Positions 1-64,000 of a stretch of DNA of 64,000 nucleotides are shown here, one piece after another. Numbering within the stretch: the first letter of the stretch is position 1; every line of letters starts with the position of its first letter. The notes beneath the pieces are model-generated. The model was not told the DNA's origin. It did no database searches and saw only the letters and a program-made list of their open reading frames with translations. The translations under genes and the position numbers were made by a program. Source of the DNA: Macrostomum lignano (taxonomy: Eukaryota); contig NIVC01000239.1 of NCBI GenBank assembly GCA_002269645.1, positions 62,001 to 126,000 of the forward strand, given 5' to 3'.

Positions 1-25
1 GCAGCCAGTTGGCGAGCACATTGTT

Positions 26-542
26 ATGGTCCACGTTGGCGCCGGCGAGACTTTCTGTGTCCGAGTTGGAGACCAAATCCAGCATGTCCGCGGCCCGGCC
101 ACTGTCCGAATGGTGTCCAATAGCGGGCCGCCGCTGCCTATGCCTATGCAGGTGCCGCCAGGCCACCTAGTACAGCAGATTGTAGACGAGAATGGCATTT
201 TAACTCACGTGATTCTGTCGCCGCAGCACGCGCCGTCGCATCACGCATCTCCCGGTCCAGCCTATTATCCGCCCGCCGGAGTGATGGCGGCCGGTCATCA
301 CCTACTGCCGGGGCCCGCTGCGATGGCTCCGCCGCAGCCTAACCCGCCGCCGCAGCAGCCCCAGCAGCAGCAGCAGCAGCCCTACGTGGTGAGCTCGGCC
401 CAGCAGGTCATGTGCAGCAGCGGAGTCGGCGGCGGCGGCGGCCTGTCTCCAATCCCGTGCAATTATGCGATTTCGCCGCAGGCGTCTCCAGCTAGCGCGA
501 TTGGCACCGGACTTGGCGGCGCTGCCAGCAGTCTTGGAGGGC
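26..542 (+). CDS. FNDC3: FNDC3 exon 1 (conserved N-terminal Pro-rich region)
   Basis: Family N-terminal motif; donor GTGAGT at 543, phase 1. Confidence 0.88.
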
Positions 543-3500
543 GTGAGTTGTTTTTCTCTTAGTTTAATAACTTCTCAATGATGTTTTGCTTTTTTTCGGA
601 ATGGCTTTGAGTGGATAGCCGATTTGGATTGACAGCTGAAATTGTTGACTGTATTATTGACTTGCATCTTAATAGCATTACGAGATGCTGTACGCACTCT
701 CACACAGGGTGTACAGCAGCCCTGACTTTCTAATCGTCAGGCATGTACAATCTCTGTGCCTTGGGGGTTGGCCCTCATGGCTTTTGAATCGCATGACAAC
801 CCCAATTTGTTTCTGTACGGAATCGAACCCGGGGTCGCTTTCGTCTTGCTTGCCTGCAGGTTAAGCAGAACTGGAAGCGGTTAGTACATCGCAGTTGAAT
901 AAGGCTGCTTGCGTCACCCCTGCATACTGCTTTGGGTATAATGTGCCTGTGCCAGTAGATCAGGGCCTGCGTCGTTAGTTAAGTTAAGCAAGCAAGTTAA
1001 GCAGAGTTGGCAGCGGTTAGGCTGCTTGCGTCGCCCCCTTCCCGTGCATTCGCAGTGAACGAGTGTTCGTCGTAGGAGTCCCAAGCGTATTTTATGTATA
1101 TTTTTATTTATAGAATAAATATAATAGAATAAGTATGAAATTAGTAACAAAACTTGATAGAAACTATAATAGTAGATTTCCTATAGCAGCATTTTGGGAC
1201 AGGTGGGAACAAGACGGTGAAGGAGCGTGGAGGCTGGGCGGGCTGGGCTGGTCCGCTCGCCCCCTCCGGTGTCTGGCAGACCTGGCCGAGCCAAATTTAG
1301 CTTTCTGGGGTTATGGGGCGGCTGGCTTCCCCGTCTCCCCCGCCCTCTGTTCCGCTGCTCGCCCTAAGGCCCCGGGGTCTCTCGCTTCCTCTTTCTCCAC
1401 TGCTCCCTTCCCTGTCCTTCTTTCTCTTCGCCCTCCCCCCCACAGCCAGCCAGCAACTTCTGCAGCCCGGCCGCCCATCTAGCAGCCCTGTTGGCAGGCC
1501 TATATTTGCTTCTCCATCGGCAGCTGGATGCCTGCCTCTTTTCTCTCTCTCTCACCCCGCTGCTCCTCTCGTATCAGCAGCCTGGGGGCCAAAGTCGGGG
1601 CCTGAGCGGTGGCCACCTTCTCCCTGCTGGCTGGGAAAATCGCATCGCCAAAGAGGACGGGGCGATATAGACGCGGATGCAGAGGCGGCGGCGCATTCTC
1701 GGGGCTTGACTTAGCCGCTTCTCTTCTTATATGCTTCTATTATATCACTATCGAGAAAGAGAGAAAGCGCCAGACGGAGCAATATGCTTAGCTTGTATAT
1801 CAATATGTGCTCTAAAAATAAGCTACTTACAGCAGTCTGCTCTTATATTACTTCTCTCTGATGCGGCTTGCTCTCTCTATCTCCGTTGCCGGACTACGCC
1901 TTAACATAGTGCTCAATGAATCTGTGATCAATAATAATAATGCTTCGGGTGTATCAACTGAATTGCGTGATGCTCATATTTGTTATTGAGATTGCTAGTG
2001 GCTCTTAAAAGTATATCTTTTAATTACAGTTAACAACTAGACTTTATGCTTAGGCAAAGTACGAGTCCACAGTATGTTAAATGTAATTGATTTCCGCTAG
2101 AAATTAATTTTACAGTTTGCAGAGCACTTTACCTATTTTCTTTTGTTTCACCTGTTGATTGGCGTAAGGAAATCAATTCCAACTCAGTTTCTTATTTGCT
2201 TTGGAACTCTTTGGAATTGCGTCGTTCCCTCATTAACTTTTATTCCCCTCTTCAATGAATAGGACTTGGTGAGTCTGTTGACTTTGGTGTGCCTACCAGA
2301 GCAGAGAGCTGAGGGGCAGTCGACATTCGGCAGATAAGGGGAGAGGACAGACAGATAAGACGACATGAGACACATAAGAGGACAGAAAACACAAAAAAGG
2401 ACAGGAGACACAAAAGAGAACAGAAGACACAAAAAGGATAGGAGACACATAAGAGAACAGGAGACACAAAAAGGATAGGAGACACATAAGAGAACAGGAG
2501 ACACATAAGAGGACAGGAAACACAAAAAAGGACAGGAGACACAAAAGAGAACAGAAGACACAAAAAGGATAGGAGACACATAAGAGAACAGGAGACACAT
2601 AAGAGGACAGTAGACACAAAAGAGGACAGTAGACACAAAAAGGACAGAAGACACAAAAGAGAACAGGAGACACAAAAGGACAGAAGACACAAAAGAGGAC
2701 AGTAGACACAAAAGGACAGAAGACACAAAAGAGGACAGTAGACACAAAAAGGACAGAAGACACAAAAGAGGACAGTAGACACAAAAGGACAGAAGACACA
2801 AAAGAGGACAGTAGACACAAAAAGGACAGAAGACACAAAAGAGAACAGGAGACACATAAGGACAGAATGCACAAAAGAGAACAGGAGACACATAAGAGGA
2901 CAGTAGACACAAAAGGACAGAAGACACAAAAGAGGACAGTAGACACATAAGGACAGAAGACACAAAAGAGAACAGGAGACACATAAGGACAGAATACACA
3001 AAAGAGAACAGGAGACACATAAGAGGACAGTAGACACAAAAGGACAGAAGACACAAAAGAGGACAGTAGACACAAAAAGGACAGAAGACACAAAAGAGGA
3101 CAGTAGACACAAAAGGACAGAAGACACAAAAGAGGACAGTAGACACAAAAAGGACAGAAGACACAAAAGAGGACAGTAGACACAAAAGGACAGAAGACAC
3201 AAAAGAGGACAGTAGACACAAAAAGGACAGAAGACACAAAAGAGAACAGGAGACACATAAGGACAGAATACACAAAAGAGAACAGGAGACACATAAGAGG
3301 ACAGTAGACACAAAAGGACAGAAGACACAAAAGAGGACAGTAGACACAAAAAGGACAGAAGACACAAAAGAGAACAGGAGACACATAAGGACAGAATACA
3401 CAAAAGAGAATAGGAGACACATAAGAGGACAGTAGACACAAAAGGACAGAAGACACAAAAGAGGACAGTAGACACAAAAAGGACAGAAGACACAAAAGAG

Positions 3501-6500
3501 AACAGGAGACACATAAGGACAGAATACACAAAAGAGAACAGGAGACACATAAGAGGACAGTAGACACAAAAGGACAGAAGACACAAAAGAGGACAGTAGA
3601 CACAAAAAGGACAGAAGACACAAAAGAGAACAGGAGACACATAAGGACAGAATACACAAAAGAGAACAGGAGACACATAAGAGGACAGTAGACACAAAAG
3701 GACAGAAGACACAAAAGAGGACAGTAGACACAAAAAGGACAGAAGACACAAAAGAGGACAGTAGACACAAAAGGACAGAAGACACAAAAGAGGACAGGAG
3801 ACATATAAGAGGACAGTAGAGACACATAAGAGGACAGGAGACACATAAGAGGACAGGAGACACACGAGAGGACAAGAGAGACATAAGAGGACAGGAGACA
3901 CATGAGAGGACAAGAGACACATAAGAGGACAGGAGACACATGAGAGGACAAGAGAGACATAAGAGGACAGGAGACACATACTATTTTGAGTCCGGTTATG
4001 CATTTACACGGGTAATGCATTAAAAAAATTACCGAATGCATTTCATGAATACTAAACGATTCGAGAGCGCAATTTACGAGTGGCAATGAGTGTCGCTCGT
4101 GAAAAAAAATGGACCCTAGCAGAGGGCAGAAGCCTATTGGGAATGTAGAAGTTGTAGAAATGTCTGAGTAGAGATATTTTGTGTGCACTAAAAGCTGCTA
4201 GAAAAATATTGGACTGTTGCTTTTAATGCATAAAAACACAGGTCCAGAAAAGTATTGAAATTTGTTAGTAATGAAGCTTTACTAATCATATAGATTTATT
4301 CGCTTCATGCGAAAGGTCTAACTGGGTTCAAGTGTACTGTACTTTCTGTTGATTTTATGCGCTCTTATGTGGGGGAGGATGGTGCTGCTCTTATCGCTGC
4401 TCGCATTCGCTACTGTATCCAGCTAATCTTATTAGTTTTTTATTGCACTGCTTTTATGTATAATAGATTTTCTGTAACTAGTTTTTTCGGTTTGCAATAT
4501 GATATTTTGAACGCTTTTACACAATCAATTTATTGTCTTTTTTATTTTTGAATTCTCAAATTTCTCAGCAACCTCGCTAATGATGGACGATCGAACTGAG
4601 AGGCACAAGTGCAAGGTGCAGCATCGGCTGAAGAATCGTAGGGCTCAGCAGCAGCAGCAGCATCAGCAGCAGCAGCAGGCACAGATGCCACCGCCTCTTG
4701 TTGATCAGCAGCTAAGAAGGAAGCGGCCGTCACCTCGAGGTGAGATTCCGGTCAAGGGCGTCTGTAAAATCTTTGAATTTTACAATCTATTTAGGGGTTA
4801 TAAAGTGTGGGGAATGTGAAGTTTGTGTGGATGTAAACTTATCGGCAATGTGAAGATTAAGGAATAAGAAGTTTGGGGAATATAAAGATTGGAGAATCTG
4901 AAGGTTGGGGAATCTGAAGATTGGAGAACATAAAGATTGGGGAATTTAAAGGTTGAAGAATCCATAGGTTAAGGAATCTGAAGGTTGGAGAACATGAAAG
5001 TTCGGGAATTTGAAGATTGGGGAATCTGAAAGTTGGGGAATCTGAAAGTTGGGGTTCTGAAAGCTTGAGAGCATGAGAGTTTAGGAATCTGAAGGTTGGG
5101 AAGTTTGAAGTTTGGGGAATATGAAGTTTGGGGAATCTAAAGATTGGGGAATCTTAAGATTGGGAATATGAAGTTTGGGGAATCTAAAGATAGGAGAATC
5201 TGAAGATTGGGGAATCTTAAGATTGGGGAATCTAAAGGTTGAAGAATCTAAAGGTTGTGGAATCTGAAGGTTGGAGAACATGAAAGTTTGGGAATTCGAA
5301 GATACGGAAATCTGAAGTTTGGGAAGTCTGTGAAGGTGGGGGAATGTTATTTCTTGGGGATGAGAGTTTAGAGTTTAAAGTTTAGGGAATGTGATGAAGT
5401 TCAATGAGTCCCCAAATCCGAAATTCGAGGATATTAGCTCGTCAAGTTCTGGGAATGTTGGGAGAAAGCTTAGCTGCGATTGTGACTGGCGGACTGTAAA
5501 AAAGCCTCTGTTTAAGATGTACGTTGTGTATTTGATTTTGCCTACAGTGACGGACAAAAGTTGGGCGGATATTCGTCTGAATTTTTGTCATAATAAAAAA
5601 TCCAGACAGACGGACAGGCGGACAAACGGACATAATTGAGTTAATCAGAAGAAAAACATTCTCTTTGATGATTTTTGCTGCCGCCATCGGCGCCTTCAAT
5701 CAGGCAGTCAGCCGCATTGACAGAATTCAAAACTGTCTGTCTAGATGTAGAAGAGGAGAATATGGAAGCTGATGCAGGCCGGCTGTCAGACCATTACTAT
5801 TGGAACCGTGCCAAGCGGAATCTAGAAATACAGAGTCAGAGCTGCCGTGCAGTTTTCAATAGGCTCAACCTCTTCTCTCTCTCCCTTGAAGTTGTCAAGA
5901 CGCAAGCGCGTTGAAGAAAGTAGAAAGTTTCTGCAGAGCGCCGGCTACGTGACTTTTCTAAGGAAACAATTTGGAGCATTACAAAATATAACATTATATT
6001 CGGTAATCCATCAAGTCGAAACTTGAAGAATAATCACCGTTGCCTCGTCATTTCTTTCGTTATCGACAAACGGTCTCGGCTCCTCTTATCCACTTTTCTC
6101 TCCCTTTTCTATTTTTTTTGGGGGAAATTCACATTTTCAGCACTTAAAAGAGCACCTATATTTCCCTACTCTCTTGCTGCCTCCCCTCTCCCAGTTTTCC
6201 TTGATCTTGACTGCTTTCCATCTATTGCTCCTAATGGGTGCCATCAATGCTTTGGCGCCTTGCCAGCCTCTATCTCTACGATGGCCCTCTCTAATCCGCT
6301 TGCCACTTCGCGCTTCCCCCTCCCCTCTCCCTCTCCATCTCCCTGTCCTGTCCTGTCCGCATCAGCTGAAAATCAACGGCTCTCCTTTCCAATTTCTCTC
6401 CAATAGTTTCTTCTCTCGCTGCAGCGGCTCTCTTCTCTCTTTTTTTCTCAAAAAGTATCAAAGGAGGCGGGGGCGGCGGTCGGTCTCCGTCCGATAAATC

Positions 6501-6523
6501 GGTCTGCTACGAGCTACAGTTTG

Positions 6524-6585
<62 letters not shown>

Positions 6586-6974
6586 CCTCTCGTTTTGATT
6601 CTCTATATTAGCTATATTGAATATAATCGTAGATTTTAAATCAGCCACAGATAGTCGCGCCGATCGCTACGCACACGCTCTACGCAATAGTTTCAGGTGC
6701 CCTCATAGAGCGAGAATTGCACATCATGAATAATGAATAAAAATATTTTTTTACTATTATATTTCGACTGTCTTGAAGTCTGTTAGTTCTAGCGTTCCTG
6801 TTGTACTTTCAAGTTCATAAATAATAATTGTAATAAATCCTTTGCGCGTACGTTGCGCACTTATATAGATACAAGCCACCCAGACACAGCTATCGTAGCC
6901 TTTCGCTTGTGCCTACCGGATGCGCTTTGATCCCGTCCTCCCCGGCTGTATGCCTTTTTCTCCCCGCTCTGTTT

Positions 6975-7047
<73 letters not shown>

Positions 7048-10000
7048 AGTTGTATGCTAACCCTTCATAGGTCAGTTTCCTTTTTAAACCCGATTCCCAT
7101 ACGGTATAGACTAGGCTATCCCGTCCAGTTTGCACTCTAATAAAGTTTCTGACGGCCTCTCTATCTCTCTCTCCGTGTCTGTCTTTGAAGGTGCTAGATG
7201 CCGCAACAAGGCGGAACTTGCAATACCGCTCTCTCTCTCTCTTCCTCTGTGTACGTGGCATGTCTGTCTGCGTGCGTGTTTATCATATAGCCTACCGTAC
7301 CAGCCGTATCCTGTGCTATGTGTCTTTGCTGTGCACCAGCTGTTCCGTTTGTGTCTAGTGCAAACTGATCTGTTAAAACGGAGAGCTGAAAAAAACAGCA
7401 GAACAAGTTTATATGTTTATTGTTTTTGTTTTATTACTTAGATGACTCGGAATCGCTTAGGAATCGCTCAGATAGCTTGGGGCTAGAGGGGAATCGCTCA
7501 GATAGCCTGGGGCTAGAGGGGAATCGCTCAGATAGCCTGGGGCTAGAGGGGAATCGCTCAGATAGCCTGGGGCTAGAGGGGAATCGCTCAGGTAGCCTGG
7601 GGCTAGAGGGGAATCGCTCAGATAGCCTGGGGCTAGAGGGGAATCGCTCAGATAGCCTGGGGCTAGAGGGGAATCGCTCAGATAGCCTGGGGCTAGAGGG
7701 GAATCGCTCAGATAGCCTGGGGCTAGAGGGGAATCGCTCAGATAGCCTGGGGCTAGAGGGGAATCGCTCAGATAGCCTGGGGCTAGAGGGGAATCGCTCA
7801 GATAGCCTGGGGCTAGAGGGGAATCGCTCAGATAGCCTGGGGCTAGAGGGGAATCGCTCAGATAGCCTGGGGCTAGAGGGGAATCGCTCAGATAGCCTGG
7901 GGCTAGAGGGGAATCGCTCAGATAGCCTGGGGCTAGAGGGGAATCGCTCAGATAGCCTGGGGCTAGAGGGGAATCGCTCAGATAGTCTGGGGCAGAGTGC
8001 GGCCCGCCCAGATATCAAACCCTCGCTGACATTTTCGCATAGACCTGTTCTGCCGACCTCGTCAGATTAAAGTATTAGGCCAAAGTCTTATCCTTTCGCA
8101 TCGATGAGGCAACGCCCAGGTTTCGCTTCGCCTGGGTTAGCCTAATTTTTGTGCCTTACATATCTGCGTCTTCTAACAGATTTTGTGCTCGCTGATCAAG
8201 GTAACTACTGGGAGTTCCCATTTTTGTTTGAGCGCTTATACTAGTTCGCGCTTACACCAGTTCGCGCCTATGCCAGTGCACCCCTATGCCCGTCTTTCGA
8301 TTTATAATCCAAGTCTAAAATGATTGATTTAATTATGTTACAATCTTCTTTTGCGCCTGTCACAGTCAATCATTTTCATCACTTCCACTACGTGTAAATA
8401 CCGGTTATGGTTTCCATCCAATTGTATACCTGAGGCGCGGCTATGAAGCACAAATAGGCGGTATTGAAGCTTTATTTTTTATGGCAGGCTGGCTTAGTGG
8501 CTGCGTTTCTGATATTCAATCCTGCATAGTGTAGCCAATATCCTGGCAGTTTGCCAGTGTGTCTGATGTCTTTCTCTTTCGAAAATTAAAAAAATCCCAA
8601 AACCAGCTTGCGTTCTGCTCTTGGTTTTCATTTTTTATTCTGTTTGCGAAGCTGCTGCCTAATTTCTGTTTTTGCTTTGCTAGCTGAGGCAATACAATAG
8701 GATAGGCAATATTGCTTTTTAACCGGGTAAGGAAGGTTTCATATATTGGCAGCAGTTGTTGCTGTTGTTGCTTTCGCCTGCTCCTGCTGCTGACCCTGGC
8801 CTGACCTACGACGGGGGGTGGGGGTTAGGGTTGCTGGCTAGAGGGAGAGGTCACAAACATTTTCACTGTCCCTTCCCCTTCTGTATATGGACGGCAGACA
8901 GACGAACAGGCAGCATTTGAGGGGCCGTGCTGCATGCTGGCTAAGTTTAGGGCGAAAGAGAAAGAGAGGCCTGGGAGTTTCGCCTACGTGCGCGAGGAAT
9001 TAAGCGAATGACTGATGTTCATTTTTGGTACTACGCCTGTCCCGCCTCTGTTATGACTGTCTCTATTTAGTAAAATTCGATTTCTAATTTCTAAGAGACA
9101 ATTTAATATTTGCTAAGAATTTAGCGAGAAATAAAATCCTCTAGTTTGGCGGCAGCTTATTTTAATTGATTAAAAGCCACTAAAAGTACGGATAGATAAC
9201 CAGAGTGCTCATTGTGAAGGGAGGCTGGCCTGGACAGGTGGGAACAGGAGAGGTCACTGTGGGGACCGGTAGGTACCAGGAAGGGTCACTATGGGGACCG
9301 GTGGGTAACCGTAAAGATCACCGAGGCGACCGGTGGGTAACAAGAGAGGTCACTGAGGGGACCAGTGGGTAACAGTAAAAGTCACTGAGAGGACCGGTGG
9401 GTAACAGCAGAGGTCACTGAGGGGACCGGTGGGTATCAAGAGAGGTTACTGAGGGGACCGGTGGGTAACAAGAGAGGTCACTGAGGGGACCGGTGGGTAA
9501 CAGTAAAGGTCACCGAGGGGACAGGTGGGTAACAAGAGGTCACTGAGGACCAGTGGGTAACAGTAAAAGTCACTGAGAGGACCGGTGGGTAACAGCAGAG
9601 GTCACTGAGGGGACCGGTGGGTAACAAGAGAGGTTACTGAGGGGACCGGTGGGTAACAAGAGAGGTCACTGAGGGGACCGGTGGGTAACAGTAAAGGTCA
9701 CCGAAGGGACAGGTGGGTAACAAGAGGTCACTGAGGACCAGTGGGTAACAGTAAAAGTCACTGAGAGGACCGGTGGGTAACAGCAGAGGTCACTGAGGGG
9801 ACCGGTGGGTAACAAGAGAGGTTACTGAGGGGACCGGTGGGTAACAAGAGAGGTCACTGAGGGGACCGGTGGGTAACAGTAAAGGTCACCGAGGGAACAG
9901 GTGGGTAACAAGAGGTCACTGAGGGGACCGGTGGGTAACAAGATAATTGCCTTGTGGACTATTTGGTGACAAATGTAATTACGGACTAATGGCAGTAAGT

Positions 10001-13000
10001 AACAGTAATGTCACACTGTATGGACTAGTGAGTCACAGGAATGTCACACTGTATGGACTAGTGAGTCACAGGAATGTCACACTGTATGGACTAGTGAGTC
10101 ACAGTAATGTCACACTGTATGGCTAGTGAGTAACAGTAATGTCGCACTGTATGGACTAGTGAGTAACAGTAATGTCACACTGTATGGACTAGTGAGTAAC
10201 AGGAATGTCACACTGTATGGACTAGTGAATCACAGGAATGTCACACTGTATGGACTAGTGAGTCACAGTAATGTCACACTGTATGGACTAGTGAGTAACA
10301 GTAATGTCGCACTGTATGGACTAGTGAATCACAGGAATGTCGCACTGTATGGACTAGTGAATCACAGGAATGTCACACTGTATGGACTAGTGAATCACAG
10401 GAATGTCACACTGTATGGACTAGTGAGTAACAGTAATGTCACACTGTATGGACTAGTGAGTAACAGGAATGTCACACTGTATGGACTAGTGAGTAACAGT
10501 AATGTCGCACTGTATGGACTAGTGAGTAACAGGAATGTCACACTGTATGGACTAGTGAGTAACAGTAATGTCACACTGTATGGACTAGTGAATCACAGGA
10601 ATGTCACACTGTATGGACTAGTGAGTAACAGTAATGTCACACTGTATGAACTAGTGAGTAACAGGAATGTCACACTGTATGAACTAGTGAGTAACAGTAA
10701 TGTCACACTGTATGAACTAGTGAGTAACAGGAATGTCACACTGTATGAACTAGTGAGTAACAGTAATGTCGCACTGTATGGACTAGTGAGTAACAAAAAA
10801 GTTAATTGAAGGACTGGTAAAGAGGCAGATAGAATAGAAATGAGCAAGTGAGTCCAGTATTAGAGACTTGTATAAACCGCATACTAAAAATCGAATGCTG
10901 AAATCCAGCAGCCTCTCAAATTGCAGACGTAGCAGTCCAGAAATGAGGTGATAGGGGCGCAGGGCGGTGATATTCCACCCAAATATTTCTTCAAGTCTTA
11001 ATTCAGAGCGGCTGGAGTGCAATAAATGGTCAGCGGCGGGCCTTCAGCTGCCTGGTGTCGCATTTCAGTCAGTGCACTTTAGCCAGGCCGTATTGCAGTT
11101 GTTTATTGCTCAAGTCGCATTTTTTAATACTTATTTTTATTTCAACAAAAACCTGCAGGCTCGATGAATGGCGACAACGGCCAGCAGCAGCAATACAGCG
11201 GCTTCGGTGGCCACCCAGGCCGTCAGTCTCATCAATCGCCTCGGCTTAATTATGCATCCGCCAATCATCAGCATCAGCAGCATCAGCATCAGCAGCATCA
11301 GCATCAGCAGCCGCAGCAGTTGCTTTCCCAGCAGCTGCATCATCATTCTTATCAGCAGCAGCAGCACCAGCACAATCCGCAGCCAATGCCGCAGCCATTG
11401 CAGCAGCAGCAGCAGCCAGCGCAGTCTCAGTGTCGCTCGGCGACAGAAAATGGAGTTGGCGACAGTTCGTCCTCCGTTGACGAGTTCCCAGAGTTCCCGC
11501 CTAGGCCTCGCCGGCAGCAGCAGAGGGGGGCTAAGCAGCTGACACCGTCAACAGCGGCCACCTCGCCTACGCCACCTTCAACAGCGTCGACCGCTGAATT
11601 CGGCGGCGCCGCTCAATCCGCGCCCGCTGCCGCGGCTGAGCCGCAGCCGGATCTCCGCAGCCTCATGCAGCAGGCTGGCATCACAGAGGAGGCGCTGCGC
11701 CAGGCTCTCACCTGCGTCAAGCCGCCAAGCGTCTCCGAGATTGAGCTGAAAAGCGCCCTAATCCGCTTGTTCCCGCCGCCGCCCGACCGCCTGCCCGAGG
11801 CCTTCTATCCCTGTCTGAATTTCGAGCTCCACCTGTCCGACTCAGGCTCGGACGCGGCTTATAATCGAGTATTCGACGGCCAAGCCGAAGAGATTAGCCT
11901 TCAAGATTTGAGACCGAATCGCGAGTATCACGTCAAAGCTTTGGCTAAGCTGGACTCGCTGCGCGGCAAGTTCACCCAGCCGAAAGCTTTCTGCACCCTG
12001 TGCCGGCCGCCCGCCGCCCCGGCGGCTCCGCATCTGGCTAGCCGAACTAAAAATAGCCTGCTGGTGCGCTGGCCAGCTTCTGATGAGGACAATGGCGCCA
12101 AAGTGGTCGCCTACTTGCTGGAGTGCGCAACTAAAGCGTCAGACAGTGGTAAGCGTTCGCCTGCTTTTGGAAACTTTATTTAAGGCTTTAGGAGTTTCAG
12201 GGAGTTTGGGGAAGGTTCTTGGGGCCTGAGGGATTTTGGGCTAGACAGTTGGGGCTCGGGAAAGTTCCGCTAAGATCTTGAAGCTTGGGGAGTTTCTGGG
12301 AAGATCTTGAAGCTTGGGGAGTTTCTGGGAAGATCTTGAAGCTTGGGGAGTTTCTGGGAAGATCTTGAAGCTTGGGGAGTTTCTGGGAAGATCTTGAAGC
12401 TTGGGGAGTTTCTGGGAAGATCTTGAAGCTTGGGGAGTTTCTGGGAAGATCTTGAAGCTTGGGGAGTTTCTGGGAAGATCTTGAAGCTTGGGGAGTTTCT
12501 GGGAAGATCTTGAAGCTTGGGGAGTTTCGGGGAAGATCTTGAAGCTACGGGAATTTCGTGTAAGATCTTGAAGCTACGGGAATTTCGTGTAAGATCTTGA
12601 AGCTTCGGGAATTTCGTGTAAGATCTTGAAGCTTGGGGAATTTCGTGTAAGATCTTGAAGCTACGGGAATTTCGTGTAAGATCTTGAAGCTTGGGGAATT
12701 TCGTGTAAGATCTTGAAGCTACGGGAATTTCGTGTAAGATCTTGAAGCTACGGGAATTTCGTGTAAGATCTTGAAGCTACGGGAATTTCGTGTAAGATCT
12801 TGAAGCTTGGGGAATTTCGTGTAAGATCTTGAAGCTTCGGGAATTTCGTGTAAGATCTTGAAGCTTCGGGAATTTCGTGTAAGATCTTGAAGCTTCGGGA
12901 ATTTCGTGTAAGATCTTGAAGCTTCGGGAATTTCGTGTAAGATCTTGAAGCTTCGGGAATTTCGTGTAAGATCTTGAAGCTTCGGGAATTTCGTGTAAGA

Positions 13001-16000
13001 TCTTGAAGCTTCGGGAATTTCGTGTAAGATCTTGAAGCTACGGGAATTTCGTGTAAGATCTTGAAGCTTGGGGAATTTCGGGCAAGACTTATGGGGCTTG
13101 GAGAAATTAGGAGATAATCTTCAGACTGTGGCCGTGGGTATTTCAGGAGAATTTCCTTAGACTTAGGGGAATTTCGAGGTGGAATCTTAAAACCTGGAGA
13201 ACTAAAGTAACGTCTTAGAAGTAAGTTTCATAGAACTCTTCTTTGAGAAGCAGCACTTGTTTGAGTTGTAGGAATAATTTCGGTAAAAAAAATTCGCTAC
13301 TGAGTTGCTGGAGCACCTGACCAGATATTTTCACAGGTTGAGAGCAGAAAATCGAGAATGATTTTATCACCAGGAGCAGCGCTTTTGCCATAAAAAAGCA
13401 GCACAGACGATTACAGGCCGTTTTTTGTGTCTCCATTCATTTGGCAGCATAGACTGGGGTTTTTCTTTGAGTCTGTAGCGTGTGGGATTTTGTTTTGTTT
13501 GTTTCCTTCTTTGTACCACGGTATATGATAAGCGTGCGCGGGTGCGAATGCGGATGGAATTTCGGGGCCGGACATACTCGGTCGGTTTTTTTATGGGGGG
13601 GTGGGAATTTCTGATTCGGTTTCATAATATGCGAATGAAAGAGATTCACTATGGTTCAGGTGCGACTGAACTTTTGAGGGTGCAGGTGGGTTGGATAAAC
13701 AAGATATTTGGCGCCTTTCTCTGAGTTTGGCGTCTTCCTTTTTCCGAGTTTGGCGCCCTTTTCTCATTTTTGTGCCTTTCTTTGATTTTGGCGCCTTTCT
13801 CTGATTTTGTCGCCTTTCTTTGATCCTCTGTAAAGATTCTAGCTCACTATTTGCTACTAGCCTGCCGTAGCTACCCTGTTACAGATGTCGGCGCCTCCTG
13901 TTAGATATCGGCGCCCTCTGTTACAGATATCGGCGCCCTCTGATACAGATATCGGCGCCCTCTGATACATATATCGACGCCCCCTGTTAGAGATATCGGC
14001 GCCCTCTGTTACAGATATCGGCGCCCCCTGTTATAGATATCGGCGCCTCCCTGTTACAGATATCGGCGCCTCCCTGTTACAGATATCGGCGCCCCCTGTT
14101 ATAGATATCGGCGCTCCCCTGTTACAGATATCGGCGCCTCCCTGTTACAGATATCGGCGCCTCCCTGTTACAGATATCGGCGCCTCCCTGTTACAGATAT
14201 CGGCGCCCCCTGTTAGAGATATCGGCGCCCCTGTTACAGATATCGGCGCCTCCCTGTTGCAGATATCGGCGCCTCCCTGCTACAGATATAGACCCCCCTG
14301 TTACAGATATCGGCGCCTCCCTGTTACAGATATAGACCCCCAGTTACAGATATCGGCGCTCCCCTGTTACAGATATCGGCGCTCCCCTGTTACAGATGTC
14401 GGCGCCTCCTGTTAGATATCGGCGCCCCCTGTTACAGATATCGGCGCCCCCTGTTAGAGACTTTAAGTCGACGCCTATTTTTATACGGTCAACCTCATCT
14501 TTAAGGATTTAATTGCCTTGCGTTATGAACCATAACCTCTAATAATAGATGAAGATGCAATCAATCTGTTGCCGCCCGCTTCTCATCGTTTCAGTCTCGG
14601 CGCCGGACTTCGCCGAGGTGTATCGCGGCGCTCAGCGCCAATTTAAGCTAACAAAACTATCGCCTAATACCCTCTATAGCCTGCGCGTTGCCGCGGTTAA
14701 TTCTAAAGGCGTTGGAGATTATTCAGCCATTGTTGACATGGCAACCAGCCGGGCAGCGCCGCCGCAGCCAGATCCGCCCAGCTTGGCGCAGCGGGGCGTC
14801 CGCTCCCTTACTGTAGCCTGGCAGTCCGGCCAGCAGCCGCTGTCCGAGGACGAATTCGTACTGCAGATGAATGACGAGGACACCGGGCACGGCTTCATGA
14901 CGGTGTACAGCGGGCCGGAGCTCAGCCACCGGGTGTCGCATCTGCGCAGGAACACCGAGTACCGATTCCGGCTGCAGGCCATCAACGATGACGGCGCATC
15001 CAAGTGGAGCGCCGAGGCGGCCTACGCCACCCTGCCGGACAAGCCCAGGCGGCCCGACCGGCCGACCCTGCGCGGACAGCCGCGGCCGAACTCGTTCCGA
15101 CTGGCTTGGGAGGCGCCAAGCGACGATGGCGGAATGCCGCTGCTGGCTTATCAGGTGCGTTGCTTTTCTATCTATCGAATACTAGCGGCTTCTGTTTAGC
15201 AATCTAGCGGCTTCTGTTTAGCAATCTAGCGGCTTCTGTTTAGCAATCTAGCGGCTTCTGTTTAGCAATCTAGCGGCTTCTGTTTATCGATCTAGCGGCT
15301 TCTGTTTAGCGATCTAGCGGCTTCTGTTTAGCGATCTAGCGGCTTCTGTTTATCGATCTAGCGGCTTCTGTTTAGCGATCTAGCGGCTTCTGTTTATCGA
15401 TCTAGCGGCTTCTGTTTAGCGATCTAGCGACATCTGTTTAGCGATCTAGCGGCTTCTGTCTAGCGATCTAGCGGCTTCTGTTTAGCGATCTAGCGGCTTC
15501 TGTCTAGCGATCTAGCGGCTTCTGTCTAGCGATCTAGCGGCTTCTATTTAGTGATCTAGCTGATTACAGATATGCTCGTATCGGCCCCTAGCCATAGATA
15601 AACTACGAGTAATTACCATAGACAATCTTGTGACCATAGACAATCTAGTGACCATAGACAATCTTGTGACCATAGACAATCTAGTGACCATAGACAATCT
15701 TGTGACCATAGACAATCTAGTGACCATAGACAATCTTGTGACCATAGACAATCTAGTGACCATAGACAATCTTGTGACCATAGACAATCTTGTGACCATA
15801 GACAATCTAGTGACCATAGACAATCTTGTGACCATAGACAATCTAGTTACCATAGACAATCTTGTGACCATAGACAATCTAGTGACCATCGACAATCTAG
15901 TGACCATAGACAATCTAGTGACTATAGACAATCTAGTGACCATCGACAATCTAGTGAACATAGACAATCCAGTCTACGTCTATCGAAGATTTAAACCAGC

Positions 16001-19000
16001 GATAAAATCTAATAAAAGTAAATTTGTGATCACCAACAATAGTTTTCCTACCCCTCCTAATCACCGTTAATCCTCATCAGGTTGCAATCGAGCCAGGCGG
16101 CGTGCTGGCAGATTCAGTGCCGCCAGAACAGCGCGAGTTCACTGTCCAAGGCCTGGAGCCCGGCTGCAGCTACTTGGCCACAGTGCAGGCGCGGTCTAGC
16201 GCGGGCCTGTCCCCAGCCAGCGAGCCCCTGACGGTTGTCACCGCACCTGTAGCGCCAGACGCTCCGGCACCGCCGCGTCTTCAAGGCCGGCCTAGAGCGG
16301 CTCTGCTCTGCTTGGCCTGGTCGCCGCCCAGGTACACTGGCGGCGCCGAGATCACCGGCTATGAAGTGTGCATGGACTGTTTGGGACCGGCTGAAGCCGG
16401 ATTGCCAGATGCCGAAGCTGGAGGCGGCCTGTCAGGCGATACTGACAAGCAACAGCAGCAGCAGCAATATTTGGAACCCGTCACTCGGCAGGTGCGTGTG
16501 TCGCTTGCGTGTGTCCTTTGGCTAGATTATCTGGCAGAGTCTGTCTGAGCTGGAAAGGGGTTTCCGGGCGTCTGTATACAGCGGGGAGGCGTCGCCGCCC
16601 ATTCCGATAATCCCTGGCGACTGCGAGCAGCTGGTTTTGCTGTGTCGTGCAGGGAGATCCGGGAGGTGGATGGTTCCTCGCCCGGTAGCCCTTGGGTAGC
16701 GGACGAGCTGGCAGAGATTCTCGGGGCCTGAAGACGGAGAGGTGCGGGTTTGGGCCGACGTAGGTGAGCCTGTCCTGAGTAAAGGCTAGGGGGGGGGCAT
16801 TCACAGATGAACTGCTCCGCATTCTCGACACCGGAGAGGCAGAATGTAAGGATGATTTAGCAACGCTTGGAAAAACAGCCATGACCCGATAGGGCCATGG
16901 TCCTCGCTGTTCCTAACTAGCAATCATAAGTACAGAGATGCTAAGCTGACTAGCTGAAAAGTTTTGTTTGGATTCTGAAAAGCATCCTCGCGCACTGCTC
17001 TCCACAGGTGTACAAAGGCGCCGCTCTAGAGTGCTCAGTCACGGGTCTGGTGCCCGGCCACGCCTACGCATTCAGATTGCGCGCCAATAATCGGGCCGGC
17101 TCCGGCGCCTGGTCAGAGCCGCTGCGCGTAGCCAGCGCCCCCGGCGTGCCGGACGCGCCCCCGGCGCCAATTGTTTCCTGCCGCTCTCCGCACACGGCCT
17201 CAGTGGCCTGGACTAGTCCGCCTTGTAGGGGCGCCGTCGTCTCCGAGTATCGCCTCGAATGGCAGCCGCGGCCCGGCGCTGACTTCGCGCTGGTGGGTGT
17301 TCGAACCTGCAATTTGAGGGATTTTTCTGGTGGGGATAGTTGCTAGAAATGGGCCCGCTAGCCTTCCAGCTGGTGGACTATCAGAGTTCTTTAATTAGTA
17401 GTACACCTTGCTTCTTAATCCAGCTCTCACTTCTCTAATCTTCAAGTGGCGCTTATCCCTTCCCTAATCCTTCATGTGGTGTTAACCCTAGGATACAGAG
17501 CAAGCTTCATCTAGACATTGGGTTGAGTCCTTGGCTTCACTGCTCCGGTCCAGTGCGAGATCTCTGACAGTGTCTGTCTCTGGCCCTAGCGGAGATGCTA
17601 AGATTATTTTGAGATATATTTCTTAAGCCGGGTAAATTGCTTCTAGCTGTCCCATTTCTATTCTCTGTGTGTGTATCGAAAGGATATCGAGAGTTAATGG
17701 GAGAAGGCGGGACAAGACTTGGCCCAGCGTTAGTGGGAGATTGCAGCTGGCCTCTTGCCCTCTCTTTCCCGGAATCTCCGACCCCTCGGCCGTGTCTGCC
17801 TCTCGTGTAGTGGCGACAGCTGAAGCAGTAATATTCGGATATAGAAGCACTCGGATCCCGCGTGTCCTGTCGACCACCACTTCATCCCCTTCTCATTCCC
17901 CTCCCCCGGCAGCCTTGACTCTATATTCGTATGGTGTATGTATTATTAATACCTGCCAGCCAATTAGTCTTGGTTTCCTCATACCCAGATCCCCGTAGCG
18001 TTTCCCTCAGCAGCGCCAGTGCTGCTAATGCTAACTTCACTTTCACTACGAATTATCATCGGCGGTAAGCGTCTAATAGGGTCTATTTAGCTCCTCATTT
18101 TACCGAACGTTAGCAGGTAAAAAAAACTGTTATTAGCACTGGTAGGCGAGCCATTTAGGTGTTTATACGAGATAACGTTTTTTGATAAAATAACCGTTAA
18201 CAAGCCGTTTTCTACTATTAGTAGTAGCACTAGGATATCAAAGAAGTTGTAAAATTTAGAATAACCAAATTTAGAAATCTATGCAGCTCATCAACAGCTA
18301 AATGCCCCTTAAGTCTCACGCTGGCGCCCCTGATGCTGGCGCCCCTGGTGCTGGCGCCCCTGGTGCTGGCGCCCCTGATGCTGGCGCCCCTAGTGCTGGC
18401 GCCCCTGGTGCTGGCGCCCCTGGTGCTGGCGCCCCTGGTGCTGGCGCCCCTGGTGCTGGCGCCCCTGGTGCTGGCGCCCCTGGTGCTGGCGCCCCTGGTG
18501 CTGGCGCCCCTGGTGCTGGCGCCCCTGGTGCTGGCGCCCCTGGTGCTGGCGCCCCTGGTGCTGGCGCCCCTGGTGCTGGCGCCCCTGGTGCTGGCGCCCC
18601 TGGTGCTGGCGCCCCTGGTGCTGGCGCCCCTGGTGCTGGCGCCCCTGGTGCTGGCGCCCCTGGTGCTGGCGCCCCTGGTGCTGGCGCCCCTGGTGCTGGC
18701 GCCCCTGGTGCTGGCGCCCCTGGTGCTGGCGCCCCTGGTGCTGGCATCCCTGATGCTGGCGCCACTCAAATAAAATGGTGCCGACTCAAATAAACTGACA
18801 TCTACTCAAACTTTTGACGGCTGGGTTTAGCTGTTGTAGGGATGTGTTGCGGTTGTAAAACTGGACTGGAGCCAAATCATATTGCATACTAAATTACTAC
18901 TAGGCACTAAAAATTGAAATGATGCCCATCACTGTTCCAAATTTCAGCTGTACACCGGCGATGCTTTACACTACGAGGCGAAGAATCTTCAGCCAGCCAC

Positions 19001-22000
19001 TATTTATAGCTTTCGAGTTCAGGTTCGTGCTTCACTTCTAGCTAGATTTATTACTGTTCTTTGATGCCAGTTGAGAGCTTTATGACTAGAAATCGAAGAC
19101 TAGCTAGATTAGGAAATACGCCTGATTAACTGCAAGGTAGTCACTGCTGCCAAGGTGTGCAGCGGTCCCTAACCATGGACGATTCTGCTTAACTTGCAGC
19201 AGTGCCAACACTTTCGATTACGAATCGCTGAAGATTCAAGGGTGTACAACGGCTCCGGCTTTCTTAATCGTCAGGCATGTACACCCTCTGCGGCCTGGGG
19301 GTTGGCCCTCATAGGGACAACACTAATCAAGTCAGGGTAATTGTCGTGACGAATTTCCCCCCCCCCCTACCTGACTGTTTCCAGGCTGTCAACAGCGCGG
19401 GCGCCGGCCAGTTCTCGTTGCCGACCCGAGCAGCCACGCCGCCCAGCTCCCCAGACGCTGTTCAAGGCCTTCGAGCTGTGGCGCAGGCCACGTCTCTAGC
19501 AGTGAGTTGGTCCGCGCCAAGCGACAATGGCTCGGAGATTAGCGGCTACTCGGTGTGCGTTAACGAGAAGCCGCCTGTGCAATTGGGCCCAGATGAGACT
19601 GAGCTCACTGTGCCCGATCTGCAGCCCGACACTCAGTACAAGGTGTGCATATTTTTATGTTATGAGTTGCTCTCATTCCCAACAGCCCCTCGCTTAAAGC
19701 TATGCATGATTCATGATCGATATTCATTGCTCCTGTTTTCATTTGTTCATCCGGTTTAGTAAGATATTTGTTAGAATCTTAGTTTACTATCTCAGTGACT
19801 CACAATGAGTTTGGCATCTCAGTGACTTTCGTTGAGTTCGGAATCTTAGTGACTCACATTGAGTTTAGAATCTCAGTGACTCACATTGAGTTTAGAATCT
19901 CAGTGAATCACATTGAGTTTAGAATCTCAGTGACTCACATTGAGTTAAGAATCTCAGTGACTCAAATTGAGTTTAGAATCTCAATGACTCACATTGAGTT
20001 TAGAATCTCAGTGACTCACATTGAGTTTAGAATCTCAGTGACTCACATTGAGTTAAGAATCTCAGTGACTCAAATTGAGTTTAGAATCTCAATGACTCAC
20101 ATTGAGTTTAGAATCTCAGTGACTCACATTGAGTTTAGAATCTCAGTGAATCACATTGAGTTTAGAATCTCAGTGACTCACATTGAGTTAAGAATCTCAG
20201 TGACTCAAATTGAGTTTAGAATCTCAATGACTCACATTGAGTTTAGAATCTCAGTGACTCACATTGAGTTAAGAATCTCAGTGACTCAAATTGAGTTTAG
20301 AATCTCAATGACTCACATTGAGTTTAGAATCTCAGTGACTCACATTGAGTTAAGAATCTCAGTGACTCAAATTGAGTTTAGAATCTCAATGACTCACATT
20401 GAGTTTAGAATCTCAGTGACTCACATTGAGTTTAGAATCTCAGTGAATCACATTGAGTTTAGAATCTCAGTGACTCACATTGAGTTAAGAATCTCAGTGA
20501 CTCAAATTGAGTTTAGAATCTCAATGACTCACATTGAGTTTAGAATCTCAGTGACTCACATTGAGTTAAGAATCTCAGTGACTCAAATTGAGTTTAGAAT
20601 CTCAATGACTCACATTGAGTTTAGAATCTCAGTGACTCACATTGAGTTTAGAATCTCAGTGACTCAAATTGAGTTTAGAATATCAATGACTCACATTGAG
20701 CTTTATCATTGGAATCATTTACGCAGAGTCCTACTGCAAGTAGAAGATCAGCGAAGTGAAACAATGAAGTAATAAAATGGCATCCCTTCCCTCCTAATTC
20801 AGGTCCGAGTGCGCGCTTGCAACGCCGTGGGCCCAGGCCCATATTCCGCGCCGTTGCGTGTGGTCACCGGCTCGCTGCCGCCTAACCCGCCGCGCATCGA
20901 GTGCGTGCACAATCAGGCCACTTCGCTGAAGCTGCGCTGGGGCGACGGGCGAAACGCTGATCTGTTGCAGTACCAGGTAGGGTGGTACTGGCGCTTTGTA
21001 CGGTCTGCAGTGTTGTCAATGCCTACTGTGTGACCGCTGCTCCGCTACAAGTGGATCAACGCTAGTCCACTTCAAGGACCCCTGTTAGTCCAGTACAAGG
21101 ACCCTTACTAGTGCTTCAGTGCAAGGACCCCTAGTGTTTCAGTACAATTACCTTTAGTGCTACAATATAAGGACCCCTAGTGTTTCAGTCCAAGGACCCT
21201 TCCTAGTGTTTCAGTCCAAGGACCCTTCCTAGTGTTTCAGTACAAGGACCCTTCCTAGTGTTTCAGTCCAAGGACCCTTCCTAGCGTTTCAGTCCAAGGA
21301 CCCTTCCTAGTGTTTCAGTACAAGGACCCTTACTAGTGTTTCAGTCCAAGGACCCTTACTAGTGTTTCAGTACAAGGACCCTTACTAGTGTTTCAGTCCA
21401 AGGACCCTTCCTAGTGTTTCAGTACAAGGACATTTAGTGTTTCAGTGCAAGGACCCCTAGGGTTTCAGTGCAAGAGGACAAGTCCGGACAGAGAAGGCAG
21501 GGTATATTCTAGCCGGTGTTGGGCTGGGCTGAACCCGGCCCCGTGACTCATTAGCTTTGTTTATCTGGCGTGAATTATGGCATTTGCGTCAGCAGTCCAT
21601 CTCAAACTGACTTGGCGATGTTCTCAGCAAATTATGCCTTTAAAAGTTGGCGGGTGCAGGGGTCTGTCATTTTCTTTAATTAGTTTTATTTTCCCCTGCC
21701 AAGCAGACTAACATCCCACAGTATTCTGGGATTCGCAGACTGGGGATAATTGAGCAACATTTTGCCGCACAGATTGTTCAGACATTCCCCTCGCATCCCC
21801 CTGAGGCATGGACAAAAAGGACAGCCGAAAATAATGTTATAATGCGAGCTGCTGTCAGACGCTTATGCTTCCCCTGACCCCCCTCCATGCAGTCCTGCCT
21901 GTCCGCATATTGTAATTTGCTTTTGTTTCCACCCTCTCCTGACGGCCTAATCATAGGGCTTTAAGCCCTTTTTAGCTGACACACAGGCAAAAGGGGAGGC

Positions 22001-24731
22001 GAAATCCCTGTTTCTCCTTGTCTCTTGCTAGCCTTTTATCTTTGCAATTAATTTATAGCTAGCAGTTTAGACGCAGTTCGCGGCCTTAATTACCTTCTTA
22101 AGCTAAATGCTCACTGCAGTCGCTGCTAGACCTGTGTTTTTATTTTCGAAACATTCGTTCAGTCCATTTTGCTTTGCTAGCTCTATACTGTCAGAACTGC
22201 CTTCGTTAAATAATACACTCACCAAGATGCAGCACCATTCACTTCCTGCTCACTTATTCACCAAGATGCAGCACCATTCACTTCCTGCTCACTTATTCAC
22301 CAAGATGCAGCACCATTCACTTCCTGCTCACTTATTCACCAAGATGCAGCACCATTCACTTCCTGCTCACTTATTCACCAAGATGCAGCACCATTCACTT
22401 CCTGCTCACTTATTCACCAAGATGCAGCACCATTCACTTCCTGCTCACTTATTCACCAAGATGCAGCACCATTCACTTCCTGCTCACTTATTCACCAAGA
22501 TGCAGCACCATTCACTTCCTGCTCACTTATTCACCAAGATGCAGCACCATTCACTTGCTGCTCACTTATTCACCAAGATGCAGCAACATTCACTTCCTGC
22601 TCACTTATTCACCAAGATGCAGCACCATTCACTTCCTGCTCACTTATTCACCAAGATGCAGCACCATTCACTTCCTGCTCACTTATTCACCAAGATGCAG
22701 CACCATTCACTTCCTGCTCACTTATTCACCAAGATGCAACACCATTCACTTCCTGTTCACTTATTCACCAAGATGCAGCACCATTCACTTCCTGCTCACT
22801 TATTCACCAAGATGCAGCACCATTCACTTCCTGCTCACTTATTCACCAAGATGCAGCACCATTCACTTCCTGCTCACTTATTCACCAAGATGCAGCACCA
22901 TTCACTTCCTGCTCACTTATTCACCAAGATGCAGCACCATTCACTTCCTGCTCACTTATTCACCAAGATGCAGCACCATTCACTTCCTGCTCACTTATTC
23001 ACCAAGATGCAGCACCATTCACTTCCTGCTCACTTATTCACCAAGATGCAGCACCATTCACTTCCTGCTCACTTATTCACCAAGATGCAGCACCATTCAC
23101 TTCCTGCTCACTTATTCACCAAGATGCAGCACCATTCACTTCCTGCTCACTTATTCACCAATTTGCAGCACCATTCACTTCCTACTCACTTATTCACCAA
23201 GATGCGGCATTCACATCCTCACTTATTCACCAATTTTCAGCATTCACATCCTACTCACTTATTCACCAATTTTCAGCATTCACATCCTCCTCACTTATTC
23301 ACCAATTTTCAGCATTCACATCCTCCTCACTTATTCACCAATTTTCAGCATTCACATCCTACTCACTTATTCACCAATTTTCAGCATTCACATCCTACTC
23401 ACTTATTCACCAATTTTCAGCATTCACATCCTCCTCACTTATTCACCAAGATGCGGCATTCACAGCCTATTCGATAGTTTACCAATCCACTTTTCACTTC
23501 AGATCGAAATGGCGGCCAGTTCCGTGGACTCGGGTTGGCAGGTGGTGTACCAGGGCAGCTCGCACAGCACCCGCCTCACCCGCCTGGCCGAGCTCACCGA
23601 CTATCACTTCCGCATCCGAGCCACTAACGAGGCCGGCTCAGGCCCCTACTCCAGTCCATTTTGCTTCTCAACTGGCAAGGCGCATCCGCCTGCGATGAAG
23701 CCGCCACGACTATCCGAGCTGACCCAGGACAGTTGCAGGGTCGACTGGGCCGGCCTGCGACCTATGGGTCGGGACAGTATCGTCTACGTGCTGCAATTGC
23801 TGGCTGTTAACGAGAGAGACTCCGACTATAGACAGGTTAGTATTGCTTAGGAGTAATTTAAGTGCTTGCTTCGTTGCTAAGGGGATTATCTGTCTGGTTG
23901 CTAGGCAGATTGTTTGGTTGCTATGCTGATCGTCTGGTTGCTAGGCGGATTGTCTGGTTGCTAGGCGGATAGTCTGATTGCTAGGCGGATTGTCTAGTTG
24001 CTAGGCGGATTGTCTGGTTGCTAGGCGGATTGTTTGGTTGCTAGGCGGATAGTCTGATTGCTAGGCGGATTGTCTAGTTGCTAGGCGGATTGTCTGGTTG
24101 CTAGGTGGATTGTTTGGTTGCTAGGCGGATAATCTGATTGCTAGGCGGATTGTCTGGTTGCTAGGCGGATTGTCTGGTTGCTAGGCGGATTGTTTGGTTG
24201 CTAGGCGGATTGTCTGGTTGCTAGGCGGATTGTTTGGTTGCTAGGCGGATTGTTTGGTTGCTAGGCGGATTTTCTAGTTGCTAGACTCTGGCTGATTGAC
24301 TTTTTGCAAACCTACTTATGATTTTTACTGGTCAGCACTCTCAGTTCCTCTCCGCTCGTTGCCTTCAGGTGTACCGCGGCTCTGACCAATCTTGCAAGCT
24401 GACTTGCCTGAACCCCAACACGGAGTACCAGGTGCGCGTCGCCGCGGCCCGTCGATGCTCGGAGACCGGCGATGAGCTGATTGGCGCCTTCTCTCAAGGC
24501 GTCGTGTTTATCACTCGCGCCGGGTCCGTCTTGGCCTCGTCGACAAACCCGACTACGGCGTCTTCTGGTTCGTCGTCCTCGTCCTCGTCGTCTGCGTTGC
24601 GCTATTCCATCGGCGGCCGCGGAGGTGCCGGCTGGTCGGAGCAGCGCCTGGCTGCCGTGCTGCTCGCGGCATTCGGCGTCACGGCTCTCGTTGTTTCTCT
24701 GCTGCTCAACTATCTGGTGTTGGAGGCTTGA
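26..24731 (+). CDS. FNDC3: Fibronectin type III domain-containing protein 3 (FNDC3A/B, miles-to-go-like), 11 coding exons, about 1380 aa, probably 5'-partial
   Basis: Exons 26(or <2)-542, 4569-4739, 11159-12148, 14595-15154, 16081-16491, 17008-17292, 18948-19022, 19385-19642, 20803-20976, 23503-23835, 24369-24731; all GT-AG with matching phases. N-terminal motif VHVGAGETF...GPATVRMVS...VPPGHLVQQIVDENG, nine FN3 repeats, C-terminal hydrophobic anchor LAAVLLAAFGVTALVVSLLLNYLV. The frame is open upstream of the ATG at 26 to the window edge. Confidence 0.9.
705..778 (+). repeat. Dispersed about 75-bp hairpin repeat, copy 1
   Basis: CAGGGTGTACA..CCCTGACTTTCTAATCGTCAGGCATGTACA...GGGGGTTGGCCCTCAT; similar to 19238-19312 and to the split copy at 40375-41045. 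Confidence 0.75.
2345..3980. repeat. Complex purine-rich minisatellite (about 18-20 bp GACACA-based units with higher-order structure)
   Basis: AGACACAAAAGAGGACAGT / AGACACATAAGAGGACAGG variants. Confidence 0.95.
4569..4739 (+). CDS. FNDC3: FNDC3 exon 2
   Basis: tttctcAG acceptor, GTGAGA donor, phase 1-1; DDRTERHKCKVQHRLKNRR resembles the family basic helix. Confidence 0.8.
4810..5335. repeat. Degenerate about 20-bp repeat
   Basis: GGGGAATCTGAAGGTT variants. Confidence 0.8.
6527..6582. repeat. (CT)n microsatellite
   Basis: Pure CT run. Confidence 0.95.
6979..7045. repeat. (CT)n microsatellite
   Basis: Pure CT run. Confidence 0.95.
7460..7992. repeat. 30-bp minisatellite, about 17-18 near-perfect copies
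   Basis: GGAATCGCTCAGATAGCCTGGGGCTAGAGG. Confidence 0.97.
9225..9945. repeat. About 32-bp minisatellite
   Basis: GGGACCGGTGGGTAACAAGAGAGGTCACTGAG. Confidence 0.95.
9990..10795. repeat. 33-bp minisatellite
   Basis: CAGTAATGTCACACTGTATGGACTAGTGAGTAA. Confidence 0.95.
11159..12148 (+). CDS. FNDC3: FNDC3 exon 3 (polyQ region, FN3 repeat 1 and start of repeat 2)
   Basis: ctgcAG acceptor, GTAAGC donor; LQDLRPNREYHVKA and DNGAKVVAYLLE FN3 motifs. Confidence 0.9.
12272..13082. repeat. 29-bp minisatellite with two unit types
   Basis: AAGATCTTGAAGCTTGGGGAGTTTCTGGG then AAGATCTTGAAGCTTCGGGAATTTCGTGT. Confidence 0.95.
13877..14460. repeat. 22-23-bp minisatellite
   Basis: CCTGTTACAGATATCGGCGCCTC. Confidence 0.95.
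14595..15154 (+). CDS. FNDC3: FNDC3 exon 4 (FN3 repeats)
   Basis: tttcAG/GTGCGT; LSPNTLYSLRVAAVNSKG, LRRNTEYRFRLQAINDDG. Confidence 0.92.
15183..15550. repeat. 22-bp minisatellite
   Basis: TAGCGGCTTCTGTTTAGCGATC. Confidence 0.95.
15614..15970. repeat. 18-bp minisatellite
   Basis: GTGACCATAGACAATCT(A/T). Confidence 0.95.
16081..16491 (+). CDS. FNDC3: FNDC3 exon 5
   Basis: catcAG/GTGCGT, phase 0-0; LEPGCSYLATVQARSSAG. Confidence 0.9.
17008..17292 (+). CDS. FNDC3: FNDC3 exon 6
   Basis: ccacAG/GTGGGT; LVPGHAYAFRLRANNRAG. Confidence 0.9.
18320..18765. repeat. 15-bp minisatellite, about 29 copies
   Basis: GGTGCTGGCGCCCCT. Confidence 0.97.
18948..19022 (+). CDS. FNDC3: FNDC3 exon 7 (75 nt, absent from the ORF track)
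   Basis: tttcAG/GTTCGT; LYTGDALHYEAKNLQPATIYSFRVQ completes an FN3 repeat. Confidence 0.88.
19238..19312 (+). repeat. Dispersed about 75-bp hairpin repeat, copy 2
   Basis: High similarity to 705-778. Confidence 0.75.
19385..19642 (+). CDS. FNDC3: FNDC3 exon 8
   Basis: ttccAG/GTGTGC; AVNSAGAG...DNGSEISGY...LQPDTQYK. Confidence 0.9.
19791..20700. repeat. 27-bp minisatellite with an 81-bp higher-order trimer
   Basis: GTGACTCACATTGAGTTTAGAATCTCA. Confidence 0.96.
20803..20976 (+). CDS. FNDC3: FNDC3 exon 9
   Basis: attcAG/GTAGGG; VRVRACNAVGPGPYS. Confidence 0.9.
21070..21465. repeat. 26-bp minisatellite
   Basis: GTCCAAGGACCCTTCCTAGTGTTTCA. Confidence 0.9.
22214..23460. repeat. 39-bp minisatellite switching to a 36-bp unit
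   Basis: CACCAAGATGCAGCACCATTCACTTCCTGCTCACTTATT then CACCAATTTTCAGCATTCACATCCTACTCACTTATT. Confidence 0.96.
23503..23835 (+). CDS. FNDC3: FNDC3 exon 10
   Basis: cttcAG/GTTAGT; LAELTDYHFRIRATNEAGSGPYS. Confidence 0.9.
23890..24282. repeat. 20-bp minisatellite
   Basis: TTGTCTGGTTGCTAGGCGGA. Confidence 0.95.
24369..24731 (+). CDS. FNDC3: FNDC3 last coding exon (FN3 repeat 9 end and transmembrane tail anchor)
   Basis: cttcAG acceptor; LNPNTEYQVRVAA; hydrophobic C-terminus; TGA at 24729-24731. Confidence 0.9.
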   Translation: MYRGSDQSCKLTCLNPNTEYQVRVAAARRCSETGDELIGAFSQGVVFITRAGSVLASSTNPTTASSGSSSSSSSSALRYSIGGRGGAGWSEQRLAAVLLAAFGVTALVVSLLLNYLVLEA

Positions 24732-25290
24732 CCTGGCGTGACCTTCCCTATGACCTGGCGTGACCTTCCCTATGACCTGGGGTGATCTCCCCTATGACCT
24801 GGGATGAACTCCCCTATGACCTAGCGTGACCTTCCTTATGACCTGGCGTGATCTCCCTATGACCTGGCGTGACCTTCCTTATGACCTGGCGTGACCTTCC
24901 CTATGACCTGGCGTGACCTTCTTTATGACCTGGCGTGACCTTCCTTATGACCTGGCGTGACCTTATGACCTGGCGTGACCTTCCTTATGACCTGGCGTGA
25001 CCTTCCTTATGACCTGGCGTGACCTTCCTTATGACCTGGCGTGACCTTCCTTATGACCTGGCGTGGGGTGTTCTCCCTATGACCTTCCCTATGACCTTCC
25101 CTTTGACCTTCCCTTTGACCTTCCCTATGACCTTCCCTATGACCTAACATGATCTCCCCTATGACCTTAACATAAACTCCCCTATGACCTGGCGTGACCT
25201 CCCCTATGACATTGACATGACGCCTTCTATGACCTGGCGTGACCTCCCTGACGTGACTTTACCTAACTCCCCCTCCATCCATGACCTAGC
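24729..25290. repeat. 22-bp minisatellite beginning at the FNDC3 stop codon
   Basis: TGACCTGGCGTGACCTTCC(C/T)TA. Confidence 0.92.
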
Positions 25291-25661
25291 AGCGTGACCT
25301 ATGTCAGTGGTTGGCCTAGGTTAGTGTGAGATTGAAGACCCGTTTCAGACCTCGGCATGCTGTTGTCAGTTAAGCTTAGTTAATTGTTTTATTCATTTAA
25401 TGGCGTCATTTGTGCCGGTCTTGTAGGTTTTTGTGTTTTTGTGCATCTCTCATCATCGATATTCGCTAGTTTGAAATATCATTGCTCTGCTCTCTCAGCT
25501 GGTCGAATTTTTTGTGTGCTGGACTTGTCCCCAACTATTGAAATTATGCAATAATAGATATTAGAAGTATTTTAGTGTTCAGGCTGACAGATGTACCTCT
25601 GATGACATTTTATTGATTGTAGAGAATGCACTCGTTGTATCCGTCAGTCACATCATAAATC

Positions 25662-25667
25662 AATAAA
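25662..25667 (+). terminator. Candidate polyadenylation signal of FNDC3
   Basis: AATAAA about 930 nt after the stop; another at 25977-25982. Confidence 0.35.
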
Positions 25668-26380
25668 ATATTCTGTTGCAAATTGTTCCTCGTTTATACA
25701 CCATTATTTGCAGAGTTTTTCTCCATCTCTATCGCTCTTTCTGTTTTCGTCTGTCACGTGTTTTCTGTTTGTTTATTTAATTTGTTGTTTTTGTTCAGAC
25801 GGGCAAGGCTTCTCAACAAGGCGTCATTTAAGCAGTTTTTATCCTTATGTTGTCGCCAAGTCTAAAATCCGATGGAACAGGCTTATCGCGTGAAACCAGC
25901 CTTCAAATATTTTCTAAGAAACGAGAGGCACAGCTCAGCCATTCATCTCAGTTTTCTATGCACTGTCGATGGAGCCAATAAAACATTTTATAATTGTGTA
26001 ATCCGGTTGCTTTTCAGTATTCTGTGTTTTTTGTGTTGTGTTTTGTTCGCTCTGGGTTCCCGTTTGCCTCTGGTCCAATCGCATATTTTCGATACGAATT
26101 GGTATTGTCTGTGGTTATTTTTCTGTGTTTTAATTTTTTTCTCGCGAGAATATGTTTTTTGGTATTTTATTGTTATGCATATTTGTTGCAACCTGAAAGT
26201 CAAAGTCTGTTGCTGTATTTGGCGTTTATTTTTTTCTGTTTTAAGTTTGCTTCATCCTCTGCGCGCGTTTTGTTTGATCGGATCTGAGGTTTTCTACAAC
26301 TCGACGTGAATGTTGTTTCCAGTTGAGTACGCTGTATTTTTGTGTAGGTCCGTTGACCCACTGTTGACCAGAATGATAGA

Positions 26381-26773
26381 TGGGGGTCACTTGACCCACT
26401 TACAAAACTGACTAGAGCCATGGGGGGTCACTTGACCCACTTACAAAACTGACTAGAGCCATGGGGGGTCACTTGACCCACTTACAAAACTGACTAGAGC
26501 GATAGGGAGTCACTCGACCCACTTACAAAACTGACTAGAGCGATAGGGAGTCACTCGACCCACTTACAAAACTGACTAGAGCGATAGGGAGTCACTCGAC
26601 CCACTTACAAAACTGACTAGAGCCATGGGGGGTCACTTGACCCACTTACAAAACTGACTAGAGCCATGGGGGGTCACTTGACCCACTTACAAAACTGACT
26701 AGAGCCATGGGGAGGGGGTCACTTGACCCACTTACAAAACTGACTAGAGCCATGGGGGGTCACTTGACCCACT
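26381..26773. repeat. 41-bp minisatellite
   Basis: GGGGGGTCACTTGACCCACTTACAAAACTGACTAGAGCCAT. Confidence 0.95.
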
Positions 26774-27436
26774 TGCTTATGATAAATTTTGCGCATATTG
26801 TTGAGGAATAAGTGTCCCATATTTTTGCGATCCTGCAATATAATAGATATTATAAGTAGCATATTAGAAATATTGCTTCGTGTGACGTCACACTCTAAAA
26901 ATACGAGCGTAACACTAATTCGTCCGTTCAATCGGCGCTTCTCTCTCTCTCTCTCTCTCTCCCTCTCTCTCTCTCCCTCTCTCTCTCTCGTATCAGCTCT
27001 TTGTTCGCGTTCTCCAAGCGGTTTTAATCTTCGTAACACGCATAAAAACCGAACGCAGCGTCATGCATTTTTTATTCTCTTACCCGATCAAGTCCTCATT
27101 CGCGCGGAGAGGGGTGGGGAGAACTGAGACAAGTGAGATTCTCATCTATATAGCTTTAGCTGTTTGTATATTCTTTTTTAGCTGTGTGTTTTAGCAAGCT
27201 GCTCCTAACTCTCCTTGTGTATGTCTATCATCTACTGCTGTGTCTTTTATTTGTGGCCATTGCAATATATATATTATATGATATAAATAAATACATATTA
27301 TGTTATATATTAATTTGATTGGCTTTGAGACTGTCGAAATTCTTGTGTCACTTCTAATCAATTACTTCAGCTTTTATTAGCTTCGCATACTTGGCTTTCT
27401 GTATTCTTTCGTAATGCTGATTCAGGGACTCTACAG

Positions 27437-29240
27437 AGCTATGGGGATGTTACAGTAGCTATGGGGATGTTACAGTAGCTGTGGGGATGTTACAGTAGCT
27501 ATGGGGATGTTACAGTAGCTATGGGGATGTTACAGTAGCTATGAGGATGTTACAGTAGCTATGGGGATGTTACAGTAGCTATGGGGATGTTACAGTAGCT
27601 ATGGGGATGTTACAGTACCTATGAGGATGTTACAGTACCTATGAGGATGTTACAGTAGCAATCGGGATATTACAGTAGTTTTGGGGGTGTTACAGTAGCT
27701 ATGGGGATGTTACAGTACCTATGAGGATGTTACAGTAGAAATCGGGATGTTACAGTAGCTGTGGGGATGTTACAGTAGCTATGAGGATGTTACAGTAGCT
27801 ATGGGGATGTTACAGTACCTATGAGGATGTTACAGTAGCTGTGGGGATGTTACAGTACCTATGAGGATGTTACAGTAGCAATCGGGATGTTACAGTAGCT
27901 GTGGGGATGTTACAGTAGCTATAGGGATGTTACAGTAGCTGTGGGGATGTTACAGTAGCTGTGGGGATGTTACAGTAGCTATAGGGATGTTACAGTAGCT
28001 ATGGGGATGTTACAGTAGCTATGGGGATGTTACAGTAGCTATGGGGATGTTACAGTAGCTATGGGGATGTTACAGTAGCAATCGGGGTGTTACAGTAGCT
28101 ATAGGGATGTTACAGTAGCTATAGGGATGTTACAGTAGCTATAGGGATGTTACAGTAGCTGTGGGGATGTTACAGTAGCTATAGGGATGTTACAGTAGCT
28201 ATGGGGATGTTACAGTAGCAATCGGGATGTTACAGTAGCTGTGGGGATGTTACAGTAGCTATAGGGATGTTACAGTAGCTGTGGGGATGTTACAGTAGCT
28301 GTGGGGATGTTACAGTAGCTATAGGGATGTTACAGTAGCTATGGGGATGTTACAGTAGCTATGGGGATGTTACAGTAGCTATGGGGATGTTACAGTAGCT
28401 ATGGGGATGTTACAGTAGCAATCGGGGTGTTACAGTAGCTATAGGGATGTTACAATAGCTATAGGGATGTTACAGTAGCTATAGGGATGTTACAGTAGCT
28501 GTGGGATGTTACAGTAGAAATCGGGATGTTACAGTAGCTATGGGGATGTTACAGTAGCAATCGGGGTGTTACAGTAGCTATAGGGATGTTACAGTAGCTG
28601 TGGGGATGTTACAGTAGCTATAGGGATGTTACAGTAGCTATGGGGATGTTACAGTAGCAATCGGGGTGTTACAGTAGCTATAGGGATGTTACAGTAGCTG
28701 TGGGGATGTTACAGTAGCTATAGGGATGTTACAGTAGCTATGGGGATGTTACAGTAGCTATGGGGATGTTACAGTAGCTATGGGGATGTTACAGTAGCAA
28801 TCGGGGTGTTACAGTAGCTATGGGGATGTTACAGTAGCTATGGGGATGTTACAGTAGCTATAGGGATGTTACAGTAGCTGTGGGGATGTTACAGTAGCTA
28901 TAGGGATGTTACAGTAGCTGTGGGGATGTTACAGTAGCTATGGGGATGTTACAGTAGCTGTGGGGATGTTACAGTAGCTATAGGGATGCTACAGTAGCTA
29001 TGGGGATGTTACAGTAGCTATGGGGATGTTACAGTAGCTATGGGGATGTTACAGTAGCAATCGGGGTGTTACAGTAGCTATAGGGATGTTACAGTAGCTG
29101 TGGGGATGGTACAGTAGCTGTGGGGATGTTACAGTAGCTGTGGGGATGTTACAGTAGCTGTGGGTATGTTACAGTAGCTGTGGGAATGCTCATGTAGCTA
29201 TAGGGATGTTACAGTAGCTACAGGGATGTTACAGTGGCTA
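27437..29240. repeat. 20-bp minisatellite, about 90 copies
   Basis: GGGATGTTACAGTAGCTATG. Confidence 0.97.
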
Positions 29241-29789
29241 TTTGGGGGAGAGACGCGCTCTGATTAGCAGGGTTTAAGACTATTTACAATGTCCTGCTTT
29301 AAGCACTAAGTGAATCTTGATTCACCGTCAAAGCAGTCTCAACATAGATCGCATATCTCAGTGCGATAATCTTGTATTAATCACGAAGTCTCGAGCTCCA
29401 GATCTCCAGATTGCTCAGCTGAAAAACTTGAGCAGCTTTACTTTCCCAAGCATATACCTTGATATTGAATTGCATTGCTAGCGCAATCTCGTTTAACTGC
29501 CTGGCCTAATTCGGCTGGCATGACATGCGCTCGCATATGGAAGTGCAGGAGGGGCAGTCAGATTTGACACGGCCATCGCAACAAGGCTCGCTGCCTACTG
29601 CTAATAGATTCGTGTCCGTTAGTTACTGTCTGCCCAAGGCTGTCCTTTGAGGCACAGGAATATCGCCTGTCTGTGTCTCTGGCTTGCCCGAATGTCTGTC
29701 AGTCAGTGGCGTCTTTTTTGGGCGGCTGCTATTCCCCAGCTTGTCTAGATCCCTCTCCTAGCATGATAAATACTATTCGATATTATCCT

Positions 29790-30200
29790 CAAAAATATCA
29801 TCCCATCCCATTCCATCTCATCCCAACCCATCTCATCCACCCCATTCCATCACATACCATCTCATTCCATCCCATCCGATCTCATCCAGTCCTATCTCAT
29901 TATCCCATCCCATCGCATTTCCTTCCATCCCATCCCATCCCATCGTACCATACCGTCCTATCCCATCCCATCTGATCCCATCCCATCTGATCCCATCCCA
30001 TCTCATACCATCTCATCCCATCCCACTTCATTATCCATCCCATCGCATTTCATTATATCCCATTCTATTCCATCCCATCCCTTCCCATCCCATCCCCTCC
30101 TATCGCGTTCAATTCCATTCTATCGAATCTGATCCCATTCCATCCCATCCTATCTCAGTTTACATGTATCTTATCCCATCATCCCATCCCATATCATCCG
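29790..30200. repeat. Degenerate (CCCAT)n repeat
   Basis: Pentamer-derived low-complexity tract. Confidence 0.85.
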
Positions 30201-30949
30201 GTGTCCCCCCAGCAATAACTCTTGTTCTACTCTGTCCTGAGCCCTATTCGGTTCCATCCACAGATACTACGCTGGTAGAATAAGTAATAAGTTAATAATA
30301 GTTAAGCGACATCAAAGAAATATACAACAGGGTGTCCATAGAGTCACCTGTAGCCTATTGTTAGTATTAAGGCTGGCAACTAAAAGCCAGTAAAATTAAG
30401 AAAACAGATCCAAAAGTGAGCATGTTTTGAAAGTTGAACATTCGCTCGCTGCGACAAATTCTATCGTTTATTTTTCAAAGGGTCTGATTTTTCTTTCGGT
30501 TGCAACTTTCGTTTACAGAGTATACACCGCCAAAGCAAAGGTGCTTATTTGTTTCACCACACGACAACGCTTAGCTACACAATATGGTGCCTGTGGACAG
30601 CAAAATAATTACTGACAAAGAAGCCAACTGACGACTATGCGTCAAAAAAGTAAATTTTTAATTTTAGTGCGCAAATTATGATAAAATACAGAAAGATAAC
30701 AATTGAAAAAAAAACACTGAAAACGGTGACAAAAGCTCCATCAAAAATACGCATTTTCAGTATCTACTCGTATTGATTAACATACGACAACATTGCACTG
30801 GAATAAGTAAAATATTGGTAACAAGCAACAACATAAAGAGAGGCTAAAGCAAAAATACTTTTGCAAGAGGCAAAGAAAGCCTGATTTGTCTGGCCGAGTG
30901 AGAACCGCGTACATTTTGTACTTTCTATAGGACTATGGAGTTAGTGAGC

Positions 30950-31492
30950 TTTGGCCATAGACAACTGTCACGCTGAATGGCTAATATAAATGTTAATTGT
31001 TACTGCTGCTTCCTCTATCCTGAAAAATTCGAACAGTACCTCCAAAGCCATAGACACAATCTAGTACCATTGTCTACTTTCAAAACCATAGACACAATCT
31101 AGTACCATTGTCTACTTTCAAAACCGTAGACACAATCTACCATTGTCTAGCTCCAAAACCATAGACACAATCTACCATTGTCTATTACCAAAACCATAGA
31201 CACAATCTACCATTGTCTACTACCAAAACCATAGACACAATCTACCATTGTCTACCACCAAAACCATAGACAAAATCTACCATTGTCTACTACCAAAACC
31301 ATAGACACAATCTACCATTGTCTACTACCAAAACCATAGACACAATCTACCATTGTCTACTACCAAAACCATAGACACAATCTACCATTGTCTACTACCA
31401 AAACCATAGACAAAATCTACAATAGACACTCGTGTTATGGGCGTTGTTACACTCTCCTGCCGTGCTTTTGTGCTTTGTTGTCTATGGCCAAA
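30950..31492. mobile_element. TIR element enclosing a 35-bp minisatellite
   Basis: Perfect 16-bp inverted repeat TTTGGCCATAGACAAC / GTTGTCTATGGCCAAA; related short copy at 55686-55740. Confidence 0.55.
31046..31425. repeat. 35-bp minisatellite
   Basis: ACCATAGACACAATCTACCATTGTCTACTACCAAA. Confidence 0.92.
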
Positions 31493-31876
31493 CTATTCCA
31501 TTGTATCTGTACGAGCGTACATACCGGGTGATACACAAAAACTATACAACTAAAACTTTAGCCGATGCCAAGTTGTATAGTTACTTATGCACCAACCCGG
31601 TGTATTGAACATTTAACATTGACCGGCTGACAACAGTGAGGCTTTTATGAAAAAATTACGAAAAATCCGATTAATAGCAATACAATAAATAGTAAGTGAA
31701 TCACACGAGCAACAGCTACTAATTAACGGTAATTTGCTGCTAGGAAAAATTTCTTTCGGGGCAAGTTTACAACTTTAAATCAATCAAACCAAGGGCCATT
31801 AGAATTGTGATCGTTGCCGTTAATTCTATAGCGGTCATTACTATAGTCCGCGAAATTCAAATTGAGTCATCTCTGT

Positions 31877-32034
31877 TTAGCCACTGTTGCTGGCCTCTTC
31901 GATGGCATGACAGCTGTGCAAATCGGCCTTCACTACCTCCGTTAGCTTCTGCTGTTGCTTTTGCTTTTGTTGCTTTTGCTGCTTCTGTTGCTTTGAAGAT
32001 TGGGGAGACGATGTCTGCTGCTGCTGTTCCTCCG

Positions 32035-32069
<35 letters not shown>

Positions 32070-32973
32070 GGGTCGGTAGGCTTTCGCATTGTGGGCATCC
32101 GTTTGATGGTCATCTTCTTGTACCTGTCCAGTAGGCCGGCATAGCTGCTGGGATCGCAGCTGCTGCTGGGCCGGCTCATGGTGAACTGCAGCCGCCCGCT
32201 GGGGCCGCTCGGCCCCCCGCCGTTGCCTGCCGCGCTGGTCGCCGCTCCAGCCGGAGTCGCTCCGTCCAGCTGCTGCTGCTGCTGCTGGCTGCCGTGGTGA
32301 TGACGCCGGTAGAACCGCCTGGCCCGGTCTCTGGTCTGCTTCACGGTGAACATCCGCTTCATTTCTGTGCGGAAATAGGCGCTAGCGTAGGAATAGAGAA
32401 AGAAATTCACGCTGTAGGTGAGGTAGTAGATGGTGCGCGTCACCGTCAGGGCGCTGTCGTAGTGGCTCTGGCGGAGGCCGTCGCCGCTGTCGCTCATGTT
32501 GAAGATTCCCGTGGTCGACACGCTGCGCATCACCTTGAATTTGATGACGAAGCTGGCCAGCCAGACGGCATAGTAGGGGCAGGTGAGCAGCAGGAAGGCG
32601 GTGGACACCAGCACCAGGAGGATGGCGAACTGCTGTCCAGCCACGTCGTGGTTCGCCCGCTCCGCGTTGCTGCCGGACGGTCCGCGGTGGCGAACCACCA
32701 ACAGCTGGCGGGCGATCAGCGCGTTGAACACGAAGATGATGGCAGACGGGATGACGGTCAGCAGTGCGGCATAGACCGCGTCGGTGGCGAACACGAGTAC
32801 CCGGTTGTCGGTCTTCGACAGGCAGACGCTGACATTGTCGCTGGCCTGACGCGGGGCCGACATGAACGGCTTCCACAGGCAGAGCGCGTAGCTGATGGTG
32901 ACCAGGATGAAGATGATCCGGCGAGCGTTGCGCATGGTGCAGATGCGCCTGCGCAGCAGCGGGTAGCGGACGC
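31877..32973 (-). CDS. GPCR exon 2 (TM4-TM7, polyQ tail)
   Basis: ORF 31877..32935 extended to the acceptor at 32974. Confidence 0.9.
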
Positions 32974-35900
32974 CTGCGTGGACGTAGGGAGGGAGGCTCG
33001 TGCGAATTTCAACGTTTTGTTGTCAAGGGTGCCTGCTGGTTCCCCGGGGCACCCACAGCTAATAAAATTATTGCTATAGAAATAAAAAGTTCTCGGTCAG
33101 GTCAGCAATGACTGCAACAGAACAGCTCAACACAACAGCGTCACACGTGAGATGCTGGGAGAGCCAGGTGGTCTGCGAAGGCTGTCGATCTCCCCACCCC
33201 CCCCCAATCCAGCTGCACGCTACGCCGATAAAAGCCAGCACTGATAAGCGAGCTCAGCAGCTGAGATAAGCCAGCTCAGCCCAAGGTGGACAGGAAGCTG
33301 CAGAGGAAACCCATGACGGGTTCACCTGCTGGGGAAGGAGAGGGAAAAAGTTTTCAGATAAAGAAGCTGAGGATGCCAGATGGCGAACGAAGGGTGCAGC
33401 GGCTGGGTTCCCACACACCAGGCGGGTCTGTGTCTCGAAGCTTTCCAGACGAAGCGGAGCTTTGAAGCGATGCCAAGTCATAGCCGGTGTTAAATTATCT
33501 TTATAACTGAATATACCTGCCCTAGTGGGCAGATGTGCAACCGACAGCTCAGCCGCAGCTATTGCGCGGCGCATCTGAAGGCTGCGTACGGCTGTTCAGT
33601 CCAAGGACTGGGTGGTCGCCGCACACACCCTCAATTACCCCAGCTAATGCTGGCACCCATTTTACAGCTGGGTGAACTGAAGCAATGCAGAGTTAAGTGT
33701 CTTGCTCAAGGACACAGATTGTTCTAAGTGGGTCGAGAATCGAACCCCCGACCTTCCAGTCGTGAGTCCGATGCTTTAACCACTAGGCTAAAACCATAGT
33801 GAACTCTGCTTATAGCTTGCAAAGTTACAAAGTGCCAAACAAGCATCCGGCAAAGTGCCCATTCAATTATAAACATTTAAAGCTCTGCTAACTCATATTT
33901 TCGTATTATTTTCATAATATTTTCCTGCTATCTATCCCTTTTCCTAACAGCCCCCCCAATCTCCCTACACGAGCCCCGCTAACACTCTCGAAGAGTCCCG
34001 CTAGCACTCCCTCAAAGGAGTCCCGCTAGCGCTCCCTCAAAGGAGTCCCGCTAGCGCTCCCTCAAAGGAGTCCCGCTAACACCCCATCAGAATCCCGCTA
34101 TCCTCATTCAGGGTCCCGCTATACTCCCTCAAAGTCCCGCTATCCTACCTCAGAGTCCCGCCATTGTCCCTCAGGGTCCCGCTATCCCCCCCCCAAGAGT
34201 CCCGCTATCCTCCCTCAGAGTCCCGCTATCCTCCCTCAAAGTCCCGCTATCCTCCCTCAAAGTCCCGCTATCCTCCCTCAGGGTCCCGCTATCCTGCCTC
34301 AAAGTTCCGCTATCCTCCCTCAAAGTCCCGCTATCCTCCCTCAAAGTCCCGCTATCCTCCCTCAAAGTCCCGCTATCCTCCCTCAAAAGTCCCGCTATCC
34401 TCCCTCAAAAGTCCCGCTATCCTCCCTCAAAAGTCCCGCTATCCTCCCTCAAAAGTCCCGCTATCCTCCCTCAAAGTCCCGCTATCCTCCCTCAAAAGTC
34501 CCGCTATCCTCCCTCAGGGTCCCGCTATCCTCCCTCAGGGTCCCGCTATCCTCCCTCAAGAGTCCCGCTAGAATTACTATTACTCGTATGGAGCCTCTTC
34601 GCAAAAAGGCTTGCCTACATTTCAGAAGTTAACAAATTTCGAACCGATTGGCAAATGCCTTGTAGGTATAGGGTAGATAGAGAGGTCATAGTACTCGATC
34701 GAGAGAAACGTTTAATAAACTCATTTTGACCCTATTTTTTTCTCGCAATAAGCCATAATACTGGCAGCAATAAAAAAACAATTTTGCTTCGAAGAGCTGC
34801 TATCACTCGCTTAAAGAGTCTCTATGGTGAAGTGTGCATTAAACGGAAGTAGCCAAACGTGTATCAATCGCCATGGCCAGCCATGGCCAACCATATTCAA
34901 CCCTGGCTTCGACGACTGTCTATGGACAAAGCCGTAGACCTTGAGAGATTTAAGACATCGAGCAGATGCCACAGACCGTGGACAGTGTTCCGAACATATA
35001 CGTAAGTAGAATCATTGGTTGAATATGATTGGCTGTGTCTTGATATGAATGCTCGAATTCTTAAATAAAAAAATGCTACTTTAGAATTTGGACACGCGAA
35101 TGTTGCCATTGTATGAAGTTTGTAATTTTAGAACAATTTGAAAGCCACTTTAGAACCTGTTCTGTCCTGACCTTCTCAGCCAGGCATGCACGCACTTTTG
35201 GGGGTTTCTTGGGTTGGTCGCAAGGAAAGTGTTCGTACAGCCAGTGTGGTCGTGAGAGTCGGATGCGTTTTCGCGCTGAGCTGCTCCGCCACAGTAAGAA
35301 TTTTGCAATCTGATAACTTCAAGGTCTACTAGAGGTAACGCAAAAGTGTCGCTACAATCGAATGGAATTGCAGCTTATAACTATTTACCCTCTGCAAATA
35401 AATCCAACCCCACGCAGATCGGAAAGCTCCGGCATAATGGAAAAATAATATCACATCCTCGGCAGATGCCTGGCAGCGCATCAGGTTTCGTCCGGGACTT
35501 AAAAGGACATTTTCAGTGCGTTGAAAAAAGACGAGGCTGCGCTCCATAAATTATTGGCGAAGTCAATCAGAAGCCAGCAGCGCGAGTAGGGGAGGGGGAG
35601 GGTAGATAGGCAGCCGCAGTCGAGTAGTCAATGGGCTCTTCTTCCCCACTTTTCTGCTCCTATATTCGGCTTCGTTTCGGATCTCAATTTCTCTTCTGTC
35701 TTCCGTATCCTCTATCCAAAATATCCCGTCCCATTTTCTCCCACTGGGCAGGGCATTTTTGAATAACTGTTCTTATCCGCGAGCATGCAAAGCCGGACTC
35801 CTCGTTTTAATCGCTGCTTTATGGGAAACAGGAACTCGCCCAGCTCTGCAAACAGCAAAATTTCTCAAGCGGCCCCTCGATGCCCCGCATTCAGAAGCTA

Positions 35901-38900
35901 TGACGTGGGGATTCTGAATCACTAGCTGTCAGATAAAAGTATTCCACTGAGGTTCCTGCTAACTGCTGTCTTAATCGCCAAATAGTGTTGTGTCTTGTAA
36001 TTCTGTGCTTTATGTTTGATTGCTGTCTTAATCTTTGCTTTATATTTGCGCTGCAATACGAGTAGCTTCGTGCCGACGAGTTGCTTAGAGAGAAGACACG
36101 CTCGGGGGAAGGCAATAACGAGGATTCTAAGTCGCAGTCATAGACATTAATGAATGGGGCAATAACAGGGAAACGCTAATCAGCATAGTACGAGTATGAG
36201 CTACAAGTATTAAGTGCATTTACAATGCACTTCATGTCCCCCTCCGAACAGGAGCCGCAACAAGTACGTGTATAGTGAAACAGTTTAAATATCAGTAAAC
36301 AGTAAGCGCATGTCCTTAGTGACGATCTTAGCTAGTTAATAGGTATGAATTCTGAGTTTATGGCGTGAATCTGTTCGGTTGCTGCCGAACGCGTGAGCTC
36401 CGTCTCAGCGTAGACGTTGGATGCTGTCCATTGTCATCCGGGGTCGTTGTCGGTGTAGCATCACCCTCTTCCTCCTCACCATCGTCGACGTCAGCACCAT
36501 AGTATGGAGCGATTTGGTTGGTGCTAGCAAACTGTAGGCGGCCATTCGCCAAAACCCAGGCTGTGTTGCGTCCCGCGGTCATCAGGAATTTTTCGGGCTG
36601 TCCAACAGCATCCGATGGTTTGTACAGAACAGGCTCACCTTGGTCGAATGCTGAAACCACAGGAACTCGCAGTCGTCGTCCGAACACCAACTCGGCCGGG
36701 CTTTTTCCTCGACTCATGGCGGAGTTGCGGTGATGCATAAATACCTTCTGCAGAAAGGGGATGAACGGCAGGCGGGTGATACACTCAGTCCAGGAGCGCA
36801 ATGCAGCCTTCACGGTTTGAACTGCTCGTTCCGCTGATCCGTTCGCTTGAGGATAATATGGAGGGAATTCCAGTTTTTTCACGCCATTAGCTTTCAGCCA
36901 GGTGCCAACAGGATCGCCTGTGAATTCTGGAGTGTTGTCTGACACCACAGTTTCGGATACGCCGAACCGAGAGAACACAGTGCGCAAAGAAGCGATGATG
37001 TTTTCGCCTGACCGACTGGAACAGGGAAATGCTTCAATCCACCCAGAGAAGGCGTCCACGATAATGAGCACGTTCCCGGCGTCCTTGATATATGCCCAGT
37101 CTATATGAATTCGTTGAAACGGGTGTGCTGGCACTGGCCAGACATCCCGGGCCTTGGAAAATCTCGGTCGAAGTTGATTGCAACCCGAGCACTGCCTCAC
37201 GAATGCGTCGACGTCACTTTGCATTCCAGGCCACCAGCAGGTCGCTGACAATAGGTTATATGAAGCATGGGCCCCTGAATGCGTGTCGTGGATGGCTGCG
37301 AAGGCTTCCCGACGAAGGCGCATAGGGATGAACACTCGTCTCTGCATGAAAAGAAGGCCGTCCTCCAGCGTTAACTGCTCCGCATGCTTCTTGAATTGGG
37401 CCTCCGCTTGCGAGCAGTCCCGCCATTGGCCAGATCGAACACGTTGCAAAATGCGTTGAATGAACGGATCCGTGTCCATCTCAGCGATAATTCGGCGCGG
37501 ATCAATGGTCGATGTCTCAAAGGTGACACAGTTTATAGCCTCAAACAGCTGTGGCGAATCCACTGATACATCGTTAAAACGTAGGCGAGAAAGAGCGTCT
37601 GAGTGCGGTATGGAGGGACCGCTTGCGTATTGAATACTGAAATCGAATTGCATGCGAGCCAGTGCCCATCGACCGATCCGAGCCGAGGTATTCATTGGGA
37701 TGCTGTCGCCAAAAAGTCGCACAAGAGGTTGATGATCAGTTTTTATGGTGAAGTGCCTACTTCCCCATAATCTTATTGACCTTGTATTCTTGAACCTTGT
37801 ATCCACTGAGGTTCCTGCTAACTGCTGTCTTAATCGCCAAATAGTAAAATTTTTAGACAGTATAAAATTTGTATAAAGTAGAAAGTTGTGTCTGTTTTGC
37901 CCTCACCCACTACCCCACAATCAGTTGGCTCATGCCCTCCTGATACTTAATGGTTTGTCTGTTTTGCCCTCACCCACTACCCCACAATCAGTTGGCTCAT
38001 GCCCTCCTGATACTTAATGGTTTGTCTGTTTTGCCCTCACCCACTACCCCACAGTCAGTTGGCTCATGCCCTCCTGATACTTAATGGTTTGTCTGTTTTG
38101 CCCTCACCCACTACCCCATAATCAGTTGGCTCATGCCCTCCTGATACTTAATGGTTTGTCTGTTTTGCCCTCACCCACTACCCCACAATCAGTTGGCTCA
38201 TGCCCTCCTGATACTTAATGGTTTGTCTGTTTTGCCCTCACCCACCACCCCACAATCAGTTGGCTCATGCCCTCCTGATACTTAATGGTTTGTCTGTTTT
38301 GCCCTCACCCACCACCCCACAATCAGTTGGCTCATGCCCTCCTGATACTTAATGGTTTGTCTGTTTTGCCCTCACCCACCACCCCACAATCAGTTGGCTC
38401 ATGCCCTCCTGATACTTAATGGTTTGTCTGTTTTGCCCTCACCCACCACCCCACAATCAGTTGGCTCATGCCCTCCTGATACTTAATGGTTTGTCTGTTT
38501 TGCCCTCACCCACCACCCCACAATCAGTTGGCTCATGCCCTCCTGATACTTAATGGTTTGTCTGTTTTGCCCTCACCCACCACCCCACAATCAGTTGGCT
38601 CATGCCCTCCTGATACTTAATGGTTTGTCTGTTTTGCCCTCACCCACCACCCTACGATCAGTTGGCTCATGCCCTCCTGATACTTAATGGTTTGTCTGTT
38701 TTGCCCTCACCCACCACCCCACAATCAGTTGGCTCATGCCCTCCTGATATTTAATCTGTTCTGCCCTCACCCACCACCCAACAATCAGTTGGCTCATGCC
38801 CTCCCGATACTTAATTCAGCCCTTGCCCCACGGAGGCTACTGGGCCAATAACGTATTTGTTGGTTAGATGGGCCGACCAGATAATTAAAGTTTAGCTGAA

Positions 38901-41693
38901 TGATTATGACTCCGAGACTCCTGATTTAGGCAGTAAATGCTTGTTATCTCCTTTAACCCGGCCGGGGTTGTAATTTGTGACCCACAAATTTTATATTGAT
39001 TGGTATAATTATCTGATAAACGGCTGCGCTCCGCTAGGGCCATAAAATATTTTCTGAGCGCTACAATTCTTGTATGTCACAAAAAGGACTTAGCGAACTT
39101 TTCATCCGCGGCATCCTACAATGAGGAGGGTTATTGTCTTATTGATTTCTAAATAGCACGGAATGCATGAGTTATTGTGCTGAGCTTGGCTGGCAGGGCT
39201 GGCTTCCCACTCTTAGAGGACGTGGTGCCGTAGATAAAGTGTCAGAGAAGGCAGTGAATTTTAATAGCGCGCAGGCCCAGCCCCCCCCCTAATAATTGAA
39301 TTCATTTGATATTCTGCTTCGAAAGCGCTTGACGGCAAAAATATGGCAATAAAAGTTGGTAGAACAGGACAGCTCACGCCAGAGGCGCTAGTCAGAGGGG
39401 AGAGGGGAAGAGAGGGAGAATGAGACAAGTGTGGAGTTGGGGATGCGAGGGCCCACCCCCCACCATGACTTCCAGTCCAAATTCAGAGGCTGGCTTTTCG
39501 CGTTTCTCTCCCAGAAGCAGAGCAGATTCCGTAATTTTCTTGTTCAAAGCGCGAGACTTCTCAACTACGGCCTGTCACCTTCTTGGACAACCAGATGCAT
39601 AAATGAATGAAACGGCTGATGGGGCGGATCTCGATTGATCAAATCTGCATGGCCGCATACTGGGACTATAGATGGGCGCATATGCGGACACAGACTGGGA
39701 AAAGTCTGAGTACGGAATGCGGCCTTGGGTGGTGGTAGTCAGGTCAGTCAGTAATAATAAATAGAGAGATGCTTGGAAGGGATTGATGAAGAGGGAAGCA
39801 TAGTCCGCGGAAAGAGCTCATAGAGACTTGGGGCAGGGGGGGGGGCACAGCATGGAGGAATGGGAAAGGCAGCCGGCAGGGCAGGAAATGCATCAAGCTG
39901 AGAGACAAAGGCGGGGGGATGGCAGAGCAAAATTACGCGGTCACGCGAAGAGGGAAGTCGGCGTGCTCGCGACAGACGGACCAGCCAGGTTGGAGAGGGT
40001 GGGGGGAGGATGGCGAAAGCAGAAAGTCGCACTGGCATGAAGACTATACCCACTCTGCTGTTGGCGAGTTATCTGAAGGAAAAATATTAAACTTTTCCTA
40101 AGCAGCATCCACTGCACCGGGTTCGGAAACTGGGACCTGCGTGTGAGCTGAGTGAGAAAATTAATTAGAGAAATCCTCCTTGAAGTCCCCCCATTATCCT
40201 TACTCAATCAGATTGCCCCACAAAACAATCAGGATAATTTGGTAATTGCAGTCAATTTAATAATGAGCAAGGAATTTATAAAAACAAAAGCCGACTGAAC
40301 AATTCAATCCAGTAGAAAGTAAGTGAAACGGGAAATTAATTCAAAATATTCACTTTAAATTTTCACTTCATGTAGGCACAGAGACAGAGAGTGTACACGC
40401 CTGATGATTAGAAAGCATAGGAACGTTTCAAAAGTGGGGGACAGGTTCAGTGGCAGATTTAGGGGGGGGGGGCGTACAGGGCGCACGCCCCCATCGAGTC
40501 AGATTTTTTATATAGAAAATGCACATTATCATGTACCGATTATTTTCAGAATCTGTATTGTCAGCACTCATTTTAGCGCCCCAGGCACTCATTTTAGCGC
40601 CGCATGCACTCATTTTAGCGCCGCATGCACTCATTTTAGCGCCGCATGCACTCATTTTAGCGCCGCATGCACTCATTTTGGCGCTGCAGGCACTCATTTT
40701 AGCGCCGCATGCACTCATTTTGGTGCTGCAGGCACTCATTTTAGCGCCGCATGCACTCATTTTGGTGCTGCAGGCACTCATTTTAGCGCCCCAGGCACTC
40801 ATTTTAGCGCAGCAGGCACTCATTTTGGCGCTGCAGGCGCTATGTTTTGTCGCCCTGCAGCAAAATACATTCATCCAACGCAGCAAAAACCAAAAATAAG
40901 CAAAAAGTCAACATTTTACATTTAAAATGTGGAGGGGCCAGATACCATTACTGCCCCCCCATTTTAAAAAGTGGGGGGGGGGGCATGGCCCCACTGTCCC
41001 CGTTCCTACGCCTATGTTAAAAAGCCAGGGCCGCTGTACACCCTGCGTGAGCCTGTGCATGAGTGCGTGCCTGTGTACAGTATTGGCGCGCTTGCATGTG
41101 CTCAGGACTCCAGGAGTCAGCGGGATGGGCAGAATTGCCGTCAGCGCTGGTTGTTGGACCAAGTCGCCAAAGGCGTTGCGCCAGGGTGCCTGCAAATATT
41201 ATTTTAAGTCAGCCAGCAGCCGCTCACCAACGAATCGCTCCACAGTGGAGGTGACGAGCATCCAGACGGACACCAGGCGGAATGAATAGGAGAAGAACAG
41301 CTGGGCCTGGCACACAATCTGCAGGCTCAGCCAGCTCTTCAGCTCCGTAGGCAGGAAGTTCTGGCGCTGCAGCCATCCGGGCACCACGTAGAACAGCAGG
41401 ACGAGCAGGTCGGCGCCGGACAGGAAGGCGAAAAACACGCTGGCGCTCTGGTTGTGAAACCGGCGCCTGGTGAACACTTTGATGCACAGGATGTTGCCAA
41501 CGCAGCCCAGGATGACAATCAGCGGTGTGGCAATCAGGTAGAACAGCTGGCAGCCGGGGCACACGGAGTCGCTGCCGCTTAAGACTCTGGACCTGTTGGA
41601 GGCCAGGCCCGAGCTTTCGTTTCTGTCATTCAAACCCGTGGAGTTGGCGCACGTGAACATTGAGCACATGAGCTCTTTGTAGATATTATTCAT
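31877..41693 (-). CDS. Rhodopsin-like (class A) neuropeptide GPCR, FMRFamide-receptor-like, 2 exons, about 520 aa
   Basis: Exons 41693-41228 and 32973-31877 joined in phase 1 (GTGAGC donor, cacgcAG acceptor) give ERFVGVRYPL at the end of TM3; GCVGNILC (TM1), LSGADLLVL (TM2), LLTCPYY (TM6), VNFFLY (TM7); N-terminal N-glycosylation sequons; polyQ C-tail. Confidence 0.9.
33490..33795 (-). mobile_element. tRNA-derived SINE with CORE-like central domain
   Basis: A-box TAGCCTAGTGG, B-box GGTTCGATTCTC, then TGTGTCCTTGAGCAAGACACTTAAC...TCAGTT...CTGTAAAATGGG resembling the MIR/CORE consensus; 3' end uncertain. Confidence 0.75.
33985..34570. repeat. 22-23-bp minisatellite
   Basis: AGTCCCGCTATCCTCCCTCAAA. 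Confidence 0.92.
35986..36244 (-). mobile_element. Putative PPT and 3' LTR of the Gypsy fragment
   Basis: Purine tract GGAGGGGA (36244-36237), then about 250 bp starting TG and ending CACAACA; only one copy, so boundaries are unconfirmed. Confidence 0.4.
36358..37770 (-). mobile_element. Ty3/Gypsy LTR retrotransposon pol fragment (RNase H C-terminus, H2C2 zinc finger, intact DDE integrase)
   Basis: HFTIKTDHQPL; HDTH...CSGC; IHID / VSDN / SAER catalytic triad; PYYPQANGSAER; tail LRRSSRVRQQPNRF; no gag, protease or RT. Confidence 0.92.
37890..38815. repeat. 67-bp minisatellite, about 14 copies
   Basis: GTCTGTTTTGCCCTCACCCACCACCCCACAATCAGTTGGCTCATGCCCTCCTGATACTTAATGGTTT. Confidence 0.96.
40416..41016. 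mobile_element. hAT-type MITE, about 600 bp, containing a 21-bp minisatellite
   Basis: Ends CATAGG(del)AACG / CGTTCCTACGCCTATG; 8-bp TSD TTAGAAAG / TTAAAAAG; interrupts a hairpin repeat whose empty sites are at 705 and 19238. Confidence 0.75.
40565..40840. repeat. 21-bp minisatellite inside the hAT MITE
   Basis: CACTCATTTTAGCGCCGCATG. Confidence 0.93.
41228..41693 (-). CDS. GPCR exon 1 (N-terminus, TM1-TM3)
   Basis: ORF 41693; TM helices; donor at 41227. Confidence 0.88.
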
Positions 41694-42272
41694 TTTTGTC
41701 TGTCGCTTGTTTATGCTGTCAAACGGGTCAAATTAGAAAAATCCTGAGCTCTCTCTGAGACTGCTCAAACTCATCTCATTTTCTTACAGTCTCATATATC
41801 GTCGCTAGGCGAATCTCCACCCCACCCTCCCGCACCCGCCCCTGCTATTGGTTGTCCCGATGCTCCCCATCCATCTCGCATAGTTTCAACGGTGATCCAT
41901 TTGAACAGAGCTGGCTGAAGGCTGTCATGAATTCGTAATCGAGACCGCTGAGAATGCATGGCTAGAAGTCAGCTACAAAGTACTTTATTAAATTAAGTTA
42001 TGCAGCAGGCGATCACAGGCGCCGTATCTGCATGCAGGATGCACATTCTCGCTCTTCTTGTGCCTGGAGGAGCGCACCATTAGAGACCCATATTTATAGG
42101 CTTTCCACAATATAAGACACGTTTATGTTTGCATTAATTTTCAACTTGAGTAGAAGAGTCTCCTGGATTGTGCCGGTATATATCGAATGCATCCATCCTT
42201 AAAGAATTCAGCCGTGATCTATTCTGAGAACTGCTCAACAATATCTCTGCCACCTGCGACTTACACTTACAG

Positions 42273-42488
42273 AAAAAGGCCGCGTGCACTCTGAGCGGCG
42301 TTCGTTGAAAAGCATCGAAGATTCGGTAACAGACTTTCTCAATTATTCGGCAACCTCCCTGGGGAGCGGCGAGTTCTCAGCAGCTTTCAAGAGGATCGGA
42401 GCACACATGGGGGAATACGCGGGAGCTTTGCAAGCTGCATGTCCCGGGTTGATGCCCGAGGAAAGGCATATATTGTATAGACTGACGG
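42273..42488 (+). other. Putative orphan symmetric coding exon of unknown identity
   Basis: cacttacAG acceptor, GG/GTATGA donor, 216 nt, open frame, phase 1-1; no partner exons found. Confidence 0.25.
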
Positions 42489-43204
42489 GTATGAATGAAT
42501 GAAAACAGCATTAGGGATGGGATGGACAGCACCCCCTTGGGGGAGAGCTGCAGTGCTCAAATCGCACGGAGAGACTGCATGGATTATAGGCTAAATTGAA
42601 ATATCACGTGCTTCCTTAGTCTCCGTGCTACTCGCAAGGCTCTCATTAGTGATCCGTCAAATTTTGAAAAAGCAAAAGCCATGGCCTAAGTGGAATGGGG
42701 AACGCAGAAAAGCACTGTAGCTAGCCAGACTTCAGTGTCCCAGTGTGGAGACTCAAGAAGGCACTAATTGAGATACTCTTATTTGGTAGTGCTGTACGAA
42801 TCATGACCAAGATTTTCAGCTTGTGCTCGGCTCGGGTTTAAAACTAAACCCGAACGATTATGCTGCAGCCGCTACAAGCGTCACGCCAAACGCTAAACGC
42901 GAGCGCAATTCAATATGTGCACACAGAAAAACGTTTTCATATTAAATTAGTTAGATAAATTATTCAAATTTGTTCGGAATCGATGGCATTGTCAACACAT
43001 CAGACATCCGCATAGGATTGCAATGTTTACCATGCACAAATGTCACACTTAGCAATTAGTAATTTTGCTTTGTTCTCTCTGCTCAACCCTCAGGTCTCAA
43101 TATGCATATAAATGATCTAGCTATTTCGAATTCAACTGAATTCAACAGCATCATTGCAAGGGGTCGGGCACTTTTGGGTTATCGGTAGGGCAAGGGCAAA
43201 TTGG

Positions 43205-46200
43205 CGGGTCACTATGGAGCTAGAAGGCAAACTGGGGGGGTCACTAGGGAGCTAGCAGGCAAGCTGGGGGGTCACTAGGGAGCTAGCAGGCAAGCTGGGG
43301 GGGTCACTAGGGAGCTAGCAAGCAAGCTGGAGGGGTCACTAGGGAGCTAGCAGGCAAGCTGGGGGGTCACTAGGGAGCTAGCAGGCAAGCTGGGGGGTCA
43401 CTAGGGAGCTAGCAGGCAAGCTGGGGGTCACTAGGAAGCTAGCAGGCAAGCTGGGGGGTCACTAGGGAGCTAGCAGGCAAGCTGGGGGGTCACTAGGGAG
43501 CTAGCAGGCAAGCTGGGGGGTCACTAGGGAGCTAGCAGGCAAGCTGAGGGGGTCACTAGGGAGCTAGCAGGCAAACTGGGGGGGTCACAAGGGGGCTAGC
43601 AGGCAAGCTGGGGGTCACTAGGCAGCTAGCAGGCAAGCTGGGGGGTCACTAGGGAGCTAGCAGGCAAGCTGGGGGTCACTAGGGAGCTAGCAGGCAAGCT
43701 GGGGGGTCACTAGAGAGCTAGCAGGCAAACTGGGGGGTCACTAGGGAGCTAGCAAGCAAGCTGGAGGGGGTCACTAGGGAGCTAGCAGGCAAACTGGGGG
43801 GCACTAGGGAGCTAGCAGGCAAGCTGGGGGGTCACTAGGGAGCTAGCAGGCAAGCTGGGGGGTCACTAGGGAGCTAGCAGGCAAGCTGGGGGGGTCACTA
43901 GGGAGCTAGCAGGCAAACTGGGGGGTCACTAGGGAGCTAGCAGGTAAGCTGGAGGGGGTCACTAGGGAGCTAGCAAGCAAACTGGGGGTGGGGTCACTAG
44001 GGAGCTAGCAGGCAAAGTGGGGGTGGGGGGTCACTAGGGAGCTAGCAAGCAAGCTGCAGGGGGGTCACTAGGGAGCTAGCAAGCAAGCTGGAGGGGGTCA
44101 CTAGGGAGCTAGCAAGCAAGCTGGGGGTCACTAGGGAGCTAGCAGGCAAGCTGGGGGGGTCACTAGGGAGCTAGCAAGCAAGCTGGAGGGGGGTCACTAG
44201 GGAGCTAGCAAGCAAGCTGGGGGGTCACTAGGGAGCTAGCAGGCAAGCTGGGGGTCACTAGGGAGCTAGCAGGCAAGCTGGGGGGGTCACTAGGGAGCTA
44301 GCAAGCAAGCTGGAGGGGGGTCACTAGGGAGCTAGCAAGCAAGCTGGGGGTCACTAGGGAGCTAGCAGGCAAGCTGGGGGGTCACTAGGGAGCTAGCAGG
44401 CAAACTGGGGGCACTAGGGAGCTAGCAGGCAAGCTGGGGGGTCACTAGGGAGCTAGCAGGCAAGCTGGGGGGTCACTAGGGAGCTAGCAGGCAAGCTGAG
44501 GGGGTCACTAGGGAGCTAGCAGGCAAGCTGGGGGGTCACTAGGGAGCTAGCGGGCAAGCTGGGGGGTCACTAGGGAGCTAGCAGGCAAGCTGAGGGGGTC
44601 ACTAGGGAGCTAGCAGGCAAACTGGGGGGGTCACAAGGGGCTAGCAGGCAAGCTGGGGGGTCACTAGGGAGCTAGCAGGCAAGCTGGGGGGTCACTAGAG
44701 AGCTAGCAGGCAAACTGGGGGGTCACTAGGGAGCTAGCAGGCAAGCTGGAAGGGGGTCACTAGGGAGCTAGCAAGCAAACTGGGGGTGGGGGGTCACTAG
44801 GAAGCTAGCAAGCAAGCTGGAGGGGGGTGACTAGGGAGCTAGCAAGCAAGCTGGGGGGTCACTAGGGAGCTAGCAGGCAAGCTGGGGGGGTCACTAGGGA
44901 GCTAGCAAGCAAGCTGGAGGGGGGTCACTAGGGAGCTAGCAAGCAAGCTGGGGGGTCACTAGGGAGCTAGCAGGCAAGCTGGGGGGGGGTCACTAGGGAG
45001 CTAGCAAGCAAGCTGGAGGGGGTCACTAGGGAGCTAGCAAGCAAGCTGGGGGTCACTAGGGAGCTAGCAGGCAAGCTGGGGGGGTCACTAGGGAGCTAGC
45101 AGGCAAACTGGGGGGTCACTAGGGAGCTAGCAGGTAAGCTGGAGGGGGGTCACTAGGGAGCTAGCAAGCAAACTGGGGGTGGGGTCACTAGGGAGCTAGC
45201 AGGCAAAGTGGGGGTGGGGGTCACTAGGGAGCTAGCAAGCAAGCTGCAGGGGGGTCACTAGGGAGCTAGCAAGCAAGCTGGAGGGGGGTCACTAGGGAGC
45301 TAGCAAGCAAGCTGGGGGGTCACTAGGGAGCTAGCAGGCAAGCTGGGGGGGGTCACTAGGGAGCTAGCAAGCAAGCTGGAGGGGGGTCACTAGGGAGCTA
45401 GCAAGCAAGCTGGGGGGTCACTAGGGAGCTAGCAGGCAAGCTGGGGGGTCACTAGGGAGCTAGCAGGCAAGCTGGGGGGGGTCACTAGGGAGCTAGCAAG
45501 CAAGCTGGAGGGGGTCACTAGGGAGCTAGCAAGCAAGCTGGGGGGTCACTAGGGAGCTAGCAGGCAAGCTGGGGGGGTCACTAGGGAGCTAGCAGGCAAG
45601 CTGGGGGGGTCACTAGGGAGCTAGCAGGCAAGCTGGGGGGTCACTAGGGAGCTAGCAGGCAAGCTGGGGGGTCACTAGGGAGCTAGCAGGCAAGCTGAGG
45701 GGGTCACTAGGGAGCTAGCAGGCAAGCTGGGGGGTCACTAGGGAGCTAGCAGGCAAGCTGGGGGGTCACTAGGGAGCTAGCAGGCAAGCTGAGGGGTCAC
45801 TAGGGAGCTAGCAGGCAAACTGGGGGGGGTCACAAGGGGCTAGCAGGCAAGCTGGGGGGTCACTAGGGAGCTAGCAGGCAAGCTGGGGGTCACTAGGGAG
45901 CTAGCAGGCAAGCTGGGGGGGTCACTAGGGAGCTAGCAGGCAAGCTGGAGGGAGGTCACTAGGGAGCTAGCAGGCAAACTGGGGGTGGGGGGTCACTAGG
46001 GAGCTAGCAAGCAAGCTGGAGGGGGGTCACTAGGGAGCTAGCAGGCAAGCTGGGGGGTCACTAGGGAGCTAGCAAGCAAGCTGGAGGGGGGTCACTAGGG
46101 AGCTAGCAAGCAAGCTGGGGGGTCACTAGGGAGCTAGCAGGCAAACTGGGGGTCACTAGGGAGCTAGCAAGCAAGCTGGAGGGGGGTCACTAGGGAGCTA

Positions 46201-47680
46201 GCAAGCAAGCTGGGGGGTTACTAGGGAGCTAGCAAGCAAGCTGGAGGGGGGTCACTAGGGAGCTAGCAGGCAAGCTGGGGGGTCACTAGGGAGCTAGCAG
46301 GCAAGCTGGGGGGGTCACTAGGGAGCTAGCAGGCAAACTGGGGGGTCACTAGGGAGCTAGCAAGCAAACTGGGGGTAGGGTCACTAGGGAGCTAGCAGGC
46401 AAACTGGGGGGTCACTAGGGAGCTAGCAAGCAAGCTGCAGGGGGGTCACTAGGGAGCTAGCAAGCAAACTGGGTGTGGGGGTCACTAGGGAGCTAGCAAG
46501 CAAGCTGGGGGGTCACTAGGGAGTTAGCAAGCAAACTGGGGGTGGGGGTCACTAGGGAGCTAGCAAGCAAGCTGGAGGGTCACTAGGGAGCTAGCAAGCA
46601 AGCTGGGGGGTCACTAGGGAGCTAGCAGGCAAACTGGGGGTGGGGGTCACTAGGGAGCTAGCAAGCAAGCTGGAGGGTCACTAGGGAGCTAGCAAGCAAG
46701 CTGGGGGGTCACTAGGGAGTTAGCAAGCAAACTGGGTGTGGGGGTCACTAGGGAGCTAGCAGGCAAACTGGGGGGTCACTAGGGAGCTAGCAGGCAAACT
46801 GGGGGTGGGGTCACTAGGGAGCTAGCAAGCAAGCTGGGGGGGGGGTCACTAGGGAGCTAGCAGGCAAACTGGGGGTGGGGGTCACTAGGGAGCTAGCAGG
46901 CAAACTGGGGGTGGGGTCACTAGGGAGCTAGCAGGCAAACTGGGGGGTCACTAGGGAGCTAGCAAGCAAGCTGGGGTGGGGGTCACTAGGGAGCTAGCAG
47001 GCAAACTGGGGTGGGGGTCACTAGGGAGCTAGCAGGCAAACTGGGGGTGGGGGTCACTAGGGAGCTAGCAGGCAAACTGGGGGGTCACTAGGGAGCTAGC
47101 AAGCAAGCTGGAGGGGGTCACTAGGGAGCTAGCAAGCAAACTGGGGGTGGGGGTCACTAGGGAGCTAGCAGGCAAACTGGGGGTGGGGGTCACTAGGGAG
47201 CTAGCAAGCAAACTGGGGGTGGGGTCACTAGGGAGCTAGCAGGCAAGCTGGGGGGTCACTAGGGAGGTAGCAGGCAAGCTGGGGGGGTCACTAGGGAGCT
47301 AGCAGGCAAACTGGGGGGTCACTAGGGAGCTAGCAAGCAAACTGGGGGTGGGGGTCACTAGGGAGCTAGCAAGCAAACTGGGGTGGGGGTCACTAGGGAG
47401 CTAGCAGGCAAACTGGGGGTGGGTCACTAGGGAGCTAGCAGGCAAACTGGGGGTGGGGGTCACTAGGGAGCTAGCAAGCAAGCTGGAGGGGGGTCACTAG
47501 GGAGCTAGCAGGCAAACTGGGGGTGGGGGTCACTAGGGAGCTAGCAAGCAAGCTGGAGGGGGGTCACTAGGGAGCTAGCAGGCAAACTGGGGGGGGGTCA
47601 CTAGGGAGCTAGCAGGCAAACTGGGGGGAGGGGGTCACTAAGGAGCTAGCTGGCAAACTGGGGGTGGGGGGTCACTGGGG
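43205..47680. repeat. About 31-35-bp G-rich minisatellite, about 4.5 kb
   Basis: GGGGGGTCACTAGGGAGCTAGCAGGCAAGCT with variable G runs. Confidence 0.97.
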
Positions 47681-48349
47681 ATACATGCGTCAAGAAAGCA
47701 ATAGAAATGAATTACAAAATCTCAGTATAATAATTTGGACTAATTTCCAACAAAACTAAACAGTGGCTGGAAAGGAAAAGCCGCTGCTCGAGTTAAAGAA
47801 CTCCAACCAATTAGCGTATTATTATTGGTTATTGATTAGCCAACATGATGGCAATGAAAAAATTTCGGATGAAAAATTTACGAGTAGCACACAAAAGGCA
47901 AGAGAAAAACACACAAGGAAACCACACAACGCTGATATTGGCATTTGTCTAGGAAATGCATTAATTAGATCGACAGAGATTTAAGGTCGGATAGTGGCCC
48001 GCCCGGCAACAAGTAGTTATGTTATCAACAAAGAAGCCTGATACATGTGGACACGATATACCAACCCGGTAAAACAGTGGAATAAATATATAGATTAAAT
48101 AGTAGATAATCCCAAACCAATAATGCACCAATAAAAGTATTCACAATACATAATGAAATTGATACAATACGCTCGTTAGAGATTTCAGTTATAATTATCA
48201 TAAATTAAAAAGTGCACAAACTAGTATTAGAAATTTGATCAAGCCACGTGTGCGCATCAACGCTCACACGGGCGATAGCAAATTTGTGTCATTGATCACG
48301 CGAGAGAAACATGTGCCACACCCCCATCCGTTGGGATTGTGGTGCTGGG

Positions 48350-49783
48350 TGGTCCAGCAACTGAGGATCTGGGGGGGGGCGGTGACCCAGCAACTGAGGA
48401 TCTGGGGGGGGGGCGGTGACCCAGCAACTGAGGATCTGGGGGGGCGGTGGTCCAGCAACTGAGGATCTGGGGGAGGGGGTGGCCCAGCAACTGAGGATCT
48501 GGGGGGGGGGCGGTGACCCAGCAACTGAGGATCTGGGGGAGGGGCGGTGACCCAGCAACTGAGGATCTGGGGGGGGGCGGTGGTCCAGCAACTGAGGATC
48601 TGGGGGAGGGGGTGGCCCAGCAACTGAGGATCTGGGGGAGGCGGTGGCCCAGCAACTGAGGATCTGGGGGAGGGGGTGGCCCAGCAACTGAGGATCTGGG
48701 GGAGGGGGTGGCCCAGCAACTGAGGATCTGGGGGGCGGTGGTCCAGCAACTGAGGATCTGGGGAGGGGGTGGCCCAGCAACTGAGGATCTGGGGGGGGGG
48801 CGGTGACCCAGCAACTGAGGATCTGGGGGGGGGCGGTGACCCAGCAACTGAGGATCTGGGGGGGGGCGGTGACCCAGCAACTGAGGATCTGGGGGGGCGG
48901 TGGCCCAGCAACTGAGGATCTGGGGAGGGGTGGCCGGTGGTCCAGCAACTGAGGATCTGGGGAGGGGGTGGTCCAGCAACTGAGGATCTGGGGGGGGGCA
49001 GTGGTCCAGCAACTGAGGATCTGGGGAGGGGTGGCCGGTGGTCCAGCAACTGAGAATCTGGGGGAGGCGGTGGCCCAGCAACTGAGGATCTGGGGGGGGG
49101 GCGGTGGCCCAGCAACTGAGGATCTGGGGAGGGGTGGCCGGTGGTCCAGCAACTGAGGATCTGGGGGAGGGGGTGGCCCAGCAACTGAGGATCTGGGGAG
49201 GGGTGGCCGGTGGTCCAGCAACTGAGGATCTGGGGAGGGGGTTGTCCAGCAACTGAGGTTTTGGGGGGGGCAGTGGGCCAGCAACTGAGGATCTGGGGAG
49301 GGGTGGCCGGTGGCCCAGCAACTGAGGATCTGGGGGAGGGGGTTGTCCAGCAACTGAGGTTTTGGGGGGGGCAGTGGGCCAGCAACTGAGGATCTGGGGG
49401 AGGGGTGGCCGGTGGCCCAGCAACTGAGGATCTGGGGAGGGGGTGGTCCAGCAACTGAGGATCTGGGGGGGGGCAGTGGGCCAGCAACTGAGGATCTGGG
49501 GGAGGGGTGGCCGGTGGTCCAGCAACTGAGGATCTGGGGGAGGCGGTGGCCCAGCAACTGAGGATCTGGGGGAGGCGGTGGCCCAGCAACTGAGGATCTG
49601 GGGGAGGCGGTGGCCCAGCAACTGAGGATCTGGGGGAGGCGGTGGCCCAGCAACTGGGGAGGGGGAGGCGGTGGCCCAGCAACTGAGGATCTGGGGGAGG
49701 CGGTGGCCCAGCAACTGAGGATCTGGGGGAGGCGGTGGCCCAGCAACTGAGGATCTGGGGGAGGCGGTGGCCCAGCAACTGAG
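48350..49783. repeat. About 30-35-bp G-rich minisatellite
   Basis: CCAGCAACTGAGGATCTGGGGGAGGGGGTGG. Confidence 0.96.
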
Positions 49784-49983
49784 GCTCTTACAGTCTGACA
49801 TAAAAGATTCAAGATCCCTGAAGATATTAGACTATGAAAAGTTGAAAAATTCAAGTGAAAAGTTCGTTGCGAAGTCGAGTCGTGGTTATTAAAAATCAGT
49901 GAGCAGACAGTTTAAAAACGTGAATTCCAAGCACCCTGTATAAACGCGCTAACGCACAACCGAAGGGTGAATGAAGTCCCCGC

Positions 49984-50898
49984 TCAGTCAATCTGGATGA
50001 CCGAGTCCGAGCTGACAGAGCCGATACGAGGCGGCTGCGGCAGGCCCAGTAAAGAGAAGCCGCCGCCTGGCTGGCCGACTCTGCCGCTGGCGCCCCATGA
50101 AGTTTTAACCAAGCCAGACTGGGCAGTGGGCAGCGGGGACTGAGACGCACGATAATTGCTCTGGCCAAGCACGCGCGGCCTCTGCAGTTGAATTCGTCCG
50201 GAGGATGCAGTGCCAGCAGCAGCAACAGCAGCAGTAGAACTTGAAGCAGAATAAGGCATTGGTCTAGGCTGCATAGGGGGCACGCTGTCCAAGTCTATAA
50301 TAGGCCTGGCTGGCCGGCTAAGATGCATTTGACGCTTTGGCCGACAAAATGGCAGCGAGCCCTTGGCTTTGGCAGCGACAGAAGAAGAATCAGACGGCTT
50401 GGTCGGCTGCCACAGCGACACAATCTGCACAGAGTCGGAATCGTTAGCCTGATCTTCCACTGCATCCTGGCCGGAGACGATCAGCTGTTCGGCCTCCTGA
50501 TCGCCAGCGGGATTTTTATCCTTCTCCGACTGCGGCCCGGCCTCGCCTATCTGCCCGGTGCCGTCTCTGTCCTTCTCCCCGGCTCATCCCCGTTGGCGCC
50601 ATCGTCCGGCCGCTCCGCGCCGCCATCGTTGCCCTCGCCGTCAGCTTCGCCGTCGCTTTTATTGTCGTTTTGACCGTCGTCTTCGTCTTCATCGGACGAC
50701 TCGTCGGCATCGTCGTCGTCGCTGCTGCTTGAATTGTCGTCTCCGTCGGCGACGCCGGCAGCTGCGGCGGCGTCCTCCGGCATGGCTGAGTAGGCGGACA
50801 GCACCGAGGCGAGCTTGGCGCTGCCCTGGGCGGCGTTGCGCTCCAGGCGCTGGCGAAGATCGGCGTCGGCCTCGGCGGGGTCGGCCTCCAGGCTGCCG
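49984..50898 (-). CDS. DAXX: DAXX exon 3 (acidic and S/P-rich C-terminus with SIM-like motifs; frameshift near 50577-50580)
   Basis: ccccAG acceptor at 50899; ORFs 50547..50804 and 49984..50460 join if one G is added. Confidence 0.75.
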
Positions 50899-53800
50899 CT
50901 GGGGATTGGGATTGTTCATTTTTGATGGGGAGCGGACAACTGCGCGCCATTCACTGTAGATTTTTGCTATCTACAGTGATCTATTTGATAATAGATTACG
51001 CAGAGTCGATAGGTAAAAAGTAGATATTAGAGTAGACAACAGGTAGAGAAGAGTTATATATACGGTAGACACACTGAAGTGGATAGACACAGTAAATATA
51101 GAAATAGACAGAGTAGAAATCGGGGTAGGCAGGGTAGATATCGGGATAGACATGGTAGATATCGGGATAGACAGGGTAGATATCGGGATAGACAGGGTAG
51201 ATATCGGGATAGACAGGGTAGATATCGGGATAGACAGGGTAGATATCGGGATAGACAGGGTAGATATCGGGATAGACATGGTAGATATCGGGATAGACAG
51301 GGTAGATATCGGGATAGACAGGGTAGATATCGGGATAGACAGGGTAGATATCGGGATAGACATGGTAGATATCGGGTAGGCAGGGTAGATATCGGGATAG
51401 ACAGGGTAGATATCGGGTAGGCAGAGTAGATATCGGGATAGACAGGGTAGATATCGGGATAGACAGGGTAGATATCGGGATAGACAGGGTAGATATCGGG
51501 TAGGCAGAGTAGATATCAGGATAGACAGGGTAGATATCGGGATAGACAGGGTAGATATCGGGATAGACATGGTAGATATCGGGTAGGTAGGGTAGATATC
51601 GGGATAGACAGGGTAGATATCGGGTAGACAGAGTAGATATCGGGTAGGCAGGGTAGATATCGGGTAGGTAGGGTAGATATCGGGATAGACAGGGTAGATA
51701 TCGGGTAGGCAGAGTAGATATCGGGTAGGCAGGGTAGATATCGGGTAGGTAGGGTAGATATCGGGATAGACAGGGTAGATATCGGGATAGACAGGGTAGA
51801 TATCGGGATAGACAGGGTAGATATCGGGATAGACAGGGTAGATATCGGGATAGACAGGGTAGATATCGGGATAGACAGGGTAGATATCGGGATAGACAGG
51901 GTAGATATCGGGATAGACAGGGTAGATATCGGGATAGACAGGGTAGATATCGGTGGGCCGATGGAGTAGAGTAGGCAGGCTAGAGTAGGTTTTGTGTTAG
52001 GCAGGAAACAAAAATATATATAAAGCCACTCACCCGTCCGGCAGGTCGGTGAACAGACAGTCGAACAGGTCCCGCTTACGCCGATCTTGAAGCTGCTCGC
52101 CAACGTCTTTAAATACGGTCTCAGCGCAGCGACGGACCTCGGCCTGAGACCAGCCCAATTTGTGGCGCCTGTTGCACCAGTTGACAATTTTCAGCACTTT
52201 TGGCAGATCGGGGAATCCGCGCCGCCTATTAACGTAGCACTCGATGAGCTCGCCGATCTCCGGGTGGGCCGAGCAGTCGTAACGAAATCTGCGGCCAGAA
52301 AGTAGTGCGGCCGATTGGGGGGCCCGGCGAAGGCGGCACAGGCTGTTGTAGACCTGGAAAGTGTACAGCTGATACTCATTAACAAGCAAAACGATAGGAT
52401 TATAAAGTGGGAAAATTGTCGGCTAACAGTCAAAAATAGATTGGGTTGACTACTTTTACTACAGATACAAATGAGTGGCCTGGTAGAAAAAATGACACGA
52501 ACAATCTAGACTTGTCAGCGAGACAAATCATGACCATCGATTTGTCAGTGATAAGAATCATGACCATAGACTTGTCAGGGAGAAGAATCATGATCATAGA
52601 CTTGTCAAGAATAAGAATCATGACCAAAGACTTGTCAGGGAGAAGAATCATGACCATCGATTTGTCAGTGATAAGAATCATGACCATAGACTTGTCAGGG
52701 AGAAGAATCATGATCATAGACTTGTCAAGAATAAGAATCATGACCAAAGACTTGTCAGCGATAAGAATCATGACCATAGACTTGTTGGCGATAAGAATCA
52801 TGACCAAAGACTTGTTGGCGATAAGAATCATGACCAAAGACTTGTCAGCGATAAGAATCATGACCAAAGACTTGTCAGCGATAAGAATCATGACCATAGA
52901 CTTGTCAGCGATAAGAATCATGACCATAGACTTGTTGGCGATAAGAATCATGACCAAAGACTTGTTGGCGATAAGAATCATGACCAAAGACTTGTCAGCG
53001 ATAAGAATCATGACCAAAGACTTGTCAGCGATAAGAATTATGACCAAAGACTTGTCAGCGATAAGAATCATGACCATAGACTTGTTGGCGATAAGAATCA
53101 TGACCAAAGACTTGTTGGCGATAAGAATCATGACCATAGACTTGTCAGCGATAAGAATCATGACCATAAACTTGTCAAGGATAAGAATCATGACCAAAGA
53201 CTTGTCAGCGATAAGAATCATGACCATAGACTTGACAGCGCTAAGAATCATGACCATAGACTTGTTGGCGATAAGAATCATGACCATAAACTTGTCAAGG
53301 ATAAGAATCATGACCAAAGACTTGTCAGCGATAAGAATCATGACCATAGACTTGTTGGCGATAAGAATCATGACCATAGACTTGACAGCGCTAAGAATCA
53401 TGACCATAGACTTGTCAGCGATAAGAATCATGACCATAAACTTGTCAAGGATAAGAATCATGACCAAAGACTTGTCAGCGATAAGAATCATGACCATAGA
53501 CTTGTTGGCGATAAGAATCATGACCATAGACTTGACAGCGATAAGAATCATGACCATAGACTTGTTGGCGATAAGAATCATGACCAAAGACTTGTTGGCG
53601 ATAAGAATCATGACCATAGACTTGTCAGCGATAAGAATCATGACCATAAACTTGTCAAGGATAAGAATCATGACCAAAGACTTGTCAGCAATAAGAATCA
53701 TGACCATAGACTTGTTGGCGATAAGAATCATGACCATAGACTTGACAGCGATAAGAATCATGACCATAAACTTGTCAAGGATAAGAATCATGACCAAAGA

Positions 53801-54975
53801 CTTGTCAGCAATAAGAATCATGACCATAGACTTGTTGGCGATAAGAATCATGACCATAGACTTGACAGCGATAAGAACATGACCAAAAACTTGTTGGCGA
53901 TAAGAATCATGACCATAGACTTGTCAGCGATAAGAATCATGACCATAGACTTGTTGGTAATAAGAATCAGGACTTTCAGACTCCTTTCGCCTTGTGATCC
54001 ATGTCAGGCAGACAGCACACACACCTGCACAGCGCGCTGCTTCAGCCGGTCCTCCTGCAAGTAGACGCTGCTCTCCGAGCTCAAATCATTCAGACTCATC
54101 TCGAGCTGCTGCAGTCGCTTAATCTTAGTTAATATGCGGCACAGGCAGTCCTGCAGCGCCCGAGCTTTCTGACGCTCCTCAGGCGTCAAGTCGGCGTCGT
54201 CGCCAGCTCGATTATCGAAATCGCTGGCCGATAACTGGCCGGGCAGCTTCGGCAGCGGGCCAGACGAAGTGGACGGCCGATCTGCCGGCAGGCGAGGATC
54301 CGGCGAATCGGCCAGGCGAGTCAAAGCGATTCGACGCTTCTTCGGCAAGGGTTCGGCTTCCTCTTCTTTATGATCTTCCTCGTTCCGCTCGATTTGTCGA
54401 ACATGATCTTGCTGCGAATCCGTATCTGCTTTTGTGGAGCCGCCGGATTTCTCCGTCTCATTATCCGAGTCATTCTCTCCGTCATCATCGTCTGCGGAGC
54501 TAGGTTCAGCTTCCTTAGCTGCATCGGCCTCTTCACTATTGCCAGCAGCGTCATCATCATCATCGGACGCTTTGCCGGACACGTCCTCGCCGGACGCTTT
54601 CTCAGTTTCATCGTCGACACGTCGCTCCGGTACGGCGTCGCTTGGAGCATCGGCAAGAGACTCTTGCAGGTCTAGCCGCGAATCCAGCGCGCACACCAGT
54701 TTAAAAGCGCCGGCGCAAATGTCCCGCCGGAGACTGTCGAACAGGCGACGCCCTCCGGCCGGCGTCAGCCGATTGACGGACCGGCTGGCCACGGCGGCGT
54801 CAAAATGGCGTCGCAGGCTGCGCAACAATATCCTGTCGTAGTCGTCATTGTGCAACAGATTCGATAGGAATGACTCCAGCTGGCACCACGCGGCCTCAAA
54901 TTCGGCCAATTCGCCGCCAGCCAACGCTGATCCAGCCTCGTCATGCTGGCGTTGATGCCGCTGTTGATTCTGCAT
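49984..54975 (-). CDS. DAXX: Death domain-associated protein 6 (DAXX, H3.3 chaperone) homolog, 3 exons, about 728 aa if a 1-nt frameshift is corrected
   Basis: Exons 54975(or 54969)-54025, 52353-52034, 50898-49984. The histone-binding domain is recognisable: KIKRLQQLEMSLNDLSSESSVYLQEDRLK, FPDLPKVL, FKDVGEQLQDRRKRDL, DPAEADADLRQRLERN; acidic tract; C-terminal SIM-like PIIDLD and SVIQID. Confidence 0.85.
51100..51952. repeat. 21-bp minisatellite (DAXX intron 2)
   Basis: GGGTAGATATCGGGATAGACA. Confidence 0.96.
52034..52353 (-). CDS. DAXX: DAXX exon 2 (histone-binding domain)
   Basis: ttccAG acceptor, GTGAGT donor, phase 0-2. Confidence 0.88.
52520..53965. repeat. 30-bp minisatellite (DAXX intron 1)
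   Basis: ATCATGACCATAGACTTGTCAGCGATAAGA. Confidence 0.96.
54025..54975 (-). CDS. DAXX: DAXX exon 1 (helical bundle-like region, acidic linker, start of histone-binding domain)
   Basis: ORF 54004..54978; donor GTGTGT at 54024. Confidence 0.85.
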
Positions 54976-55097
54976 CAAAAATAGGCATCATAGTAGAGCA
55001 CGGGGCACACTTGTGATATCAGGGCTTATGCTCTAGCTTAGGCTTACCCCTTTCCTATAGGTATAACAGGTAAATAGAAAAGAAAGCGACTCTAGAC

Positions 55098-55353
55098 TAG
55101 GGATCGGCAAACTTTTTTATCTCAAGGGCGAGATAGAAAATCTAGCGCATGACTGCTAAGGGGAGAGAGGAGGGAACCGAGTATAGAGAGGAGAAATAGG
55201 AGTAAGGAGAGGCGGAGACAAGAGGAGAGGAGAGAAAGGAGACGAGAGAGTAGATTAGAGAAGAGAGCTGAGAAGAGACAAACCTTGAGAGGGCCGGATA
55301 GAGAGGCTTCGCAGGCCGCATGTGGCCCGCGGGTCGGGGTTTGCCAACCCCTG
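55098..55353. mobile_element. hAT (Charlie-like) MITE, 256 bp
   Basis: TIRs TAGGGATCGGCAAAC / GTTTGCCAACCCCTG; perfect 8-bp TSD CTCTAGAC at 55090-55097 and 55354-55361. Confidence 0.85.
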
Positions 55354-56030
55354 CTCTAGACGATTCTGAAACGACCAGATGTCACGGTAAAAGTCGTCTA
55401 AGAGTCAATTTGAGGCGCTTTATTGTCTGCGACTCAGGGGTCGTATCTGAGGCGTGCTGGAGTCGCTGTAGAACCACTGAGTTGCGTCTAAAGCGCATCC
55501 GCGTCACTTTATGAATTAGAATCGCATTTTGCATTTATAACAAACTCTTAGTCTACTTGAGTTAGTAGAAAGTTAAGCGCTAACACAACGACTCTTGGAT
55601 GACTTACTCGCGACTTGCAAGTATAGAATGACATGCGAATTATTGTCTATGGCTAAGACATAGGTTTCGCCTATGCTATGATTTCGGCCATAGATAAGAG
55701 TGAACAATACTGTTTTTGCTGTTATCTATGGCCAAAGCTAATTACCCATAATCCCAGATAATGGAATTACAGTCTGCTCATAATCTGGTATAAGAGGAGG
55801 GTGGTATACAACTGTAACTACAACTTATCAAAACATTGTTCAACATCTTCTGTAGGTAAAACGAACTGAATGAAAAAAAAAGAAGATCCAAATTAATACT
55901 CAATGTTGTTAACAAAAATGTTTTTATTTTCTATTAGCTAAACAAACATTAACTAGAAAACTGTTTCTCAAGTCGAAAAGCGCAGTCACGGAGTCACAAC
56001 ATTGCAGCAAATGTAAAACAGACTTCTACT

Positions 56031-59000
56031 TCATTCGTAGTACTTCCTATTGCCAGGCACAATCGGCGACTGTAATAGGCCGCGCGTGACAACAGGCGCC
56101 GGCGGCTCGGCATTGGGCGGCACAATGCCCAGCTCAGAATGGTACTGCTTCACCAAGTCTGTCAGGCTCTGCAATTTTGATTGGGTTGCTAATCAATTAG
56201 GATCTGTGCTTTTAGCTGGGTATCTATATGGCCATTCGGTGCAGTTTGAGGGGCCAATTAATGGTTGGTTTGAAAATAATTTACCAATGCCTTGGTTGAT
56301 AATTTAAAACTTATTAAGATTTATGATGCACATGCTATAAACTAAACATACATGAGACACACGTTTTAAATCATATACCTTAAAGCTGTAGGGCTCATAA
56401 ATAGCCAACTGTTGAAGCATCTTGCGGTTAAGCTGTATGTTCATCCGACCCAAGCCGTCGATCAGCATTTTGCCAGGGATACCGTGCTGAGCGCAAGCAG
56501 CGTCAATTCGTTCGTCGCACAGCTGTTTAAACCTGTCCTTGCGAACAGCGCGCATCGCGTTCATGTGCTGGAAGGCCTTGATAACGCGCTGCTCAGCTAG
56601 ACGAAAGCATCGGCTGGATCGGCCGCGGAATAACTACAAATTTGTGGTTGATATTGTGAGGGAATTAAATGATAGCTATTCACTCGCTACGTACTACTGC
56701 GACAGTCCATAGAAGCAGTAGGGTATTTGGCATCTACATTTGCCAATGAAATATGCTGGACTTTTTAAAGATACGACCTCAAAAGATATTTATTGCAAGA
56801 ATTGACCAAGGGGTTGTTGAGCCTAACAAGCAGAGAGTCAACAGGCCATTTTATATCTATCTTATGCTACTGACCTATTCTACTTATATGTGTAGTATTG
56901 ATAGGAGTATGAAGGGGCTGCTGATTTCAGCGGCCTGAAGCTTCGATCTAAATCTATGTAATTAAAACCAAAATGGTTTTCTTCCCTATAGAGGTTAGGC
57001 ATGAGAACCTATAGCAACTTAATATAAAATTAATAAAAGCTTCTATGGATACCACAAATATTTACAGCAAAACTTTTTAGTCTATCTATTACTATGCCTC
57101 TTAGTCTAAGCAAGACTACATGGATTGGTAGTATCCTAAGGAAAGGCCCTATAGAAAAAAGCTAAATGCTTGCTTTTTAACACTTGACAACAATATTCTA
57201 GCCTATACAACCCAAGTTACACTAAATTCTACTATCATTGCAAGGTTTGAAAGATTTCTTTAACTTCTATCTTGTAATATTGTGCTGGTTTAAGCACGCG
57301 TTAAAAATGACCACAATGCTTAAAAGACAAAACACAAAAATATTGAAAAATTATTATAGAAAGCATTTTAATATAAAATAAACTATTTTGATACTTGATA
57401 AATTTTCAAAAGTAACATGGACAGAAGAATAATCACATGATGACTGCTCTTAGCCAATAAAAATTATATATACCATTCATTGTCCCTGACTAATAGTACT
57501 ATAAGTATGACTACTATAAACTTTTAGCAGTGCAAGCACTTATTTTAGTGCCACAAGCATATATTTTAATGCTGTAAGAATTTTTTTAGCATTGCACGTA
57601 TTTACTATGTTTATTATATAGCTATCTATACATATTATTTTCGATCAATATCTTTTTTTTAGATTAGACTATTTGTTAACTTTGTTTCTCTTTTTACCTA
57701 CTAATTTTTGTCTATACTAGACCCCCATAGCCTTATAAAGGGGATAAATCCCTTTTTGCCCCTTTACCTATGCCAGTGGGACCTTTCTTTGATTAAAATT
57801 TAGCTAAATCATATATACAAAAATTCAACTTGGCAATTATTCATATAATTATATATGCCAATATTTTATTTTTAATTCTATATTCTAATTGATATTTTAT
57901 TTTAATTTAACTTTCAATTTAATTTAAATATTATTAGACTTTTTGGCATTCTTTTGTTGTTTAATACCTATAGCCTAATTGATTACTTATATCAATTTTG
58001 TTATAAGATACCTTATGGAAAATAGTGAGAATTGAAATAGACATAGCCATGATTGAAAAAATACTATAATTATAGCTTACTAGAGCACAATCCTTATATT
58101 CACTTTTATTATATGATGCCCTAAATGGAGAATTTGTTAAGAAAAATTGTAAAACAAAAATGAGGGGGTGTGTGGAAATAAAAATGAGAGATAATAATAA
58201 AAATTAGATGTAACCATACAAGAATCCTACAATTGTAGCTTAATTATTAGAGCACAATTCTTATATTCACTTTCATTATATGATGCCTTTGAGACAATTT
58301 ATTACTGTCATATAAAGATTGTGCTCTAATAAGCTATAGGATTATTGCAATCATGACTATATCTATTGCAATTCTCACTATTTTCCAAGGATATATTCTA
58401 CACAAATTTGGCAAAAGCAAATTTGGCAACAATTTAGTGTAGGCAACTTTGGTGACAAGTCTTTTTAAGTCTAATTTATCAAATATAACAACTTTGGTAA
58501 TTGCTAATTTGGCAATAAAGCAAATTTAGGACTGTCAACACTATATATAATCTAATACCATCATACCAAAAGAATCAATAAATTTATATAGAATTATTCT
58601 ATTGCCAAATTTGTCTATGGTGAATCTCTGTCACCAAATTTGTTTGTTGCTGAATTGGTTAGTACCTATTTTTTAATTGCCACATTTAGAGCATGGCTGC
58701 CATGTCTCTAATAGTGACTAGGTCCATATTTATAGACATGGCTGCCATGTATATAGTTTCTGCATTATAGACATGGCCACCATGTTTATAAGTATCACTA
58801 TTAGAGACATGGCTGCCATGTTGATGAAACTTGCATGGCAGCCATGTCATTAATATTGAATGAGTTCATACTTAGAGACATAGTGGGTGGCTTTATTGTT
58901 AATATTGAATGGGTTTATACTTAGAGACATGGTGGATAGCCATGTCTATAATATTGGAGCTTATAGGCATGGCTGGCATGTATATAATCATCAATATAGA

Positions 59001-60372
59001 ATGCATGTTCTGTAGGGCTCTCGCATAAGCAAATGGTGGCTTAGTGGACAAGTTAATTGCCTTATGATTGCATGAAAAGGTTTGAATCCCAAGTGGTTAG
59101 TTTTTTTAATTTGATTTTTTTTAAAAAACAAAATTAAATTAAAATTTTGAGGGTAACTTTAAATTTTAAAGTGCAGCCATAATTATATATGTAGCTTAAA
59201 AATAATTTTTCTGATATATATCGCCACATTTTGTCATGAGTTAAACATTATATAGTTTTACTAAACACATAAGACTTGAGAATAAATGAAAATCTAGAAA
59301 TAACTGAAGAGCATGAACAAAAATGTGGCAAACTTCTTATAATATAAAATTTGTAATAATTTGTAAGTTCAAATACTTACAGATATAGCTACATATATAT
59401 TTGCAGTTGCAGATTAAGATTTAGCAAATTTTTCTTATTCAAAAATTTAATTAAAATTATTATTTTATTTTACTTAAAAAACTTTAAAAGTTCAAGATGG
59501 AAAAAATTCTATTCACTAAAAAAAATTTAAATAAAAAAATGTGGACCTTTTGGGATTTAAACCTTTCTACATGCAATCACAAAGCATATCCACTAAGCCA
59601 CCATTTGCTTATAAGAGAGCCCTACAAAACACACATTTTATATTGATGATAATAGCTGTGCCTTTAAGCTCAAATTATAGACATGGCCACTGTGCCTATA
59701 AGTACTCTATTTTTCAACAGGTATCATAACAAAATTAATATAAAATGTAAGTATTATATTTATAAAATAAAATAATTCTAATTCTTAATGCTACTAAATA
59801 TTAGAACTCTAGCTATGCATAGATCAATAAAAATATAGGCCTTGATACAAAAATTTGTATTTAGTTTTGAACATAGCATAGAGGGTGCGCTGCATAGAGT
59901 ATACTCTAAAAATATACTATGTCTATAATTTTTTGCATATGTGATACCTTTCTGAGTTTAACTTTAGGGCTAGGCATACACCCGACATCTTTAAAACAAG
60001 CCCCACCCCTTATATTGGAAAGTCCTAGTGAGACACTCACTGAACTGAAGTCCCTAATATTGCTAATTGAAATTGCTAATTAAAATTGAGACTATCAACT
60101 ATGCTATGCTATCTAATATAGTATACTATCTGGTAGCATAAATGGATGCAAAAATATTAGACATGGTGACTATCACATATTCAGACTGATGTTAGACTTA
60201 AAGAACAGAATATGCAATAGCCAATACCAATACAAGGCTAAAACAACAAGATTACTTCAAATATTTTACTTACAAAGGAAAACTGAAGATATAAATTGCG
60301 AAGATAGAAGGGATCATTATTTCGATAAATTTTAGGGATTCTTCGTACCCATAAAGGACAGGTGAGGTGCAT
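56031..60372 (-). CDS. MRPL20: Mitochondrial ribosomal protein L20 (bL20m), 3 exons, 163 aa
   Basis: Exons 60372-60274 (MHLTCPLWVRRIPKIYRNNDPFYLRNLYLQFSF, GTAAGT donor), 56633-56379 (LFRGRSSRCFRLA...NIQLNRKMLQQLAIYEPYSFK), 56168-56031 (SLTDLVK...YYE*); all phase 0; L20 signature LNRKML..LAIYEP.SFKSL. Confidence 0.9.
58011..58390. mobile_element. Foldback/MITE-like element with about 45-bp imperfect TIRs
   Basis: GGAAAATAGTGAGAATTGAAATAGACATAGCCATGATTG inverted against CAATCATGACTATATCTATTGCAATTCTCACTATTTTCC; internal direct and inverted TAGAGCACAAT repeats; TSD unclear. Confidence 0.6.
58690..58980. repeat. Irregular repeat of palindromic CATGGCTGCCATG-like motifs
   Basis: AGACATGGCTGCCATG variants recur about 7-8 times. 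Confidence 0.65.
59035..59092 (+). mobile_element. Degenerate tRNA-like head (SINE or pseudo-tRNA)
   Basis: TGGCTTAGTGG A-box and GGTTTGAATCCC B-box variant at tRNA-like spacing; no cloverleaf. Confidence 0.35.
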
Positions 60373-61110
60373 ACTGATATGCTAATATTAAAACACTAAG
60401 ACAAGTGAAGTTTTATAGTATATAAAGTTTATTTTTACCAAAAATTCAGATTGGAACCATTCAGTGAGTCCGACTAGATGTAAACCGTTCGATACTTCAA
60501 TTTTTTTGAAATTTAAAAACACACTTTGGTTATAACACAATAAGTTGTTTGTTAGATTTAATGGTACTTAAATGCTGAAAAAATTGAACTACTTAATTTA
60601 AAAACTAATATTTTTTTAATCAACTTTTTAAAAAGACTCAAGTCTTTCTGTCGACATAGGGCCTTTTCATATTACCAATTCCAGAACCAGAATCGGTTCG
60701 GAATTCCAAGAAAAACAGCAGTATAACTATTAAACTCTGTTAATTTATTTGACTGCCTTAACAACCTAACTTAGCACAATTTTTCAATTTCTTCTTGGTG
60801 ATTGTCATTCAATAATAAAAACTTTATAGCACGTATCTCCCTCTAGTTATGGAGACAAAAAGTTATACTTCACAAATTGGTTCTGGTTCTGGAACCAGAG
60901 CAAGCAATATGAAAAGGCCCATAGATTTGCCGTCAAATTTTAATTCTTAAATGAGATGTGCAAATAATATCAGACTCATTGTTTCAGAAGCACTTGCTAG
61001 AAGTTAAAAAGTGTAAAGCACCTATTGCCAAGCTCTTTGGCTTTAAATCGTCTTCATTAAATATCAGTTATCGTGTTTATTATTGTAAAAAACAGTTTTT
61101 GTTTGACACA
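60373..61110. promoter_or_regulatory. Putative bidirectional promoter region for MRPL20 and PGD
   Basis: Divergent ATGs about 740 bp apart; CpGs retained here but depleted on both sides. Confidence 0.6.
60659..60920. mobile_element. PIF/Harbinger-like MITE, 262 bp
   Basis: Perfect 15-bp TIR GGGCCTTTTCATATT; subterminal inverted TTCCAGAACCAGAA; 3-bp flanking duplication ATA. Confidence 0.7.
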
Positions 61111-61334
61111 ATGGCATTGGAAAGGTAGGTAGTTTAACTTTTTAATTTATGAAAAAATGGTTACTTTTTATTTAATTTTGACTTTGCCTAAATGTTCCAA
61201 AGTTATTGAGAATATTAAATACAAGTAAAGAATTTCAAATCTAAAATCACTTTTTTAGTTGCGACATTGGCCTGATTGGACTTGCTGTCATGGGACAAAA
61301 TTTGATCCTAAATATGAATGATCATGGATTCAAG
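61111..61334 (+). CDS. PGD: 6-phosphogluconate dehydrogenase, decarboxylating; first two coding exons (gene continues beyond the window)
   Basis: Exons 61111-61124 and 61259-61334 give [30 protein letters not shown], the canonical 6PGD Rossmann start; GTAGGT and GTAAGT donors. Confidence 0.9.
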
Positions 61335-62977
61335 GTAAGTTTCAAAATTTGAAACTATTAAGTATAATTGTTTTATTTATTTAGGGCCTATATTTCTTTG
61401 CCTTTCAATTTGATTCATTTTATTTTATTTAAAATAATAATCAAATAAATCAAATGGAAAATAAATCAAATCTTTTCTAAAATAATAATCAAATTAAAAT
61501 AAAAATAATAAAATAATTTGACTAACTACTTATTTGTTCCTAGAAATAAAAGTAGCAATAGAGCATTTTTATATTTATATAGCCAACAAAATAAAAGTAA
61601 AAGGTACAGCCCATTTTGGCAAAGGAATTTTTAGCAAAAGATACTTCAGTAAAAGTGAATTTTTAGCTTGTATACATATACATTTTGGCAAAAGAAGGGG
61701 ACCAGTTTGGCAAAAAGATAGGCTGCTTTTATTTATAATTTCAAATTTATTACTTTGGTAACCATAGCTTTTAAAAAAATTATTCATTGACTGCCTTGCA
61801 TATATATACAGTTTGTAAATGTACTCAAAACTTGGCTAGTAGCTATGTTATTTATATGCAAAGTGCAATTGATAGATTAGCCCTAGGGATGATAGTATGG
61901 TTTCTTAGTTTTAGTTCCTAAATTATACTTTAAATTCTGCACTAATAGAATAACATCTAATAAAATAGTTTACTAATCAAATAATAAAATTGCTACAGAA
62001 TAAAAAGATATAGTGATAAAATATTCTTTTTATCATTAAGATATATTTAATGATTATTAAGGTATCATTGAAAGTTAGAAGTGTGCTTATATAAAGGGCT
62101 GGCTACTTTTCAAGCTCTTCAAATCCAAGTGCCAATGCAAGGAATTCCAGTTGGCATTGAAAGTTGATGGTTCAAAAAGCAACATACTTTCTGCAACTCA
62201 AAAATGGAGAGGATAGAACTAGAAACCTAGTCATCCCCAAAAAGGCAATCAATCATATGTGTAGTCTGTTAGATAGAGTGTGGAAAGAGAAAAACAGATA
62301 AAGAGCTGTTTGTTCTGAAGGGTATGGGTCAATGGCTGCAAGAAAAGTTCTTTCCTATTGTTCTTGCTAATATTCACACACATACAGCTTGGATCACAGT
62401 GAATGCTGTGCAAGGGTGATGGCCAAGTTGTTTGCCAGAATTCGCTTACATCACTGGTGTAATAGTCAGAGGGAGCTCAGCAGAGAAAGTGAGGGCACAT
62501 GAAAGGAATGAAAAGAACTGAAGAGAAGCTGATGCAAATTAGTGTTGTTTAACTGCCATTTGAAGTGGTTTTTACATTTGATCCTTAATAAGATCTGTTA
62601 TTAACTGCTTTTGCTACTTTTTGCTATAAATTATTCTTTGCTAGTTGATACTACTGGCCATAGCCTTCACAACAAAAGTAGTGCGCATGAATTTTAATTT
62701 GGCTTTGTGGAAAATGGTTGATTGAGCATTCTGTGTATATTCTATGGCTCCAATTGGTAAGTAATATGAGGACTGCAGTCTAGTGGGGATTATGAAATAG
62801 CTTATCAATCTACCGATTTCTTGTGGATTTGTGATGACAAACTGGAGGTCAGTCCTGAGGATGTACTTTTGCTGCATTCAGTACAATTGTAATCAGTTTT
62901 GGAGTTCAAGGCTAAAGTTTACCCAAACCTGTCAAACAGATTTCTGGCATTCATTGGCTGTCACACTGTTATGCATA

Positions 62978-63180
62978 AAGGTCCGAAAAAAGGTCCACTG
63001 AGGGTCCGAATGAGGAGGTCCGCACCGTACACATATAGGGACCTTCAGGTCCGAAAGTAGAGGACCATATAAAGGTCCGCTAAAGGTCCGTATGAGAAGG
63101 TCCGCACCGTACATATATAGGGACCGTGAAGGTCCAAATGTACGGAAGGTCCGAAAGTATAGGTCCACAATAGGCATGGA
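62978..63180. repeat. Irregular AAGGTCCG motif cluster
   Basis: More than 10 copies of (A/G)GGTCC(G) with short spacers and a duplicated AGGTCCGCACCGTACA.ATATAGGGACC block. Confidence 0.7.
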
Positions 63181-64000
63181 TGTCGCATTTTTCTGCCTGA
63201 GCGTGGCCCTATATAGCTGACATGCCTCAGTGGAAAATACCCGTTTAAAAAAAACCATGCAAGATCCTGATTCCAGTGAAGCTATAAGATGTTCATTAAA
63301 CTGATGTGCATTGCATAGAACGATAGTTTCCATAAAGATGGATAAAAATAAAAATGTATTTTTTATCAAGCATTATTACCATGCATGTTTAGATTGGAGC
63401 TTTACTGAATCAAATATTAATGACAAAGCCGATTATGTAATACATGAATAACGGAAAAAAGAAATTACATGGCAAACTTGGTAGTAAATAAAGCAAAAGG
63501 GTTGAACAGCAATTTTTTTTCATTGATGAGCAACGCATGACTAATGGTACATTTCGATCAAACTGGAAAGAAATAAAGAGGAAATTGCTAGTTTCTTAAA
63601 CGCAAAAGAGCAAACATTGAAAAATAATAAGTCAATGAAGCACAACAAGGGTTGAAAAAACGAATTTGAAAATACACAAATTTTGAGACAACTACGGGGT
63701 GTCTGCGTAATTTTTAAACTGAAATTCCAGGTTTTACAATACCCGGTTTAATAATCCATATTGGCAGAAAATACTTACTCGTGGCATTATGTATACCTGG
63801 GGCAATATTTAACACAATATTGTAATGTACACAACCGACTTACATTGCAAAAAAATGTAAAACTCGAAGTAAAAAATAAAAAATGCGTCTTACAATAACT
63901 ATTACAAATGTCCCCTCTTCTGAAAAATAGCAGTATTAAGAACATAACATAAAAAACGAACTTACTTTATGTTGACCTATGTTAAACATCGCACAAGAAT

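What the first reader, a model, noticed from the sequence alone, without database searches (positions are those of the whole stretch)
56640..62980. CpG-depleted AT-rich domain flanking a CpG-retaining divergent promoter
Composition shifts abruptly inside MRPL20 intron 1 from CpG-rich to AT-rich. By manual count there are about 6 CpGs in 57301-60290 (3 kb) and about 3 in 61271-62980 (1.7 kb), but about 14 in the roughly 1 kb holding the MRPL20/PGD starts (60290-61270). A tRNA-like B-box inside the domain reads GGTTTGAATCCC, a CG-to-TG change from the canonical GGTTCGAATCCC, whereas the SINE at 33740 keeps its CG. In invertebrates, 5mC deamination depletes CpG in methylated housekeeping gene bodies while promoters stay unmethylated. 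Inference: germline methylation is confined to a few kb either side of this promoter. It spares MRPL20 exons 2-3, DAXX and FNDC3, which would be an unusual promoter-proximal methylation domain for a flatworm-like genome.
Basis: partly seen in the sequence, partly recalled or inferred. Interest (0 to 1): 0.72.

Follow-up and report, generated by a model that had tools for sequence, protein, structure and literature searches.

The report
AT-rich CpG-depleted block around promoter
In the flatworm Macrostomum lignano, the few kilobases of intron and spacer DNA around the shared start of two housekeeping genes are very AT-rich and have lost almost all CpG sites except in the core promoter. This footprint, expected of DNA methylation with a protected promoter, recurs in three gene copies, but it is inferred from sequence alone at one locus.

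Summary
The window is Macrostomum lignano contig NIVC01000239.1 (record = window + 62000). From about 56.95 to 62.98 kb GC is 0.25-0.32 and CpG obs/exp is about 0.1 (12 CpGs where 112 are expected). A 0.8 kb island (60290-61072) holding the MRPL20 and PGD starts keeps 12 CpGs. Two paralogous contigs show the same layout, so it is not an assembly chimera. The right edge at 62980 is only an insertion boundary: AT-rich, CpG-poor DNA resumes at 66-68 kb, and the copy lacking the insert reaches PGD exon 3 about 180 bp later. Among the three copies, 8 of 20 CpG sites in the shores vary. This compares with 0 of 14 in the island, 2 of 98 at synonymous exon CpG sites and 8 of 89 in neighbouring non-coding DNA. 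Non-CpG C/G sites also vary about twice as often in the shores. Best reading: old promoter-proximal non-coding DNA near an AT-biased mutational equilibrium, with methylation-type CpG decay and a protected promoter. Literature reports DNMT1, DNMT3 and low 5mC in this species. Whether methylation is truly confined to these few kb is unresolved. Interest is moderate.

The parts
56034..56168 (-). MRPL20 exon 3 coding part (GC 0.59, GC3 0.71, CpG o/e 0.95), outside the domain
   Evidence: Translation completes the 163-aa protein, which is 100% identical to PAA87279.1.
56379..56633 (-). MRPL20 exon 2 (GC 0.53, GC3 0.65, 22 CpGs, o/e 1.23), which forms the left border of the domain
   Evidence: its CpGs are conserved in all three copies
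56634..56949 (.). Transition zone at the 3' end of MRPL20 intron 1: GC falls from 0.44 to 0.37 and only 6 CpGs remain
56950..60289 (.). Left shore: the AT-rich, CpG-depleted bulk of MRPL20 intron 1 (GC 0.284; 8 CpGs against 67 expected; 123 GpC)
   Evidence: none of its CpGs is conserved across all three paralogs
58016..58387 (.). MITE-like inverted-repeat element inside the shore (arms of 53 and 29 nt)
58983..59654 (.). Inverted pair of degenerate tRNA-like units (A-box TGGCTTAGTGG; B-box GGTTTGAATCC, with partner GGTTTAAATCC) around an AT-rich spacer
   Evidence: ARAGORN and Rfam report nothing here
60274..60372 (-). MRPL20 exon 1 (33 codons, GC 0.35, GC3 0.33, 3 CpGs)
60290..61072 (.). CpG-retaining island: MRPL20 exon 1 and 5' leader, the spacer, and the PGD upstream region and leader. 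GC is 0.31 with 12 CpGs (o/e 0.64, or 0.83 without the MITE)
   Evidence: 0 of 14 CpG sites vary among the paralogs while other C/G sites vary at 5.1%
60659..60920 (.). 262-bp MITE-like insertion in the spacer, present only in the window copy (34-nt inverted ends GGGCCTTTTCATATT...)
   Evidence: Absent from L002 and L003; inverted repeat I9.
61111..61124 (+). PGD exon 1 coding part (MALE-)
61259..61334 (+). PGD exon 2 ([26 protein letters not shown]; GC3 of exons 1+2 is 0.43, with 1 CpG)
   Evidence: tblastn with my recalled human PGD sequence gives 92% identity
61073..62980 (.). Right shore: PGD upstream region and leader, exons 1-2, intron 1 and the start of intron 2 (GC 0.31; 4 CpGs against 45 expected). 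The sub-block 62.0-62.98 kb has GC 0.37, CpG o/e 0.12 and TpG/CpA o/e 1.34/1.40
62981..64000 (.). Start of a roughly 3-kb GC-richer, CpG-replete insert (to about 66000; GC 0.43, o/e 0.89) absent from paralog L003. It opens with a cluster of GGACCT/AGGTCC motifs and carries a nested CIDE-N-domain gene at 64346-65956 on the minus strand, beyond the window

Best explanation
The block is old, essentially unique, promoter-proximal non-coding DNA. It comprises MRPL20 intron 1, the bidirectional spacer and PGD introns 1-2, and it sits between MRPL20 exon 2 and, in the ancestral layout, PGD exon 3.

Two processes appear to act on it. The first is a strongly AT-biased substitution regime in which C/G sites of every context mutate about twice as fast as in neighbouring DNA. 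This holds GC near 0.2-0.3. The second is a further, CpG-specific decay of about 7-fold or more, of the kind caused by germline 5-methylcytosine deamination. This holds CpG near 10% of expectation.

A core of 0.5-0.8 kb containing both gene starts escapes the CpG decay but not the AT bias. This behaviour fits a hypomethylated bidirectional promoter. The GC- and CpG-rich sequence around the block consists of coding exons, young minisatellites and young insertions.

Shown here: the composition, the boundaries, the reproducibility in three copies, the region-specific CpG turnover and the insertion history. Inferred: that 5mC is the cause, and that the island is unmethylated.
For: 1. Composition and counts are as described.

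2. The same architecture occurs on three contigs. Each has PGD divergent from MRPL20, followed by DAXX.

3. CpG dinucleotides conserved/variable across the three copies: shores 2/15, island 7/1, flank non-coding 37/12, flank coding 134/7 (shore against flank non-coding P=5e-6).

4. Counting only CpGs present in the window copy, the variable fractions are: shores 8/20, island 0/14, synonymous exon CpG sites 2/98, flank non-coding 8/89. Non-CpG C/G sites vary at 5.7%, 5.1%, 1.8% and 2.5%. A/T sites vary equally in shore and flank (2.9% and 3.1%), so the neutral clock is the same.

5. The island is not generally constrained, because its other C/G sites vary as in the shores. Its CpGs nevertheless never vary.

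6. Polarised changes give GC* of about 0.15-0.19. A simulation with the shore's own spectrum gives an equilibrium GC of 0.18. It needs a CpG transition multiplier of about 8-16 to reach CpG o/e 0.1.

7. The block 62.0-62.98 kb has GC 0.37 but CpG o/e 0.12, with TpG/CpA at 1.34/1.40. This pattern is expected if CpG decays faster than GC.

8. Young insertions into the block are CpG-replete: a mariner in L003 (o/e 0.61), a 0.7-kb insert in L002 (1.30) and a 3-kb insert in the window (0.89). In the 3-kb insert, shared by two copies, 4 of 6 transitions are at CpG.

9. Literature reports that M. lignano retains DNMT1 and DNMT3 and has low 5mC (PMC11292947, PMC9246332, PMC10658182).
Against: - No methylation data were available. 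The primary methylome paper (Wasik 2015) is not held in the library.
- Event counts are small: 8 variable CpG sites in the shores.
- Polarisation with three mosaic paralogs is unreliable. Many shore CpGs look like copy-specific gains.
- Flank non-coding DNA also shows CpG excess variability (3.5-fold; 4.4-fold in polarised counts). After normalisation the shore/flank contrast is therefore only about twofold.
- Stability of synonymous CpGs in exons could reflect selection for GC-ending codons rather than lack of methylation.
- The low GC3 of the 5' exons (0.38 against 0.67) could be the usual 5' codon-usage effect.
- 'Old' is inferred only from composition and from degenerate inverted repeats.
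Confidence: 0.55

Rival explanations
1. Germline methylation is a discrete domain limited to the few kb on either side of this promoter. It spares the rest of both gene bodies, DAXX and FNDC3. The compositional block is the direct and only footprint of that domain.
For: - CpG turnover is 38-40% in the shores, against 9% in adjacent non-coding DNA, 2% at synonymous exon CpGs and 0% in the island.
- CpG-containing minisatellites in FNDC3 and DAXX introns show no CpG transition excess (0.035 against 0.047 per site).
- CpG-rich zones extend 150-300 bp beyond the exons into the introns.
- A simulation needs k of about 8-16 in the shores, whereas flank estimates are 1-4.
Against: - CpG decay cannot produce GC 0.28.
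- The 62980 edge is an insertion edge, and the state resumes at 66-68 kb.
- After normalising to non-CpG C/G sites, shore against flank is 7-fold against 3.5-fold, which is not significant.
- The satellite test is crude, because repeat units are not independent.
- A similar patch in L004 is not next to an annotated start.
Confidence: 0.25
2. A uniform mutational regime combined with differences in sequence age. All unconstrained DNA in this genome decays towards about 20% GC with moderate CpG hypermutability. The block is simply the oldest surviving non-coding DNA. Everything else is young (satellites, transposons) or selected (exons, promoter motifs). No regional difference in methylation is needed.
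For: - Polarised GC* is similar in shore (0.15) and flank non-coding DNA (0.19), and the W>S rates are the same.
- Insertions present in only one or two copies are GC- and CpG-rich.
- Most other introns are filled with minisatellites.
- The polarised flank CpG excess is 4.4-fold.
Against: - Non-CpG C/G sites vary 2.3 times more in the shore than in the flank on an equal A/T clock (77/1341 against 13/512). The regime is therefore not uniform.
- Island CpGs are invariant although other island C/G sites vary at the shore rate.
- k=4 predicts an equilibrium CpG o/e of about 0.2-0.34, not 0.1.
- The 5' exons share the AT bias.
Confidence: 0.15
3. No methylation is involved. AT-rich DNA melts more readily, so cytosines deaminate faster in all contexts. 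This creates a self-reinforcing AT-rich block, and CpG loss is a context effect of that process.
For: Elevated variability at non-CpG C/G sites in the shore. AT-richness and CpG loss occupy the same span.
Against: - CpG sites are still about 7 times more variable than other C/G sites within the same block.
- GpC is in excess (o/e 1.74) while CpG is at 0.11.
- The equally AT-rich island keeps its CpGs.
- The species is reported to have DNMT1 and DNMT3.
Confidence: 0.08
4. The composition was inherited from intrinsically AT-rich, CpG-poor mobile elements (MITEs, tRNA-derived SINEs) that built the introns, rather than acquired in place.
For: Several MITE-like inverted repeats and a tRNA-like inverted pair lie in the block.
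Against: - No part of the block matches anything in about 85 kb of other M. lignano sequence.
- CpG turnover is measured in place among paralogs.
- Exons and the spacer share the AT bias.
- The mobile elements that are demonstrably young here are GC- and CpG-rich.
Confidence: 0.07
5. Assembly chimera or foreign DNA joined near 56.6-57.3 kb.
For: Only the abruptness of the compositional shift.
Against: - The same junction, the same spliced MRPL20 gene across it and the same flanking genes are present on three independent contigs at 92-99% identity.
Confidence: 0.01

Closest known systems
Vertebrate- or sponge-type hypomethylated promoter island inside methylated, CpG-depleted DNA
   Same: CpG is depleted about 10-fold in the flanks, with TpG/CpA excess. 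A short promoter segment keeps near-expected and evolutionarily stable CpGs. The promoter is bidirectional and serves housekeeping genes.
   Different: The island is AT-rich (GC 0.31) and fails the GC criterion for CpG islands. The depletion covers only some kilobases rather than the whole genome. Downstream exons and much neighbouring DNA keep CpG o/e near 1.
Invertebrate mosaic gene-body methylation (Ciona, oyster, honeybee, annelids)
   Same: Housekeeping genes, an unmethylated start region, and CpG depletion inside the transcribed region.
   Different: In canonical gene-body methylation the exons are the main depleted targets. Here MRPL20 exons 2-3 and PGD exons 3 to the last have CpG o/e 0.74-1.23, and their CpGs are stable. 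Only the first introns and 5' parts are depleted.
Isochore-like compositional domains driven by cytosine deamination and AT-biased mutation (Fryxell and Zuckerkandl model, recalled from general knowledge)
   Same: There is a regional excess of C>T at all C/G sites, and AT-richness and CpG loss occupy the same span.
   Different: The scale is a few kb, not hundreds of kb, and the borders coincide with exons.
Fungal repeat-induced point mutation (RIP) AT-rich blocks
   Same: Sharp AT-rich blocks next to GC-normal DNA.
   Different: RIP depletes CpA/TpG and enriches TpA. Here CpA and TpG are in excess (1.17 and 1.23) and TpA is 0.94. The sequence is also unique rather than repeated, and RIP is not known in animals.

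Membership tests
Methylated DNA with a hypomethylated promoter island | CpG-specific depletion in the flanks (low CpG, GpC not low) | tested here: met
   CpG o/e is 0.11 and GpC o/e is 1.74 in 5.2 kb of shores. 12 CpGs are observed against 112 expected.
Methylated DNA with a hypomethylated promoter island | Excess of the deamination products TpG and CpA | tested here: met
   TpG 1.23 and CpA 1.17 in the shores, against 0.98 and 0.99 in adjacent non-coding DNA. The excess is modest, and many genomes show some.
Methylated DNA with a hypomethylated promoter island | CpG sites mutate faster than other C/G sites in the flanks but not in the island | tested here: met
   Shores: 8/20 CpG sites vary against 5.7% of other C/G sites. 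Island: 0/14 against 5.1%. The numbers are small.
Methylated DNA with a hypomethylated promoter island | 5-methylcytosine present on flank CpGs and absent from the island in germline DNA | not testable with these tools
   No read-level or methylome data are available. Wasik 2015 is not held.
Methylated DNA with a hypomethylated promoter island | The organism encodes maintenance and de novo CpG methyltransferases | not tested
   Taken from the literature only: DNMT1 and DNMT3 are retained and low 5mC is reported (PMC11292947, PMC9246332).
Classical CpG island (Gardiner-Garden and Frommer criteria) | Length over 200 bp, CpG o/e over 0.6 and GC over 0.5 | tested here: not met
   The length (783 bp) and o/e (0.64, or 0.83 without the MITE) are met. 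GC is only 0.31.
Canonical invertebrate gene-body methylation | CpG depletion of coding exons through the body of broadly expressed genes | tested here: not met
   CpG o/e is 1.23 and 0.95 for MRPL20 exons 2 and 3, and 0.74-1.15 for PGD exons 3 to the last in L003. Synonymous CpG sites vary at 2/98.
RIP-type AT-rich block | CpA/TpG depletion with TpA enrichment in repeated DNA | tested here: not met
   (CpA+TpG)/(ApC+GpT) is about 1.47 by o/e values and TpA is 0.94. The sequence is unique in the sample.

The most novel reading that the evidence does not exclude
Macrostomum lignano may have a non-canonical methylome. Its low global 5mC would be concentrated on short, AT-rich, promoter-flanking or first-intron blocks of some housekeeping genes rather than on exons or transposons. 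The core promoters would be protected. Faster cytosine deamination in these blocks would drive a self-reinforcing, kilobase-scale AT-rich compartment. That would be a new arrangement of animal DNA methylation and the first pattern described for a free-living flatworm.
Probability: 0.2. Interest if true: 0.65.

Novelty: new member of a known kind. Interest (0 to 1): 0.4.

Why it matters
[quoted passage not shown] Most flatworms have lost DNMT1 and DNMT3. This locus gives a sequence-level prediction of where germline 5mC has acted in M. lignano: on first-intron and spacer DNA beside a housekeeping bidirectional promoter, and not on the promoter core or the downstream exons.

If public bisulfite or nanopore data confirm the prediction, the pattern would differ from canonical invertebrate gene-body methylation. 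It would also give a cheap compositional marker (CpG/GpC ratio together with GC) for mapping methylated compartments and protected promoters in a repeat-rich genome. If the data do not confirm it, the block is an ordinary product of AT-biased mutation acting on old DNA.

Tried and rejected
- **Rfam and ARAGORN on the window:** nothing found, so the tRNA-like units are degenerate.
- **Direct look-up of my spliced MRPL20 model:** Solved through the homolog search.
- **Wasik 2015 methylome paper:** not held. Two further literature searches found no description of the M. lignano methylation pattern.
- **Genome-wide sampling through transposon proteins:**
  - The integrase search returned only one M. 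lignano contig.
  - The mariner transposase search returned no M. lignano protein.
  - Generality therefore could not be tested beyond about 95 kb.
- **L003 file:**
- **Majority-rule polarisation of CpG changes:** judged unreliable. Most singletons fall on the L003 branch and the copies are mosaics. It was replaced by conservation counts and outgroup-polarised counts.
- it had a 1-bp coordinate error and was redone.
- **Same-family comparison of the domain's tRNA-like unit with the SINE at 33740:** no detectable similarity. The B-box CG>TG reading therefore remains an anecdote.
- **Rejected explanations:** RIP, assembly chimera and an origin from intrinsically AT-rich transposons (see rivals).


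Full report
**Identity of the sequence.**
- My three-exon MRPL20 model is 163 aa. Exon 1 is 60274-60372, exon 2 is 56379-56633 and the exon 3 coding part is 56034-56168, all on the minus strand. It is 100% identical to Macrostomum lignano PAA87279.1 (BOX15_Mlig015846g2).
- The gene lies on contig NIVC01000239.1 of assembly GCA_002269645.1. The fetched locus L001 is identical to window 46031-64000 and extends it to 70372. Record coordinate = window + 62000.
- PGD starts divergently at 61111. Exon 1 is 61111-61124 and exon 2 is 61259-61334, which is 92% identical to my recalled human PGD sequence.
- The window also holds FNDC3-like exons, GPCR-like ORFs, an LTR-retrotransposon integrase ORF and DAXX. 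Its introns are packed with minisatellites.

- Expected and observed CpG counts:

| Segment | GC | CpG observed | CpG expected |
|---|---|---|---|
| 56950-60289 | 0.284 | 8 | 67 |
| 61073-62980 | 0.310 | 4 | 45 |
| Island 60290-61072 | 0.309 | 12 | 18.7 |

- GpC is over-represented (o/e 1.74). TpG and CpA are raised (1.23 and 1.17) relative to adjacent non-coding DNA (0.98 and 0.99).
- No other non-satellite kilobase of the first 56 kb has GC below 0.35 together with CpG depletion.

- On the left, GC and CpG fall over about 350 bp starting at the exon 2/intron 1 junction.
- On the right, 62980 is an insertion edge. From 62981 to about 66000 lies a GC 0.43, CpG o/e 0.89 segment. It carries a nested gene on the opposite strand with a CIDE-N domain (E=1.4e-7).
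- From 66.0 to 68.0 kb the AT-rich, CpG-poor state returns, with 4 CpGs against 47 expected.
- Paralog L003 lacks everything beyond 62980. There PGD exon 3 follows about 180 bp after the equivalent point, and CpGs reappear about 130 bp before that exon.
- The ancestral block is therefore everything between MRPL20 exon 2 and PGD exon 3.

**It is not an assembly artefact.**
- Two further contigs, L002 (NIVC01001991.1) and L003 (NIVC01001990.1), carry the same arrangement of PGD divergent from MRPL20, followed by DAXX. They show the same compositional profile at 92-99% identity.
- The copies differ by young insertions into the block. These are a 262-bp MITE-like element in the spacer of the window copy only (60659-60920), a frameshifted 1.3-kb Tc1/mariner in L003, and a 0.7-kb insert at a different site in L002.
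- The 1.3-kb, 0.7-kb and 3-kb inserts are GC-richer and keep more CpG (o/e 0.61, 1.30 and 0.89 for the 3-kb insert). The 262-bp MITE has GC 0.35 and o/e 0.38.
- Without the MITE, the island still has 9 CpGs in 521 bp (o/e 0.83).

**CpG loss is region-specific and still active.**
- CpG dinucleotides conserved in all three copies versus variable:

| Region | Conserved | Variable |
|---|---|---|
| Shores | 2 | 15 |
| Island | 7 | 1 |
| Flank non-coding | 37 | 12 |
| Flank coding | 134 | 7 |

- Counting only CpG sites present in the window copy:

| Region | CpG sites variable | Other C/G sites variable | A/T sites variable |
|---|---|---|---|
| Shores | 8/20 | 5.7% | 2.9% |
| Island | 0/14 | 5.1% | 1.5% |
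| Flank non-coding | 8/89 | 2.5% | 3.1% |
| Exons | 2/98 (synonymous CpG sites) | 1.8% | 1.4% |

- On the same A/T clock, shore cytosines of every context are therefore about 2.3 times more mutable than flank cytosines. CpGs are a further 7-fold more mutable within the shores.
- The island is not generally constrained, yet its CpGs are invariant.
- The roughly 3-kb insert shared by L001 and L002 has 4 of its 6 transitions at CpG. This hints that DNA placed in the block acquires the same behaviour, but the numbers are tiny.
- CpG-bearing minisatellites elsewhere in the window show no CpG transition excess (0.035 against 0.047 per site). That test is crude because repeat units are not independent.

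**AT-richness needs its own cause.**
- Converting every CpG could lower GC by only a few points.
- Outgroup-polarised changes give S>W 35 against W>S 15 in the shores (GC* about 0.15), and 12 against 4 in flank non-coding DNA (GC* about 0.19).
- A simulation using the shore's non-CpG spectrum settles at GC 0.18. It gives CpG o/e 0.94, 0.65, 0.34, 0.24 and 0.11 for CpG transition multipliers of 1, 2, 4, 8 and 16.
- The observed 0.1 therefore calls for roughly 8-16-fold hypermutability. That is the range I recall for methylated CpGs in mammals.
- The sub-block 62.0-62.98 kb (GC 0.37, CpG o/e 0.12, TpG/CpA 1.34/1.40) looks like DNA in which CpG has decayed ahead of GC.
- The 5' exons inside the block have GC3 of 0.38, against 0.67 for MRPL20 exons 2-3 (P=2e-4) and 0.45-0.79 for downstream PGD exons. 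This could be a regional effect or the usual 5' codon-usage effect.

**Interpretation.**
- The simplest account that covers all of this is old, unique, promoter-proximal non-coding DNA near an AT-biased equilibrium. It would be subject to methylation-type CpG decay, with a protected, presumably unmethylated, core bidirectional promoter.
- Secondary sources state that M. lignano, unlike planarians and parasitic flatworms, retains DNMT1 and DNMT3 and has low 5mC. They also state that the pattern is unknown in free-living flatworms (PMC11292947, PMC9246332, PMC10658182).
After normalising to other C/G sites, the shore-to-flank contrast is about twofold and rests on few events.
- Exon CpG stability could reflect selection.
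- A similar AT-rich, CpG-poor patch occurs in an unrelated locus (L004 13000-15550) with no annotated gene start beside it.
- The AT-rich stretch at 66-68 kb does lie just upstream of the nested CIDE-N gene. The DAXX upstream region is not depleted. The link with gene starts is therefore suggestive but not general in this small sample.

**Comparison with known systems.**
- The block works like a methylated region with a hypomethylated promoter island.
- It fails the GC criterion for a classical CpG island.
- It fails the defining exon depletion of canonical invertebrate gene-body methylation.
- It is not RIP-like.
- Direct evidence for 5mC could not be obtained here.

**Verdict.** This is a real and reproducible compositional feature, best explained by known processes. 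It yields a testable prediction about an undescribed methylome. Interest is moderate.

Noticed in passing
window 60659-60920: A 262-bp MITE-like element with 34-nt inverted ends sits inside the MRPL20/PGD bidirectional spacer in this copy only. Both paralogs have the empty site. It may alter promoter spacing or activity in this copy.
   Followed up: partly
window 62981-64000, continuing to about 66000 (L001 4372-7392): PGD intron 2 holds a nested gene on the opposite strand with a CIDE-N domain (Pfam E=1.4e-7). It is 536 aa in this copy and 347 aa in L002. It is flanked at 62975-63166 by a cluster of GGACCT/AGGTCC motifs and is absent from paralog L003. It is unclear whether it is a mobile insertion or was deleted in L003.
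   Followed up: partly
L003 10617-11915; L002 about 10802-11517: MRPL20 intron 1 has independent young insertions in the paralogs. L003 has a Tc1/mariner with inverted ends and a frameshifted transposase. L002 has a different 0.7-kb CpG-rich insert about 175 bp away. The window has both sites empty.
   Followed up: partly
L001 against L002, whole locus: Identity between the two copies is mosaic. It is about 99.8% across the insert and distal PGD intron 2, about 99% near the promoter, and 95-97% in parts of MRPL20 intron 1. This suggests gene conversion or recombination between the duplicated loci.
   Followed up: no
window 43195-47628: A 4.4-kb minisatellite (31-nt unit GGCAAGYTGGGGGGTCACTAGGGAGCTAGCA, GC 0.63) contains essentially no CpG. 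Several other intronic arrays are likewise CpG-free, while others carry one or two CpGs per unit. Window-level CpG o/e is therefore dominated by the choice of repeat unit.
   Followed up: partly
window 58983-59654: An inverted pair of degenerate tRNA-like units, with A-box and B-box motifs, surrounds a 540-bp AT-rich spacer. ARAGORN and Rfam do not call it. It is conserved in L003.
   Followed up: partly
L004 13000-15550 (NIVC01000180.1): A second AT-rich (GC 0.23-0.36), CpG-poor patch lies in an unrelated locus, 4.6 kb upstream of the nearest annotated gene start (a TM2-domain gene). Its sequence looks unique apart from one short tandem repeat.
   Followed up: partly
window 36358-37806 (-): A 482-aa integrase/RNase H ORF of an LTR retrotransposon, CpG-replete (o/e about 1). 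Its closest named relative in M. lignano is 59% identical (BOX15_Mlig029604g3).
   Followed up: no
shores 56950-60289 and 61073-62980, against flank 54979-56949: Non-CpG C/G sites vary 2.3 times more often among paralogs in the AT-rich shores than in adjacent non-coding DNA, while A/T sites vary equally. This is a regional excess of cytosine mutability in all contexts that CpG methylation alone does not explain.
   Followed up: partly
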